DNA of 64,000 bases. It comes from a virus (Duplodnaviria > Caudoviricetes). Position numbers and translations under genes: made by a program. The notes under the pieces were generated by a model. That model saw only the letters and a list, made by a program, of their open reading frames with translations, was not told the DNA's origin and made no database searches. Location of the stretch: positions 1 to 64,000 of IMG/VR virus record IMGVR_UViG_3300021256_000077. One strand, 5' to 3'. Below, in pieces: positions 1 to 64,000 of this stretch (position 1 is the stretch's first letter; every line of letters begins with the position of its first letter).

Positions 1-620
1 CTCTTCCGAGCTCCGTTTGCCTTACTTCCGCCACCCTCGGCGTGCGCACCTTCTTTCGAAGCGGTCGTGCCAGAACCTTCGGCAAAAGCTCCTTTACCGG
101 ATGCTGTCGTGTTATACCCAAAAGCCGCAGCCTGTGCCTCCGTCGCTTTGGCGTTATAACCTGCCGCTATGGACTGATCGCCCGTTGCCTGTGTCATAAC
201 ACCAAACGCAGCAGACTGTGCCCCGGATGCCGTAACCGCCCCGCCAAATCCAATACTGAAGCTTCCCTTTGTACCCGTCCTGGACGGACTGCTCAGCGTG
301 GTGTCCAGAACCGTGTCCTTCTTCAGAGCATAGTTGTTAAGGTCGGTCTTCAACGCATAGCCGGACAAGTCAACAGCCGTGCTTCCGATGCGCTCATATC
401 CGGTGGTATCGTCCACCCACAGGTATTCGTCGTAGGCATCGTCCTCACCCGTTTCGTTGGCAAGCAGGTAAATCACTCCCGGCGCACCCTTCTCCGGTAG
501 CTCCGTCACCGTATTGAAATGAATCTGAGCCTGACCGCCGATTGCCGCCTCAACCGTATCAATCCGCGCACTCAGCCTTCTATCGCCCTCGAGATAATCA
601 TAAACCTTTGTAACAGCCAT
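1..620 (-). CDS. Tail fibre/adhesin with YadA-like (Hep/Hag-type) repeats, runs off window edge
   Basis: Hand translation from ATG 620: MAVTKVYDY...YDEYLWVD...GYERIGSTAVDLSGY, then ~14-aa repeats (ASGAQSAAFG, ATGDQSIAAG, ASGKGAFAEG, AHAEGG). Absent from the ORF track because there is no stop in the window. Confidence 0.75.
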   Translation of the reverse strand, partial: MAVTKVYDYLEGDRRLSARIDTVEAAIGGQAQIHFNTVTELPEKGAPGVIYLLANETGEDDAYDEYLWVDDTTGYERIGSTAVDLSGYALKTDLNNYALKKDTVLDTTLSSPSRTGTKGSFSIGFGGAVTASGAQSAAFGVMTQATGDQSIAAGYNAKATEAQAAAFGYNTTASGKGAFAEGSGTTASKEGAHAEGGGSKANGARK

Positions 621-636
621 CTCGAACGCACCCCCC

Positions 637-1590
637 TTAATTTGTCACTTCGCTGATTATGAATGCCCCTTCGTTGCTGAACGTCAGGACAAACAGCTTT
701 GTTCCGTCCGATGACTTCACGTAAAGCTCGGTCGGAATGTCGGCGGCTACGTTACCGTTAGAATCTACAATCAGCATGCTTCTGCTCTTGGCTGTCCCCT
801 GCTTAATCGGAACGTAACCCTCCACGGTTTCCTGCACCTGCTCAACCGCGTCCTCCAGATCATCCAGCCTCTTGCCGACATCGCCGGAGGTTGCCGAGCC
901 AAGGGGCTGCCACTTTGAACCGTTCCACAGGTAGGCCACATCGCCCGCCACGGTGTACATATCACCCTTCGCCGCCCCGGTCGGAAGGTTGGAGACAGCC
1001 GCCACATTGCCCTTGAAGGACATTGCTCCGTCCTTGGCCACCTGCGCACCGATGTTCGTCCGCGCCTGCTGTTTCTGCGCTTCGGTCAGTGACTGGCTTG
1101 CATCATAGCGCACATTGCCCGTCACGCTCGTCGCGCCGATGTTGGCCAAAGCCTGATTCTTCTGCGCGGTGGTCAGACTCTGTGCCTTGTCGTAGCGGAT
1201 GACCGGAAGCCCCTGAATCGTGCTGTTGATCTTGGAAGCCGACCATGTGTCCGCAGTTGACGTGCCGTTGTCGTTGATAGCCGGGACGTCAAGTTTGTCG
1301 CGCACATCCGCCGGGTCCATCCAGCTCCAGGTGTCGTCGCCGTTTGCCACCGGAATCTGTCCTTCGGTTGTGCCCGCAGCTGACATGCCACTCGCGTCAA
1401 TCTTGCGGATGGCCTCTCTCAGGCTACTCACATTGTCCTGTAAGTCCTGCCTCAGACCGTCCAGTCCGTTGTTGACCGTCCTCGTCTAGTTGGTGACGTC
1501 CGTTCTGGCCTTTTCATCCTGAATCTCGTACTATACTTCCACGCCCTGTTTGTTGGGCAGGGTCAGTGTCTTCATAACTTTATTTGCCAT
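637..1590 (-). CDS. Tail fibre/baseplate-associated protein, 317 aa with 2 recoded TAG
   Basis: ATG 1590 after GGGGTGAG. TAGs at 1533-1531 and 1488-1486 join into track ORF 637..1431. Repeats RYDKAQSLTTAQKNQALANIGA / RYDASQSLTEAQKQQARTNIGA. Confidence 0.75.
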
Positions 1591-1601
1591 AGACTCACCC
1601 C

Positions 1602-2084
1602 TTACTTCGTCTTCAGGGTTACGTTACCCTGGTTGTCGTCCACGGCATAGATTTTGATCTGACCCACAATCTCCTCAAACGCATCGATCCGTGACTGCAG
1701 CTCGGCCATAAGCGCGTCGAAGGCCGCCGTCTGCTCCGGCGTGTACGTGGTCGTGTCAGGCTTGGCTCTCCTGATAACCGGGATTCGAATCGTATAGCCC
1801 GTGTAGCCGGAAGTGGTGTTCTCGCGGTACACGTAGCACATGATGTTTTCGCCCTCGACAAGCAGGATGTCCGGGATGTCGAAGATCACAGTTTTGCCGG
1901 ATGTGCGGCCAACCGTCTTCAAGGAAAACCCTCGCCCCTCGTTGGCAAAATGGGCATTCCAGAAGCTCAGGTTATCGATCCCGGTCACCGAGATGGAAAT
2001 GCCGTGATCCCACTGATGCACCGGGGCTGTCGTGGCAAATCGGTTTGAATCACCCAGAACGACTTGCGCTCTGACTTCCCCCAT
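1602..2084 (-). CDS. Baseplate upper protein (BppU-like) N-terminal domain protein
   Basis: Position in the tail module; HQWDHG...IPDILL...IPVIRRAKPD pattern typical of BppU-like proteins. Confidence 0.5.
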   Translation of the reverse strand: MGEVRAQVVLGDSNRFATTAPVHQWDHGISISVTGIDNLSFWNAHFANEGRGFSLKTVGRTSGKTVIFDIPDILLVEGENIMCYVYRENTTSGYTGYTIRIPVIRRAKPDTTTYTPEQTAAFDALMAELQSRIDAFEEIVGQIKIYAVDDNQGNVTLKTK

Positions 2085-2097
2085 TGATCACACCCCC

Positions 2098-2301
2098 TTA
2101 AGTCTGGCTGTCAATCCGTGCCTGCGCATACGCCTTGAGTGCGGTGATCTGTTCGAGTACCGCCGGATCAAGCACAATGGAATTGTCTCGCTTGTTATCT
2201 TCCACAACCGTACAGGTTTCCTCATCAATCACGCTGTAGGTGCTGGACATTCGCGTTCCTGCAGCCGTGTCAAAAAACGTCAGTGAAGTAATCTTCTTCA
2301 T
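2098..2301 (-). CDS. Small conserved tail-region protein (67 aa)
   Basis: Track ORF. Its ATG overlaps the TGA of the read-through upstream gene (ATGA at 2301-2298). Confidence 0.7.
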   Translation of the reverse strand: MKKITSLTFFDTAAGTRMSSTYSVIDEETCTVVEDNKRDNSIVLDPAVLEQITALKAYAQARIDSQT

Positions 2302-5300
2302 GGTAAGTACCCTTCTTCCTATCTCTTAATGTAATCGGCGGCATCTTCGCCGTAGTCATGGCTGAATTCCGGGTCGTCAATATCCATGATCCCGTCGTCA
2401 ATGATGTCCGAATCCTTCACGTCAAAATCCGGGCAGTCAAAGCGAATATTTGCGTATCCTTTCTGCGGCCCTTTCAGCTCCCACCCGAAAACAAGTCCGG
2501 GCGTTCCCCGCACGATAAAGTACGTAGGTCTGCGCTCAGCCACATACAGGTCGCCCTCACCATACTTCTGGCAGAACACCTGATAATGCGATTCCTCTAT
2601 GGTCTCCCGGAAGATCGGATCGACAGTAATATAGGCCTCTCCTGTTTCGTCCAGGGCTGCTTCCCCGACGTCGCCGAAAAACGGGGTCGGCGTTTCGTAA
2701 GCACTCAGTCTGACCGAGCCAAAGTCCTTAGTCTCCACCACGCGGTTCTTGGTGCGCGTAACATCGAATGTACCCGTCACCTTTGTATTCCCGTTCAATT
2801 TGATACTGTCCGACGTGATCGTTGTCTCTCCGCGTCCGAGCTGCATGGTCTCGTACCGTCTTGTTGATCGTTGGTAAAAGGTATACATCTGAATGCAGGT
2901 ATAACCCTCAGGCAAAATAATCAGATCGTCCTGGTATCCAATATAACCGCCTGGAAGGATCAGCCTCTTGGCATTTACAGTACCGGATTCATCCACCGTA
3001 AACGCGCTTTTCCATGCCCCGTTGTATGCACCAATGTTGATTGATCCACCGAGAACATTCATCTTGGTAGCAATCATTTCCCCGGCATGAGTCAGAAAAA
3101 ACGAGTCGTCGATCCGTATGGCAATATTACCCTTCAACTTACTTACGGCATCTGCCACGGTATAGTCCATGTAATATTCTTCGACCAGATCGTCATCGCT
3201 ACCACTGGATGGAGGTGTGGGTTTCGGGTAAACGACCCTTCCGTACTCACTATTCGTAAGGGCGAACTGACCGCTCTTGATATAATTACTGCCGATCTCC
3301 CAGCCACCGATCGATCCCTGGATCGTCTCCATGGAACCGTCTTCATTGATCTTGAAATAGTTGTTGGCAGTCACCGCGCCGTTCAGGTTGATATGCTTGG
3401 CAGAAATAGCCGCCGTCTCCGGGGTAACATTGATGGCGGCAATCACGCCGTCCTTTTCAACATACAGTTTCAACGCCGTGTTGCTGCTGATATCCAATTC
3501 CTTACCCACATCAGCCGACAGTCGGCTTGTCACAATACTCCCGGCCTCAATCCTGTCGCCGGAAAGAAAACCTGTAATGATCGCGTCCGCCGTAAATCCT
3601 TCGCCCGTACCAAAGGTTCGCCAGTCCCACTCGCCGTCATCGGTCTTGTCGTTGGCGATCATAAAACCTTCGCCGCAGATTTTCATAGCCCGCAGACCAT
3701 CCGATGAAACGAACATGATATTGCCGTTGTCATCGGTGTACCAGTTGGAAACCGCGCTAAGAAGGCGATTCTTCAGAATGTCGATCTGTCCCTCGAGTCT
3801 GTCCACATACAGCGTACCGTTGCTATTGATGATCTCTGCGCGGTTGTAAACCGAACGCTTCGACTCAAGATCGGACGAAAGCGAACTGATCCGCTGAAGC
3901 ACGGATGACAGGGAGACATTCCCGTTGAACAGGCTTTCGTTGGTGACGGATATCTTATCCTTGTATTCTTCCTCACGCCTCAGATAACGGGTGATCTTAT
4001 CAACATAAACCACCGCATTCACGTTCAGGCGTTCATCATAAAGCCGCACAACGGTGTTTATTGAAAAGTCGTATACGTCGCGGCTCAGATAGTTGCAGAA
4101 ATTTACCCGGCTTACGGTATAGGTAATCTTCGGCCTGCTCATGCTTTCAAGGATTTCCTTCGCGTCCGCAAGCATGGCCTCTTCCTGACCGAGGATGTAG
4201 TTGTTGTCAGACCACTCGCCGTCCCGCAGAAACGGGCCGAGTGCTTTCATGAAATTGGTTTCGATCTCGACCTGTTCTTCCTGAAGGTCAAGCAGAATAT
4301 CCATCTCATGATCCATGGCATACGCTTCTTCACAGGCTTTCAGCGTAAGATCATACTGGCCGTCAGTCTTGGTACGCAGCTCGGCGATCTCCTTGTTCAG
4401 CTCGGCTATCTGAGCTTCGTACATCGCCTGCTTCTCCTTGTTGGTACTGGTTGACTTCCCGTTATTGGTCAGCTTCCTGATCTCACGCTCCAGATTGGCA
4501 ATGGCGTCCTGCTTGGCCAGGATCGCGCTTTCCACCGTCGCAAGCTGTCCGCCGCCACGATTGATGAACTTGATCGCGTACTGGTCATTATACTTGAAGA
4601 ATGTGGACGGTACACCCGAGTATGGAACGTCCTTACTGAACGACCATGTATTCCCGGACTTGCCTACCACCGTAATGATGTCGCCGTTATTTAGTGGCAG
4701 ACGTTCATCCAGCACGCTGCCTGTGGTGATTGTGTCCGTAATAGCCCGGTTTGAAAGCTTGTAGATAACCGCATCGCACACGCCCCACATTGTGACAAGG
4801 CGGTCGCTGTGCCAGTTGACCGCATTCACCTTGGCTTTGATCTGGAAGACTTTGGCCTCAATCTGATTCTTATACGTGGTGAGGGCCTGCTCATGCTTGG
4901 GTTTCCAAAGGCCCTGCTCCTTATAGTAGTCGAAGTTCATCAGGTAGCCGAGGCCGTTGTTCAGGTCATCAATGCCGACGTAACCGTCATCCTCATACGC
5001 GCCGCGCACATACATGCGGGTACATATGTCGTCGCTGTTCACATCCTTGGTGATCGCGCTCAGGTCTTTCCCGATAGCCATTTCCCGGACAGGCCCTTTA
5101 TGGCTCAATGCCCGGACAGCAACAGTATAGTTGTCGCTGTTGAATATCGGGTAGCAGTTGAACAGCGTGCACAGTTCCGAGATCAGGCGGTACACACCCT
5201 GTGCACCCGTAGAACTCAGAGAACGTATTTTCTCAGTCTTGCCATCTTCCTCATACATGATGTCGCTGTTGGCTTCATCCATGGTGAATTCCGTACCGCG

Positions 5301-5720
5301 CAGCACCGACTTGAGCAGGAAGGGCAGCGTACCGATCCCGTTGTCGTCATCAAATTCAAGATAGATATTGCGGGTCTTCAGAATCGAATAATACGGATCA
5401 CAGGAAACCTGCACCGTTGTTCCGTTGCTGTCCCGCTTCCACTTGGGATTGTTGATCCAGAACCACTCGGTGCGGTCTCCCACCCGAAGCCGGATCATGT
5501 ATTCATTCTTCTAGAACTCCCAGCGGTGATTGGACAGGTTCGGGTCTTCCACGTACGGCAGGTTGAACTCAAGCGTCTGCCATCCAGAAATCTCCTGCAT
5601 CCACTTGATATCCTGCGGCGATCCCATCGAATCCAGATAGGAATCGTAGAGTTCGCACACCACTTCACGGTCGAGGTCGGTTATGGCCATCTGCACATGC
5701 GGAAAGTCTTTATAGCCCAT
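2298..5720 (-). CDS. Tal / tail spike (prophage endopeptidase-like) protein with C-terminal chaperone-like domain, 1140 aa with 2 recoded TAG
   Basis: Track ORFs 5511..5720 and 2319..5498 are in frame across TAG 5513-5511 (RWEF*KNEYMIRL). Read-through of TAG 2321-2319 ends at a TGA overlapping the next ATG. Motifs WDWRTFGTGEGFTADAI and YETPTPFFGDVG. Confidence 0.8.
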
Positions 5721-6785
5721 TTACCTCACCCTTCCCGCATAACTGATTTCTATACTGCTGACGGAGCTGTTCTGTGTGGTAATGACGAGTTCGTTCATCA
5801 CGCCGATGATGCAGTCGCTTACCCCGGCGGATGTTAGACGTTCGCTGACCACTGCCTGCCTGAGATCGGAATAGACCTCGGAGATCTTCAGCCATTTGCC
5901 GTCGATGAGGATATACTTGCCCACGTCATCCTTCTGGAACAGCGTCGAGCATGTGATCACGTTGCTGTTTCTTGTGCGGCTGATGCGTACATTCCTGCGG
6001 TATGGCGTGCAGGGTGCAAGCATAATCCATCCCAGATCATGGCACTCGAACGCATAGTCCCCGTTGCTGTTCGTCACTCTCTGGTTCACGCCGTCGAATG
6101 TCAGGCCACCGGAAGGAAGCTTGATGATCTTGCACCTGTCGCTCGTGGTCAGGTTGCGGATCAGGATATGGTCTCCGTCCTTGCTTCCAACCGTCCCCTT
6201 AATAGTGAAGCTGAGTGGCGTCCGGTAGATGCCGGGATTCCAGAGTATCTGCGTTGTATTCTAGCGGTTGGTTATGGTGGGCATCTCGCTTGTCTTCACG
6301 ATGCCGCAGAACCCACCCGCATTATCACTGTCATAAGTATCAAAGCTGTTATATGTCATTTCGCCCCAGGCGTTATACGCCGTCAGCGTTATCTCAATCT
6401 GTCCACCGTACACGGTCTGCCCATCCCATGCCTGCTGAGCCGGATAAATCTGCCCGGTGGCAATCTTGGTAGGCCGCACAAAGTATTTCACCCACGGCTT
6501 GTTGTCAAAGATCAGGTCGCCGCTCGAGTCATACTCCACCCACTGATAGACGCGTTCAATCTCGGCTTCAGTCAGTTGCTCAAAGAAGCATGTAAGCTGG
6601 AAGTCACGCGGCTGAATATTGGTGGCGTGATAGATACCGCCGGGGAATCCGGTCAGCACCGTACTCTGTACCTTGAACTCCGCACCGGGCGACTACAGTT
6701 GCTTCGAGTCCGGCGTGTAGATCAGGCCGAGGTCATCGCAGTGAATCCCGCGATAACTGAAACCTTCTGCGTGTCTCAAGCGCAT
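5721..6785 (-). CDS. Distal tail protein (Dit-like), 354 aa with 2 recoded TAG
   Basis: ATG 6785 after GGAGA: MRLRHAEGFSYRGIHCDDLGL. TAGs at 6695-6693 and 6263-6261 link track ORFs 6261..6659 and 5721..6089. Lies directly after the tape measure. Confidence 0.75.
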
Positions 6786-6807
6786 TTCTCCTTTCCTTCT
6801 TACCTTT

Positions 6808-6840
6808 AAAGGGGAGGGCCGATGAAGACCCTCCCCTATA
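6808..6840 (-). terminator. Hairpin after tape measure gene
   Basis: AGGGGAGGG...CCCTCCCCT inverted repeat with a short T run on the minus strand. Confidence 0.5.
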
Positions 6841-6872
6841 TTTATATGAAATAACTACCCACCTTTTGAGCG

Positions 6873-9800
6873 TCAGCGTTGGATGCGTACGCCACCGATT
6901 GGCATGCCACGATTCATGCGGTCCTTAATGGTGTTCATGAGCTGATCGGCCACTTCCTCGTAGTCGGCATCGGAGCTGAGTGAAGATACCTGAACAATGA
7001 TGTCGCCCTCGAATACGGTGTTGCTTCCACCGCCCGTCATATCCGGAAGGTTGGCAAGCGTCGGCAGGTTTACATTGATGCGGCTGAGTTGTTCAAGAGA
7101 TTCAACCATGGTTTCAAAAAGGCTCGTCTGCTTCGGGTTCAGTACTCGTTCAGGTGCGTTGGCCGTACCGTCGAGCTGAGCCAGACCCGGCACAGTATTC
7201 AGACCACCAGTAGCGTAAGGACTGATTGTACGTCCGCTCTGGATAACCGTCGAACCTGGTGTCTGTATCTGTCCTACGGTAGTTCCGCCTTTGTTCGTTC
7301 CCTTATTCGGCGTCTTCGGCGAGGTCGTACCGGAACTCATGCCATATGCCCTAAGGTTGTTTGTTACCAATGCACTGGCGGAATATGCACCGCTTGCAAG
7401 TCCCTGCAAGTACCGTTCATATGCAGCAGACATTGTTCCGGGACCCCACAGCTTCTTACGTGTTACGGTATCAATGATGTAATACTTACTACCGGACCCT
7501 GAGCTGTCGACTGGCCGAGGATCAACCTTGGGTCCGCTAGTCACCTGGTCAAGCCACTGCTGGCCGTAGTTCGGGTCGCTCCACTTCGCGTTTTCGATTC
7601 CACGATAGTCCGTGTAAGAATAGCTGCCATCTGAACCGACCTTATATCCAAAGGCTTCCCTCTCACTGGTGATGATTTTACTTGCGCCATACCTGCGCTG
7701 CTCAAGAACTCTCTGACATTCTTCTTTTGTTGCAGGGCCGAAGTAAATACCGCCATCATTGGTATCAATGATGTAGAAGTTACTGGCCCCTTTATTTTCC
7801 TCTTCTTTCTTTTCTTCATTCCTATTATTGTTGTTATTGTTGTTATTCCGATGATTACTGCCTCCGCCGCCTGTACCAGTCGAGTTGCTCACCGTTTCGA
7901 CCGCGTTCGCCGCACTATACGCCGAGTTTGCCATATCGTTAAAAGCAGTCTGTGCCGCGTTCGTAAACTCAAGCAACTGCTCGGTCGGGAACAGGTCCTC
8001 ATAAGCGCGGTGCAGATTAGTGATGGTATCCTGCCAGTTGCTCAGGAGTGTCATCTGAGCATAGGAGTCGGCCTCGAGGTATTCGTTCATGTTATCCTTC
8101 AGGAAGTTGATGATGGCCGTATCGCCCTGCTTAATGATCTCCTCGACTTCCTCCCAGTTGGTCTGAATAATGCCGAGGCTTCTGTTCAGAGTATCCGTCC
8201 ATCCGTCGATGTATTCCTTCCGCATGTTCTCGGTCGCAAGCAGGTATTCCTCATCATTGCGCTTCAGCCACTCAAGGATTTCACTCATGGACTGATTCAT
8301 GATTCTTGTGACCTCCGCCGCGAAGTTACGAGGGTCTTTCAACAGATTATTGTAGTAATCCTCGGTGTAGTCGGCATAGTCCTCGAGTTCGTCGATCTGC
8401 TGCTGAATGGATTCCTGCTTGGCCTCGACTTCCTGCTCGGCGGCATCCCACGCCATCTCGGCCTGAAGGTCGCTGATCTGCTGTGCAATATTCTTGGCTT
8501 CCTTCACACGGGTGGGGTCAGCAGAAATACGAGCGTACTGGGTCTGGAGTTCACGTAGTTTCTTCAGGTTGTCTTCGGTCTCCGAACGCTGTTTACGGTC
8601 GCCCAGTTCCTTGGAGAGTGCGGACGATTCATCCTGCAAAGCCTTGATTTTGATTCTCGTGTTCTGAAGGATCTCATCGCGCTCCTTCTCATACCGCCTC
8701 TTGATCAGGCTGATGATCTTTTCTTCGATCTTCTGGGTTGCCTGGAACGCTTCCTGCTCACGCTTGTTACGATCTTCGATGGCCTTATTGATCAGGTTGC
8801 GCAGGTCAGATTCCTGCTTCCAAATCTGGAGTCGGTAATCCTTGATGGCCTGCTGATTCTGCTTGATGCTTTGGGTGTTCTTCATAACAGCTTTGGTGTA
8901 CTCGGCGAACTTCTTCTGGAGTGTGGACAGACGCTTGGTTGCGTTGTCATAGTCCTCCGTACCGATGGACATGTGAGCAAGTTCCTGTTTTACCTTATCG
9001 ATTTCTGCTTCGATCCTCTGCATGTTCTGCTTGAAAACATCTGTCTGAAGCTCGAGCATTTCGTTCTCTCTGGTGAGTGTATTGATAACACCCGTCAGAT
9101 AACCTTCATCTTTCCAGCCCTTTTCGACGATTCCGAGGCGGTCAAGCAGATCCTGAATCTGGTCAACACGCACTTCCAGTTCTTCGAGGAAAGCCGCCTG
9201 ACGTTTGTTCAGGTACTCACGCCACTTCTTTGCGGGGTCTTCGGTTGATTTTGTTGAGGTAGACGAAGAACTCGGAGTGCTTGAACTGCTACCGCCACTG
9301 CCTCTACCACTTCCATAACCGCCATTTCCAATTGAACTGGTATATGTTGTTTTCTTCTTCTTTGATTTCTGAGCAGTCTTTACCTCGATCTCTCCGGTCT
9401 TGCCGTCTTCACTCAGCTTAAGTCCGATCTGCTTCCCGGCTACTTCCATGAGGTTTTCGATCAGCTTTGCCAAATGTGACACTGCTTCATCTGAACTGTT
9501 GGACAGTTCTTTCAAAGACTTCTGCCAGTTCGACGGGTCGATCTTTACCCCGGCAAGTCTCTGCAAGTAATTGAGCAGGAACTGCACGGTTCCGGCCGCA
9601 GCATCCGTATTGGTCATGAGGATAGAGAGTGCGAGTGGCATGTTATTTCCAACCTGACCCGCAGCAATACCAGTAGCCGCAGCAAGGTCTTTCTGGGCCG
9701 CAGTAACACTTTCGCTCTTCTGGCCAGCATGATCACAGAGGAAGGCATATGCTTCCCAACCTGCGTTCAGTGTGTTCAGACTCGTACTTAGTGTACCGCT

Positions 9801-12800
9801 TGCTGTTGTGAATCCGGTCATATCGATCTCAAGATTCTTTACGGCGTCAGCTGTCCCCTTGAGCAGACGATGATGGTTTTCAAGATCCTGACCGTTCAGT
9901 GCCCGAGCCATCAATTCTGCTTCCTTGGCGGCCTCAGAATAACTGGTAGATGTTCCGTGGAGTACACCGATAAGATCGTCACATCCCCTGATCTGCTCAT
10001 CAAAGGAACGTCTTGCATCCACGCTCATCTGGTTGTATTTCTCGATCATGCCGTCAATCTGCGCCTGAGTACCGGAAAGCGTGTTCTGGAACTTTGTGTA
10101 TCCCTCGATCTGATCCTGTATATTGGAACCGCGCACCTGATCAAACATACGGCCTTCTGAGAAATTACCTCCAGAGCGGTCGCCCGCCGTGACGTTCCCT
10201 GCCGTGTCAATACCCATGCCACCTGTTTTGATAAGGTTTTCAAGCAGGGTAATTGTACCCAATATCTTCGGGTCGGTCTCGCCCTCAAGTTTCTCCTTGA
10301 GTTTATCAAGGTAAGTGAGAATGTCATCATCACTGCCTTCTTCACCGAAGATGGGCTACGGATCTTGCCAGTTTTCTTCGTTATACTGTGTCAGCCAGTC
10401 ATTGAATTCTTCCCACAATTCTTTGTTTCCCTCAAGTGCTTCTGCCAGTTTTTCGTTCATCAGTTGCTTGATCAGTTCCATACCTGCTTCGGTTTCAAGG
10501 AGTGCCTCATCAATCCCGAAGAACTTGGCAAGTACGCCCTTGGCGGCTTCCTCATCACTTTCGCTTCCTTCACCATTCTGCAACAGCAGGAACGCATCGT
10601 ACGCCTCGGTAAATGAAGTTGATAATTTTGTAACATCGTCCATGTTCTTCAGGAACGTTCCAAGTGAACTGTTCGTATTATCCAGAGCAGTCGTCATGGC
10701 CACCAAGTATTCGTTAACCTGACCAATTGTATCAATGTTCAGGTTATTCCAGAAGTTCCCAAATTTTTCCCAGTCTTCAGCACTGGTGAATTCTCCGGTC
10801 ATAAGGTCTTTCAGTTCCTGCTTTACTTCATCAGGAAGTTTCATTTTATCGATCAGAGAATTGCGTACATCTTCACCAGTATCCAGCCATTCCTGACGCA
10901 GTTTCTTAAGTTCTTCTTCGGGATTCTCCGCGCCTTCCTTAACTGCATCCTGATAAGACTGCATGGCAGTTTGGAATTCTTCGACAACTGCCCGCGCCGC
11001 CTGGATATCGTCCTTCTTCTTATTGATGAAATCGAAAGTACCGTAACCAAATTTGGCAAGGTTAAAACTGTCTGCATTAACCCCTGCTGTATTCACTTTA
11101 AGGTCATCAGACAACAGCCCCGCTTCACGAAGTTTGTTGACAATTTCAATATATGCATCGATATTCGGAATGAGTTGTCCAAGGTTCTCATCTGCCAGCA
11201 TCTGGACTTTAGTAAGATCATCAGTTTCTGGATTGAGGAATGTATCCCAGTCGAACACTTTACCAATTGATGCAAGCTGTTTGTTTATTTCATCCTGCTT
11301 TTCCTTAGCCATTTCAATAATCTCATCGGCCATGGTCTGATAGACTTCTTCGCTCTGTTTTATTTTCCGCTCGACAGCTTCTTTAAATGCTTTTTCGCCA
11401 TCGTCAGTATCAAGTATGGTTTCAGGAAGCCCAGTCCACTCGAGCAAAGCTTTCTGTGCTGCCGCGCGTCCCTGTTGATCATACAGCCTACCCTGACTGT
11501 TATGAAGCTCTTCGGCATATTTCTCAGCGGGAATCCATGCAGTTTCTGGATCGCCAAAGAACATACCCAGATGATTGCCATATGGATGATCATCATCAAT
11601 GCTGTTAAAGTAGGCGTCAAGCGCTTCTTCCTGAGAGAGTTTCACACCGTCAACGATAGTCGGCAGTAATACTTCCGCGCCGAATTCTTCCAGATAGGTT
11701 GAAAAAGATCTCTCTGTACTGATGCTTCCATCTCTGTTGTAAACGGCTTTTCTGTTATGCAGATCGATAGTTCCACCATACGGACCATATTGTCCGAGAG
11801 GATCATCATACAGATAATGGTATGCGGCAATCGCATCGGTTGTACTCTCTACATCTTTCTTTGCCTGTACAATACCACTTGTCGTAGACGTATTACCAGA
11901 CTTCATACCGTCCAGTATTTTCATTAATTCGTCCAGTGCTTCGTTCGTCGAAATCAACTTACTCGGATCGATTCCGTTGATAATATCTTTGAATGCTTCC
12001 CAGTCAGCTGTATCAAGATTGGCCGGACCCTTGTCGAGAATCATCCACAACTCATCTGGCACATTTTCCATGGTACGATAAGCCGACTTTACAGAATCTT
12101 CCGTGTTTTCCCATTCCTTGGCTAGCTCGATCAAAGCTTCCTCAGTGTCATTCGTGACATCAACCACGTTCTTCAGTCCGAGCATCTTGCCATAATCGGT
12201 TTGGGCTTCCATTATCTTATCGAATTTGCCCGCTTTTATTTCAGCGAGATTCAATGTCTGTTCAAGAACTGTCGCGCTTTCTTTGCCAAGCTCAACGAAT
12301 CCGTTCCGCACAAAGGATATCAGGAGCGTAGTAGCGTCCTGAACAACTTTGTCACCGTTTTTGATTGCCTGTTCAAGGATCTGATTCAGTCCGTCAACGG
12401 TTGTTTTACTGGTGGAAAAATCGATCTCAATACCGTAGTCAGACACCATCCGATTAAACATGGTATAGAAATTCTGAATGGATTTCTTCATTCGTTCCAT
12501 GTTGTCGACCTGGAAAATAAGATTGTACAGCTCCAGTCCTTCGTGTGACTTAAGCTCATCTTCAGCAATTCCCAGCACAGATGCTACCATATTGCGAACT
12601 GCTTCAACCGTTTCTCTGTCTGCGGTTCCGTCTCCAAGCAGCCATGCGAAACCCGCCTGTGCCTGCCCGTATTTCTTTATTTCATCAAGCACTTTGGTAA
12701 AGGACAGACCTTCACCGCCAAGACCAGCCACGGCATCCTGCATGGCCTTCCACTGATTCGGTAATTCCGCATACAGTGTCTTATAGTATTCGTTCACATT

Positions 12801-15800
12801 GCCGATCTTATCTGTATCAATGCTATCCCAGATTTCCTTAAACCGGGCCATTTCTTCTGTCGAAAGCGTTGTAGCATTCAGCAGTTCTTCGAGTTCTTTC
12901 CGCAGCTCCGGTTTCAGCTTCAGCTTGTCGAGCATGGAGGTCTGGACGGTCTGAGCGGTTTCTTTCCACTCTTTACGATACTCTTCAAGAAGCGTTTCGT
13001 CAGTTGTAGCATTTTGGAACATCTTGACCATATCAATCGCAGCCTTGACACCATTCTCCATATTATTAAATACGTCAAATGTTCCAAGGCCATTCTTTGC
13101 CAGATTAAAGTCGAGTTCAGAAATATCCTCGAGATTAACAACAAGCCCGTCAAGGTCTCCGGTCTCGCTCAAAAACTTGATCGCCTGCTGAAAAGAATAT
13201 ATCTCTGGAACGACCTCACGAAGATTGTATACCTTACCAGTCAGCTAATCTATCTTTGCAGCATAATCATCTCCGAGTGCATCGAAGTCTTCCCAAAATG
13301 CTTCCGGGTCACCAATAAGAGATTCGTTAATTTTTGATCTGTTGTTATTAATCCGATAGATGATGTCCTTTGCCATATCATCATAAATGTAAGCCTAACT
13401 TTCCTGCCTGCGCACAACCTCAGCCTCAATCGCATCCATCCCGGCGTCGGAATCAAACAGTGTTTCAGGAATACCTAGCCACTGAATCAGTGCGTCTTTG
13501 GCAGCACCTTTCAACTTAAGCGAGGAGTTTTCACTGGTGTAGGCGCGAAATGCAGCAATTCCCTGCTTAGTCTGGTCGATCTCATCTCTGAGTGCACCAA
13601 GCCCCTTCGCGCTTCCAGCACCGTACGCTTCGATATTATTCAGATTACTCCGAAGTGTCTCAAGCTCACTGTTAACTTCAATAAGTTTCTCTGGATTAAT
13701 ATTACCAATAAGAGCACCAAACTTGCTTTGGTCGGCATCGGTAATGTTTCTCTTGTCAAGAATATCCCATATCTCGCTGTCAATCCAATTGCGATATGTT
13801 TTCTTCGTTGACTCCTCAGTTCTCTGCCACTCGTCAGCAAGCTCCGCCAAAGCCTCCTTAGATCTGCTTGCGTATGTCAGCAGTTCTTTCAGGCCTAGCA
13901 TCTTACCATACTCTGTTTTGCTCTTATTGATCTTATCGAATGATCCTTCGTTGAGCGCGGTCATATCGAGCGTCTGATCCATGATAGTGGCTGTTTCTTC
14001 CTGAAGTCCAACAAAGCCTTCCAGCACAAACTGACGGAGAGCCTTGGCAGCATCGGCAAGTGCCCTATCTTCGCTGTCAATCGCTTCCTGAATAATAGTA
14101 TCAAGAGCGTTGATTACGGCCTCACTGTCAGTGAAGTCGATGGCACTAAGATCGATACTGTAGTCGCCCTCGTTGAGCATGTCACGGAACAAATCATAGA
14201 AATTCTGAATCGACTTACGAACCTGGCTCATCTCTCCTTCTTCAAACATCTGGGCGAAGAAGTTAAGCTGATCATTGTCCTTAAGATAATCCTCGCTGAC
14301 CTTAATGATGGAGCTGACTTTCTTCCGTACCGCCGCAACAGTTTCGGAGTCTGCGGTATCGGAATTTGCAAGAAGCCATTCTATTCCGGCCCGCGCCTGT
14401 CCATAATCTTTCAGGTCATCCAGCACAGACGAAATATCACTTCCAGTGTTGTTGGCCTCTTTACCGAGATTGGCCACGGCGGTTGCAAGTGTATTCCAGT
14501 TATTTCCAACCTTGGCATACTCAGCTTTCAGAAGTTCCTCATTGAGATTCCGAATCTCTTCGGCTGTAAGTTCTGCACCCTTGCCAAGCAGTTCAAACCA
14601 TTCTTCGGTCAGTCCGGTATTGCTCAGGAATTTACCCTTGGTTGTTTCATTCATGGCGGCATAAGCCTTTACCATCTTATCCAGCCCAGAGCCATCTTCC
14701 ATATGCATGGCTCTCTTCAGTTCTTCGAAACCTTCGGCAAGCTTTGAAGGAGTCATACGTTTGTCGGCCAGTCGTTCCATTTCGTACTGAAGTTTCTCGA
14801 CTGTACCCTCAACATATTTGAGGATGTCGTTCTTCGGTGCTTCACTTTCAAAAACAGAATCGATATCGGTAAGGCCTACTTCCTGCATAGCATTCTGGAT
14901 GATTGTCCATGCATCGTTCGAAGTACGCGCTATCAATTCCTTAACCTCACTGGCGTCATGAATTTCAAACTGTGACGCAAGGAAGGTCATAATAGCATTG
15001 CTATTTCCGTTTCGTGCTGTAATCTCTTTTTCAAAGTCCGCAACCTGCGAATTCCATACTTTAAATGCATCATACAGTTGCACATAGGAACCATATGAGA
15101 AGATGCCATCCAAGCTAAAGAAATTTGCAGGATCTGAAATCTCCCCGGTTAGTATTTTATTCAGATCCCCAACATTGCTGACCAGATGGTTATACAATGT
15201 TTCATTGTTTTTCTGAAGATCACTCAGAGCCTTTGCGTATTCATCTGGATTGAAAGTGCCGTCTTCGTTAAAACTAGCGTTCTTTATGGCGATCAGTTCC
15301 TTATTAAAACTGTTAGAGAAGGCCTCCGTTACCGCGCCAAATTCCTTACGCATTTCCTCTACAGTTTTTTCCGTCGCTTTCGAAATCTCAGGTGAAGAAG
15401 CTACTGTTGTTACTTCTTTCTCCATATAGTCCAGATGCGCTTTAACACCTTTGCCAAGTTGATCCATCATCTGGTTATATTGATCAACAAGTTGGTTATA
15501 AGTTTCAGCATCACCACTGGAATACGCTTTCTCAAGCTGATCACTGATAAGCCGTTCTTCAGTTGTCATCTTGTTATAACGCTCTGTATAATCTCTATTC
15601 AGGCCATCAATTGCTTCAACAAGTTCGCGCACCCTGGTCTCAAGTTCGGCATCCGCTGTCATATCAAGTTCGGAACGCATTTTATTAATTTGCTCAAGTC
15701 GTTCATTGTTCATATATCTCGGCAACTGGATAATATCCTTCGTAGCTGTATCAATCATGGTATTTACAGCAGCCTGAAGCTCAGCCGCCAATTCCTGATA

Positions 15801-18800
15801 CCGCGCTTCATTTTCGGCTGAAGAAGTATATTCATCCCACGCCCTGTTCTTACTGCCTGTATAGGAATACATGACCGTATTGCCCAGCATTTCCAATCGT
15901 GAGTTTATTTTGTCCTCGGTGGCGTTTCTTGCAAATGCTCTATATCGACCTTCACCCATGTATTTCTTTAGAGCTTCTTCTGTAGCTGTAACGATATTGG
16001 AAGTGTCAATGTTTTCGTTATACTGTTTAATCATTTCTGCCCTAACCATATCTTCGATGATTTTCTGTATGGGAGCTTCCACTTCACCATTCGCACCATT
16101 TCGGAAATACATCCCATCGTGCTTTGTATAACCGCCGGACTTAAACTGTGCTTCTGCAAAAGCCAGAACATCTGCTTCGCTATACTTGTTATCGTCGAGC
16201 TGTTTCTTGATTCCAACCATGTCTTGTGCAGCTTTCCCGATTTCCGGTAATGTAGCCTCTGCTGCCGCGCGGGCCTGTGCGTGTAGGAGTTCAATGTTTT
16301 CTTCAATCTTTTTATTCTATGCCTCAACGACATCAGACTGGTAAGAATATTTATCGGACAAATTTGCAATCACCGTACTGAATCCAGGGACAAGCTCATT
16401 GATCTTGGTGTACAGTTCATTTAACCTGGCCTGATCATCTGCTGTCTTTTCAGTCTTTGTTGCAAGTTCAACGTATTCATCGCGCAGACGTTCAAGTGAA
16501 GTATTCTCACCGCTGATCTTTGAGTAGTTATCTTGCATTTCACTCAGATTTGTTTTAACACCTTCTATAGCTTTGCTAACCTCATCCATGGACTTTGATG
16601 CATCTTTACCAAACTGACCGAATGTATTAGTCAGAACTGTGAAAGCCGTTGTAAGCGCAAGGATAGCCCCCACCGTAGCCAAAAGAGGTTTTGAACCAAT
16701 GAACGTCCACACAGCCGCAAGTGAAGCCTTGACTCCACCTACCCCAGCAATTGCCATGATGAGCCTGTACACAGCAGGAATAAGTACGCCGAGGATTACG
16801 TTCAATCCGCTAGCCGACTTTGTAGCAGAATTAAAGCCGTCTACCAACCCGGCCAGACTATTGTAGAAAAACTTGATCCAGTCGCCCTTCATCATCATGG
16901 CATACGTCTTTTCAAGAGCAGCCCTCAATCTTCCCTGTGCGGCCGCAACACTTTCCGTCCAAGTCTCAAATGCTTTACTCGTTGACCCGGCAGAATTCAG
17001 AGCAAGTTCGTACAGTTCCGCGCTACGCTGTGCCCCGGCCATATCCTGCATAAGGGCTGTGAAGTAGTTCTTCTGCCTTGTACCTGCAATGGTCGTAGAA
17101 ATGAATGCCTGTTGTTTATCTGTCATAGTATTCCACTTGGCCGCGATATCATCGAACACATCGTCGATGTTACGCCAGTTGCCCGCAGAATCCATAAGGC
17201 TGACATTGATCGTATCCAGAGCCTTGGCCACATCGTTCAGAGAAGCATTGTCGCCGTCTTCACTATCGGTATAGCCTTTCATCTTCAGGTTCTGCATACG
17301 GGACATAATACTCTGCAATGAACGACCAATCGTCTCAGGTGCAAGTCGCGTACTTTCAGAAAGCGTGGCGATATATGCGCTGAGTTTTTCCAAAGACAGA
17401 CCGACGCTAGAACCATAGGCGGCCACAACCTGGGCAGCCTTACCAAGTTCGGTAGCAGACGTACCTGCGGAGTTACCAAGTGTTGTAAAGATGTCGGAAA
17501 CCTTCTCGGATGAAATACCAACATTCCCAGCCGCATCAACATAGTTACGGTAAGAGTTCACAACGGCTGTAATTATCTCGGCGGTTTCTGCCAATGAGAG
17601 GTTGGCTGTCTTAGCAAATTTGGTAACTGTATTCAGACGATCTTCTACCTGAGCGTCGGACAAGCCCTGACGATAAAATGTCACAGCACTCTCCGCTACT
17701 TCAAGTGAAGAAACATCATACTCCGTTGCCTTATTCCGAAGAGACTCACCAAGCTGGTCAGCCTGTTCCTGAGTCTTTCCGGTAACAACGCGGATTTCAT
17801 TCATCTAGTCATAGTACTTAATGACATAATCAATTGCCTCTTTCCAAAGCCGACGAAGTTCACGCATTACCACTGCAATGCTCAGATAACGGTTCAGTAC
17901 ACCACTCAGCTCAGAGTTATTCTTTTTTACTTCGTCTGTGAGACCACTTGTAAGTACTTCCTGGTCTTCGATTGTGGCTGCAATCTTATCCTGGATTGCC
18001 TGTGTTGCTCCGGTTTCCTTGGCATGATTCTGATATTCCTTTGTCATACTCTTGACGGAATCAATCTCATTCTTCCAATGGGCCATGCCCCCGGTGTCGC
18101 CACCGCGTTGTGCTTTCTTATATTCGTTTATAGCATGAGTCAGACGCTTCATCTGAGCTTCAAGTTCTTTGGCCATTGCTGCCTCGTTAGCAAACGCTCC
18201 ACGGGCCGATGCAGTATCACTGGCAGCCTGTACCCTTGGATCGTTTTCAAGTGTATTGTCTAATTCTTTGATGGCGTTTATTTGTTTTTCAATGTCTGCA
18301 ACTTTGGTGTTAAACAGGTCTTTCTTAGGGTCGCCGTCTTGCAGTTTTGCCATCCGCTCATATGTGTCGCCAAGCTGTTTATACAAGTCTAAAAGTTGTT
18401 CAAGCATGATTTTTCGTTGTTTCTCTGTATCAAGCTGATTGCTTTCATAAGAACGATTGTTAGTTTCAATTTGAGCTTTCTGTTTTTCATTAGCGTACTC
18501 TTTAAGCGACTCAATATTCTCCTGTACCTGTTTATATTCTGCTTCTAGTTCAGCAAGACGTGTTGCGCTTTCGGAATCGTTAGGATTCTTATTTAGAGCG
18601 GCCACTAACTTATTACGCTCTTTTACAATTTCCGTTTGTTCTTTCAGTGTCTAGGTGAGATATGTCTGTCCTTCTATTTCTTCGTTCAGTTTCTTAAGCT
18701 CATCCTCGCGATCCAAATCTCGAACATCTGAACCTGCCTGCACATACTGTTTGCGCAGAAGCTCAATCCTTGCCTTGAGATTTTCCTGTTGCTGTGTGAT

Positions 18801-21569
18801 CTCTTCTCTCTCTTTGTCGCTGTCGGCATTGAAATAATCCTTTGCAAGTTCACCCAGCCGTTTGATCTATTTTTCACGCTCTTCATAAAGTTTATTAACC
18901 TAGCGCGTACGTTCTCCCTAGGATACCTGTTTGTCTATCGTATCCTGAATTTCCTTGTTTGATTGCTCCAGTTTGTCATTCCTTACATAATCTGGCATAC
19001 TGTCAATTTGTGCCCTTATCTCTGCCAGTCTCCCCTGGACTTTGCCAAGTTCATTGCTGAGGGCATGCGTGTTCTGTCCCTTTGCACTATGTTCATTAAT
19101 ATCCTTTTGAAGTTGAAGTATCTGTTTCAGTAGATTGGATTCTTCTTTATACAGTTCGTTGGCAGCTTTAATCTCTTCGTCAGTTGCCTTCTGCGCACTC
19201 GATCTTGCATATTTATTTTCCATGTCATTGTATTTACTGGTAATGCTTGCCTCTCTTGCAGCATCACGATAAGCCGGATTGTTTTCCCACGAAGCTACAA
19301 GCTCTTTGTAATTTGACTTAGCCTGTTCAAGCTGTCGATTAATTTCATTCCAGTACGGCGAATTCTTTTGATCTGTTATTTTGTTTAACTGATCCTGTAA
19401 AGAGATAATATCACTCAGTGCCTTTTCAGTATCATCGTACATCTTGCTCATTTCCTTGAATGTACTGTTTGTTTGATTCTTTATATCACGAAGTCTCTGG
19501 GCTTCTACAACGTCTGCATATTTGAGATCAATTTTCATTTCTCTGTCCTCGTTGCGAGGAACGTCCTACTTTTCTATTCTTTCTCTTATTTGTTCATATC
19601 TCGTTTGTGCATCATTCAGCCTTTTGTACAATTCATTCCAATAATCGGTTCCAAAACTGGCGTTGCCCATTTCCTTCTGCAAAGACGCTATTCTTTTAAT
19701 CGTTCTTTCTGCATCTTCATATAGTTCCTTTGCTTCATTCCCAGCAGTTGTTCCACGAATCAATGCTTGAACCTCATTTGGATCGATATCGTTAAGTGAT
19801 TCGCGTATTTTCCCAAGGGCTTCCGCAATCTTTCCAAGGTTCTCTGTGGACGCATTGATTTCTGTAAGATCAACCTTAATCTTAATCGGGTCTCTCAGTT
19901 TGTTTCGAATACTATTCAGCGTGTTGATCATTGGTCCGAATTTTGTTGTATCATCTTTATTCACATCTACCTTGATATTGTTAAATGCGTTCTCAACATT
20001 CGTGTACGCTTTTACCACATTACTCATAGCGGTAAGAGTTGCCGCCGGACTCGCATCGCCCAAGGCATTGTCAAGTTCAGTCTTAAGTTTTTTGATTTCT
20101 GTTTGACACTCTTTGATTTTTGTTTTCAGCGTTTCAAACTGTGTTACCGCCTTCGAAAATGCCTCGTCATTATTGAGTGCATCTACAGCCTTTTGAAGAG
20201 CACTGGCCGCCTTGTCCATTTTTGTGGCTATATCGCTTACATCTTTGACAGTTTTTTCTTCGATTTTTTTTGTAACTTTATCACCGGATGTCATTTCCGG
20301 TTTATTTGTTAAATATTCTGTAGCCTGATATGTGTCTTCTTTTGATTTATGGGTTTCTGCTATTGTTTGCCCAATTGCATTTTTTACAGCATCAAGCCCT
20401 TCAGACGACTGTTTTAATTTGTCCAGTGCCGTGGCCAATTTCTCAAATGCTGTTGCCCCGGCTTCTATTCTCGTGCTCTGCTCTTCGCTAATTTTAACTT
20501 TTTGCATTTTATCTGGGAACTCTTGCACGCTTGTTGTTAATTTTTGCAAATCACTCGTTACATCGGCAAGGGCAGATTTTGACGCTTTTTTCATCTTGTT
20601 CGTTTCATTGTCGATTGAAGCTCCGGTCAATGCTCTGTTAAAATTATTTAGCGCATCTCTGATACCGTCAAGACTATTCGTTAGATTATCTTTGGGAATA
20701 GCTGTATTTATAGTTGTGCTCATTTCGCCAAACGCTTTTTTGAATTCGTTAGTCTGGTTCTGTATGTCTGTAATAGCTTTCCCCATACTTTCGGTAAGAC
20801 TTGTAAGACCTTCTTGTGGCTTGGTCGTGTCGATCGAATTGAGTAAATTTATATACTGTTGCAAACTTTTTACCTATTGCTGATAGTTATCAATCATAGC
20901 CCAGCTTTGATCTTTACCACCTAGAGTGTTGCCAATGAAATTAGTAAGATTCATCTAGTTCGTCTAAGCCTTTTTCATTTGTTCGACAGAATTCGTAATA
21001 TCTTTTCCATCTAGCTGAGCATACGCTTGAATAATATCATTGATCGTTGTTGCAAGCCCTTTGCCTGACTTATTATTAAAATCGGCAGCAGCCTTGCTTA
21101 CTTCCTTGATCTGCAAAATAACGTCCGCAAGAGCAAATTCATCTGGCAGCTTTTTACCCTGTTTGCGCATTTCTTCTATCTGACTTGCGGACACTTTGAA
21201 CGCATCGGACAGTCTTTCCAAAGAGTTGATCTGATTTGAAAAATTTAAACTGCTCTTCTCGTCCCCAATCGCCTTTGTCATCTACTGAGCAAAGTTGCCC
21301 ACCTTTGCAAAGCTCTCGTTAATTTTTTGAAGCTCGTTGTTTATTGAATTAAACGACTATGACGAAATGGCATTTTGGATACCTAACAACTGAGTTCTTG
21401 CAGTTGAACTAAGTTCCTTAATCGATCCAACAAGCCCACTCTAATCAAAGCCTTTGATATTTTCACCAATATGTCCTACCGCGTTACCAGTTTCCCCGGC
21501 AGCCTCCTGGACTTTCTTCAATTCTTCAATGGCTTTCTTACCACTGAGATTAATCTCAAACAAATCCAT
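6873..21569 (-). CDS. Giant tail tape measure protein, 4898 aa with 16 recoded TAG
   Basis: Eight large track ORFs (20964..21281 through 6873..10262) share one frame and are separated only by TAG. ATG at 21569, TGA at 6875-6873. TP901-type TMP core at ~16900-17800 (MNEIRVVTG...ESTRLAPETIGRSLQSI); C-terminal YATGG...LDGT..PERVL motif. Confidence 0.88.
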
Positions 21570-21632
21570 TGTTCATCACATCCCTTTTTATTTCTAAAAA
21601 AGAACGGGGATGCAATGTGCACCCCCGGATAA

Positions 21633-22194
21633 TCACTCAATCTCTTTCTTGGCCAAATCAAACGGAATGTTCAAATATGATACAGGAGCCTTCTTTTCCT
21701 CCAAAATATCTAGCATTCTTTCGCCCATGCGTACGGATGCTTCATCCTCTGTCTGGCTCAAAAACGTTTCCAGCTTTTTGAGTGTAGAATGCTCATGCTT
21801 ATACGCATCAATATGTTCATTCTGAATACGATGATACATATCAATCACAACATTTAGATCAGAGGCGGAAGCTTTATAGAATGCATCAATATACCCTTTT
21901 GTCAGAGCGTAATTATACAAAGCAATCCACTCCTCGGTTGAGTCTATATCAGCATCCATGTTTGTATAGAATATACTGAACATCACAAACAATACTACGT
22001 CATACATGGTACTTTCGTAAATGATCTCTTTTTCATCATCAGTTATAGTAAGCAATGATTCCATGACAGATGCCATTGTACGTTTAGCTTCAAATGGAAT
22101 ACACTTCTTCACTTTAATTCCATCAATGTCCAGCACGATTTCGTCTTCCCAAGACTCATCCTTATAAGCCACCTTAATCTTTTCCAATTCCATG
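21633..22194 (-). CDS. Hypothetical tail-region protein
   Basis: Track ORF 21633..22247; likely start MELEKIK after GGAGGGGAG-like RBS. Confidence 0.6.
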
Positions 22195-22973
22195 ATATTC
22201 TCCCCTTCCAACTTCTTCGATCTGTGCGGTTGCAAAGAAATCCGCAAACTTCTGTAAGCCCGCTTGCTTCACTCCGCCAGATGCAATGAATAACGGATTA
22301 TTATCCTGTATGTAATCGCCCGCGTCTTTGGCAAACGCATTACCGAGCAGATTGACCGCCGCATCATACTGAAGCTTATGGCCGAGCTGTTCCAACACTT
22401 TGCTAAAGAATACATAGGACATGTGATTTATCTGTTCCTCATCAACAATGCCAAGGTGCACGGCTATAATTGGAACGGCATCGTCATAACTTAGCCCGCC
22501 GCCCCCTGGCTCATTACGTTTTTTATTTTGGCCTCCATCTCATCGAGGTGGTTTATACGCTTGAATATTTCCAGCATTCGATAGATGGTGTCGACTTCAA
22601 TCTCGTTGTAATGATCATGAATGAATTTCGGGTCATTGACCACAGCACCCATCCAGTCCATCAATGCCTTATCCCCATTACGGTTATCGCCTTGCCCAAG
22701 GAATCCTTCCCTCTGCATAATCAGCATGCTGATCGGATACGTGTCGAGCATCATATAGAAATTCGCCACATTATTCCTGAAATATCCGATCTCAGTAGAC
22801 TTGATCTCAATTTCTTTTCCCGCGATTGTTACTACATTCTCCGGCCGCAGAATTGTCGGAGATGCTTTCGCGGTTATTTCTTTCCCAGGCGTAGGCTTCG
22901 TTTCTACCCCCGCTTCCGGGGTTGCCACCTGTTCCTGCTTTACTTCCGGTGCAGGCTTTTTTCTCTGTGCCAT
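22174..22973 (-). CDS. Tail assembly chaperone G/GT pair with -1 programmed frameshift
   Basis: ORF 22491..22973 has A AAA AAC at 22524-22518 near its end. The -1 frame continues RNEPGGGGLSYDDAVPIIAVHLG into ORF 22174..22461. Lies between major tail and TMP. Confidence 0.8.
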
Positions 22974-23000
22974 ATTCCCTGTCTCCTTTTTCCTTTAAAC

Positions 23001-23037
23001 AAAAAATAGGCCGGGGCGGCTCGATGTCCACCCCGGC
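23001..23037 (-). terminator. Rho-independent terminator after major tail gene
   Basis: GCCGGGGTGG...CCGCCCCGGC followed by CTATTTTTT on the minus strand. Confidence 0.65.
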
Positions 23038-23044
23038 GTTGGCA

Positions 23045-23887
23045 TTAAGCCCAGTTCACGGTATCACCGGATTTGTTGATGATATCACCGTTGGTGTCCA
23101 TGTGCTCATAGATCAGCTTGTACATGCGCTTGTCGGCACGACGAGGATCGATAGCGGACACGGTGATGGAGTTGGTGGCTGCAGACTTGTAGCTGGTATC
23201 AAATCCGGGCAGGGCGGAAACACGAGCACGGTACAGATACAGATGCAGGATACCCTTCAGGTTAGCATCAGTACAGTCAATACCGGAGCTGTACACGTTC
23301 CAGTGCGCGGCGAAAGCACCACGAGCGGAAGTGGAGTCGGTACGAACGGCCAGAGTATCAGCGGCCACAACACGACGGATGTAGGAAACACGCAGGGTAT
23401 CGCCCACGGCCACGTCGCCTTCGTTGAAGGTGATCTCGGTCTTACCGGGAGCATCTTCAGTAGCGGCGGTGATTTCCACCTTGAACTTGCCCTCAGCCAC
23501 GGAGTCAGCTTCCTCAGCATTGCGGATGAACACAGACCCGGTCTTAACTTCGAAGGGCAGGGTGACCTTCAGGCCATCTTCCACTTCATAACGGGCACTC
23601 TCCAGAATGCCAGTGTCGCCCTTGGTAACTTCAGAGTTAGAACCCATGATGAACATGTCCAGGGTAAACAGAGAAGAAGCGAAGGTGAATTCCAGAGTCT
23701 TGTCAGTTTCCATGTAAGCCAGAGGGAAAGCCGATTTACCACCAGTAATGGTCTAGATGTTGGAAGTGTTGGTCATGGACGCGCTCTGCACTTCATCAAA
23801 ATGGAAGCGGGTTCCATCGCAACGTTCGAAGTCGATATCAGGCACATCAAACATGTAGCCATCATAACGAGGAATATAAATTGCCAT
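23045..23887 (-). CDS. Major tail (tube) protein, 280 aa with 1 recoded TAG
   Basis: ATG 23887 after GGAGG; MAIYIPRYDGY...SNI*TITGG (TAG 23755-23753) continues into track ORF 23045..23713. Upstream of the chaperone. Confidence 0.75.
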
Positions 23888-23946
23888 AATAAATTACCTC
23901 CCCTAATGTTCTTATGTAGCCAAGCCTCCTATTCAAGGCCACACAA

Positions 23947-24423
23947 TTACACCGTGGTTTTATAGGAAAAGACAACATGGTGACGTTTGTAACCCGTTGT
24001 CTTCGTCCACAAATCATAATCTGCAACGTAGCGGAATCGAATGTTGCAGGTATAGCGATCTTTCAGAAGCAGATATTTAATCCGCTCCGTTATAAGATCG
24101 GTACGTTTCTGAAGCCTGTCATCACTTGCAGTCCTCAGCACGTCCTCCTTAACATAGATGTCAAATTCTTTCAGCCGTTCAAGGACGTTCGCGTTCCCTG
24201 TATAAGCACCGTCAGTATCATATACAACGATTCTTACAAGTTCATTTTTAAGCTGCTCACTGCCGTTTGCATCTTCAATGAAGAACTTGTCAACGAACTG
24301 AATAATAGTGCAATCCTTTGGAAGGCACATGAGCTGTTTTAATTTCTCATCCTTGAAAAGTACATATCGAATTACATCATTCCAGTTGTCTTTCCAAGTC
24401 TTGATTTTTTCATTGTAATACAA
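23947..24423 (-). CDS. Tail terminator/completion-like protein
   Basis: Track ORF, probable TTG start; synteny just before the major tail gene. Confidence 0.5.
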   Translation of the reverse strand: MYYNEKIKTWKDNWNDVIRYVLFKDEKLKQLMCLPKDCTIIQFVDKFFIEDANGSEQLKNELVRIVVYDTDGAYTGNANVLERLKEFDIYVKEDVLRTASDDRLQKRTDLITERIKYLLLKDRYTCNIRFRYVADYDLWTKTTGYKRHHVVFSYKTTV

Positions 24424-24436
24424 CCCATCACCCCCG

Positions 24437-24982
24437 TCACCACTTCTGAAAGGCAGCACGTACCATATCAGACGCAGCCTGCTCCTAGATCCTGTCGACC
24501 TGACCGTTATTATTGAACACAGTTCTTATTGATTGCACAATTTGTTTCCCATCATGTTCCCAACCCTTCAGGCGTCTCTGCTTTAAAGCTGGATTGCTGA
24601 TATGCATTTCGCCGTGTGCAATATCATTCGTATAAGTCCTATTACCCGGCTTAGTATACAGGCCAGAATCACCATGCTAATTACCCCGATGTCTGTTGCC
24701 GTCATCAAGTACTTCCATCATTGCTTCGATATGTGGTTTTTGCTCATCAGCAGGAACACTTAACGAAATATGGAAAGACTGATTGGTCGCATCATACTTA
24801 GGCTTATTCTGGCTCACACTTCGGTTTATTTCACCCTCTAATGCATCACTATACCATCCTGGAGGAATCTTAAATCCTTCTTGATTGCCGAGAACTGTAT
24901 GCGCAGCCTTTCCCATTTCGTTGTGCAGATCGTTTGCACAGTTTTCCAGAACAGTGAGCACCGCTTCTTCATTAATTGCCAT
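24437..24982 (-). CDS. Neck/tail completion protein, 181 aa with 2 recoded TAG
   Basis: MAINEEAVL...; TAG 24679-24677 and 24487-24485 (VDRI*EQAAS); ends at TGA 24439-24437. Confidence 0.65.
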
Positions 24983-25811
24983 AGTCCGCCTCATCTCCTC
25001 CGGCAACTCTGCGTGCATACTAACCAAGCACGCCATGAGCACGGTTGATATCGATCTCTGACGTAACCCGGTCAACCACACGATAGAAATACTCGTCCAC
25101 GGAGAACATATCACCGATTCGAATCTTTGCCGTTGTCGGATTCCACTGGACCGAGACAGTCATCAGGTTATTCGGGGTGATGCCGGGATTACCGCTGGCC
25201 TCAGCATAATCAGGACGTCCCGCATACTATGTATGGTTCGCCGGAACTTTTTCTGCAATGATATCCCGTCCGCGCCTTTCCTGATCCACTCCGGCCTTAT
25301 GAACCGCATAACCATTCTCATCTGTTTCTTCTTTAGCCTTGCGCGTAAACGTCAGGTAATCATTACACTTGACGATCTGCGTTGCCTGGTTGTTGGCATG
25401 GTTCTGCACATCCCAGTTCATCAGGAAAAGCACGCCGTCATCCCGGATCACGTAGTCACCCTTGAAGATGTCGAACCAGTGTTCGCACTTCAGGTTGTTG
25501 CTCATATCCGAGTTACCAATCTTACTTTTCCAGTCAATAGGCGTCTGCTGTCCACGGAAATAGAATGGCTTATAGTCTGGATTATTCAGACGGTCATACC
25601 AGTCATGGATCTACTCATAGGTATAATTCACAAAAGGCTTATCTTCCATCTATGCGTTATGCCAGTCACTGTAAAGAGTTTCAGGACTAGCAAACCTGTC
25701 GAAAGTCACGATCTCGGGCTGCGCAATCAGACTCGCGTCGATCTCTTCCTTCGTGCCCCATGTGATTCTTCCCGGGACATCAACGCGACGCTTTGGATAC
25801 ACCCTGCCCAT
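24972..25811 (-). CDS. Head closure/head-tail joining protein, 279 aa with 4 recoded TAG
   Basis: ATG 25811 after GGAGGTG. TAGs at 25652, 25613, 25229 and 25022 are all in frame; ends at TAA 24974-24972. Confidence 0.7.
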
Positions 25812-26094
25812 CGGACGTCACCTCCACCAGATTGTCGGGCAGTCTTTCAATCTCGCCCGCCTTGTCCAGCAGTTTGTGCTTTGTCTTCATAAACCGGATA
25901 TAAATAAGATCATCCCATTCGCTTTTTGGCCTGCCATCATTTGCAATGTAGGCAAGATCCTCCACGTCCGAGATGATCTTTTTTATATCGGTGGCAAGCA
26001 TTGTGGTGAAGTCCTTTAGCGGATAAGTCCCCTCAGCCACGGGCTTCAGGTCTTCATCCCGGTACACAATATGTACCGCAAGATTTTCACTCAT
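25780..26094 (-). CDS. Hypothetical head-tail region protein
   Basis: Track ORF with GAGGTG RBS. Confidence 0.6.
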   Translation of the reverse strand: MSENLAVHIVYRDEDLKPVAEGTYPLKDFTTMLATDIKKIISDVEDLAYIANDGRPKSEWDDLIYIRFMKTKHKLLDKAGEIERLPDNLVEVTSDGQGVSKASR

Positions 26095-26103
26095 ATACTC
26101 ACC

Positions 26104-26547
26104 TCAACAAACCACGGTATTGTACCTGGACATATGATGCCACAGCCACCACCAGCGTTCGCGCACACGGTCAATCGTAGCCACAATATTCTTGTAAGGC
26201 TCCGTACCCTTGGTGACCGCCATGGCGTCCGTGGTGTAACTGGTTCTTGTATTCCACTGACCCGCAAGCCGCTCAAGAAACTTCAGCATGGCCGTGGCCA
26301 GAATATACGCCTGTTCATCAATCTCAAAGGCCATCCCAAATCGGACGGGAACATGTTCTTCATCGTATTCCACCAGGTCCGCACTGTATTCCATGGGGCA
26401 GCCAATGGCGATGTAAAAATCCTTGATAGCAAAGACAATCATGGGCGTCAGATCATCCAGCGATACATCAACCGGGACAGACTGCCATTCATTGTCCTAG
26501 GCCAGTTCCTCGGCCCACTCCATCAGGTCTGTTGTTCCCGCCTTCAT
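26104..26547 (-). CDS. Head-tail adaptor-like protein, 147 aa with 1 recoded TAG
   Basis: ATG 26547 after GGAG; TAG 26499-26497; joins track ORF 26104..26442. Confidence 0.65.
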
Positions 26548-26551
26548 TCAA

Positions 26552-26971
26552 TCACTCCTGACCGCCGGGGAAAACGATCTCGTTCACGACATCCATCTTA
26601 CTGGCGGGCAGATCGCTTGCCTTGGCAATATCATAGATGCGCTTCAGCATGATTTCGTCAGTGATGCCTTCCATCCACTTACGGATGTTCGCAACAGTTC
26701 CCTTCAGCTTCTTGGCGATCTCTTCATCGCTCATGAATGCGGGATTGTCTTCGGTATCAACACCGTACTCTTCCAGAATCTCGGATTCCTTATCTTCATC
26801 CAGCACCACCAGATGCCCGGTAATGAAGCAGTTGCTGATGCTCTTGATGTATTCCACATCTTCCTCATCCAGCGGAATGGTGGCCTTACCCCTGATGGGG
26901 AGCACCTGTCCACTCATACGGCGAATCCAAATGTCAGCCGCAATAGTATTCTTCACTTTTACTTTGGCCAT
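26552..26971 (-). CDS. Head-associated protein following the major capsid gene
   Basis: Track ORF with GGAGG RBS; synteny. Confidence 0.6.
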   Translation of the reverse strand: MAKVKVKNTIAADIWIRRMSGQVLPIRGKATIPLDEEDVEYIKSISNCFITGHLVVLDEDKESEILEEYGVDTEDNPAFMSDEEIAKKLKGTVANIRKWMEGITDEIMLKRIYDIAKASDLPASKMDVVNEIVFPGGQE

Positions 26972-27026
26972 GCCTTATCCCTCCAAATCGATCCCCGGGG
27001 CGGATGAAACCGCCCCGGGTTCTTTA

Positions 27027-28052
27027 TTACATAGTCGTGTCGCGGATAACAGCCATGTAAGGTCTGTCTCCATACACGATGCCCACGCCGACTTCCTGGT
27101 CCATACGGATTTCCATCGTCATGTCATCGATGTTCTGAGCACTAATGGAATCCACGCCACCCACGAAGCCGACCTTCAGAGGCCGCATATCGGGAGAGAT
27201 GGCATTGGGCACGATAAACAGCACGTGATCATCAATCACGGTTTCGGTATCGGACCCGGACTTGTAGTAGTTGTTGAGCTGGATGACATCGCTGCCATTC
27301 CAACGGCCAATATAGCCGTTCTGGTTCTGCTCATAAATCAGAGCGTCAGAGAACTGCTTGGTTCCGGTAGCGGCGGTAAATCCAGTCAGTTCACCAAGCT
27401 GACCCACCATATAGATGTCGCCGATCAGGGTAGCACCGCCACCAAAACGGGACATATGCTGCTGGGCGGCCTTCAGGGGCTGCACGGCAAGGCCCATGGT
27501 CTCCTGATAGTAAGGAGAAGCAATCTGGCCATTCAGCACGTAGTTCTGCCACAGCACGTTGCCGACTTCGCCGAGGATGGCATTCTCCATCTCGCGTCCG
27601 GCAAGCTGTACCAGATGAGCCAGGTCCACAGTGCCGTTCTTCAGTTCCTTGCGGTTGACCGCAGGACGTACGGAAACGACAACGGGAGTCAGGGTCATCA
27701 TCTTGGAAGTGATGCGGCTTCTGGGCGTGGTGGCATCAGCAGCCTGCACATAGGCATGCACGCCCTGCATCTCGGTACGGAAGCGCAGAGTCTCGTTGTC
27801 ACCAACACGCTTCACGTCAGCGATCTGATTCAGGAAGTCCTAGGCGGGAGCAACAAAGTCTTCCACCACATAGTCAACATACTCGGCCAGGAGCTGACTG
27901 TTTCCGGCGGCGGCCTGAGCCATGATATCTTTGCCGATTTCATCCATACGAGCACGGACGTCGGTATCAATCCGTTCACCCCTTGCGGAAGCGGCAAGTA
28001 CTTTGACAGCCTCATCATCACGATGAATGCTGTTTACCTTATATTCAGCCAT
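27027..28052 (-). CDS. Major capsid protein, 341 aa with 1 recoded TAG
   Basis: Track ORFs 27840..28052 and 27027..27815 are in frame across TAG 27842-27840 (VAPA*DFLNQIADVKRVG). Followed by a GC hairpin at 26993-27020. Confidence 0.8.
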
Positions 28053-28076
28053 GTTCTTACACCTCTCTTCGTTTGA

Positions 28077-28499
28077 TTAACCCTTGACGAGGACGCCGTT
28101 GGCTCCAGCCTTCACCGCGTCACCGATCTTCAGGGAATCATAGACAGCCTGAGTCACGTCCATATAAATCTCATCAGTCTTCACGGGCTGATGCATACGG
28201 ACATAGTGGCCAGCGGGAACCTTCCAGCCAAACTGAGAAACCTCGTCAGGATTCTCACAGATGGTGTGGTTGAAATATACGCCAGTATCAGCTTCACCGA
28301 TCACGATGGCTCCAACCATGGGCAGACCATTCTCAACCCGCTTCTCAACAACAACCATCTTCAGGCTGGAGTTGGCGGCGGCCAGAGGCTTAACCTCGCC
28401 GTTCACGACTTCTACGAAACGGGCATTTTCCAGTTCAACGCCTGCCTTGTAATTTCCGGCATAAACGTAAGAACCATGCTGTTTTACGTAACCCCACAT
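28077..28499 (-). CDS. Capsid decoration/cement-like protein
   Basis: 140 aa beta-rich ORF between protease/scaffold and major capsid. Confidence 0.55.
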   Translation of the reverse strand: MWGYVKQHGSYVYAGNYKAGVELENARFVEVVNGEVKPLAAANSSLKMVVVEKRVENGLPMVGAIVIGEADTGVYFNHTICENPDEVSQFGWKVPAGHYVRMHQPVKTDEIYMDVTQAVYDSLKIGDAVKAGANGVLVKG

Positions 28500-28516
28500 A
28501 GGATTACCCCCTTTAC

Positions 28517-29758
28517 TTAGTCATTCCGCAGCAGACCACCAAAGGTCTTATCAACTGCGGGGATATTCATTTCTGCAAACATGGCACTGGGCTGCGCCTG
28601 TTTAACAGGAACTTCAACTTCATTCTGCATGTCAAGTTCCGCAAGCATTTCAAAGTTCGCGGAAGCAACCGCAGATTTCACGTCCTCGTTCTCAAGATCG
28701 AGTCCGTGCTTTTTGGCATAAGCTTCAGCCTTGGCTACCTTAACCAGCCGCTCATTCTCAGCCTTCTCGGCCTTGAGATCGTCCGCTTCCTTCACCGCCG
28801 CGGCAAGCTGAGATTCGAGGTTAGCGATCTTCGCATCACGCTCGGCAATCATCTGCTCGGTGCGCACCGTATAGGAATGGTACTCTTCCGTGGTGATATA
28901 GACGGGAGCGGGCTTCGCTTCTTCCACAGGAGCGAACACTTCCGCAGCAGCCTCTTCGCCTTCAGGCTTTTCCAGAATGGCAGGATTATCAATCGCGGCC
29001 ACTTCTTCGGTGGTTTCAGCCTTAGCCTCTTCCTTGCCTTCAACTTCGACTTCGACCTCGGTTTCAGGCTTCTTTTCCTCAACCACTTCGGCTTCAACGG
29101 TTGCTTCCGTCTCCGTCACTTCGGCCTCGACCAATCCTTCCATCTCTTCCTTGTTCATTGCATTCACCTCTTCCGGCTCATTGTCCTTGCCGACCTCTGC
29201 CGCCAAATCCAGCGCAACCGCCTCAGGATAAGCCGGAACCGAAACGATTGTCATTCCAGAAAGAATGTTGTCGGGATGGGCATCCACATACATCGTCTCC
29301 CCATCATACACAACGCCTTTCATGGTGTACGAAATTTCGAACGAGAAGCTGAGCTTGCCCTACTCCCACATCTCTGTGATCGCGGTGCATACCCGCTTTC
29401 GGCTCTTCGGAATCCTGGCTACTCCATACAGGCTTACGCCGAATTCATCATTGACCTTCTCGAAAGAAAAGAAACTTCCGACCTGGTCACCTCTGTACTC
29501 ACCACTCTGCTTATCATACATATGCGTGAGATGATCGTAATCGCGGGCGAGAAGCTTTGCTTTGTCCGCAAACAAGCCCTAGCATTTCAGCGCATCTCCT
29601 CTGGCAATCATGTCATCAATGAATGCTTCGGTCACGCCTTCATTATTGCGATTCGGCTTGGTGGTCATCATCCGCATCTTGATGGTAAGGAATGATTTGT
29701 TGGCGGGCTGAGTCAGCGACACATCAGAAGCCATGAGATGCAGCATTCTGACGTCCAT
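28517..29758 (-). CDS. Prohead protease with acidic scaffold C-terminus, 413 aa with 2 recoded TAG
   Basis: Track ORFs 29579..29803, 29360..29575 and 28517..29323 share one frame across TAG 29581 and 29362. Motifs PNRNNEG, LTH, FSFEI, VSVPAYPEA; Glu-rich tail. Confidence 0.8.
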
Positions 29759-29864
29759 TTCAATCAACCCTTTTGATTCCCCGCACCGCGCTAGGAGGTA
29801 CACGCTACGGGTATTTTATGTAAAAAGGGACGGCGTTTTAGTCACCGTCCCGACTTACATCAGA

Positions 29865-31493
29865 TTATGTGGCGGGACTTGATCCTTCTGGATTGCTTGG
29901 CTTGGGCAGCCGTCCCGTCTCAGATTTGTAGGGATCACTGGAGCGTTCTTCCACGGAAAGCGTTGGACGTCCGAGTGTGGTTTCTTCCTTCTCATCGGTC
30001 TCCTCTTTCCGGCTGCTCCGGTAATATGTCTTGCCGTCACGCACGTAAGTGGACTTACCTTCCGGCACTTCCTCCACGATCATGTCCTGCACAATGTCAG
30101 GCTTGATCAGCGTGGCATCCGTACCGTTGGAAGCTTCACGTTTGCGGCGGGCAATCTCCTGCTCGATGTCCAGTCCGTAAGAATCGAGCATGGTCTGCTT
30201 GCTGACAAGACCTTTCTCATACAGGGCCTTGCAGGCTTCCTGAAGTTTCTGACTGCCGTTCAGATCGACAGGCGGATACGTGAATTCCGGGATTCTGTCG
30301 TCCGACATATGGGGCAGTCCTTTCAGGTGCAGTTCGTTCAGCCTGCGGTTGATCCGGTTCATCATGGCACAGAACTTCTGCCGTGCCGACTTGATACGGA
30401 TGGCCGCAGTCTGCATGCTGACCTGTGCGGTAGCGAACGTGGATGAGTCGCTTGTATTACCACTCACCATGATCTCGCTCACGCCACCCGCCGCCAGAAT
30501 CTGGGAATTGACGGATGCGTACTTGTCATACCGGAACAGGTCTTCCAGGTCAGGCTGATAGAAGTTCGCCTCGCAGAAGGCATCCGTTACCACCAGTGCT
30601 GTCCCGGTCATGGCCTTGCGGAAACCGTTACGCACCTTGCTGAGGGTCTCTTCATTCGGCCCGATATGTCCTTCCTTGTCGCCATACTTTACATGGCAGA
30701 AGGAACGCATGCTCAGATTCAGCAGAGCGTTTTCCCAGTCCGCAATCAGCGACTTCTTCTTCAGTGCAAGCAGTGCCGACGCGATCATCGGAACCGCATA
30801 CCGCATCCAGTCTTCCTTCACATCCTGCATGGCGAAGGTATTCTTCGGATTCAGCTGAACCCAGCCAATCCCCTTCCGCTTCCGAATCTCGTCCGCCACC
30901 TCGGGCGGATATCCCTGAAGCAGAACGTTCAGGCTATCGTCGTCGATGTACCGCTTGCTGGATCGGGCCAACATCCAGTGGTTTTCCTTCACAATGGACA
31001 GGGCGTTGTACTCGATGATCGGCTCACCGTCCACGGCCACGCCAGCCACCCTCACATGATGCGGGGGAAGCGTACGGATACGTCCGTCTTCGAATACGTA
31101 CACGAACACGTTGGCGTATTTCCAGTACTGGTAAAACACCGACATGGCAAACGCTTCGAAGTTCATGTTCTCATAGAACCGCAGATACTTGTTGATGGCC
31201 TCCTCACTGCTTCCCTGGAGACGAACCTTATCCACGGTGGAGAACGGTACATAGACTTCCTTGATGATGCCGCGATAAATGCTGTCGGCATCAATGTAGT
31301 AGTCACTCAGCTTATACTACTCGTAAATATAGTGCTGCTTGTTTCGAAGAATCCGCTCATACGGAATGCCCTCAATTGTTCCGGCGTAGGTAACCTCGTC
31401 GGTAACATAGGTCATGGTCAGACCCTGTTTTGAGTCGAACGCATCATCTTCGGCAATGGCCGCACTCATGTTCTTGATTTCTTCCAAACCCAT
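29865..31493 (-). CDS. Portal protein, 542 aa with 1 recoded TAG
   Basis: ATG 31493 overlaps the terminase stop (TGATG). TAG 31319-31317 (IYE*YKLSDYY) leads into track ORF 29865..31235. Confidence 0.78.
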
Positions 31494-33202
31494 CACATCC
31501 AGTCTGAAATGTCATCCACCAGCACAACCCCGCCGTCGCTTCCGCCATTACGGAACTTGCGCACATTGTCATCCTCAAGGTCAGCAATGTAGGCCAGTGC
31601 GTAGGAAAGCGAACTGTATCGGTCTTTGTGCTGATTGCTTTTGGCCGTGCCGATAATCGAGTTGCCTGCCCCGGTGGTTTTGGAAACAATGTTGCCCATC
31701 TCGATTTGAAGCGCGTCGGCCTCACGGAAGATGGCTTCCTCCTTTTCGTCGAAGCGATGCCGGGTATCACTGTCCCCTGTCACTTCTTCGTTCACATCCA
31801 CCAGGCGGTGGTTGAGCAGTCGGCGTGAATCCACGGGAAGCTCAATCGTATGCCGCTCAAGTGCCACCGTGGTCACGTTCACGCATCGGAGGTTGAATGC
31901 GTTATTTGCATCGACCCCGCGCAGAAGCGGGATCGCGTTATGAATGGAAGACCGCTCGGTATCCATAACAAGCGGCGGGTATTCCTTCTGAGTGGCCGGG
32001 TCTGTCCACGGCTGACTCAGGAACTCTGGGAAAGAATTGCCGATGCCGTGATGGTCAAACACCACCTTGATCGTTCTCGGGAAACGCACAAGGAATTTCC
32101 GTAGCTCTTCTGAAAGCCGCGTTAGTGTGTATCCGTGGAACGTCTGGATGCAAACCACCTTCTTGATATAGGACCCGTCCTGACACTCCACAAGCTTGAT
32201 GACCGTAATCACGGAATTGTCCGCGCTTGTTGTGCCGGAAACAGCTATATCAATGCCGATCACGTAATCGGATATGCAGTTATTCGGCTGTCGGTATTCA
32301 ATGTTCTTCAGCACACGGCACTCTTCAGTTTTCTCATACGGGAAAAGAGATCCCGTTTCCGCGCCATGGAATATGGATCCGTATTCCATCTCGAACGCTT
32401 CCTGCGTCATCTTCGCACGTTCGTTCTCGAAGAATGCCATAGCCGTTATGCCTACCCGCGCCGATGAATGGTAATCCAGAGCACAGGCAAACTTGTATTC
32501 ACTACCGGGCTTGCCATCCGCAATGTCCCGCAGAGTCTGGGTGAATCGGTTATAGAACTGATTCGACTTCTTGCAGGCACTGGTAATGCTGATCTGCTTG
32601 CTCCGGTAATCCTGAAACTCATGCTGCAGAGCCTGGTCGCGGGTGGTATTCAGAACAGGGGAAGCAACGGACTGCCAGTCGCTGTCGTTAACCTCCGGTG
32701 CTTCGTCTACCACCAGAACCTTGGCACGCTGTCCACGGAATGTGGTCATGGAGAAGGACTCGATGACGCTACCGTTCTTCATGGTACAGATGCCCTTCGC
32801 CCTGGAAATACTCACCGGGTTGCGGCCACGTGACATATTGATCTCACGTAGCACATTGGGATTTCGCACGAAGATATCCGCAATCTTCTGAAGCACCAGC
32901 GTTGCCTGTTCGCCCGTGCCGGAGATCACCGCAATTCGGCTTCCAGGATACAGGACGGCCAGCGCGATACAGCAGATAGCCACAAGCCACGTCTTGCCCG
33001 CGCCACGGTTCTTAACGATGTATACCTCAACGTTGTTGCCGATGGCCCGTGCCTCGACCTGCTGGATATCCTTGAGCTTGATCTTGAAGTATTCCTCAAT
33101 AAAAACATCAAGGTGCGTCCGCCAGTACCAGACCTTCTATGCGAATGCCTTAAGGTTCCGCTATTCACGCCCCTTGATGTAGAGTTTATCTCCGGCTCTC
33201 AT
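31493..33202 (-). CDS. terL: Terminase large subunit, 569 aa with 2 recoded TAG
   Basis: Walker A RGAGKT lies upstream of the track start; Walker B VVDEA; nuclease GIDIA...KDRYSS. ATG 33202 overlaps the upstream TGA; TAGs at 33163 and 33139. Confidence 0.9.
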
Positions 33203-34074
33203 AACTGTGCGCCCACCGCTCTTTCGATATGGCGGTAATCCTGAAGGATGGCATCTATGTCATCCTTGGGGAACTGCACTCCCTTGAAATCTTCAGGGTT
33301 AAGCATGCCATGGTTTTCGATAAACTCGATTATTTCGCCAAGGGAATCCACGCCATTATCATCCTCTCTCCGTCTCGCACAAGCCGCAAAGTTTGCGTCC
33401 TTCGAGAGGCTCTGAAAAGATGCCACAGCCGCGTTGTATTCCTTGACCGTCACTTTACTCCGCAGCATGTTGGAGTACATCAGGTTCATGTACACCTTTG
33501 CCTTCACCACTTCATGGGCGTAGTCAATCAGCGACTGGTTGTACAGATCAAAGTCACGCTCGTACTCTTTGTACATATCGTTCATGGTCTGTATTTCCTC
33601 GTCGTCATAGTAGCCACCCCACTCGGTGCTGTAGGTGCGCCGCGCTTCTTTTGCCGCCTGATCCTCCGGGCTTTCCCCGGCCACAATTTCTTCATACGGC
33701 TTATCGTTGTAGGCGATGTAGCCGTAATAGGCGGGCGTATTCATCATCTTCAGCCAGGCCTGTGCTGCGGCCTGATTGAAGAGCTTTGTGCGTCTGGAAG
33801 CATTCGCCTTCAGGTACGCTTCGTCAGTGGCCACGGCATACTGGGCTTTCTTAATGCAAGCCTCCCAGTAAGCGTCCTTCCACTGTCGGTTGTTGTCGTG
33901 GCAGTACTGTTCGACGGTTTCCCGGTCAATCACGTACTTCTTGCCACACTCGGTACACCATGCGTCCCTGTATGACATGGTGACCCATTCCCGGTTCTTC
34001 GGGAAAGCATCTAGCGGAAGGACTTTACCGCAGCGAATGCATGACTTATGTGGTACTGTGTTACTCTTCGCCAC
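33199..34074 (-). CDS. Zn-finger protein, candidate terminase small subunit
   Basis: N-terminal CxxC...CxxC; translationally coupled to terL. Confidence 0.5.
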   Translation of the reverse strand: MAKSNTVPHKSCIRCGKVLPLDAFPKNREWVTMSYRDAWCTECGKKYVIDRETVEQYCHDNNRQWKDAYWEACIKKAQYAVATDEAYLKANASRRTKLFNQAAAQAWLKMMNTPAYYGYIAYNDKPYEEIVAGESPEDQAAKEARRTYSTEWGGYYDDEEIQTMNDMYKEYERDFDLYNQSLIDYAHEVVKAKVYMNLMYSNMLRSKVTVKEYNAAVASFQSLSKDANFAACARRREDDNGVDSLGEIIEFIENHGMLNPEDFKGVQFPKDDIDAILQDYRHIERAVGAQL

Positions 34075-34280
34075 AATAACTTCCTCCTTTTATGTCAGTT
34101 GTCTCCGTCGATGATAGCTTGTAATGCACGAATCAGCTCTATGCATGGGAAATCCGAACACCGCTCGCATTCCTCAAATGGTTTGATGATCATACCTGTT
34201 TCATCATGGCATTCGTCTCGCATTTCTTTCTCCTCTAATGAGTTATATAGGGTTCGGTTTACCGACATATGTTAGCACCA

Positions 34281-34333
34281 CGGACAGCCCCGGAGTCGAA
34301 CCGGGCAACCGAAAGTCACCACTACGCCGCCCG
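34281..34333 (-). ncRNA. Minimal tRNA-like element (acceptor stem + T arm, no normal D/anticodon arms)
   Basis: CGGGCGGC...CCCGG TTCGACT CCGGG GCTGTCCG with only a 20-nt linker. Confidence 0.5.
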
Positions 34334-34463
34334 ATGGCATCTGGCATATATCAGCACTGGTTTAATGGGTTGTTTATTCGCCCGTTCGGGCAAGGATGTC
34401 AGACGCATCCGACATCCTCAAGCAAAGTCCGAAGACGTTTGCCGTAATTCCAAAATATGAAGG

Positions 34464-34784
34464 TTACTGTTCATAGAAAATTTCCAGCCCATAAGCCTTT
34501 GCCGCATCATGCTCAATCCGGCATCCTCTGGCGTTCTCCCAACCTTTGCAGAAATACACCGCATGGCAAAGACTCATGTTTTCCAGAGACTTGGCAAGAA
34601 AACAGAGCGGGATCTGAACCACGCCACGTTCCTTCATCTTCTCATCCGAATACCACTCGTCCGTGAAGAGAGTATTTACAATCTCATAGCCCTTCGCTTC
34701 AAGCACTTTGATAGCACGTTCTCTGGTTTCGATAATTTCCTGTTCGGTCTTTCCAGCCATAGGCTGAGATAACATAGCTTTCAT
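34464..34784 (-). CDS. DUF4406 / nucleoside deoxyribosyltransferase-like protein
   Basis: MLSQPMAG...WENARGCRIEHDAAKAYGL pattern. Confidence 0.7.
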   Translation of the reverse strand: MKAMLSQPMAGKTEQEIIETRERAIKVLEAKGYEIVNTLFTDEWYSDEKMKERGVVQIPLCFLAKSLENMSLCHAVYFCKGWENARGCRIEHDAAKAYGLEIFYEQ

Positions 34785-34811
34785 GGATCACCACTCCTTA
34801 AAGTGTTATTT

Positions 34812-34954
34812 AATGCGGGTCAGGATTTGCACCTGACATGGTGATGATATTGACCAACACTGCTGGATTTGCACCGAGTCAGTTTGCAGATTCGAACTGC
34901 GCTTCACACCACCGCTCGCTATGTGCTGCGTCTACCTATTTCCGCCACCGCAAT
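34812..34954 (-). ncRNA. tRNA-like RNA (Leu-type D arm) with expanded anticodon arm
   Basis: TGCGG TGGCGGAAATAGGTAGACGC ... GTCAGG TGCAAAT CCTGAC CCGCA; internal stem GGTGGTG/CATCACC. Confidence 0.6.
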
Positions 34955-35060
34955 AAAGTCCAATTCACGTCACCAGCATTTTTATTACATAGATCACACC
35001 GATCGCAACGAACAACCAATAAATCATGCCGGGCTTTTTATCCATGATACAGTCTCCTAT

Positions 35061-35511
35061 TCAAGTTACATCCCGTGGCTTATATTCCGGGCAAAAGCAC
35101 GGAGTTGTATTTTGCCATTCTTTTTCGGAAAGTGCCCTCGCCGTACCTCTTCCAGAACAAAAAGCTTTCGTTTTTGCATACTTGGCATATTTGCATTTTT
35201 TACAAACAGCTTCGTTCGCATACGGAGTTGCATTCGATTTGCGTTTCAGCCACGTCTCATAGCGTCCCATGATCTATACCTCTTTAATCAAGAACCGCCA
35301 TTACAGGCTTTTCCAGTGTGACCTTTTGCCCACAATTGCAGCAATAGTTTGACATCTTTGGTGTAGGCATTCTGCAATGAGGACAGTAATATCTGCGGTT
35401 TTCAAACAGCAGTTGTTTTGCGGTGAAACGCTCTCGTATGCGTTGCCTCTGTTTTTCTGGTATGCCTGTGCTTTCCTTCGCAGCCGCACGAATATACATA
35501 TCCTCTACCAT
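35061..35511 (-). CDS. Two small Cys-rich/Zn-ribbon proteins (35061-35270, 35284-35511)
   Basis: CKKC...C...C and CPHC...CCNCGQ motifs. Confidence 0.55.
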
Positions 35512-35526
35512 TGTTCGCCATCTTCC

Positions 35527-35757
35527 TTAGCCGAAGTCAGGATAAACTACACTCCACTTATCTTCGACAATGCAATCGAAAACACGGCCAATATCAGGTG
35601 CACCCTGGATAGGATAACGAAGACCAGTATTGCTGTTGAACATGACGGTGTTGTTTTCCCATGTCCAATAGTCTCCGTCAAACGCCTCGTGGGCAATACA
35701 CTTTCCGTTCCGCATTTCCCGGTATGCTTCTGCAAATGTCATTCGCATTTCCCCCAT
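35527..35757 (-). CDS. DUF2829 / Tad2-like small protein
   Basis: MTFAEAYREMRNGKCIAH...W...IVEDKWSVV resembles the DUF2829 consensus (MxFxEAL..LK.GK.V.R..W...D..A.DW.V). Confidence 0.5.
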   Translation of the reverse strand: MGEMRMTFAEAYREMRNGKCIAHEAFDGDYWTWENNTVMFNSNTGLRYPIQGAPDIGRVFDCIVEDKWSVVYPDFG

Positions 35758-36319
35758 TTATTCCCATTCTATGGGCTGGCCACAATATGGACAGAATCTT
35801 GTTCCCATGTGCAGTCTCTGGACTCCCATGGCTCTGCTTGACACCGTGGAGCAATGCGGGCAATATGCATCACCGTACATATCCGTTTTTACCTTCTTCG
35901 GTTTCTTCAGCAATTCCAAAGCCGCTTTGGCAATGGACTGTACCTCGCTATTGCTGTGCCACTCACACCAGTTGTCATCCGTCAAGCCTTCAAGCCATCC
36001 CATTACCATTTCACGATCATTCATTGTTTGTTCCTTTCCTTTCTGCTCCCACGCCAACCGCTCCGGGCATCCGCAGCAAGCGGCTTTTTCGGTAGCTGTC
36101 ATTCTGCATCTGGCACAAGGATTATTCATACACATCATGATGTGATTCTTGAACATGATTGCTGGCCACCATCTCCTGCTGTATCCGCATGGTAGTTTTT
36201 GTGTCATAGAAAGTATCAAGCAAACCTTCTGCGCGGCACTTCGGACATTCGCACACCCATTGTCCGCACACACACTTAATGTCCCACGGCTGATGATGCC
36301 GTTCGCAATATCCTTCCAT
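35758..36319 (-). CDS. Cluster of small Cys-rich hypothetical proteins
   Basis: Track ORFs 35758..36273 and 36122..36319, with CPHC/CPYCG and CxC..CxCPKC motifs. Confidence 0.45.
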
Positions 36320-36650
36320 GCTGGCCTCCTGTAGTAGAGATGCGATGTCCTTCTAAATGCCCATGCTAACCAGGCTCATCCTGCCCGAGTCTTGACCTAT
36401 GCACGCTGACTGGACGTGCGCAGGACGCAGGTAAGATAAGCCCGTAACCTCTGGGCTGGAGTCACCCTGTTTAAATGTCCATGCTTGGTCCGCATCCAAA
36501 AGGCTCAGCGTGCATGGCTCTTACCGGAATGGAAAACCACGAATGATGCGGGCATCTCCCGTGGCGGGGTGCTACCCCTGATGCATGAAAAACGGGGCTA
36601 CTTTCGCGGTTTGCAATTGCGCCCCGTAAAAGCCCGAAGGCTTTTATCTC

Positions 36651-36836
36651 AATGCGGGTGAGGATTTGCACCTCACATGACGTACTCTCCAAAATGCCAG
36701 CACTATTTCAGCGACGATTCGTACGTCTTACGTGTAGCGTCTACTTTAGCCGTGACCTGCGCCCCTGTAATCAGGTGTACTTGGATGATAGACAACTATC
36801 CGCAGGAATGATGGCAATCTATTCCGCCACCGCATT
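36651..36836 (-). ncRNA. Second tRNA-like RNA of the same scaffold, with D-loop and anticodon-arm insertions
   Basis: Perfect AATGCGG/CCGCATT acceptor; TGGCGGAATAG[insert]GTAGACGC; GACGTAC/GTACGTC stem; GTGAGG TGCAAAT CCTCAC. Confidence 0.6.
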
Positions 36837-37058
36837 CTTGAAAAAATGGGAACAACGCCGGAACGTCGATCCTTAAAAGCCTTGCGGTTTTTGCACGATG
36901 ACACCGTCAAACTAGGACCTTCTGGATGTCAACCCGTCCGATCCTTACAACCTCGGTGATGCCTGAAGCCTGGGTCGATCTGTTTATGCTGTGGCCTGGG
37001 TCGCTGACAACGACTGTACCACTGCCGCCTCCCGAGTGTGCTGTGCGGTTTCTTAGTG

Positions 37059-37134
37059 TGTCGGTGGTGGGATTTGAACCCACAGTTTTACGGTTTTAGA
37101 GACCGCCCCGTCTCGCCAATTGCGGCACACCGAC
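37059..37134 (-). tRNA. Amber suppressor tRNA (anticodon CUA), Leu-like identity elements, short variable loop, no encoded CCA
   Basis: GTCGGTG TG CCG CAATTGGCGAGA CGG G GCGGT CTCTAAA ACCGT AAAACT GTGGG TTCAAAT CCCAC CACCGAC A; anticodon CTA at 37099-37097. Confidence 0.92.
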
Positions 37135-37135
37135 G

Positions 37136-37729
37136 TTAATAGCCGTAAAGGTGGACGGGATTCAGAAACGGGTTGCTCAGTGTCTCCTGCATGTTTGCCC
37201 CGGCTGGAATCTGCCATACCGGGCCTTCTGGCTCAGCCTTAAGCCGCAAATGATACAGCATGTGATCATAGTCTTTCGGCGTCATGCTAAGCATCTTTGC
37301 CAGTTGGTATCCCAGCTCCCGCCGTTCTGGTGACGGGTCGTAGGTCGAAGGAAGCACGTGAGCAAGCGGTGACGGGTCAAGTGCCTCGTCATCCAGAATG
37401 AGTTGATCAAGAATCAAATCCTCGATCATCCACTGCCATGCCGTACCCCACACCGCGAACCAGTCCTCGTACTGCCCGTACTGTGGAATCAGCCGCAGAA
37501 TACGTTTACCATCTGAGGCCCACATGAAGTCGCAGAAACGGCTGAAGACATGCCGGAAGAAGAGGGTATCACCCGTTCCCCGTATGTAGAAAAGGCAGCG
37601 CAGAGCAAGGTTCGAGTCCTCGCTCCATGCCGCCTGGAATACATGAATCATTTCGTCCGGCGGAAGTCGGCTAAGCTTTCCCGCCATGTCATACATCTTC
37701 TGAACCGCGCCATTCATTGGTTGCCTCAT
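37136..37729 (-). CDS. DUF2828-like (Ro60/TROVE-related) helical protein lacking the vWA domain
   Basis: FQAAWSEDSNLALRCLFYIR...IPQYGQYEDW...LAHVLPS...LAKMLSMTPKDY resembles the DUF2828 N-terminus. ATGA overlap with the upstream gene; stop lies 1 nt before the suppressor tRNA. Confidence 0.55.
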   Translation of the reverse strand: MRQPMNGAVQKMYDMAGKLSRLPPDEMIHVFQAAWSEDSNLALRCLFYIRGTGDTLFFRHVFSRFCDFMWASDGKRILRLIPQYGQYEDWFAVWGTAWQWMIEDLILDQLILDDEALDPSPLAHVLPSTYDPSPERRELGYQLAKMLSMTPKDYDHMLYHLRLKAEPEGPVWQIPAGANMQETLSNPFLNPVHLYGY

Positions 37730-38946
37730 TTTAGTCTGATTGGATATGTGCAACGCCGTCCATATTCGCGTTCCATAACCAGAGCAATGGCTCCAGGCTC
37801 TCCGCCCATCTCACACGCCACCGCATAGTCATTCATGCCGCAGATTGACGGGACGCGCAGGATCACGCTGTTGCCATCACGGGTTACGCCCGCATTGAAT
37901 TCCTCGGCCTTATGCAGATGGCCGCAAAGGAAGAAGTCCACAGGGACTCCGTAAAGGTTTACGCTGTCTCTGGCAATGTCGCTGATCTTCTTGCCAAACG
38001 CGCCGTCGCCATGAAGAAGCATGAAGTGGTAATCGAAGACGCTGAAGTACTCGCGCCGTTCGCCCTTGCCTTCCACGGAAACAAGCTCATTGTCCTGGAG
38101 TCTGGCTTTCAGATACCAGAGGATAATTCGCTCAAGGTTTTCATCCTCGAACTCGCGTGACTTCGCACCCAGCGGCCTGACCTCGGAATGGTTGCCGTTC
38201 ACAGCATGCACGACCACGTATGCGTATTCCGAAAGGGAATTAATCCATTCTGCGAGATATTCCGCAAGGTACATGGTCTGGTCGATCACGCCGTACTCAA
38301 GTTTGGTGAGCTGGTTTTTATGAATCATACCGTCAATCATGTCGCCTACGAAACACAGGTGAACCACGCTGACTTCCTCGTGCATTACGATGGCGGCCGC
38401 CTGATCAAGCAAGCTGTCCATCCGCTTCTCAAAGATTTCCCGGTTGTAGGCGTTCAGCACATCGTCCCCGCGAAGACCCTTGATGTTGAACTCCGCGCCG
38501 TAATGCATGTCGCCTATTCCAAGCACAAGCTCCCGGTTCTCGGTGCGATCCGTATAGACCGTGGGTGAAACTGGCGGGCGTTCAAGCTTGGGCATCTGTC
38601 GTGCGGCTTCCACGATGGCATCGGCCAGTTCCTGCCGTCTGGCATCGCTCCGCATGTAGGAATTGATTTCCCGCCTGAGGTCGCGCAGTTTCTGTTTGTC
38701 ACCGTAGACCGAAGTGCCGTCGTAGGCCGTGACGTTTTCCTCATGGGGCGTGCTTGCACGACCCTGCTCAGCTTCCCCGGCCTCCAGGTCTGCCACGAAC
38801 TCCATGCCCACCGCAGCCTTCCGCAGATGGTCGGGCGTCATGTCAAGGTCGTAGAGATCAACAAGTTCGCTCCAGTCTATATCGGCCTAGCCACGCTTCT
38901 TGGCGACCGCCTGTTCCAGAAGTTGTCGCCGTTCGGCCAGACACAT
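37726..38946 (-). CDS. Calcineurin-like metallophosphoesterase with 1 recoded TAG
   Basis: GDMHYG, GDMIDG, GNHSE, HGD, GHLH motifs. N-terminal extension across TAG 38889-38887 (KKRG*ADIDWSE). Confidence 0.8.
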
Positions 38947-38950
38947 CTCT

Positions 38951-39658
38951 TCAAATTTCCGTCCCAATTTCCTTTACCGCTCCTTCTGGCAGTCGTTCCA
39001 TGTTTTGATCATAGAATATGCCGTTCTCGGATACGATGACCGTATCCATTGCGTAGTACATGCCAAGTCCCGTTTCCTGCCCGCCGTACTGCGGTGCGCT
39101 CAGATGCCACGTGCGTCCGCCCCAGTGGAATATCCCTTCGGTGTCCACCCGGCATCGAGTGAGATCATGGAAGCCGCCAATCTTCCGCTCCATGGCTACG
39201 CGCTCCTGCCTGTCCAGCGTTTTCGGTCTGGGTGCGGATTTGCGCTTTACCTTGGGAATGGCCTCATCCAGCGTATCCATCACTTGCCGGAAAACGCGCC
39301 ACTCCTCGGCGTCCCCATTGGGAATCCCGGGCGTAACGTGGCTGCCGATCTGCTCGGACACACTGGAGGGACATGAGGATACCGGGATCTCCCTGGCCGC
39401 ATGAACACGGGCCTTGTAGTCAGTCTCGATATCCTCCATGTCGCCCTGAAGCAGGAAATAGGCAAGGCTGTCCTAAAATCGCTTTACTTTCATTTCTGGA
39501 GAGTAAAGGTCGCCATGGTCGTTATCCCAGTTGCGCAGGCAATAGGTTTCCCAGCGGCCTATCAGCTCGTTGGCAATCTCCATCCGTTCTTCGAAGCTGT
39601 CCGTTTCGACGAACCTCGGATACCCCGTCGGCTGCGCTATATGGAATCCTCTTCCCAT
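38951..39658 (-). CDS. Hypothetical protein, 235 aa with 1 recoded TAG
   Basis: Track ORFs 39473..39667 and 38951..39439 are in frame across TAG 39475-39473 (VKRF*DSLAYFLL). Confidence 0.7.
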
Positions 39659-39696
39659 GTTATCCACCCTTCCCTATGTTTATATCAAACAAGTGG

Positions 39697-40320
39697 TCAC
39701 TTTTCGCGCAACTCTTCCAGCGCACCCGCCGAAAGTAAGCCCATGTATATCTTGAGCATCTGATTTTCTTCGCTGTTCGGGTCATCATCCTTGGCGAATT
39801 CTTCAAACGGTTTCAGCTCTTTGCTGTTCCGCCAGTTGATGAATGCCTGTGGATGTTCGAGTATGAGGTTCAAGAAATCGATAAAGTCGTTATATGCCTG
39901 GGGATGATCAAGCATGTCGTCGAGGTTCGGAAACTCGTCCTCATCGTCATCGTCCTCTTCTTCCGGCTCGTCCTCTTCCTCTTCGTCGAACCACGCTTTC
40001 CGCAGGTAGTCGAGATCGAACTTCGTCATATCCTCACCGTCCACATTCATGAACCAGGCATGCGCGTTGATTGCCTTCTTCACGTTGTTTTCCTCGATTG
40101 CCTGGGAGATCGCTTTCCCGGCCACCCCGGAATCTTCGTTGGCGTACTCGAGCAGAAGGCCGTAGATGACAAGATCAATTTCACCTTCGCTCGGATCGCA
40201 GACTCTGATCCAGCTCTTTACCGGATCATTCGCAAATTTTGCATGAGAATTAATCCAAAAATCTCCGTACATAAGTCCCTCCAAATTCTTCTCCCAGAAA
40301 TAGGGATGTTTTTCTTCCAA
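39697..40320 (-). CDS. Acidic hypothetical protein
   Basis: Track ORF with a long D/E tract. Confidence 0.6.
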   Translation of the reverse strand: MEEKHPYFWEKNLEGLMYGDFWINSHAKFANDPVKSWIRVCDPSEGEIDLVIYGLLLEYANEDSGVAGKAISQAIEENNVKKAINAHAWFMNVDGEDMTKFDLDYLRKAWFDEEEEDEPEEEDDDDEDEFPNLDDMLDHPQAYNDFIDFLNLILEHPQAFINWRNSKELKPFEEFAKDDDPNSEENQMLKIYMGLLSAGALEELREK

Positions 40321-40390
40321 AATCCGCGTTCAGATTTCAGGTGGACAATTTATCGACTTTCGATCTGGAACGCGAAATTTGAACTTGTTC

Positions 40391-40682
40391 TCACACTTGA
40401 GTGGTGAGTTCGGATGAAGCTGAACGTCTTACCCTGGCCAACCTGTCCGCCGCCACCTTTTTCTGCTCGTCTGTCATGTGCACTTTCCTCGGCGGGCTGA
40501 TCCTAACCCAGCTTCGGGGAAACATCGCCACGATAGTGCCGTCATTGTCTTCCGGCCTCGTCTTGATCAACACATCGTCCGGGTGTTTCTTTGCAAGCCG
40601 CAGAATGGTGTTCTTCAGCTTCTTCTCGTCGCCACTTGCCCACACCGTTTCACTGTTCGTCCAATCGATTGCGCAATCCATA
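40391..40682 (-). CDS. Conserved small phage protein
   Basis: MDCAIDW...NDGTIVAMFPRSWVRISPPRK after GGAGGAG; paralogous pattern in 59264..59515. Confidence 0.6.
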
Positions 40683-40793
40683 TTCGTTTCTCCTCCACTC
40701 AACACTCAAGTCTAGTTTTGCTCTCCAATTTCGCGTTTCAAAGTCTGGGTGGACATTTTATCAGGTGCGACATCAGAACCGCCAAATCAGGAA

Positions 40794-41123
40794 TCAATCC
40801 CTGACTTGAGCGTAGACTTCCAACCATCTGCGGTTGTTCGCCTCCACGATCTTTGCCACCGCCGACTGAAACGCCCGCCTGATCCGATCCCGGCTAATCC
40901 CGGTGTACGAGGAAACGTCGCCCATCTGCATGCCCCGCTCCTAGCAAGCCACCACGCGCCCCTCCAGCTCGTCCAGGCCAGCCGACTCCTTAGCCGCATC
41001 AAGGGCGATGTAGGCCAGGATGGCGTCCTCCTTGGCTGGGGCCGCGCTCCGCTCCTGAATCTAGGCACGAACGATGCGGGCCTCACTCATCGGCAGGTAG
41101 CTCCAGTCTTCAATTCTCCTCAA
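40794..41123 (-). CDS. Sigma-70 region-4-like HTH regulator, 109 aa with 2 recoded TAG (missing from ORF track)
   Basis: TTG overlaps the upstream TGA; translation ...LPMSEARIVRA*IQERS...AGLDELEGRVVAC*ERGMQMGDVSSYTGISRDRIRRAFQSAVAKI; TAGs at 41063 and 40943. Confidence 0.7.
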
Positions 41124-41554
41124 ATCCCATCCCCGCCTTCGGCGTTGATGGTCTTATCCTGTAGACCACCGCTTCCGCGCTGGCCTTCGCTTTCCCCGCT
41201 TTCGCCCGCCCCGTGCTTGGGCTTGCCCGCCTTGCCCGCCTTATCCTTTCGCATGGCTTCGTCGTACATCGCCTGTAGCTTTGCCAGCCTCACCTTGGTT
41301 TCCTTGTGCTCCTTGTTGAGCGCGTTGTACTCGTCGTCCGCCTCATCCAGGGTGCGCTGCATGTTGGCCAGCCGTTCATTCAAGGTCTCCACTTCGCTGA
41401 TTCCGGCCACCGCGTTCACGATATCGTCCACGTGGCTTGCCATGATATTGCGGATGCGCTCCTTGGAAGACGCCACCCCGTTGCCCGTCTGCTTGGCCGC
41501 ATCAAGTTTCCGCTTTGCGGACATCAGTTCATCAATCCAGCCTGAACTTGCCAT
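41120..41554 (-). CDS. Coiled-coil protein, first gene of the late arm
   Basis: Track ORF; AAAGGAGAG RBS before ATG. Confidence 0.6.
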   Translation of the reverse strand: MASSGWIDELMSAKRKLDAAKQTGNGVASSKERIRNIMASHVDDIVNAVAGISEVETLNERLANMQRTLDEADDEYNALNKEHKETKVRLAKLQAMYDEAMRKDKAGKAGKPKHGAGESGESEGQRGSGGLQDKTINAEGGDGI

Positions 41555-41586
41555 TGTTATCTCTCCTTTCACTAGGGGTATCTTCT

Positions 41587-41646
41587 CCCCCTACGCTTTA
41601 TAAGATCACAAGGTCACATGTTTTTTGCACGGGCCAGAAAAATTTT
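41587..41646 (-). promoter_or_regulatory. Putative phage-specific promoter of the late arm
   Basis: AAAATTTTTC..CGTGCAAAAAACA-N13-TCTTATA-N3-CGTA-GGGGG, near-identical to 59016-59075. Confidence 0.55.
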
Positions 41647-41682
41647 TTTCGCCGCGGCCTGTTGACCACCCCGCCTGGTCCC

Positions 41683-42115
41683 TCGCGCGCGCGCACGCGT
41701 ATATATAATTAATTAAATAATAGATTTAAATAAAATACTCTTAGATTTAGAGAGATATTGATTAAATAAAAAAAGATATAGAGTCAACTCTATTAACAAA
41801 GTCCTATGTTTTAAGAACCTAGTTAAATTATAGAGTCTAGTATTAACAAACACCTTAATTAAAACATAAAAATACCATACAGTTAACTCTATAAATATAA
41901 TCCCTTCATGGAGTACTAGATACATACTCTATTTACTACATGCATTTAGTACTGAGTTTAAAACATAGATCTTAGTAGTTGGTAGTATCTTTAAAACATA
42001 CCAAAGATAATTTATTAGAACTATGTTTAAAATTATAAAGATCTATGTTTTGGTTTAGATAGAGTCGACTCTATTTATAAAGTTATACGTTCTAAGAACC
42101 AAGTTTATATATAGA
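41683..42115. repeat. AT-rich region with palindromic and iteron-like repeats; candidate origin or packaging site
   Basis: ATAGAGTC(A/G)ACTCTAT at 41778 and 42059; CTATGTTTT-like units in both orientations; preceded by a (CG)n run. Confidence 0.55.
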
Positions 42116-42722
42116 GCCGGAAACGACGCCTGGGGGATGCTCGTTCGTCGGCACGTCGGTATGCGTCTGATGTGCTATGCTGCGATTGATTCAAGAAAGT
42201 TGACTGAAGGAAATTTTTATTTAAGCCGCAAAAAGGGGAAACAGGAACGTTTATGTTTTTTTTACCTACTCGCCCACTAGGTTATTATGTTTTCGAACGT
42301 TAAGTTCCAGGCAATTTAATGCCACATCTGTTTTGCGATATTTGTGCGGCTATTACAAGTGCTCGGCCAGGCGTTGTCTACCATGTAACTTTTATTATGA
42401 CACAATAATTTTCGGCATTGTCAAGCTGCGTAAATTTATGTTGTATCAAATATTATTTTATCCAATACGATTTTCCAGTGCCGGATTTCATATCGAGTAG
42501 AAAGTGGAAGAAGACCGCGCATATTTTGAGTTGCGCTTGTTTTTAGTTTTTCTTTGCGGCTGAGGGCGAAGCTTAGCCTGGAGTTTTCCGGCGAAGGTGG
42601 GAGGTTGAGGTGGGGTGAGGAAAAGTTGACATGCGTTGAAAAGTATGTCGAAAAAAGGTTGCATGGGGGTTTAAAAAAAATTTATAGATGTCAGACGTAA
42701 AATAATAAATCGTCTAAATCTC

Positions 42723-42731
42723 TGCTATACT
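42723..42731 (+). promoter_or_regulatory. Extended -10 promoter for the early arm
   Basis: TGcTATACT ~410 nt upstream of the first plus-strand gene. Confidence 0.4.
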
Positions 42732-43144
42732 TGAGTTGCCAAAGGGAACGGCGAAAGCCGAACCCCAAGGACAGGTCAGAATCCCCGAGTCGACCGGGAA
42801 AAGTCGACATCCGCACGAATCCCATCTCGCATGCGTGGCAATGCATGCGCGGTCGTTCCCCGTCTCACGTTTCCTGCGTGCCGTTGCGCGTTGTGACGGA
42901 TTCCCACGCACTGCCCGCGCGTTGTGGGCTTGTGACCGGGCCATGGCTGTCCGTTTCCGCTGAACCTTGAAAAACGCATAGACCGGGAAAAGCTCCACAA
43001 GTAGCGGGCTTATTCTGAACTATGCGACCGCCCACGGTATACGTGGGATGAGCGACAGACGGGCGTCAGGCCCGGGCATACGTGCTCGGATTGTATCTGT
43101 TAACTCTACAACTCTGTCTATTTTGAAAAGGAAGGTATCTAACT

Positions 43145-43885
43145 ATGAAGAAGAATATCGCTGTGGAACTCTCTCTGCCTGAATCTATCCTGTATCCTAC
43201 TCTGTCTCGTGACTTTGAAGAAGTCAAGGCCTACTCTGACGCTACCCGCGCCTATGACAAGGCTGTCGCTGATGATAACGCTACCACCACGTCTATTCAG
43301 ACCGCGAAGGTGACAATGGACAGTGCCCGCGATGCCGTCGCTGAAAAGTCCCTGCGTACCTATGCCGTCAAGATGGAACAGCTCGCGCAAGAGGTGGGCA
43401 AGCCTGTTACCTACCTGAAAACCGTCTATCCGTACTATGCCACCTGTCAGATTTCCCATGATGGCGGGTATGGCGCGAATATCGCGAATGACGGCGCGTG
43501 GGTGACGCTGTACGACGTCATCGACGTGGAAGCGTCCGGGATTGTGCGCAAGCTCTATCAGGAAGTCATGAAGCGCGTACAGGTCCAGTACATTCAGGAA
43601 GGATTCGCCACGGGCGAACTGGGCGAAAACACCGTATCCGGGAACTGGATTCGCAAGCAATTGCTCGAGATCGTCAGCAAGTACATCGACCCGGAAGGCG
43701 AATATCAGGCCGTAACCATGGATGTCAAGCAGATCGAGGGCGCGTTCCTGACCACCTTGAAGAACAAGACGAACGTGGTCAAGCTTCCGAAGGAAGACGA
43801 ATTCGACCGGGTCGTGCTCAGAGTTCTGAACAGGATTTGCACAGGTGGCCACTATGAGTTCGAGGTCAAGAAGGCCCGCAAGTGA
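43145..43885 (+). CDS. First early gene, hypothetical 246 aa
   Basis: AAGGAAGG RBS; followed by a strong terminator. Confidence 0.7.
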   Translation: MKKNIAVELSLPESILYPTLSRDFEEVKAYSDATRAYDKAVADDNATTTSIQTAKVTMDSARDAVAEKSLRTYAVKMEQLAQEVGKPVTYLKTVYPYYATCQISHDGGYGANIANDGAWVTLYDVIDVEASGIVRKLYQEVMKRVQVQYIQEGFATGELGENTVSGNWIRKQLLEIVSKYIDPEGEYQAVTMDVKQIEGAFLTTLKNKTNVVKLPKEDEFDRVVLRVLNRICTGGHYEFEVKKARK

Positions 43886-43887
43886 TC

Positions 43888-43921
43888 GAAGGGGGTTCGC
43901 CCCCTTCCTTCTTTTTTTTTT
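43888..43921 (+). terminator. Rho-independent terminator
   Basis: GAAGGGGG TTCG CCCCCTTC followed by a long T run. Confidence 0.75.
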
Positions 43922-43990
43922 GTTCCTGGAACGACCAGCGCGTTCCAAGATTTTTTTTTTTTTTTTGGATTTTTTTTGGAGGTGCGAACT

Positions 43991-44269
43991 ATGGGATTGT
44001 TCATCACAAATTCTTCGGAACTCATGGAAATTCTCGGAGTTAATCAGGCCGTTGCTTCTAGCATGGCTAATAACATCGCTCGATACTTTGACAGTAGAAA
44101 AGAAAAGCTAATGACAACAATCGTTGTCATGTTTAAGACGCTTGCCCTTGCAGAGGTCATCGACGGCGAAACATTCGATTCAACGACTATCTATTTCATG
44201 CTAGAAGATTGCTCATCCGCCCGCGAGTTCGTCGACGAGCTTCGCAAACTGAAGGAATACTATGCCTGA
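43991..44269 (+). CDS. Hypothetical protein
   Basis: GGAGGTG RBS; track ORF. Confidence 0.6.
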   Translation: MGLFITNSSELMEILGVNQAVASSMANNIARYFDSRKEKLMTTIVVMFKTLALAEVIDGETFDSTTIYFMLEDCSSAREFVDELRKLKEYYA

Positions 44270-44315
44270 GGGCTGAACGGCCCTCTTTTTGTTTGGAAGA
44301 AAGGAAGGAATCATC

Positions 44316-45155
44316 ATGAAAAAAATTATTCGCGTTATCCGTAAAATGTGGCTACTCTCAAGAGAAACCGTCGCCCGCATCGTAACGACCGCCCTGGCAA
44401 TCATCGGAGCATACGAACAGGACAACGTCCCGGTCAAGATTTCCCTGAGCCGTGGCAACCGCAAGATCGGCAAGGCCTACAACTTTAGCACGATGCCCGT
44501 AATTACCTGTGGAGCATGCCACGACTGCAAACGGGGATGCTATGCCATGAAGTCAGCAGCCAGATACCCGACCTGCATCCGGGCATGGAGCAAGAACACA
44601 TTCATGGTTAGACACTTCTTGTCCGATGTCTACGAACAGCTCACGGAAGAATTCCGCAGAGTGACCAAACCCGAAAACAAGTACTGTCGAATTCACGTGG
44701 CAGGTGAGTTCGAAGCGACCGACTACGCAAAACAGGCAATCGTGGACAAGACCACGAGAAAGTTCGGATGGGCAACACAGCCTATCGAGTTCACCCGGTG
44801 GGGTGAGCTTGCAATGTGGGTACAGCTTGCCCTGGAGCACCCGGACTGGACATTTTGGACCTACACCAAAATGCACTGGGTGGTCAATCTGTACTGCCTG
44901 CTCCATGGCGGTAGGCATGCCGTCCCCCGCAACCTGACCATCATGTTCAGCCGTTGGGGGCTTCGAAGCAAGATCGACAACCCATATGGATTCCCTGAGT
45001 TTATCACTGTTCTCACCGACGAGGGCGAGACCATGCCCGAAGGGTTCTGGGTCTGCCCCGGAAGGTGCAAGGAATGCAAGAAGGAAACCAGCAAGGACGG
45101 CAAGTGCCACGGATGCCTTGCTAACGAAACCACTGTGACCGAGAACCATAACTGA
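44316..45155 (+). CDS. GP88-family protein (Cys-rich, radical-SAM-like)
   Basis: GNRKIG..FS..PVITC..C..C..GCYA, RIHVAGEF and FWTYTK motifs. Confidence 0.7.
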   Translation: MKKIIRVIRKMWLLSRETVARIVTTALAIIGAYEQDNVPVKISLSRGNRKIGKAYNFSTMPVITCGACHDCKRGCYAMKSAARYPTCIRAWSKNTFMVRHFLSDVYEQLTEEFRRVTKPENKYCRIHVAGEFEATDYAKQAIVDKTTRKFGWATQPIEFTRWGELAMWVQLALEHPDWTFWTYTKMHWVVNLYCLLHGGRHAVPRNLTIMFSRWGLRSKIDNPYGFPEFITVLTDEGETMPEGFWVCPGRCKECKKETSKDGKCHGCLANETTVTENHN

Positions 45156-45444
45156 TGTGTGCCCGGGCGTGGTGGATTCCCGCCCGGGGAAAGGAAATGA
45201 ATATGACAGATTATGAAATCATGCTGGAAAATATGCTGAATTATGAAGAAACGATGAGCGAAATTAATGCGGAAATTTACGAAAATGATTGTATCTATGC
45301 GGAATGAGGAAAATACCCAATGCGGAAAATTCTAATGCAATTAATGGGCAAATTTGTCCACATAATCCATGCCGGAAATAATGCGCAAATTAACACATTA
45401 GCAGAATTTAATGGGCAAACCAACGAATAAAGGAGAAATGCATC

Positions 45445-47658
45445 ATGAAGTATGTACTGTATATGCCAAGTAAAAATATTGTTAAGGTATTCGACGTACG
45501 TGTTAAGAAAGACAGGCATGATATGTTCAATTTCATGCTGGAAAATTACGAAAATTGTGAGTCGTTCAAGATATATAGAGCGACGTTCGAGCTTGAACCT
45601 GTTTGGTGGACGGCGCGGAGTTTCCACGGCCAGGTCATGGAAATCGAGTTCGGCGACCGCTACGGGACGGTCTACGACACCATCTCGATTCAGTATGGGG
45701 AGGAATGAGAAATGATCGCGATCTCTGGCAAATACGGCAACTTGGTATATGAAACCGTCGAACCAGAACCCGAACACGAACCCGCCAGGGTGGTCTACCA
45801 TGGCCACCACTACGTGGAAGTGGATGGGCACATCTACGTAGAACCGGGCTATTACGCAGTCGATGACGGCAATCATCCGGGTTGGATTGACACCTTCGTC
45901 ACCAAAGAAGCTGCCCAGAAATGGGTGGAGCACCTTGAAAACGAGGGCTGTGCACCCTCATGTATCTACGTACTACATGATGAAGTAAACCGATGCGGAA
46001 TTTGCAGATTATCGCAAATCCAATGCGGAAATTCTCGCAAATTGTCGCAAAATTAATGCGGAAAATTTGTAAATAATCGCAAATCCGTCCGGAAATTTCC
46101 GTGCGGATTTTTAGATTGTCGCAAAACGAAAGGAACAGTAATTATGATTAAGCAGATTAATAAACTTCAGGACTGGGTGCGGATGAACTTCGAATTCATC
46201 CCTACTCGAATCGTCGCGAAACTTATGGAAGCCGGGGAAGACATCCCCGAACTGACCCCTACTGACGAGGAATACGACGACGTGCTGCCCATGTGGGGAA
46301 CCATGTGGAGCTTCCATGAAGAACTCGATTCGAGCTTCATCAAAAAGATCGCGGAATGCGGATTCCGGGTATTCTATCAGGATGACCTTGGATATCTCAT
46401 TGGAATTGACGGTGGCGGATATGACTTCATGGAAGCACACTGGCTTCCGTTGTATCGCGTATTTGGCGGAACGGATATTGACTAACAACTAATGCGGACT
46501 TTCTCAGATATTTACACGCCAGGGCTGATTATCGCCCTGCGTTTTTAAGTGCGGAATTTTCGCGGAATTGAAAGGAGAAAAAATATGAGAACATATAAGC
46601 TATTTCGTGAAAAGAATGGCAAACTCTACCCCTTATTTGTAAACGCCAATGAGGAAGTGCCCGTTGGCGAATGGCTTACCGCTCAGATCGGCGCGAAAGC
46701 TGATGATACGCATGTTAAATCCCGTCTTGGCGCGTTGTCACTTCGTCCGGGTTGGCACTCGTGCACCGTGCCGTTCACGGACTGGATTGGCAAGAAAGGT
46801 ACGGACGGAAAGCTGTATCAACGGCCCGGAACTGTGTGGGCTGAATGCGAAATTGACGGCGAACCGCAGGAAGTTACCGCCAGGAACGGGCTGCGGGAAC
46901 TCCCGGATACGTGGTATCACTTCCGCACCAACGCCAAGCAGATTTGGCCTTGGATCATTTCCCGGAAGATCAAAGTTGTGCGGACTCTGACCCATGAAGA
47001 GGTCGAGCGGATTTGCGAGTCGTACGGAATAAAAGCGCAGGAGGTGGCATAACATGGCAACCATCAGCACCAGGGACGGATATAAGTATGTTCGCCTTGC
47101 GGAAATCCCCATGAACGATGGGAAGTTCAAGTTCAATGGTCGCGAATATGACTTGGATGCGGATTTTGAACCGATTGGATATCCCGAGTTTTACGACGAT
47201 GAGGACGGTAAGCTGCGTTTCCTGTCCTATGTGGAACGTGAAGAGTGGCGCAACCCGCTCATGCTGGAAGTCGGGGAATACATGGACGAGGTAATCATAT
47301 ACAGGGAGGAGAATGAAAATGACTAAGACTGAATTTATCGAGAGCATGCAGAACTTCATCGACGAACTCAAAGAAGGAAGTTGGGGGTGCTTTGATCCCT
47401 CAAAGGGTGTCACCCTTTTTGGAAACAAAAACTATGGTGAAATTTGGATTGATGTATCCGAAAGCTGCACGATCAACGCAAAGCTGTACACCGCAACCGA
47501 AGAAGAAAAGAAAGGCTGAGGTGCGGAAAATGTTGAGATCAGAAATGTTGGAACAGGAACGCCGTGAGAAGCGCAATGCCATCACGACGTTTTTGATTGA
47601 AGGAATCCTGACAGGCCTTATGGCAATGGGTCTGTTCTGGATGGCAATGCATGTGTGA
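45445..47658 (+). CDS. Run of small early hypothetical genes (45445, 45712, 46144, 46574, 47054, 47313, 47530)
   Basis: Tightly packed track ORFs with GGAG RBSs and TAA/TGA stops. Confidence 0.55.
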
Positions 47659-47674
47659 TGAAAGGAGAAATAAC

Positions 47675-48697
47675 ATGAATCTTTTATCTCTCTTTTCCGG
47701 GATCGGAGCGTTCGAACGTGCGCTCCAGGAACTCGGCGCGGACTTCGACATCGTGAATTACTGCGAGGTCGATCCGTACGCCTCGAAAGCATATTCCCTT
47801 CTGCACAACATTCCAGAATCGCGGAATCTCTGGGATGTGCGGAAGGTGGATTGTAGGAGATACCCGTACGGGAAGCTTGATCTCCTGACCTATGGCTTTC
47901 CATGTCAGGACATCAGCATTAACGGCAGGAAGCAGGGCTTCCGCAATGAGGACGGCACGACAACACGAAGCGGACTGTTTACGGAGGCCGTCCGTATCAT
48001 CCGCGAGACCACGCCGAAGGTGGCGATTGCGGAAAATGTCAAGAACTTGCTGTCCACTGGGATGACGGAAGCACGTCAGATCGTGGCGGAAACGCTGAAT
48101 CGATCTGGCTATAACAGCTATTGGGCAGTGCTGAATGCGCAAGGCTTCGGCATCCCGCAAGCCCGTGAGCGGGTGTTCATCGTCAGCATCCGCAAAGATT
48201 TGGACGATGGGAGCTTCACCTTCCCTATCGGATTTCCGCTGACCAAACAGGTAGCGGACTTTCTGGATGCGGAAGTGCCAGAAAAGTTCGACATACCGGA
48301 ATCACACAAGGCGGGCATGGAATGGCGAACCCACTATGAGAACATGGATGACCCGTTCGGCATCCACTGGGTCGGAAACCTCAATCATTACAACTACCAC
48401 AAGATGAACAGAGTCTATTCGGCGTACGGAAGCTGCGCCACTTTGGACACGGTTTCAGGTGGTGGTCGGGCAATGAAAATTCTCGCCCCGGATGGCAGGG
48501 TACGGTATCTCACCCCTGACGAGTACTTCAAATTGATGGGGTTTACGCAGGAAGACGTTGATCTTCTGCGGGCAAACGGGCTGAGCAATTCCCGCCTGTA
48601 TAAGATGGCCGGAAACAGCATCGTTGTCCCTGTCGCAAAGGCAGTATTGAAACAGGTTATCAATGCGGAATTTTCGCAGATCGAAAGGAGCGCATAA
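47675..48697 (+). CDS. dcm: DNA cytosine-5 methyltransferase
   Basis: LFSGIG, GFPCQD, ENV, QARER and AGNSI motifs. Confidence 0.92.
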   Translation: MNLLSLFSGIGAFERALQELGADFDIVNYCEVDPYASKAYSLLHNIPESRNLWDVRKVDCRRYPYGKLDLLTYGFPCQDISINGRKQGFRNEDGTTTRSGLFTEAVRIIRETTPKVAIAENVKNLLSTGMTEARQIVAETLNRSGYNSYWAVLNAQGFGIPQARERVFIVSIRKDLDDGSFTFPIGFPLTKQVADFLDAEVPEKFDIPESHKAGMEWRTHYENMDDPFGIHWVGNLNHYNYHKMNRVYSAYGSCATLDTVSGGGRAMKILAPDGRVRYLTPDEYFKLMGFTQEDVDLLRANGLSNSRLYKMAGNSIVVPVAKAVLKQVINAEFSQIERSA

Positions 48698-48699
48698 CA

Positions 48700-50215
48700 A
48701 TGACGGAATACAGAGTTTTGATAGTGACAGCCAATAATCGCACCATTCAGCTTGGTGTGATAACCGCTTCCCCTTCCGCAACGGTCGCGGAGTTTATTGG
48801 GGAACTTCATCGGGGATTCTACATCCCCCTTGGACTGCCGGAAGAGATGGTGAACGTAGTGTATAGCCGCAAAGATCACCTGTTCATCGTGAAGGATTTA
48901 CTTCATCGTGAAACCGTGTGCTATCTCCACCAGGTGGCGTAACGAATAAGGAGGAACGAACAATGGCTAACATTTTCACGGTCAAGCTCGAACGGATTGA
49001 AACTCTTATGGTTAACGTGATCGCAGATTCTGCGGAAGATGCGGAAGATATCGTCGAGTCCGCAGTATATGACGGACTTACAGTTTCGGACTTCTTTGAG
49101 AATGAAGTTGTCACGGAAAGTATCAGCGCCTCTGCCATGAGCAAGACCCGTGGTTATGGGGTTCAGATGCTTCCTGACGAGTTCTACCCGGAAGAAGACG
49201 AGGGGGCGGGAGCATGAGTATATGGGAGTGGTTATGGCCCGACCTCTACTCGGGCCTCCCCCTTTTCAACTGCGGAATGAAGGTCGGGAAGATTTCCGTC
49301 AAGACCTGCGATAAATGCTACCTGCGGAGCGTCTGCAATATCTATGCAGAGCACGCCAACGATAAGAAGGAGGAAACGAAATGATTTATACCGCTGAAGA
49401 AATGGAACTGCTCACAAACAATGTACAGCAGATTGAATCTTACCTGCGCGGATTGATGCCGGAAATTCGGAAGCCCATCCATATTGAGTTCGGCGATATC
49501 ATTACCCACCCTGGTAACTATGGACGTGTGACGATGGAAAATGAGTACGAACTTATCGTTGATAATGATGATATCTGTGGTCGGCATGGTTGCTTTACCC
49601 TCAATTTTTTCGGTAAAAGGTCTGACAGATCAGCTTGGACGGTTATTCCGATCTATACCCCGCGTGGTGCGGATTACATGATGAAACTGTGCAGAGACTG
49701 GAAGGTTATCAAGTACAAGATTCTCGTTGAAATCAACAAGCAGAAATCGGAACTCGAACAACTGAAAAACTTTGAACTGTGAATAAGGAGGAAACGAAAT
49801 GAAATGCTCTTGCGGATGCAATGAATTCTATGCACAGCAAATCTTGTATGTAAATGTGATTGTCGATGGTCATAACAATTTTCTGCGGAATGAGCATGAA
49901 AAAGAAACGGATAACTTTGTGCCGGGGCTAGATATTTATGACTGTGAAGCTCCGTACGGACCATTCATTTGTGTAAATTGCGGAGAAGTATATGACAAAT
50001 TGGAGGGATGAACAATGGCAACCAAGATCAAAGACCTCAAGCATGGCGAGTTCTTCACGCTGAAACCCATTGCGGAACCTAAGGAATCTCAGGTCTACGT
50101 CCGGGGCGAATATGATCGCTCCGAGCGGAAGTACTGGGCACAGAAATGGAACGACATCGGCGACGGCAAGTATCTGGACGGTAACCGCACTGTCTATACA
50201 GATTTCACATTCTGA
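48700..50215 (+). CDS. Run of small early hypothetical genes (48700, 48963, 49381, 49799, 50015)
   Basis: Track ORFs, most preceded by AAGGAGGA. Confidence 0.55.
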
Positions 50216-50229
50216 AAGGAGAATTGATT

Positions 50230-51108
50230 ATGGCTAAGTTCGATATTTATCAGATGGTAACCGACCGTATCCTGAACGACCTGAAAAACGGCACTGTGCC
50301 GTGGGAAAAGCCGTGGACGAACACGACCGGGAATACGGTCGCCAGGTCGCACAACGATGGCCGGGTCTATTCCCTGCTGAATCAGATGCTCCTCGGGATT
50401 CCGGGCGAATATGCAACCTTCACGCAGGTCAATAAGGAAGGTGGCAAGGTTAAGAAGGGCGCGAAGCAGAGCGTCGTGGTCTTCTACAAGCTTATCCAGA
50501 AGAAGGAAAAGGTCACGGATGATGACGGCAACGAGGAAGAGACTACTGGCCGGAAGATTCCGATTCTGCGGTACTCCGGGGTCTTCCATCTGGACGATAC
50601 GGAAGGCATCAAGCCCAAGTACGTCAAGAGTGCAGGATTGAATGCGGACAATCACACGATTGATGAGATTGATGCGGTGGTTGCGGACTATCTGAATCGC
50701 TCTGGCGTGGTGCTGCGCCACTATGAACAGGATAGTGCGTTCTATAACACCAAGTCGCACGAGGTGATCATGCCTAAGATCGGCCAGTTCAGAAATTCGG
50801 AAGCCTACTATGCTTCCCTCTTCCACGAACTCGGCCACAGCACCGGGAAAGCACTGGGACGCGACATGAGCGGGCAGAAAGAGAAGTACAGCCGTGAGGA
50901 ATTGGTCGCGGAGATTACTTCTTCCGTTCTCTGCAATCATTTCGGAATAGACTCCGCAAAATTGGAGCGGAACACGTCATCTTACATCAAGGGATGGCTG
51001 AAGCCCTTGCAGGACGATCCGAAGATGGTCGTCTGGGCCGCAAATCGTGCGGAAAAGGCGGTCAACCTGATTCTGAACATCACGAAAACGAACGAGGAGG
51101 ATGAATGA
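50230..51108 (+). CDS. ardC: ArdC-like antirestriction ssDNA-binding/zincin protein
   Basis: VPWEKPW, YSLLNQ..L, YATFTQ..GGKVKKG, HELGHST and EELVAE motifs. Confidence 0.85.
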   Translation: MAKFDIYQMVTDRILNDLKNGTVPWEKPWTNTTGNTVARSHNDGRVYSLLNQMLLGIPGEYATFTQVNKEGGKVKKGAKQSVVVFYKLIQKKEKVTDDDGNEEETTGRKIPILRYSGVFHLDDTEGIKPKYVKSAGLNADNHTIDEIDAVVADYLNRSGVVLRHYEQDSAFYNTKSHEVIMPKIGQFRNSEAYYASLFHELGHSTGKALGRDMSGQKEKYSREELVAEITSSVLCNHFGIDSAKLERNTSSYIKGWLKPLQDDPKMVVWAANRAEKAVNLILNITKTNEEDE

Positions 51109-51826
51109 TATGGCAAGCATGTACACGGACGGCAGGATGGTAATCATCATCGATATGGCTACATGGAACGGTAACCAGTATGGCCCTAGTTTCGAAGCGG
51201 ACTTCTTCGAGAACGGAACTTTGAACTACATTGAGCAGATTAACTGCCGATGTGTGGACGATGTGCAGTACCTTATCGACCAAGCCACCGACTGGAAGCT
51301 CGGGGTTGGCGACTATGTGGACGAACTTGAGGGTGAAACCGGGCATACGCCCGAAGATCGGCACGTTGACATAGATATCGTATGGGAAGCAAGCCCGAAC
51401 GACCCGGAATACTTCAACTATGACAGCTGGACGGATGAGAATCGTCCGAACGACTGGACTTATGTAGTCCCGTGTCTGAATACCATTGCGAATATCGCAG
51501 AATGGCAGGGCAACATCACACATGAGCAGATTCTCGACGACTACAACAACGGTCGTCTGAGAATTCCCATGGGTTAAGGAGGAATGAGCATGAATAAGGA
51601 ACGCAGGAAGTACATCCGTAACATCATCGAATCACTTGAGGTCGCAAAATCCGACCTCGAGCAGATTCGGGAAGAGGAACAGATGGCATTCGACAATATG
51701 CCGGAAGGTTTACAGGCATCGGAACGGGGCGAAGCAATGGAAGATGCCATCTACAACCTGGAAGATGCGTTCGATTCCGTTGACAGCGCAATCGATACCC
51801 TGAACGAAATCATCGGGGAGGTATGA
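51101..51826 (+). CDS. Two hypothetical proteins (51101-51577, 51584-51826)
   Basis: Track ORFs; the second is a short coiled coil (NMPEGLQ.SERGE). Confidence 0.55.
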
Positions 51827-52464
51827 GCATGAATATCCTTGTTGCATGCGAAGAATCACAAGAAGTTTGTAAGGCATTTCGTGAGCTTGGCCACGATGCC
51901 TTTTCTTGTGACATCGAATCTTGTTCCGGCGGGCATCCTGAGTGGCACATCGAAGGAGATGTCCTTCCCCTTCTCAATGGGAACTGCCAGTTTGAGACCG
52001 CCGACGGACTCACCCACTATCAGGCCGGAAGGTGGGACATGATCATCGCCTTCCCGCCTTGCACCCACCTCTCTTCTAGCGGCCAGCACTGGTTTGCAAG
52101 AGGTTTGAAAGACCCGCAGCTCAGAGAGGATGGTGTTAAGTTCTTTATGCGGTTCGTAAATGCGGACTGCGACAGGATTGCAATCGAGAATCCGGTAGGA
52201 ATCATGAGCACTCGGTATCGGAAGCCCGACCAAATCATTCAGCCGTGGATGTTTGGTCATGGCGAGACCAAGCAGACCTGCCTTTGGTTGAAAGGTCTGC
52301 CAAAACTTGTGCCGACCAACATTGTGGAAGGTCGAGAGCACAGAATCCTGGCGATGGGGCCGTCAGAAAATCGCCGGAAGATGAGGAGCAAGACCTATCA
52401 CGGCGTAGCCCTTGCCATGGCAGCACAGTGGGGAAAGGAGTTGGATGACGATGTTCGGTTCTAA
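51823..52464 (+). CDS. Short C5 DNA methyltransferase-like protein
   Basis: ILVACEES, SCDI, FPPCT and IENPV motifs; lacks a full target-recognition domain. Confidence 0.75.
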   Translation: MSMNILVACEESQEVCKAFRELGHDAFSCDIESCSGGHPEWHIEGDVLPLLNGNCQFETADGLTHYQAGRWDMIIAFPPCTHLSSSGQHWFARGLKDPQLREDGVKFFMRFVNADCDRIAIENPVGIMSTRYRKPDQIIQPWMFGHGETKQTCLWLKGLPKLVPTNIVEGREHRILAMGPSENRRKMRSKTYHGVALAMAAQWGKELDDDVRF

Positions 52465-52828
52465 TCCTACCCCGTTTTGGGGTGACATCTTCTATGCGGA
52501 TCTTGGAATTCCGCAGCCCGGTCAGTATGTGATCGGCAAGATTCGCCCGGTCGTGATTGTTTCCAACAACATGGGCAATCTTTACGGGAATACCATTACG
52601 GTAGTCCCCCTCACGAGTGGGCAGAAGCGGTTAAATCTGCCGACTCATATTGAGATTACCCCGGATGATATCCAGTCTTCCGGCGATTATCTTAAGCCGT
52701 CAACGATCCTGACGGAACAGATAATGACTATCGATAAGACATGCCTTAAAGCATATATAGGCCGCATCAATTCGGTAGCTGTTATCGGCAAAATTTATGA
52801 AGCACTAAGAATTCAGTTAGCAATTTAA
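52445..52828 (+). CDS. PemK/MazF-family endoribonuclease, no adjacent antitoxin
   Basis: GDIFYADLG, RPVVIVSN, TVVPLTS and EQIMTIDK motifs. Confidence 0.82.
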   Translation: MTMFGSNPTPFWGDIFYADLGIPQPGQYVIGKIRPVVIVSNNMGNLYGNTITVVPLTSGQKRLNLPTHIEITPDDIQSSGDYLKPSTILTEQIMTIDKTCLKAYIGRINSVAVIGKIYEALRIQLAI

Positions 52829-52841
52829 GGAGGAGCGAACA

Positions 52842-54605
52842 ATGAACGAAGACCTGCGCGAAGCCATCCATGAATGGATTAAGGAATTTGACCAGTACGA
52901 ATGTGATGACACCGTTCTGCGTGATGAAATGGAACGGCTACTGGAGATAGAACGGGATGATGAACTGTATGAAAAAGCCCTGATTATTCGGGGCATGATC
53001 ATTGTTATTCAGCACGATCTCGATTACGGAGATTCGGAATTCGCTCCTGGCTATTGGCTGACTTGCGATGCGGACGAAATCTGCGACCGGATTATTTGGA
53101 TTCACAACTACAACAAGAAGAACGGAGGAAACTGAAATGGCAAAGATCATGAAGGACGGATGGCATATTGTGTGCGGCTATGAAGTGTACGTGGAAGACA
53201 ACAGAATTCGGCGCGGGGTCAAGAAAGACTACAACGGTGGCCTTGTTCCGGCATGGCCTTATCAGTGGCTGGACAAGTACAACTGCTGGACCGAAGCTTG
53301 CGGAGTCACGGTGTCAGCTTTCCGCTCCGGGTTCTATCGTGGAACCTACGATATGAAGTGAGGAGGAACGAACAATGATTAAGAGCTACAGTTTTGACGG
53401 TTGTGAAGTAAAGATCGAGCTGGAAAGCGGAAAGACCTATAAAGCCTATATGGGCGGGCTGTTCTACGGTCATTATGCGGCCTTCTTCGGATTCTTGGTT
53501 GCGGAAATTGAGTATGCCATCGGTAAACGTGCAGACGTTCCCAAGCTTCGGGGTATGACGTGGAACGAGATGTGGGCAATCAAAGATGAACTGGTCGATC
53601 ATATCAAGAGTACGCATTATCTTGACGATGAAAACAAAGCACACTTTTTTACAGCTCTGTGCAGTGCCCTTCCTGACAAGCGTCACCTCGGCGATGGGCA
53701 TGCATGGACAGATGGCGAAACAATCTATGTTGATAACAAACTGCTGCGCGAAAAGTTGGCCGATGTTATCGAGATGATCGATGATAACGTGAAAGCTCCC
53801 ACCGGATATTACGATCCGAGCGACGGCGTTGATGATGATGTGACCGGATGGCACTACATCGATATCGATTAAGGAAGAACTGCGCTAGACAAGGGGGTGA
53901 CGATATGGACTTTACGGAAATCTGGAACGAAGCCTACAACATTTACGCTGACTTCGCTGTAGCCGATGAGGAAGAAGCCGTGCGTCAGCTTAACAAATTC
54001 CTGGCGGAAGTTATCAATGATGGTCAGCTTAGTGTGGCCGATGCCATCTATATGGCGAACGACGTGATTACTACTTTCGAACTGTAATTGGAGGAATGAT
54101 TATGTACAGAACTTTGAATAAGAACTTCTGCTTCTATGCGGTAGAGTACGACGGCGTCACGACCATTCATGGATTCAGCAGTGACGTCAGCCCGGATGTT
54201 TTCTTTACCAACGTGGCCAGGACCATTGCCTTTGATGACTGCACGAATGAGAACGTTACGGGAATCTACTGGCATGGTGAGCGGGTATTTTACAATGGAT
54301 GGAAGCCCGGAATGGTGTACATCTTCTGCTTCTGCAATCTGGATCGCAAAGTTGTATGGGAAGGCAGCTTCCCCGAATGGGATCATTAAGGAGGAATGGT
54401 TATGAAGACACGCAAAATCTTGGACATCTGTGAGTTCGGAGTACACGTGATCTGCATCAAGACCGACGAGAAAACTAATCCGTATCGAATTTACCACATC
54501 AAATGGTACGACGGACGCAAGCACAAGAAATTGTTAGCAAAGTATCAGGACTTTTACAGCGTCATGTACCACATCCTGAGTCTTTACTGCGGAATCAACA
54601 CTTAA
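52842..54605 (+). CDS. Run of small hypothetical genes (52842, 53137, 53375, 53905, 54096, 54396)
   Basis: Track ORFs with GGAGG RBSs. Confidence 0.55.
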
Positions 54606-54720
54606 CTCAGGAAATAGAATCCAAAAATCGCGTCCAGACCTCGGGATGATAAATTGATCGACCTTGGGTCTGGAACGCGAAATTGTATGAAAAACTATTG
54701 TAATTGTGGAGGTTTGAAGT

Positions 54721-55317
54721 ATGAAAAAGTTTGATGTTATTACTCGGTATGCTACCTATCCGAACTGCTACCTGAATCAGTCAGAGTACTCCAACAATAA
54801 TCACATCTATTTGGCCATCTGGTCGGAAGAAGAGGGGCCGATCAGCAATCTGACCGTCAATGTGGACGGCATTGAGGCTTATCCTAAGAACTATAGCTGC
54901 GTGGACATCAATAATTTCCCGGAAGCGGACGCAGTCATCCGCAAGCTCAAGATCGGCAAGGCAACCGAGCGTTGCATCTGGTCTGGAATGTGCATGTATC
55001 CGATCTACGAGTTTGACATGGCGAAAATCAACGCCGTGATGGGCAGAAAAGTGTACGTTGTGGAGTTTGACATCCAGAGAAACCGCACGACCTACTTCTA
55101 CAACTACTTTACCTTTGCGGCAAACGCCAAGGATGCTTGTGAGATTGCAAAGCGGAACTGGAAAGCCAGTTGGCACATGTTCCATATCCATGCAGTGAAA
55201 TCGACCGTACAGAATCCTGACTGGTTGAGTGTTAAGAGCCGGGAAAACAAGGAATATAAGGGAAAGGACAGCATGGAGCGGTTCGTCTGCACCGATGACA
55301 GACCGTGGAAAAAATAA
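54721..55317 (+). CDS. DUF4313-like protein
   Basis: LTVN...VDINN.P...IGK...SG.C.YP.Y.FD pattern. Confidence 0.55.
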   Translation: MKKFDVITRYATYPNCYLNQSEYSNNNHIYLAIWSEEEGPISNLTVNVDGIEAYPKNYSCVDINNFPEADAVIRKLKIGKATERCIWSGMCMYPIYEFDMAKINAVMGRKVYVVEFDIQRNRTTYFYNYFTFAANAKDACEIAKRNWKASWHMFHIHAVKSTVQNPDWLSVKSRENKEYKGKDSMERFVCTDDRPWKK

Positions 55318-55373
55318 TTTCACATCGTTGCAATAAAAACACAGAAATTGTTCCTTTATAAGCATAAGGAGGT

Positions 55374-56670
55374 ATGAACATGAGGTTCAATAAGAACGAT
55401 ATCGTGATCAACTGGAATGAAGACTTTGTATGGAATCTGGAAACCGTTATCACTAATAATGAAATTTACATTCCGACGTTAAATTTCGAGTTTTGGAGTT
55501 CGGATGCTTTGAACGACATTGTCGATGAAATGCGTGCCGCAAAGGGATACAAGACGATCCTGCACTTCGATGATCCTTCGCCGGAAGATAAAGACCCGGA
55601 AGTGTGGTATGACTTTTACATTGACGTGGCCAAGCATGGAGACAAGACCGGGCCTTGCATCTGGGCGAGTGTGCAAAATACCGACGCTGATGATAATAAC
55701 ACCTACTATACCATCGACCTGACCGATGAAGAAAGGCACGTGATTTACGAATGGTTGGATGAGCAGTGTCGGGAACATGAAGGCAAGTCGCTTGAAGAAC
55801 TGACGAACGAGTATGTGTGAGGAGGAAAAACGATGAAACGACTGGTTTATGACGGCGACATCTACACCATTTCTTCTGCGGCCAAGACCCCGGAAGAAGC
55901 AATTGAAACCCTGACACTTACGACTGAAGGATACTGCCTCGGACCTGAAGACCTGTGCGACACCGACCCGGAGTTTTTGGCGGAGAACTTCGCCGACTTC
56001 GAAGAGATGAGCGCGTATGACGAAGATGTGCGAATCAATCACCTGGCGGAAGAGTGGGGACTCACCCCCGCTGAAATCGACTACCTGAGATGAGGAGGAA
56101 CAAATCATGGAAAAGAAGTATGCAGTACTGATCAACGACAAACTGGCCGAGGAATTCGACAACTACAAGGAAGCCGCAACCTTCGCGCTGTGCAAGACCT
56201 GCGGATATGGCGACAAGATTTCGCTTTGCATGCCGGACGGCAAACGGGTAACGGTTCGGAAGGGTTATACGATTCCTGATGCAAATGACCGCGAAGTAGT
56301 TGGCAAGCTTGCAAAGGATGAATTTCATTACGGCGTTCGCCACTTCCAGCTTGACCGGATTTACTCTGACCTTGCGATGGATGCCGAAGGATATCCGCTC
56401 ATCGCGCTTGGATCGCTGTCAACCGCAGATTATCTGAATCTTACGTTGGCTGTATCCCTGGCGTTGCGTGAATACGAAGAAGGGCATCCGTTTTTGATCG
56501 AACGTATCGACTTTGGTATTCATGCCCCTGAAAACTGGCAGGAAATTTGCGATAAGGTGAATGCAGAAACGGCGCAGCTCGGCATCAATCATGATCTGAG
56601 TAAGGTTATGAAATACTTCCGCACAAAATACGCCCAGTACATTGACAATAACCGCACAATTGCGATCTGA
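55374..56670 (+). CDS. Three hypothetical proteins (55374, 55833, 56107)
   Basis: Track ORFs with GGAGG RBSs. Confidence 0.55.
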
Positions 56671-56683
56671 GGAGGCCGATATT

Positions 56684-57277
56684 ATGGAAATGAATTACAG
56701 AGCTTACAGGATTGATGGTCTTGGGACAATCAGAACGGTAACAGAGAATGACGAACTCTGGTTCTATGTAATTGATGTGTTGAGAGCGATTGATATTTCA
56801 GCTTCCGCAGGGCTTACAATAAAGAATTCGTCCGTTCTTTCGTCACACAGCAGAAAAATCCGTGACATGGAAACTAGGCTTATGATGTGGGTTGTAAATG
56901 CCTGTGGCGTCCGTCAGTACATTTCAAGAAGAGCTGAATTTTTTGCCCGCAACAATACAGAAAAAGAGCTGGCTTTATGCAGTTGGGTAGATGAAGTGTC
57001 AGACGAATACGTGCCAAGCAAGCCAAGGTACAAGACAGTTCGCTCATTGGCGAAGGATTTGAATTTCGGGTGTCGGGAACTGTACAAGAAGCTTCTGGAC
57101 GACAACATCTTGGAGTCGGTTGACGGTGTACTTCTCCCGACGCAGCAGACCAAGCTGTCTGGCTTGATGGCTCTTGTAATGACACGCAACATTTATGACA
57201 CGCAGTACAACGTGTTATCGTATGTGACTGATAAAGGATGCAAGTACTTCAAGGAAAAATATTCCAAGGCAATATGA
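56684..57277 (+). CDS. BRO-N / KilA-C antirepressor-like protein
   Basis: GTIRTVT....WF...DV at the N-terminus; TVRSLAK...LY..L....IL...PTQ...VT.KG at the C-terminus. Confidence 0.7.
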   Translation: MEMNYRAYRIDGLGTIRTVTENDELWFYVIDVLRAIDISASAGLTIKNSSVLSSHSRKIRDMETRLMMWVVNACGVRQYISRRAEFFARNNTEKELALCSWVDEVSDEYVPSKPRYKTVRSLAKDLNFGCRELYKKLLDDNILESVDGVLLPTQQTKLSGLMALVMTRNIYDTQYNVLSYVTDKGCKYFKEKYSKAI

Positions 57278-57372
57278 CAACACCCCTGCGACGATTTTGT
57301 AAAAGAAAACAGCCCGCAGGCAACATTCCTGGGGCTGTTTTGTGATTACGATTACAAAGGAGAAAGCGAACA

Positions 57373-57684
57373 ATGACACAGAACGAATGGTATAAGAAAG
57401 CCGAAGCAGAAATCAATCCTGTTATGGCACAGGTTGCCAGAATCATTAATGCAAAGCGCGAACATCCGGTGAAGATTGAGTACCTTGTAGAAACCGAGGA
57501 AAGCATCCAGTCCTACCCTGAATTCCATCAGCGGTATCATCACATGCGTCCTGATCGTGAGTGCATCTACATCTGGGAAGTCCGTGATGGATTTGACTAC
57601 CTGCTGTATGTAGTGAACATCGAAGGCGACTCAGTCCTGACTGCAATCTATGAAGCCATGAATCTGATTGCGGAAAAGTTCTGA
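57373..57684 (+). CDS. Hypothetical protein
   Basis: Track ORF with AAAGGAG RBS. Confidence 0.55.
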   Translation: MTQNEWYKKAEAEINPVMAQVARIINAKREHPVKIEYLVETEESIQSYPEFHQRYHHMRPDRECIYIWEVRDGFDYLLYVVNIEGDSVLTAIYEAMNLIAEKF

Positions 57685-58293
57685 TCAGACCGCCCGCAGA
57701 AAACCAACCGCAAGGCCAAGAATGCGGACTGGTTCGGCTGGATCTTCCGACACGAACATCGGGGCATATGCCATGTTCTCTGCGGAAAGCGTAAGCCCAT
57801 CAGGTCGATGGTAGACGTGCTTGAGTGTTGCTTCATCTCCTATTAATACTGCGGCAATCTGACCGTCATCCACATCCGGCTGTCGGCGAATGAGCACGAT
57901 GTCTCCTTCGAGGAACTTTGGAACCATGCTGTCACCCTTGCAGCGAAGTGCGAAATCACATTGCATATCAGGAACATTGACCTCCCCTTCCAGATTTTGC
58001 TCCGCAAGAATTGGAGTACCGCAGGCAATGGTACCTAAAATGGGAACCTTATGAAATGTAGGTTCGAAAATGTTGTCGGGCATAGATACTTCGTACATGG
58101 TTCCCATCAGGTAGTTGACCTTTACATTGAGAGCCTTGGCAATGGCCTCAATACGTGACTTTGATAACTCGATTTTCCCGTCTTCTATTTTGGCGATTGT
58201 CGTTCTGGATTTGTAACCGAGCATCTCAGCCAGGGCTGTTTGAGTCATCCCAAGCTCCATGCGTCGGTTGCGGATGCGTTCGTTAATCGTCAT
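57685..58293 (-). CDS. CI/LexA-like repressor (XRE HTH + S24 peptidase)
   Basis: ERIRNRRMELGMTQTALAEMLG HTH; IACG cleavage loop, GDSM catalytic Ser, ATLK catalytic Lys. Confidence 0.9.
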   Translation of the reverse strand: MTINERIRNRRMELGMTQTALAEMLGYKSRTTIAKIEDGKIELSKSRIEAIAKALNVKVNYLMGTMYEVSMPDNIFEPTFHKVPILGTIACGTPILAEQNLEGEVNVPDMQCDFALRCKGDSMVPKFLEGDIVLIRRQPDVDDGQIAAVLIGDEATLKHVYHRPDGLTLSAENMAYAPMFVSEDPAEPVRILGLAVGFLRAV

Positions 58294-58314
58294 ATGGATA
58301 CCTCCTTCGGACGC

Positions 58315-58402
58315 ATTGTAACACATGTGTGACTTAAAATCAACAGTGTGCTTGACAGAGCCTGACCTCAGTGATATGATTCATGTGTGATCTTAAATCA
58401 CT
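58315..58402. promoter_or_regulatory. Divergent sigma-70 promoters with two operator repeats (lysis/lysogeny switch)
   Basis: Plus: TTGACA(58352)-17-TATGAT(58375). Minus: TTGATT(58343)-17-TACAAT(58320). Repeats CATGTGTGACTTAAAATCA (58324) and CATGTGTGATCTTAAATCA (58382). Confidence 0.8.
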
Positions 58403-58440
58403 TCCAGCCTTGTCGATCACCATCATAATAGGAGGAAACA

Positions 58441-59705
58441 ATGAGGCAGTTCTTTTTAACTGGAAGAAACCCTGACCTGAACGAATACGAATGGGCAGTC
58501 ATCAGAGCGGAGAACAAGAAATCGGCCATTGAGAATGCAAAGATTTCCTATGGCTGGACATCGATTGTGACTCATGCCTCCGCAAGTCAGGCCTGCATCT
58601 TCTGTGAAAGAAGGAATAAGACATGATGACGCCTCAGGAAATCCGTGAGCGTCTGAAAGAGATCGATGCCCAGTTCGGAGTCATGCACATCCTGCTCAAC
58701 AAGAAGGTCAAGTACATGAGTGCGGAAGACACGCACTACGTGATCATGCAAATGCAGAAAATTCTCATCTGTATCGGAAACATCTTCCAAGTCGCACAGA
58801 ATGCGAAGAAACCAAAGAAAGGTGAGCTTCAAGATGAACAAGGAACTGGAACATCAACTTGATCTGGCACTCGATGCGGTGATCCGGGCAGAATCCTTCG
58901 ACGATCTTGCTCAGGCGGACGATCTGATGACCGATCTGCTGATAAAAACACGGTATCCGCAGGAATTGGGAGAGGTTCACACCCTCTTCCATGAACTCTG
59001 GATGGAAAAATCAAGAAAATTTTTCAAGTCGTGCAAAAAACAATCGATTTTAGCCTCTTATATATCGTAAGGGGGTGAAAGACCATGTTCAAGAAGGCGT
59101 TCTGCCTGAGCTGCAACTGTTTGAGGGACACATACATCGCAGCCCACAGAAAACCGCTCCGCCTGACCAAGCACTGCCGAGTTTGCGGATTCGAAATCGC
59201 CGACTACAGCCGCGAAGGATCGTATCTGCAAGCATTCCGGGAAGCCTGGGCATGGAATCAGTCATGAGTCCCGATACACCGCTGGATATGCAGGAAACCA
59301 TCATCCGCATTGATCCGGCCGCCAAACGAGCGTACATCACATCAACCGAGGTCAGCCGTCATGATCGCCTGTTGTACTTGGGCAATCTGGCAAAGGCAAA
59401 AAAGCGTGGCAAAGTGATCCGCGATGACCGTGATGTAACGGAAATTGAAATCCCTGCAAACTGGATTATCCTATCGACCTCAAAAAAGGAGAGATTCGCA
59501 CATGAGCAATTTTGAAACTTCCAATCGTGACCTTGAGCAGTTCCTGTGGGTGCATGGCTTTGTTCCTACCCATACCGAAAAGACCCCAGACTTCCTGACC
59601 AAGTGGGTGTTCGAGAATACCCCTGACCTGAAGAAGTGCCTGGAGGAATACCCGGCCGTGGTGGAACGCCGTCGTCGCAATCGTCCCCCGAAGTTTGCGG
59701 CATAA
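58441..59705 (+). CDS. Run of small genes (58441, 58623, 58834, 59085, 59264, 59502)
   Basis: Overlapping, translationally coupled track ORFs. Confidence 0.5.
59016..59075 (+). promoter_or_regulatory. Second copy of the putative phage-specific promoter
   Basis: AAAATTTTTC..CGTGCAAAAAACA-N13-TCTTATA-N3-CGTAAGGGGG. Confidence 0.55.
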
Positions 59706-59751
59706 TTAACCGCTTTGGTGTATAATAACGAGCAACGAGAGGAGCACCAAC

Positions 59752-60744
59752 ATGAAACATTTTGAAATCACCGAAGTATGGGCAAAAGACTGGCTGACAA
59801 AAATTCTCCCGAGTACCCGTGATCTGTATGTGGAGCGTGTCAACCGTACTCTTGGGCAGTGGGAACAGGACTTTAACATTACCATTGTTCCGTATCAGGT
59901 CAGCTCCATCACCATGTGGCATGTTACTGGCATCAATAAGGCTGAGATCGGTGTATGGACGATGGCTCTCCGGCAGCGCATTACCCCTGGAAGTTACAAT
60001 GGTTACATGTCCGCAGTACGTAGCTTCCTTGATTGGTGTTACAACCGTGATGTAATCCTTGATAAGAACGGTGATCCGCTGAATACCAATCTGATGTCAT
60101 GTATCAAGAGCGAGAAGGTTCCTGACAAGACTGAATCGCCACAATGGGAGCGCAAAGTACCCCGCGTTCTGACGATTGAGGACGTCAATGAAATCATGGC
60201 AGAGATGGGCAATACGAGAAAGGTTGAGCGCAACCGGGCGATAGCCGCACTGATGATCTACAGTGGTCTGCGTACAACAGAAGTTTGCGAACTGACAGTT
60301 GGCGGAGTCCTGGGCGTAGAGCACGGCACGATTTACTGCAAGCGCAAGGGTGGTAAATGGTGTACGGTAGTTGTTGCAGAAGCTTTCTACCCGTATCTCA
60401 ATGCTTATTTGAAGGTGCGCGAAGGAAGCATGGGCAGAGATGATTACCTGTTCACAAGCGGTGATGGTGGCCCTATGTCCCGCAAAACCCTGTACTGCAT
60501 TCTTGCTCCAATCCAGAAGAAACTTGGTCTTGCATCCGGTGGACATGCGCTTCGTGCTGCGTTTGCCAGTGAAGTTGCCAGACTTGGTGGTCCTGGTATT
60601 GCAAGGGACGCGCTGAACCATAAGCACATTCAGATCACGGATCGGTACATTGAGTCTTCTGTTGAGCAGCGTCGTGAGATTATCAATCATCTCGCTTACG
60701 CTCCGTATGAAGACGAAATAGATGACAACCTCTTTGACTTATAA
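59752..60744 (+). CDS. Tyrosine recombinase (integrase/XerC-like)
   Basis: RNRAI...SGLRTTE, KGGK, HALR and H..I.ITDRY catalytic motifs. Confidence 0.88.
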   Translation: MKHFEITEVWAKDWLTKILPSTRDLYVERVNRTLGQWEQDFNITIVPYQVSSITMWHVTGINKAEIGVWTMALRQRITPGSYNGYMSAVRSFLDWCYNRDVILDKNGDPLNTNLMSCIKSEKVPDKTESPQWERKVPRVLTIEDVNEIMAEMGNTRKVERNRAIAALMIYSGLRTTEVCELTVGGVLGVEHGTIYCKRKGGKWCTVVVAEAFYPYLNAYLKVREGSMGRDDYLFTSGDGGPMSRKTLYCILAPIQKKLGLASGGHALRAAFASEVARLGGPGIARDALNHKHIQITDRYIESSVEQRREIINHLAYAPYEDEIDDNLFDL

Positions 60745-60770
60745 ACAACAATAAAGGAAGGAAGAAAACA

Positions 60771-61001
60771 ATGATTATTGATCTGAGTCAGGAGCTTTCC
60801 ATGTTAAATGCGAAGCTTAAAGAGGTTAAGAACGAAGCGAAAGTTGCCAACAAAAGGCTTGATTATTTGTTTGACCAAGAAGATGGATTCACTGAATACA
60901 ATAAACAGATGAAGGTAGTGCTCGAGATCGAAGATGTAGAATATGCTCTCGAATACGCCATTCATATGCTTGAGAAGTGTGTGACACGCAAAAGAAATTA
61001 A
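60771..61001 (+). CDS. Small coiled-coil protein
   Basis: Track ORF with AAGGAAGG RBS. Confidence 0.55.
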   Translation: MIIDLSQELSMLNAKLKEVKNEAKVANKRLDYLFDQEDGFTEYNKQMKVVLEIEDVEYALEYAIHMLEKCVTRKRN

Positions 61002-61086
61002 CAACGACAACAACGAACAACCATAACAAGAAATCACAACTTGTTATGGTTGTTTTCTTTTGCGCAAAAATGAGGAGGTAAATGTT

Positions 61087-62088
61087 ATGCCCTTGAAGTT
61101 TGGTGCGGCAACACGCAAATCCGCAAAGCTGAAAATCGGTATCGGAGGTCCCTCCGGTTCCGGCAAAACCATGTCTGCCCTGCTGATGGCCTACGGCATG
61201 ATGAAAGAAGCGTACCCCAATCTGCCTGATGACGAAATCTGGGCAAAGATTTGCATCATCGACACTGAAAACGAATCCGGCAGCCTGTACACCAATATGC
61301 AGGTCGGTGCGACACACATCGGCACTTACAATGCCATCAATCTTGAGCCTCCGTTCGAAGCGGAAAGCTACATCAACGCCATCAAACTGGCGGAGCAGAA
61401 CGATCAGGAAGTTCTGATCATTGACTCCATCTCCCACGCTTGGGCGGGCGAGGGTGGTGCTCTTGAACGGCAGTCCAACATCGCAAGCCGTACCGGGAAC
61501 TCCTACACGGCATGGAAAGAACCGAAGAAGGACATGAACAAGATGATGAACGCGATCCTTCAAAGCAAGTGCCATGTGATCTGCAATATCCGTGCGAAGA
61601 CCGAGTATGCACAGGAGAAGGACAGCAAGGGCAAGACCATTGTCCGCAACCTTGGCATGGGCCTGATCACCCAGTCCGAATCCCAGTACGAATACACGGT
61701 TCTGCTGATGCTGGACAACGCGCATACAGCAACCGCAGAGAAGGATCGCACCGCGCTGTTTGATGGCAAGTACTTTGTGGTAACGCCGGATACGGGACGC
61801 AGCCTGTATCGCTGGCTTCTGGAATCCAAACCCGAGCCTCCCGCCGAGCTGAAGGAAGAGGAAGAGCCGAAGGCCGCACCCAAGGCGAAGCCCAAAGCTG
61901 AGACCAAGCCCGTCGATAAGGCAAAGCTCCTGAAGGTAAACGAAGCAGTCACCAAGCTTGTCAAGAGTGGCAAGCGTGATGAGACCCTGGCCAAGGTCAA
62001 TGAGATCATCGGACGTGAGGATGGCAACTATTATGCCGTCACCGATGGAGCACTGATCGAAAAACTGTTTGAAACATTCTGCGTTTAA
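61087..62088 (+). CDS. Sak4-like AAA ATPase (ssDNA-annealing recombinase)
   Basis: GPSGSGKT, IIDTE, IIDSISHAW and KDRT motifs; adjacent to SSB. Confidence 0.8.
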   Translation: MPLKFGAATRKSAKLKIGIGGPSGSGKTMSALLMAYGMMKEAYPNLPDDEIWAKICIIDTENESGSLYTNMQVGATHIGTYNAINLEPPFEAESYINAIKLAEQNDQEVLIIDSISHAWAGEGGALERQSNIASRTGNSYTAWKEPKKDMNKMMNAILQSKCHVICNIRAKTEYAQEKDSKGKTIVRNLGMGLITQSESQYEYTVLLMLDNAHTATAEKDRTALFDGKYFVVTPDTGRSLYRWLLESKPEPPAELKEEEEPKAAPKAKPKAETKPVDKAKLLKVNEAVTKLVKSGKRDETLAKVNEIIGREDGNYYAVTDGALIEKLFETFCV

Positions 62089-62105
62089 GAGAAGGAGAAG
62101 AAAGT

Positions 62106-62486
62106 ATGAATCAGATCACTTTCAATGGACATCTCGCCCGTGATCCCGAGACCCGTACCGTCAACAACCAGGAAGTTGTCAGCTTCACCGTGGGTAGCAC
62201 ATCTGCGGTAAAGAATGAGAACGGCGATTACAACACCATGTGGTATTCCTGCTCTGTCTGGGGCAAGTTTGGCAATCGCATTGCCAACATGCATAAGGGT
62301 GACCCGATTATGGTAACTGGCAGCCTGAACGTGCGTAACTATGCGAAGCGCGATGGCACGAACGCTTATTCCCTGGATGTGCGCGTTACCGATTACTCCA
62401 TCATGGGATCTCCCAAGCGCAATGAGGCCGTGGCTACACCTGCCCCTGCTCAGTCTCAGCCCGCAGATGACGATCTTCCCTTCTAA
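62106..62486 (+). CDS. ssb: Single-stranded DNA-binding protein
   Basis: GHLARDPE...W..C.VWG OB fold; DDDLPF tail. Confidence 0.92.
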   Translation: MNQITFNGHLARDPETRTVNNQEVVSFTVGSTSAVKNENGDYNTMWYSCSVWGKFGNRIANMHKGDPIMVTGSLNVRNYAKRDGTNAYSLDVRVTDYSIMGSPKRNEAVATPAPAQSQPADDDLPF

Positions 62487-62573
62487 TTGATTCATTCTAC
62501 CCGGCGCGGATAACGGCAACCATGTAACGAACAACGAAGCGCCGCTACTTTTAAATTAAAGGAGCGGCCAGAT

Positions 62574-63143
62574 ATGACAACCAATCAGGAAATGGAAGTT
62601 CTGAAGAAGTACGATCACGTTATCACTAATGTTGTCAAGAGTTTTCGTTCCCGCGCGTTATATGGTTCGCGCATTGACTTTGAAGATTTGAAGCAGGAGG
62701 CCGTAATTGCTGCGCTTCAATGGATTCGTCAGTATGAAACGCCGGAAGACGTCCCTTATGTATCAAAGTATGCGATGCTTAACGCTATGTGCAGTCTGTG
62801 TATCAAGTATCTCTGGTATTCATATCCAGACCGTGCAAGCAGTATGCAGCAGTATCAGTCAATCGACATAGTGCTACTGCATGATGCACAGCAGGAAGCG
62901 ATCAATAAATCCACGCTGAGTCGTTGCGTGGATTATGATGAGGAATTCGCTTCTATTATCGACATCAAAGACTTCATTAATAATCTTGATGCTTCGGACA
63001 GCGAAATTCTCTGTCTCCGCATGCAAGGTTATACCTATGCACAGATTGCATCAATGTGTCACATCGATACGTCCACAGTTTGCCGCAGATTGAAACGCAT
63101 GATGAAGCGTTTCCAGGATGGAGAAGGGGCGACAAGCGCATGA
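62574..63143 (+). CDS. Phage sigma-70-family RNA polymerase sigma factor
   Basis: DFEDLKQEA region 2; GYTYAQIASMCHIDTSTVCRRL region 4 HTH. Confidence 0.78.
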   Translation: MTTNQEMEVLKKYDHVITNVVKSFRSRALYGSRIDFEDLKQEAVIAALQWIRQYETPEDVPYVSKYAMLNAMCSLCIKYLWYSYPDRASSMQQYQSIDIVLLHDAQQEAINKSTLSRCVDYDEEFASIIDIKDFINNLDASDSEILCLRMQGYTYAQIASMCHIDTSTVCRRLKRMMKRFQDGEGATSA

Positions 63144-64000
63144 CAATGGAAGAAGCAGTCCGCGACTATGCTGATCGTTACCTTTCTCCATATAAGATGC
63201 GCAAAAAGGCAGACGGATCGGTGGAATACTTTGCAAAGGAATGCCCGGTCTGTCATTCGCCAAAGCAGTACAAGTTTTCCATCAACAGTCACACAGGGTT
63301 CGCGCATTGCTTCCGTGGTGGCTGTGATTTCCATGGTTCCATCTACAAATTGCTGAGCATGGCGGGCGAAAAGCCCGTCAACATCAAAAATCAGGAAAAA
63401 GTTGGTGACTTCATGGCGGTTAAGAAGAATTATCGGCAGCCCAAGGAAGATACTGTCCCGCTGACGGATAAATGCCGCGAGTATATGCACAGGCGTGGCT
63501 TCAGTGACGAAACCATCGACGCTTTTGACCTCGTGTCAGATAAAAACGGCAATATCGTTTTTAATTTCACGAAGGATGGCAAGCTTGTGTACCGCAAGTT
63601 CCGCAAGCCGGAAAAATACGTGCAGGGACATGGCGAAAAGGAATGGACGTCGCCCGGATCGATGGAAGTGCTCTGGAATATGGACAAAATCAATCCCGAA
63701 CTGCCCGTTTACCTGACGGAAGGACAGTTCGATGCCATGGCACTGTTCGAAGCGGGATTCTGTAACGTTGTGAGTGTTCCGGCGGGCTGCAATCACACCC
63801 AGTGGATCGACAACTGTTGGGAATTCATCGAGCAGGTCAAAACGTGGGTGATTTTCGGTGATTCAGACGAACCTGGTCAGCAGATGGTCAGCACGCTGAA
63901 GACTCGCCTATCCGTGAGCCAGGTGAAGTTCATTCCCATCGAAGCGTACCCCGCCAAGGACAGCGGTGACCTCATGAAAGATGCCAACGAGATTCTGATT
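63140..64000 (+). CDS. DNA primase (Zn finger + TOPRIM; T7 gp4/Twinkle-like), truncated by window end
   Basis: Hand translation from ATG 63140: CPVC...CFRGGC, LTEGQFDAMA, VSVPAG, FGDSDEPG, KDANE. Confidence 0.88.
   Translation, partial: MTMEEAVRDYADRYLSPYKMRKKADGSVEYFAKECPVCHSPKQYKFSINSHTGFAHCFRGGCDFHGSIYKLLSMAGEKPVNIKNQEKVGDFMAVKKNYRQPKEDTVPLTDKCREYMHRRGFSDETIDAFDLVSDKNGNIVFNFTKDGKLVYRKFRKPEKYVQGHGEKEWTSPGSMEVLWNMDKINPELPVYLTEGQFDAMALFEAGFCNVVSVPAGCNHTQWIDNCWEFIEQVKTWVIFGDSDEPGQQMVSTLKTRLSVSQVKFIPIEAYPAKDSGDLMKDANEILI

Follow-up and report, generated by a model that had tools for sequence, protein, structure and literature searches.

A compact tRNA(CUA) with a leucine-type body in an uncultured phage that probably reads the TAG codons of its late genes as leucine

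The window, i.e. the whole stretch of DNA that was analysed, comprises 64,000 nucleotides and corresponds to bases 1-64000 of a phage contig of 97,487 bp. Its genes are organised in two arms (Table 1): late genes occupy the minus strand of the left 42 kb, and early genes are encoded on the plus strand. A CUA tRNA on the minus strand (37059-37134) is the sole tRNA gene of the contig. It is located between an exonuclease gene and the packaging genes and follows closely on a gene for an RNA-binding-protein-like product, for which neither a Pfam match nor a homologue in 47 related loci was found. A first-pass annotation of the window had proposed that this tRNA is a phage-encoded suppressor with leucine identity.

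Table 1. Genes and features of the window, with the residues of aligned relatives at the in-frame TAG codons (residue and count).
Feature	Coordinates	Strand	Evidence and in-frame TAG codons
Late gene	637..1590	-	2 TAGs, codons 20 and 35; no aligned relatives
Tail protein	2298..5720	-	phrog_6616; 2 TAGs
Distal tail protein (Dit)	5721..6785	-	phrog_33; 2 TAGs; relative has L and M there
Giant tape-measure-like ORF, 4898 aa, open only with 16 TAGs read through	6873..21569	-	Homologous to the 2903-aa ORF of relative G001
Virion structural protein	23045..23887	-	phrog_2729; 1 TAG, codon 45: L 8, I 7, V 6
Structural-module gene	24972..25811	-	4 TAGs; codon 54: L 19/19; codon 67: L 14, I 3, M 2; codon 195: E 19; codon 264: L 8, I 5, M 3, TAG 3
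Small structural-module gene	26104..26547	-	1 TAG, codon 17, variable column
Head-module gene, capsid by position only	27027..28052	-	phrog_4088, function unknown; TAG codon 71: T 28, L 2, F 1 (non-Leu column)
Head-module gene	28517..29803	-	2 TAGs, codons 75 and 148; codon 75: L 34/39
Portal protein	29865..31496	-	phrog_2739; 1 TAG, codon 60: L 30, F 9, I 3
Large terminase	31493..33202	-	phrog_2; 2 TAGs; codon 14: I 27, L 13, V 4; codon 22: K 27, E 9, M 6, L 2
Compact tRNA(CUA), probable amber suppressor with Leu-type body	37059..37134	-	Rfam, ARAGORN, covariation, Leu signature
RNA-binding-protein-like gene	37136..37753	-	phrog_850 'RNA-binding protein', E=6e-13; stop 2 nt before the tRNA 5' end
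Exonuclease (SbcD/Mre11-like)	37726..38967	-	phrog_284, E=4e-54; 1 TAG, codon 27, inside alignments to 38 loci
Late-arm gene	38951..39667	-	1 TAG, codon 65; relatives: L 29, TAG 1 (nearly invariant Leu column)
Small gene (regulator-like)	40794..41123	-	2 TAGs; codon 21: L 15, TAG 8; codon 61: L 16, V 5
Early arm without TAG	43145..64000	+	In the window: methylase, ArdC-like gene, integrase, start of primase-helicase gene; Pfam

The tRNA gene was detected by Rfam as a full-model match to RF00005 at 37059-37134 (-), with 53.5 bits against a gathering score of 29 (E=1.1e-8 for the whole window), and ARAGORN called the same gene at 37058-37134 (-) with the anticodon CTA. The acceptor stem (GUCGGUG/CACCGAC) starts with the pair G1:C72 and is followed by the discriminator base A73; CCA is not encoded. 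Two bases, U8 and G9, connect the acceptor stem to a D stem of three base pairs (CCG/CGG), next to which C13 and A22 remain unpaired, and the 10-nt D loop (AAUUGGCGAG) contains A14, A15, U16, U17, G18 and G19. The anticodon arm (GCGGU-CUCUAAA-ACCGU) has a 5-bp stem and presents CUA at positions 34-36, flanked by U33 and A37, and the T arm reads GUGGG-UUCAAAU-CCCAC. The variable region consists of only six nucleotides (AAAACU) with U48 as the last one, and the long arm of class II tRNAs is absent. Thus, the clean CTA cloverleaf described in the first-pass annotation is found by both programs, with all of the listed identity features present in the sequence, and the short variable region is confirmed as well, while sister phages carry class II CUA tRNAs.

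The compact form is shared with other phages. Seven compact CUA tRNAs of related phages can be folded into one common cloverleaf with a 3-bp D stem, and compensatory double changes are observed in 18 of 20 pairs, while U8, A14A15, U33-CUA, U48 and A73 are invariant. An exact-pattern scan of IMG/VR with the stretch from the anticodon to the T arm returned no match. Running ARAGORN with introns or with lowered thresholds over 34000-37300 yielded only low-threshold noise. Rfam at E<=1 over 34000-37800 matched the tRNA alone and no HDV-like ribozyme or other family, although the theta motif known from some phage tRNA-Sup genes, an HDV-like self-cleaving ribozyme immediately 3' of the tRNA, is possibly not represented in Rfam.

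For assigning the tRNA body, 43 tRNAs of one Clostridia (Acutalibacteraceae) MAG, which is not shown to be the host, served as reference set. Whole-body similarity was highest for tRNA-His (0.74) and tRNA-Leu(CAA) (0.73), and Leu(CAA) took the lead with 0.68 to 0.64 when the gap for the arm was made cheap. As this comparison is indecisive, we relied on identity positions. The combination of A73, A14A15 and U48 occurs in all four tRNA-Leu of the MAG and in none of its 39 other tRNAs, and position 13:22 is non-Watson-Crick in all four; a 13:22 mismatch was present in all eight Leu tRNAs examined. In phage tRNA arrays, the same combination is found in 4/4 Leu tRNAs, in 10/11 CUA tRNAs and in only two others, and no other tRNAs remain when the 13:22 mismatch is added to the signature. 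The phage tRNA carries all four features, and A73 is present in each of the 13 segmented CUA tRNAs of the clade. Its acceptor stem is identical to that of the MAG tRNA-Leu(CAA) at 12 of 14 positions, U8 and G9 are the same, and the D loop differs by one inserted base. The anticodon arm had been considered Trp/Tyr-like, which is wrong: the loop CUCUAAA resembles that of the Clostridia tRNA-Leu(CAA), CUCAAAA, and nucleotide 35 is the sole difference. Judged from these positions, the phage tRNA is most likely descended from a tRNA-Leu, with a body and an anticodon loop closest to Clostridial tRNA-Leu(CAA).

E. coli LeuRS recognises its tRNA by A73, the A15-U48 pair, G18G19 and A20a; neither the anticodon nor the long arm counts among its determinants, and E. 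coli tRNA-Leu variants that lack the long arm stay active (PMC9976931), which would explain how the phage tRNA body can work. In the case of Aquifex LeuRS, it matters how the variable arm is oriented (PMC2377443), and therefore arm-independence cannot be assumed for every bacterium. The identity rules for leucine come from E. coli and Aquifex and not from the putative Clostridia-like host.

The use of TAG was determined from a curated gene list of 28 late genes and 18 plus-strand early genes (5175 codons), the early set extending beyond the end of the window to contig base 68964 (DnaE). There are 38 in-frame TAGs, spread over 14 of the 28 late genes and equivalent to 3.9% of Leu+TAG codons, and 25 of these fall inside alignments to relatives. 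The 18 early genes contain none, integrase included; the content of this TAG-free arm comprises an integrase, two C5-methylases, an ArdC-like protein, a primase-helicase and DnaE. The early-arm genes have the same reading with or without the tRNA. All curated genes (46/46) end with TAA or TGA, and TAG is never used as a stop. Under the standard code, the genes on the minus strand of the left 42 kb are fragmented, and reading through TAG rejoins the fragments; in the most extreme case, eight of them merge into one tape-measure-like ORF of 4898 amino acids with 16 TAGs. A phage contig with 38 in-frame TAGs in its late genes and without TAG stops agrees with the earlier claim that the suppressor is phage-encoded.

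The amino acid at TAG was deduced from related phages. A terminase search of IMG/VR retrieved a fragment that is nearly identical and two relatives that share 62% identity, and a further search with an alignment of those terminases yielded 48 loci with 37-62% identity. In a Codetta-style test, the late proteins, with TAG translated as X, were compared by tblastn with 47 related viral loci and the aligned residues were tied to codons. Loci that were more than 90% identical were collapsed, which reduced the 47 loci to 29 clusters, and each codon was then scored against the column profiles. TAG was represented by 16 sites at which at least five clusters were aligned. As a control, the true amino acid was recovered for all 60 sense codons with at least six sites, and CAA, with four sites, alone failed.

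The likelihood scores for TAG (in nats, over the 16 sites) were +19.4 for Leu, -11.6 for Ile, -18.6 for Thr, -20.0 for Met and -26.4 for Gln. Conserved Leu columns at TAG sites contained Leu in 19/19, 29/30, 34/39 and 30/45 residues, and four of the 16 sites lay in columns where T, E or K predominates or the residues vary. In those relatives that have no in-frame TAG, Leu accounted for 41 of 97 residues at the TAG sites. Across the clade, 108 columns contain at least one TAG, and 46.7% of the remaining residues in these columns are Leu, compared to 7.6% overall (6.2-fold), whereas Gln is depleted with 2.1% versus 3.6% overall. Leu also resulted when relatives were scored singly; for example, L011 gave +26.6 at 15 sites, L051 +22.6 at 14 sites and the L023 cluster +16.4 at 16 sites, while +8.5 to +10.7 was reached by the L034 cluster with its compact CUA tRNA. 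TTG, which is one step away from TAG, was not in excess among the Leu codons at TAG columns (14.2% vs 13.1%), and the base following TAG showed no bias relative to Leu codons (p=0.29). The leucine identity that had been postulated initially is therefore in line with TAG-aligned residues that are overwhelmingly Leu and with the signature of A73, A15:U48 and the 13:22 mismatch. Judged by these alignments, leucine is the amino acid that fits TAG, at a resolution that does not fully separate it from leucine plus a minor other residue. This uncultured phage from gut or rumen almost certainly reads TAG as leucine and not as the glutamine reported for recoded phages.

There is a small chance that TAG corresponds to another hydrophobic or neighbouring residue, such as Ile, Met, Val, Tyr, Trp or Lys, or to a mixture with Leu as the main component. 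Ile, Val and Met are present at several TAG columns, and in E. coli, a tRNA that combines A73 with U35 can be attractive to LysRS or TyrRS. On the other hand, Ile falls 31 nats behind Leu, Met 39 nats, and Tyr, Lys and Trp more than 46 nats. IleRS, MetRS and ValRS depend on their anticodons, and the tRNA-Tyr of the reference set differs by G15/C48 and a long arm. In published work, 'Ile' is the isotype prediction for 10% of phage Sup tRNAs (PMC10879173), which would favour this reading.

The tRNA is not an isolated case within its clade. CUA tRNAs were found in 26 related loci at a syntenic position, between the exonuclease gene and the packaging genes, and they come in two forms: a compact one of 75-77 nt and a class II one, in which the variable arm measures 16-27 nt. 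In G001, the closest relative, the CUA tRNA is 98 nt long with a 27-nt arm (L004:1501-1598) and was missed by ARAGORN. In a tree based on terminase and portal protein, the TAG-recoded phages form one clade, the outgroup has neither in-frame TAGs nor a CUA tRNA, and compact and long-arm CUA tRNAs are interspersed within the recoded clade. The closest counterpart of the window's tRNA is the compact tRNA of L034 (0.70), followed by the long-arm tRNA of L011 (0.68). The compact tRNA of L010 has its nearest counterpart in the long-arm tRNA of L031; the acceptor and D arms are the same and the identity outside the variable arm is 0.73, which suggests that the arm was lost. The variable arm seems to have been lost at least twice, as far as can be judged from small molecules with a weak phylogenetic signal. 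The sister class II CUA tRNAs (for example those of G001, L011, L031 and L051) share with the tRNA described here the clade, the position upstream of the packaging genes, A73 with A15:U48 and the inference of leucine, and they differ from it by a variable arm of 16-27 nt instead of 6 nt.

How the tRNA is charged was approached by searching for phage-encoded enzymes. Neither the class Ia synthetase domain PF00133 nor the release-factor domain PF00472 was matched in the six frames of the contig, which is linear and about 84% complete, and the same holds true for five relatives with compact CUA tRNAs, four of which are 94-100% complete. All ORFs of about 280 amino acids or more have other assignments or no Pfam match. 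The absence of a synthetase and a release factor, noted before for the window, thus extends to the whole contig at its completeness of about 84%. Since no phage gene for an aminoacyl-tRNA synthetase or a release factor was found, the host LeuRS is the likely charging enzyme, and it would probably be that of a gut or rumen Clostridia within the Bacillota.

The proposed Bacillota host is supported by two observations. All 145 terminase (TerL) relatives from cultured phages infect Bacillota, the best of them being Clostridium phage c-st with 31%, and strong GGAGG Shine-Dalgarno motifs are present at gene starts. A megablast search with 15 kb around the tRNA against cultured phages returned no match. 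A host search in GTDB retrieved only two MAG contigs, from Alloprevotella (53%) and Acutalibacteraceae (38%); as both may be binned phage, the assignment of the host phylum relies on the cultured-phage relatives and the Shine-Dalgarno motifs. The idea that Bacillota without GlnRS would force the use of Leu instead of Gln was dropped, because TAG-to-Gln is reported for phAss-1, which is a Clostridia phage (PMC10607447).

The incompleteness of the contig bears on a further alternative, to which we assign a slight chance: the compact tRNA could be decayed or poorly active, with TAG being decoded by a suppressor of the host or of a helper, or by a class II tRNA or a synthetase encoded in the missing 16% of the genome. 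The linear, about 84% complete contig leaves room for this, and the CUA tRNA used by the closest relative, G001, is a long-arm one. However, the cloverleaf is intact, compact forms elsewhere maintain it by compensatory changes, and the gene occupies its syntenic position between the exonuclease gene and the packaging genes. Moreover, compact forms recur in several contigs across metagenomes, including 94-100% complete genomes in which the compact tRNA is the only CUA tRNA found.

In many respects, the phage resembles the code 15 phages of the gut (crAss-like, Lak, Garnet/Topaz/Agate and phAss-1). They too have a phage-borne CUA tRNA, TAGs concentrated in structural and late genes, an integrase and early genes free of TAG, no dedicated synthetase and a host with standard code. 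The difference is that in these phages TAG is reported or assumed to encode Gln, while the alignments and the tRNA body described here point to Leu. Ordinary code 15, in which the tRNA would be charged with glutamine by GlnRS, or by GluRS and GatCAB, and TAG would mean Gln as in crAss-like phages, Lak phages and phAss-1, is nevertheless highly improbable for this phage. U35 is a GlnRS determinant in E. coli and would be compatible with glutamine. Precedent also favours it, because no TAG reassignment other than TAG-to-Gln has been reported for phages with a code unlike that of their host (10.1101/2021.08.26.457843; PMC10607447), and one survey states that only TAG-to-Gln and TGA-to-Trp occur in phages whose code differs from that of the host (10.1101/2021.08.26.457843). 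Against glutamine stand its score of -26.4 nats versus +19.4 for Leu, its depletion at TAG columns and the tRNA itself: the reference tRNA-Gln has U1:A72 and G73, whereas the phage tRNA has G1:C72 and A73, so that the tRNA-Gln pattern is absent, as had been claimed. The remaining option, a pyrrolysine tRNA, can be dismissed as practically negligible: ARAGORN labelled the gene Pyl because of the CUA anticodon alone, and the TAG columns are Leu and not Lys-like. The variable loop of tRNA-Pyl measures 3 nt and its D loop is small (PMC7609411), compared to 6 nt for the variable region and 10 nt for the D loop of the phage tRNA, whose anticodon stem comprises 5 bp. For tRNA-Pyl, a single base is expected between the acceptor and D stems; here there are two, U8 and G9.

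Leucine at TAG has not been encountered in the searchable phage literature, which contains TAG-to-Gln and TGA-to-Trp only, or Gly where the host uses such a code, and the isotypes that have been predicted for Sup tRNAs are Gln, Trp, Ile and Tyr, without Leu. The code 15 sets of earlier surveys may nonetheless include this clade unnoticed.

Leucine amber suppressors as such are classical in E. coli. The supP (Su6) suppressor is a tRNA-Leu in which the anticodon CAA is changed to CUA; since the anticodon is irrelevant to LeuRS, this tRNA inserts Leu at UAG. It differs from the phage tRNA in being a cellular laboratory suppressor with a long class II arm and without a recoded genome. A missing long arm is known from minimalist E. 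coli tRNA-Leu and from animal mitochondrial tRNA-Leu, which are leucylated via A73 and tertiary contacts of the D and T loops (PMC9976931), as would be expected for the phage tRNA. The former are engineered in vitro substrates and the latter have their own LeuRS, whereas the phage tRNA is natural and would have to function in vivo with a bacterial LeuRS. Finally, green-algal mitochondria read UAG as Leu by a CUA tRNA with Leu identity elements (Chlorophycean and Scenedesmus codes, NCBI tables 16 and 22; PMC7609411); these codes apply to the entire organelle, whereas here a virus would switch the code within a standard-code host.

Overall, we consider it likely that the compact tRNA is a working phage amber suppressor with leucine identity, charged by the host LeuRS and decoding UAG as leucine in late genes. 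The host LeuRS would recognise A73 and the corner formed by the D and T loops (A15:U48 and G18G19), without regard to the anticodon and, in E. coli at least, to the long arm, and would thereby charge the compact CUA tRNA with leucine. The charged tRNA would then compete with host RF1 and decode the 38 in-frame UAGs of the 14 late genes as leucine. In this scheme the tRNA could operate as a gate: when the suppressor is absent, synthesis of the late proteins would abort early, and early and lysogeny genes would be independent of it.

The distribution of TAG within the genes is consistent with such a gate. In all 14 TAG-bearing genes, the first TAG is located within 75 codons of the start, and therefore a gating role of the tRNA for late genes is probable. 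The mean relative position of TAG is 0.26, which deviates from a uniform distribution (KS test, p=5e-8; p=1e-4 without the tape measure) and from the distribution of Leu codons (p=0.001). Most of the early TAGs lie inside alignments to relatives and are therefore not artefacts of start-site prediction. The proposed gate matches the model of a code switch that was put forward for code 15 phages (10.1101/2021.08.26.457843).

A promoter and terminator scan around the tRNA revealed nothing on the minus strand. The tRNA follows the stop codon of the RNA-binding-protein-like gene after 2 nt and there is no promoter-like site nearby, which makes a long leftward transcript probable. Hence, the tRNA is probably co-transcribed with the gene at 37136..37753 as part of a leftward operon.

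Stop-codon recoding with a phage suppressor tRNA is already known, and the new point is the compact body. What is added here is a controlled, clade-wide test of TAG, a sole tRNA of class I shape in a phage that, according to this test, reads TAG as Leu, and the mixture of compact and long-arm CUA forms among sister phages. For a clade of gut and rumen phages of about 100 kb with TAG as Leu, database proteins would be mistranslated at every TAG, and choosing the code from coding density alone would be insufficient. A LeuRS that is blind to the anticodon would offer a second natural route to stop-codon capture. The compact tRNA would also be a natural in vivo tRNA-Leu of a bacterial system that lacks the class II arm, a state so far represented by engineered minimal substrates and mitochondria only, and compact Leu-type tRNAs are candidate small scaffolds for genetic-code engineering. 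The placement of TAG near the 5' ends makes the concept of the code switch as a late-gene gate directly testable.

Why the arm was lost is a matter for more tentative considerations. It is conceivable, though we would not consider it the probable course, that Bacillota phages repeatedly stripped the long arm from Leu-type amber suppressors, that bacterial LeuRS still charges the products in vivo, and that the loss is adaptive. It could abolish recognition by TyrRS and SerRS, or by nucleases or other enzymes of the host directed at class II tRNAs. The UAG-to-Leu switch would thereby become cleaner or better protected, and it would gate late genes via TAGs near their 5' ends. A class II tRNA with A73 and U35 partly resembles tRNA-Tyr. 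A compact body also occurs with a genuine Leu anticodon: the locus L054 encodes a 76-nt tRNA (L054:6054-6129) with the anticodon CAA and the same signature.

In the minus-strand late genes (window 637-41123), the in-frame TAG codons are concentrated near the gene starts. For each of the 14 TAG-bearing genes, the first TAG occurs no further than 75 codons from the start; relative TAG positions average 0.26 (KS p=5e-8). This bias fits a translational gate rather than neutral codon drift. The tape-measure-like ORF, which stays open only when its TAG codons are read through (Table), is unusually large, its homologue in the closest relative (G001) comprising 2903 aa. As a separate observation, alignments of the late genes revealed isolated in-frame TGA codons in otherwise conserved genes of several related phage loci (L015, L030, L032, L033, L035 and L042), which could reflect a frameshift, a sequencing error or another cause.

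Among the tRNAs of related phages, the one encoded at L054 carries the Leu signature (A73, A15:U48 and C13.A22) together with a variable region of only 5 nt, and is a non-suppressor compact tRNA-Leu with the true leucine anticodon CAA. In the long-arm CUA tRNAs of two further related phages (L011 and L051), position 33 is occupied by C; U33 is nearly universal in tRNA. The CUA tRNA of the closest relative was detected by Rfam but not by ARAGORN, and ARAGORN-based surveys would therefore overlook such suppressors.

Features of the window, of further stretches of the same contig (L128, L129) and of related phage loci (other L handles)
Feature	Location	Strand	Remark
Tape-measure-like ORF, 4898 aa	window 6873-21569	-	open only if 16 TAGs are read through
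PHROG 850 'RNA-binding protein' match	window 37136-37753	-	E=6e-13; ends 2 nt before the window tRNA
Compact tRNA-Leu, anticodon CAA, 76 nt	L054:6054-6129	+	related phage
CUA tRNA of closest relative, 98 nt	L004:1501-1598	-	27-nt variable arm; Rfam 44.8 bits
Long-arm CUA tRNAs	L011:7577-7668; L051:6426-6513	+	anticodon loop CCCUAAA
Split NrdD	L128:8101-11786	+	contig 70101-73786
RNA ligase	L129:2376-3473	+	contig 80376-81473
C5-methylases, NgoMIV-type restriction enzyme, ArdC-like protein	L129:17299-19085; window 47651-48697, 50224-51108	+

The gene adjoining the CUA tRNA of the window has neither a Pfam match nor a homologue among 47 related loci, and on this basis it looks like an insertion confined to this phage. 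On the other side, the stretch of approximately 3 kb that separates the tRNA from the packaging genes (window 34100-37058) contains few supported ORFs, and neither Rfam (E<=1) nor ARAGORN (default settings) returned anything there. Relatives possess tRNA arrays at the equivalent position.

NrdD, an anaerobic ribonucleotide reductase encoded elsewhere on the contig, is split into a part comprising the ATP-cone and the N-terminal portion and a part comprising the C-terminal portion. The approximately 1.7 kb between them, which contain an ORF without Pfam match, may represent an intron or a homing element. The phage also encodes an RNA ligase (PHA02142 OB fold and RNA_ligase), which might repair tRNAs cleaved by host anticodon nucleases, as well as two C5-methylases, one of them together with an NgoMIV-type restriction enzyme, and an ArdC-like anti-restriction protein.
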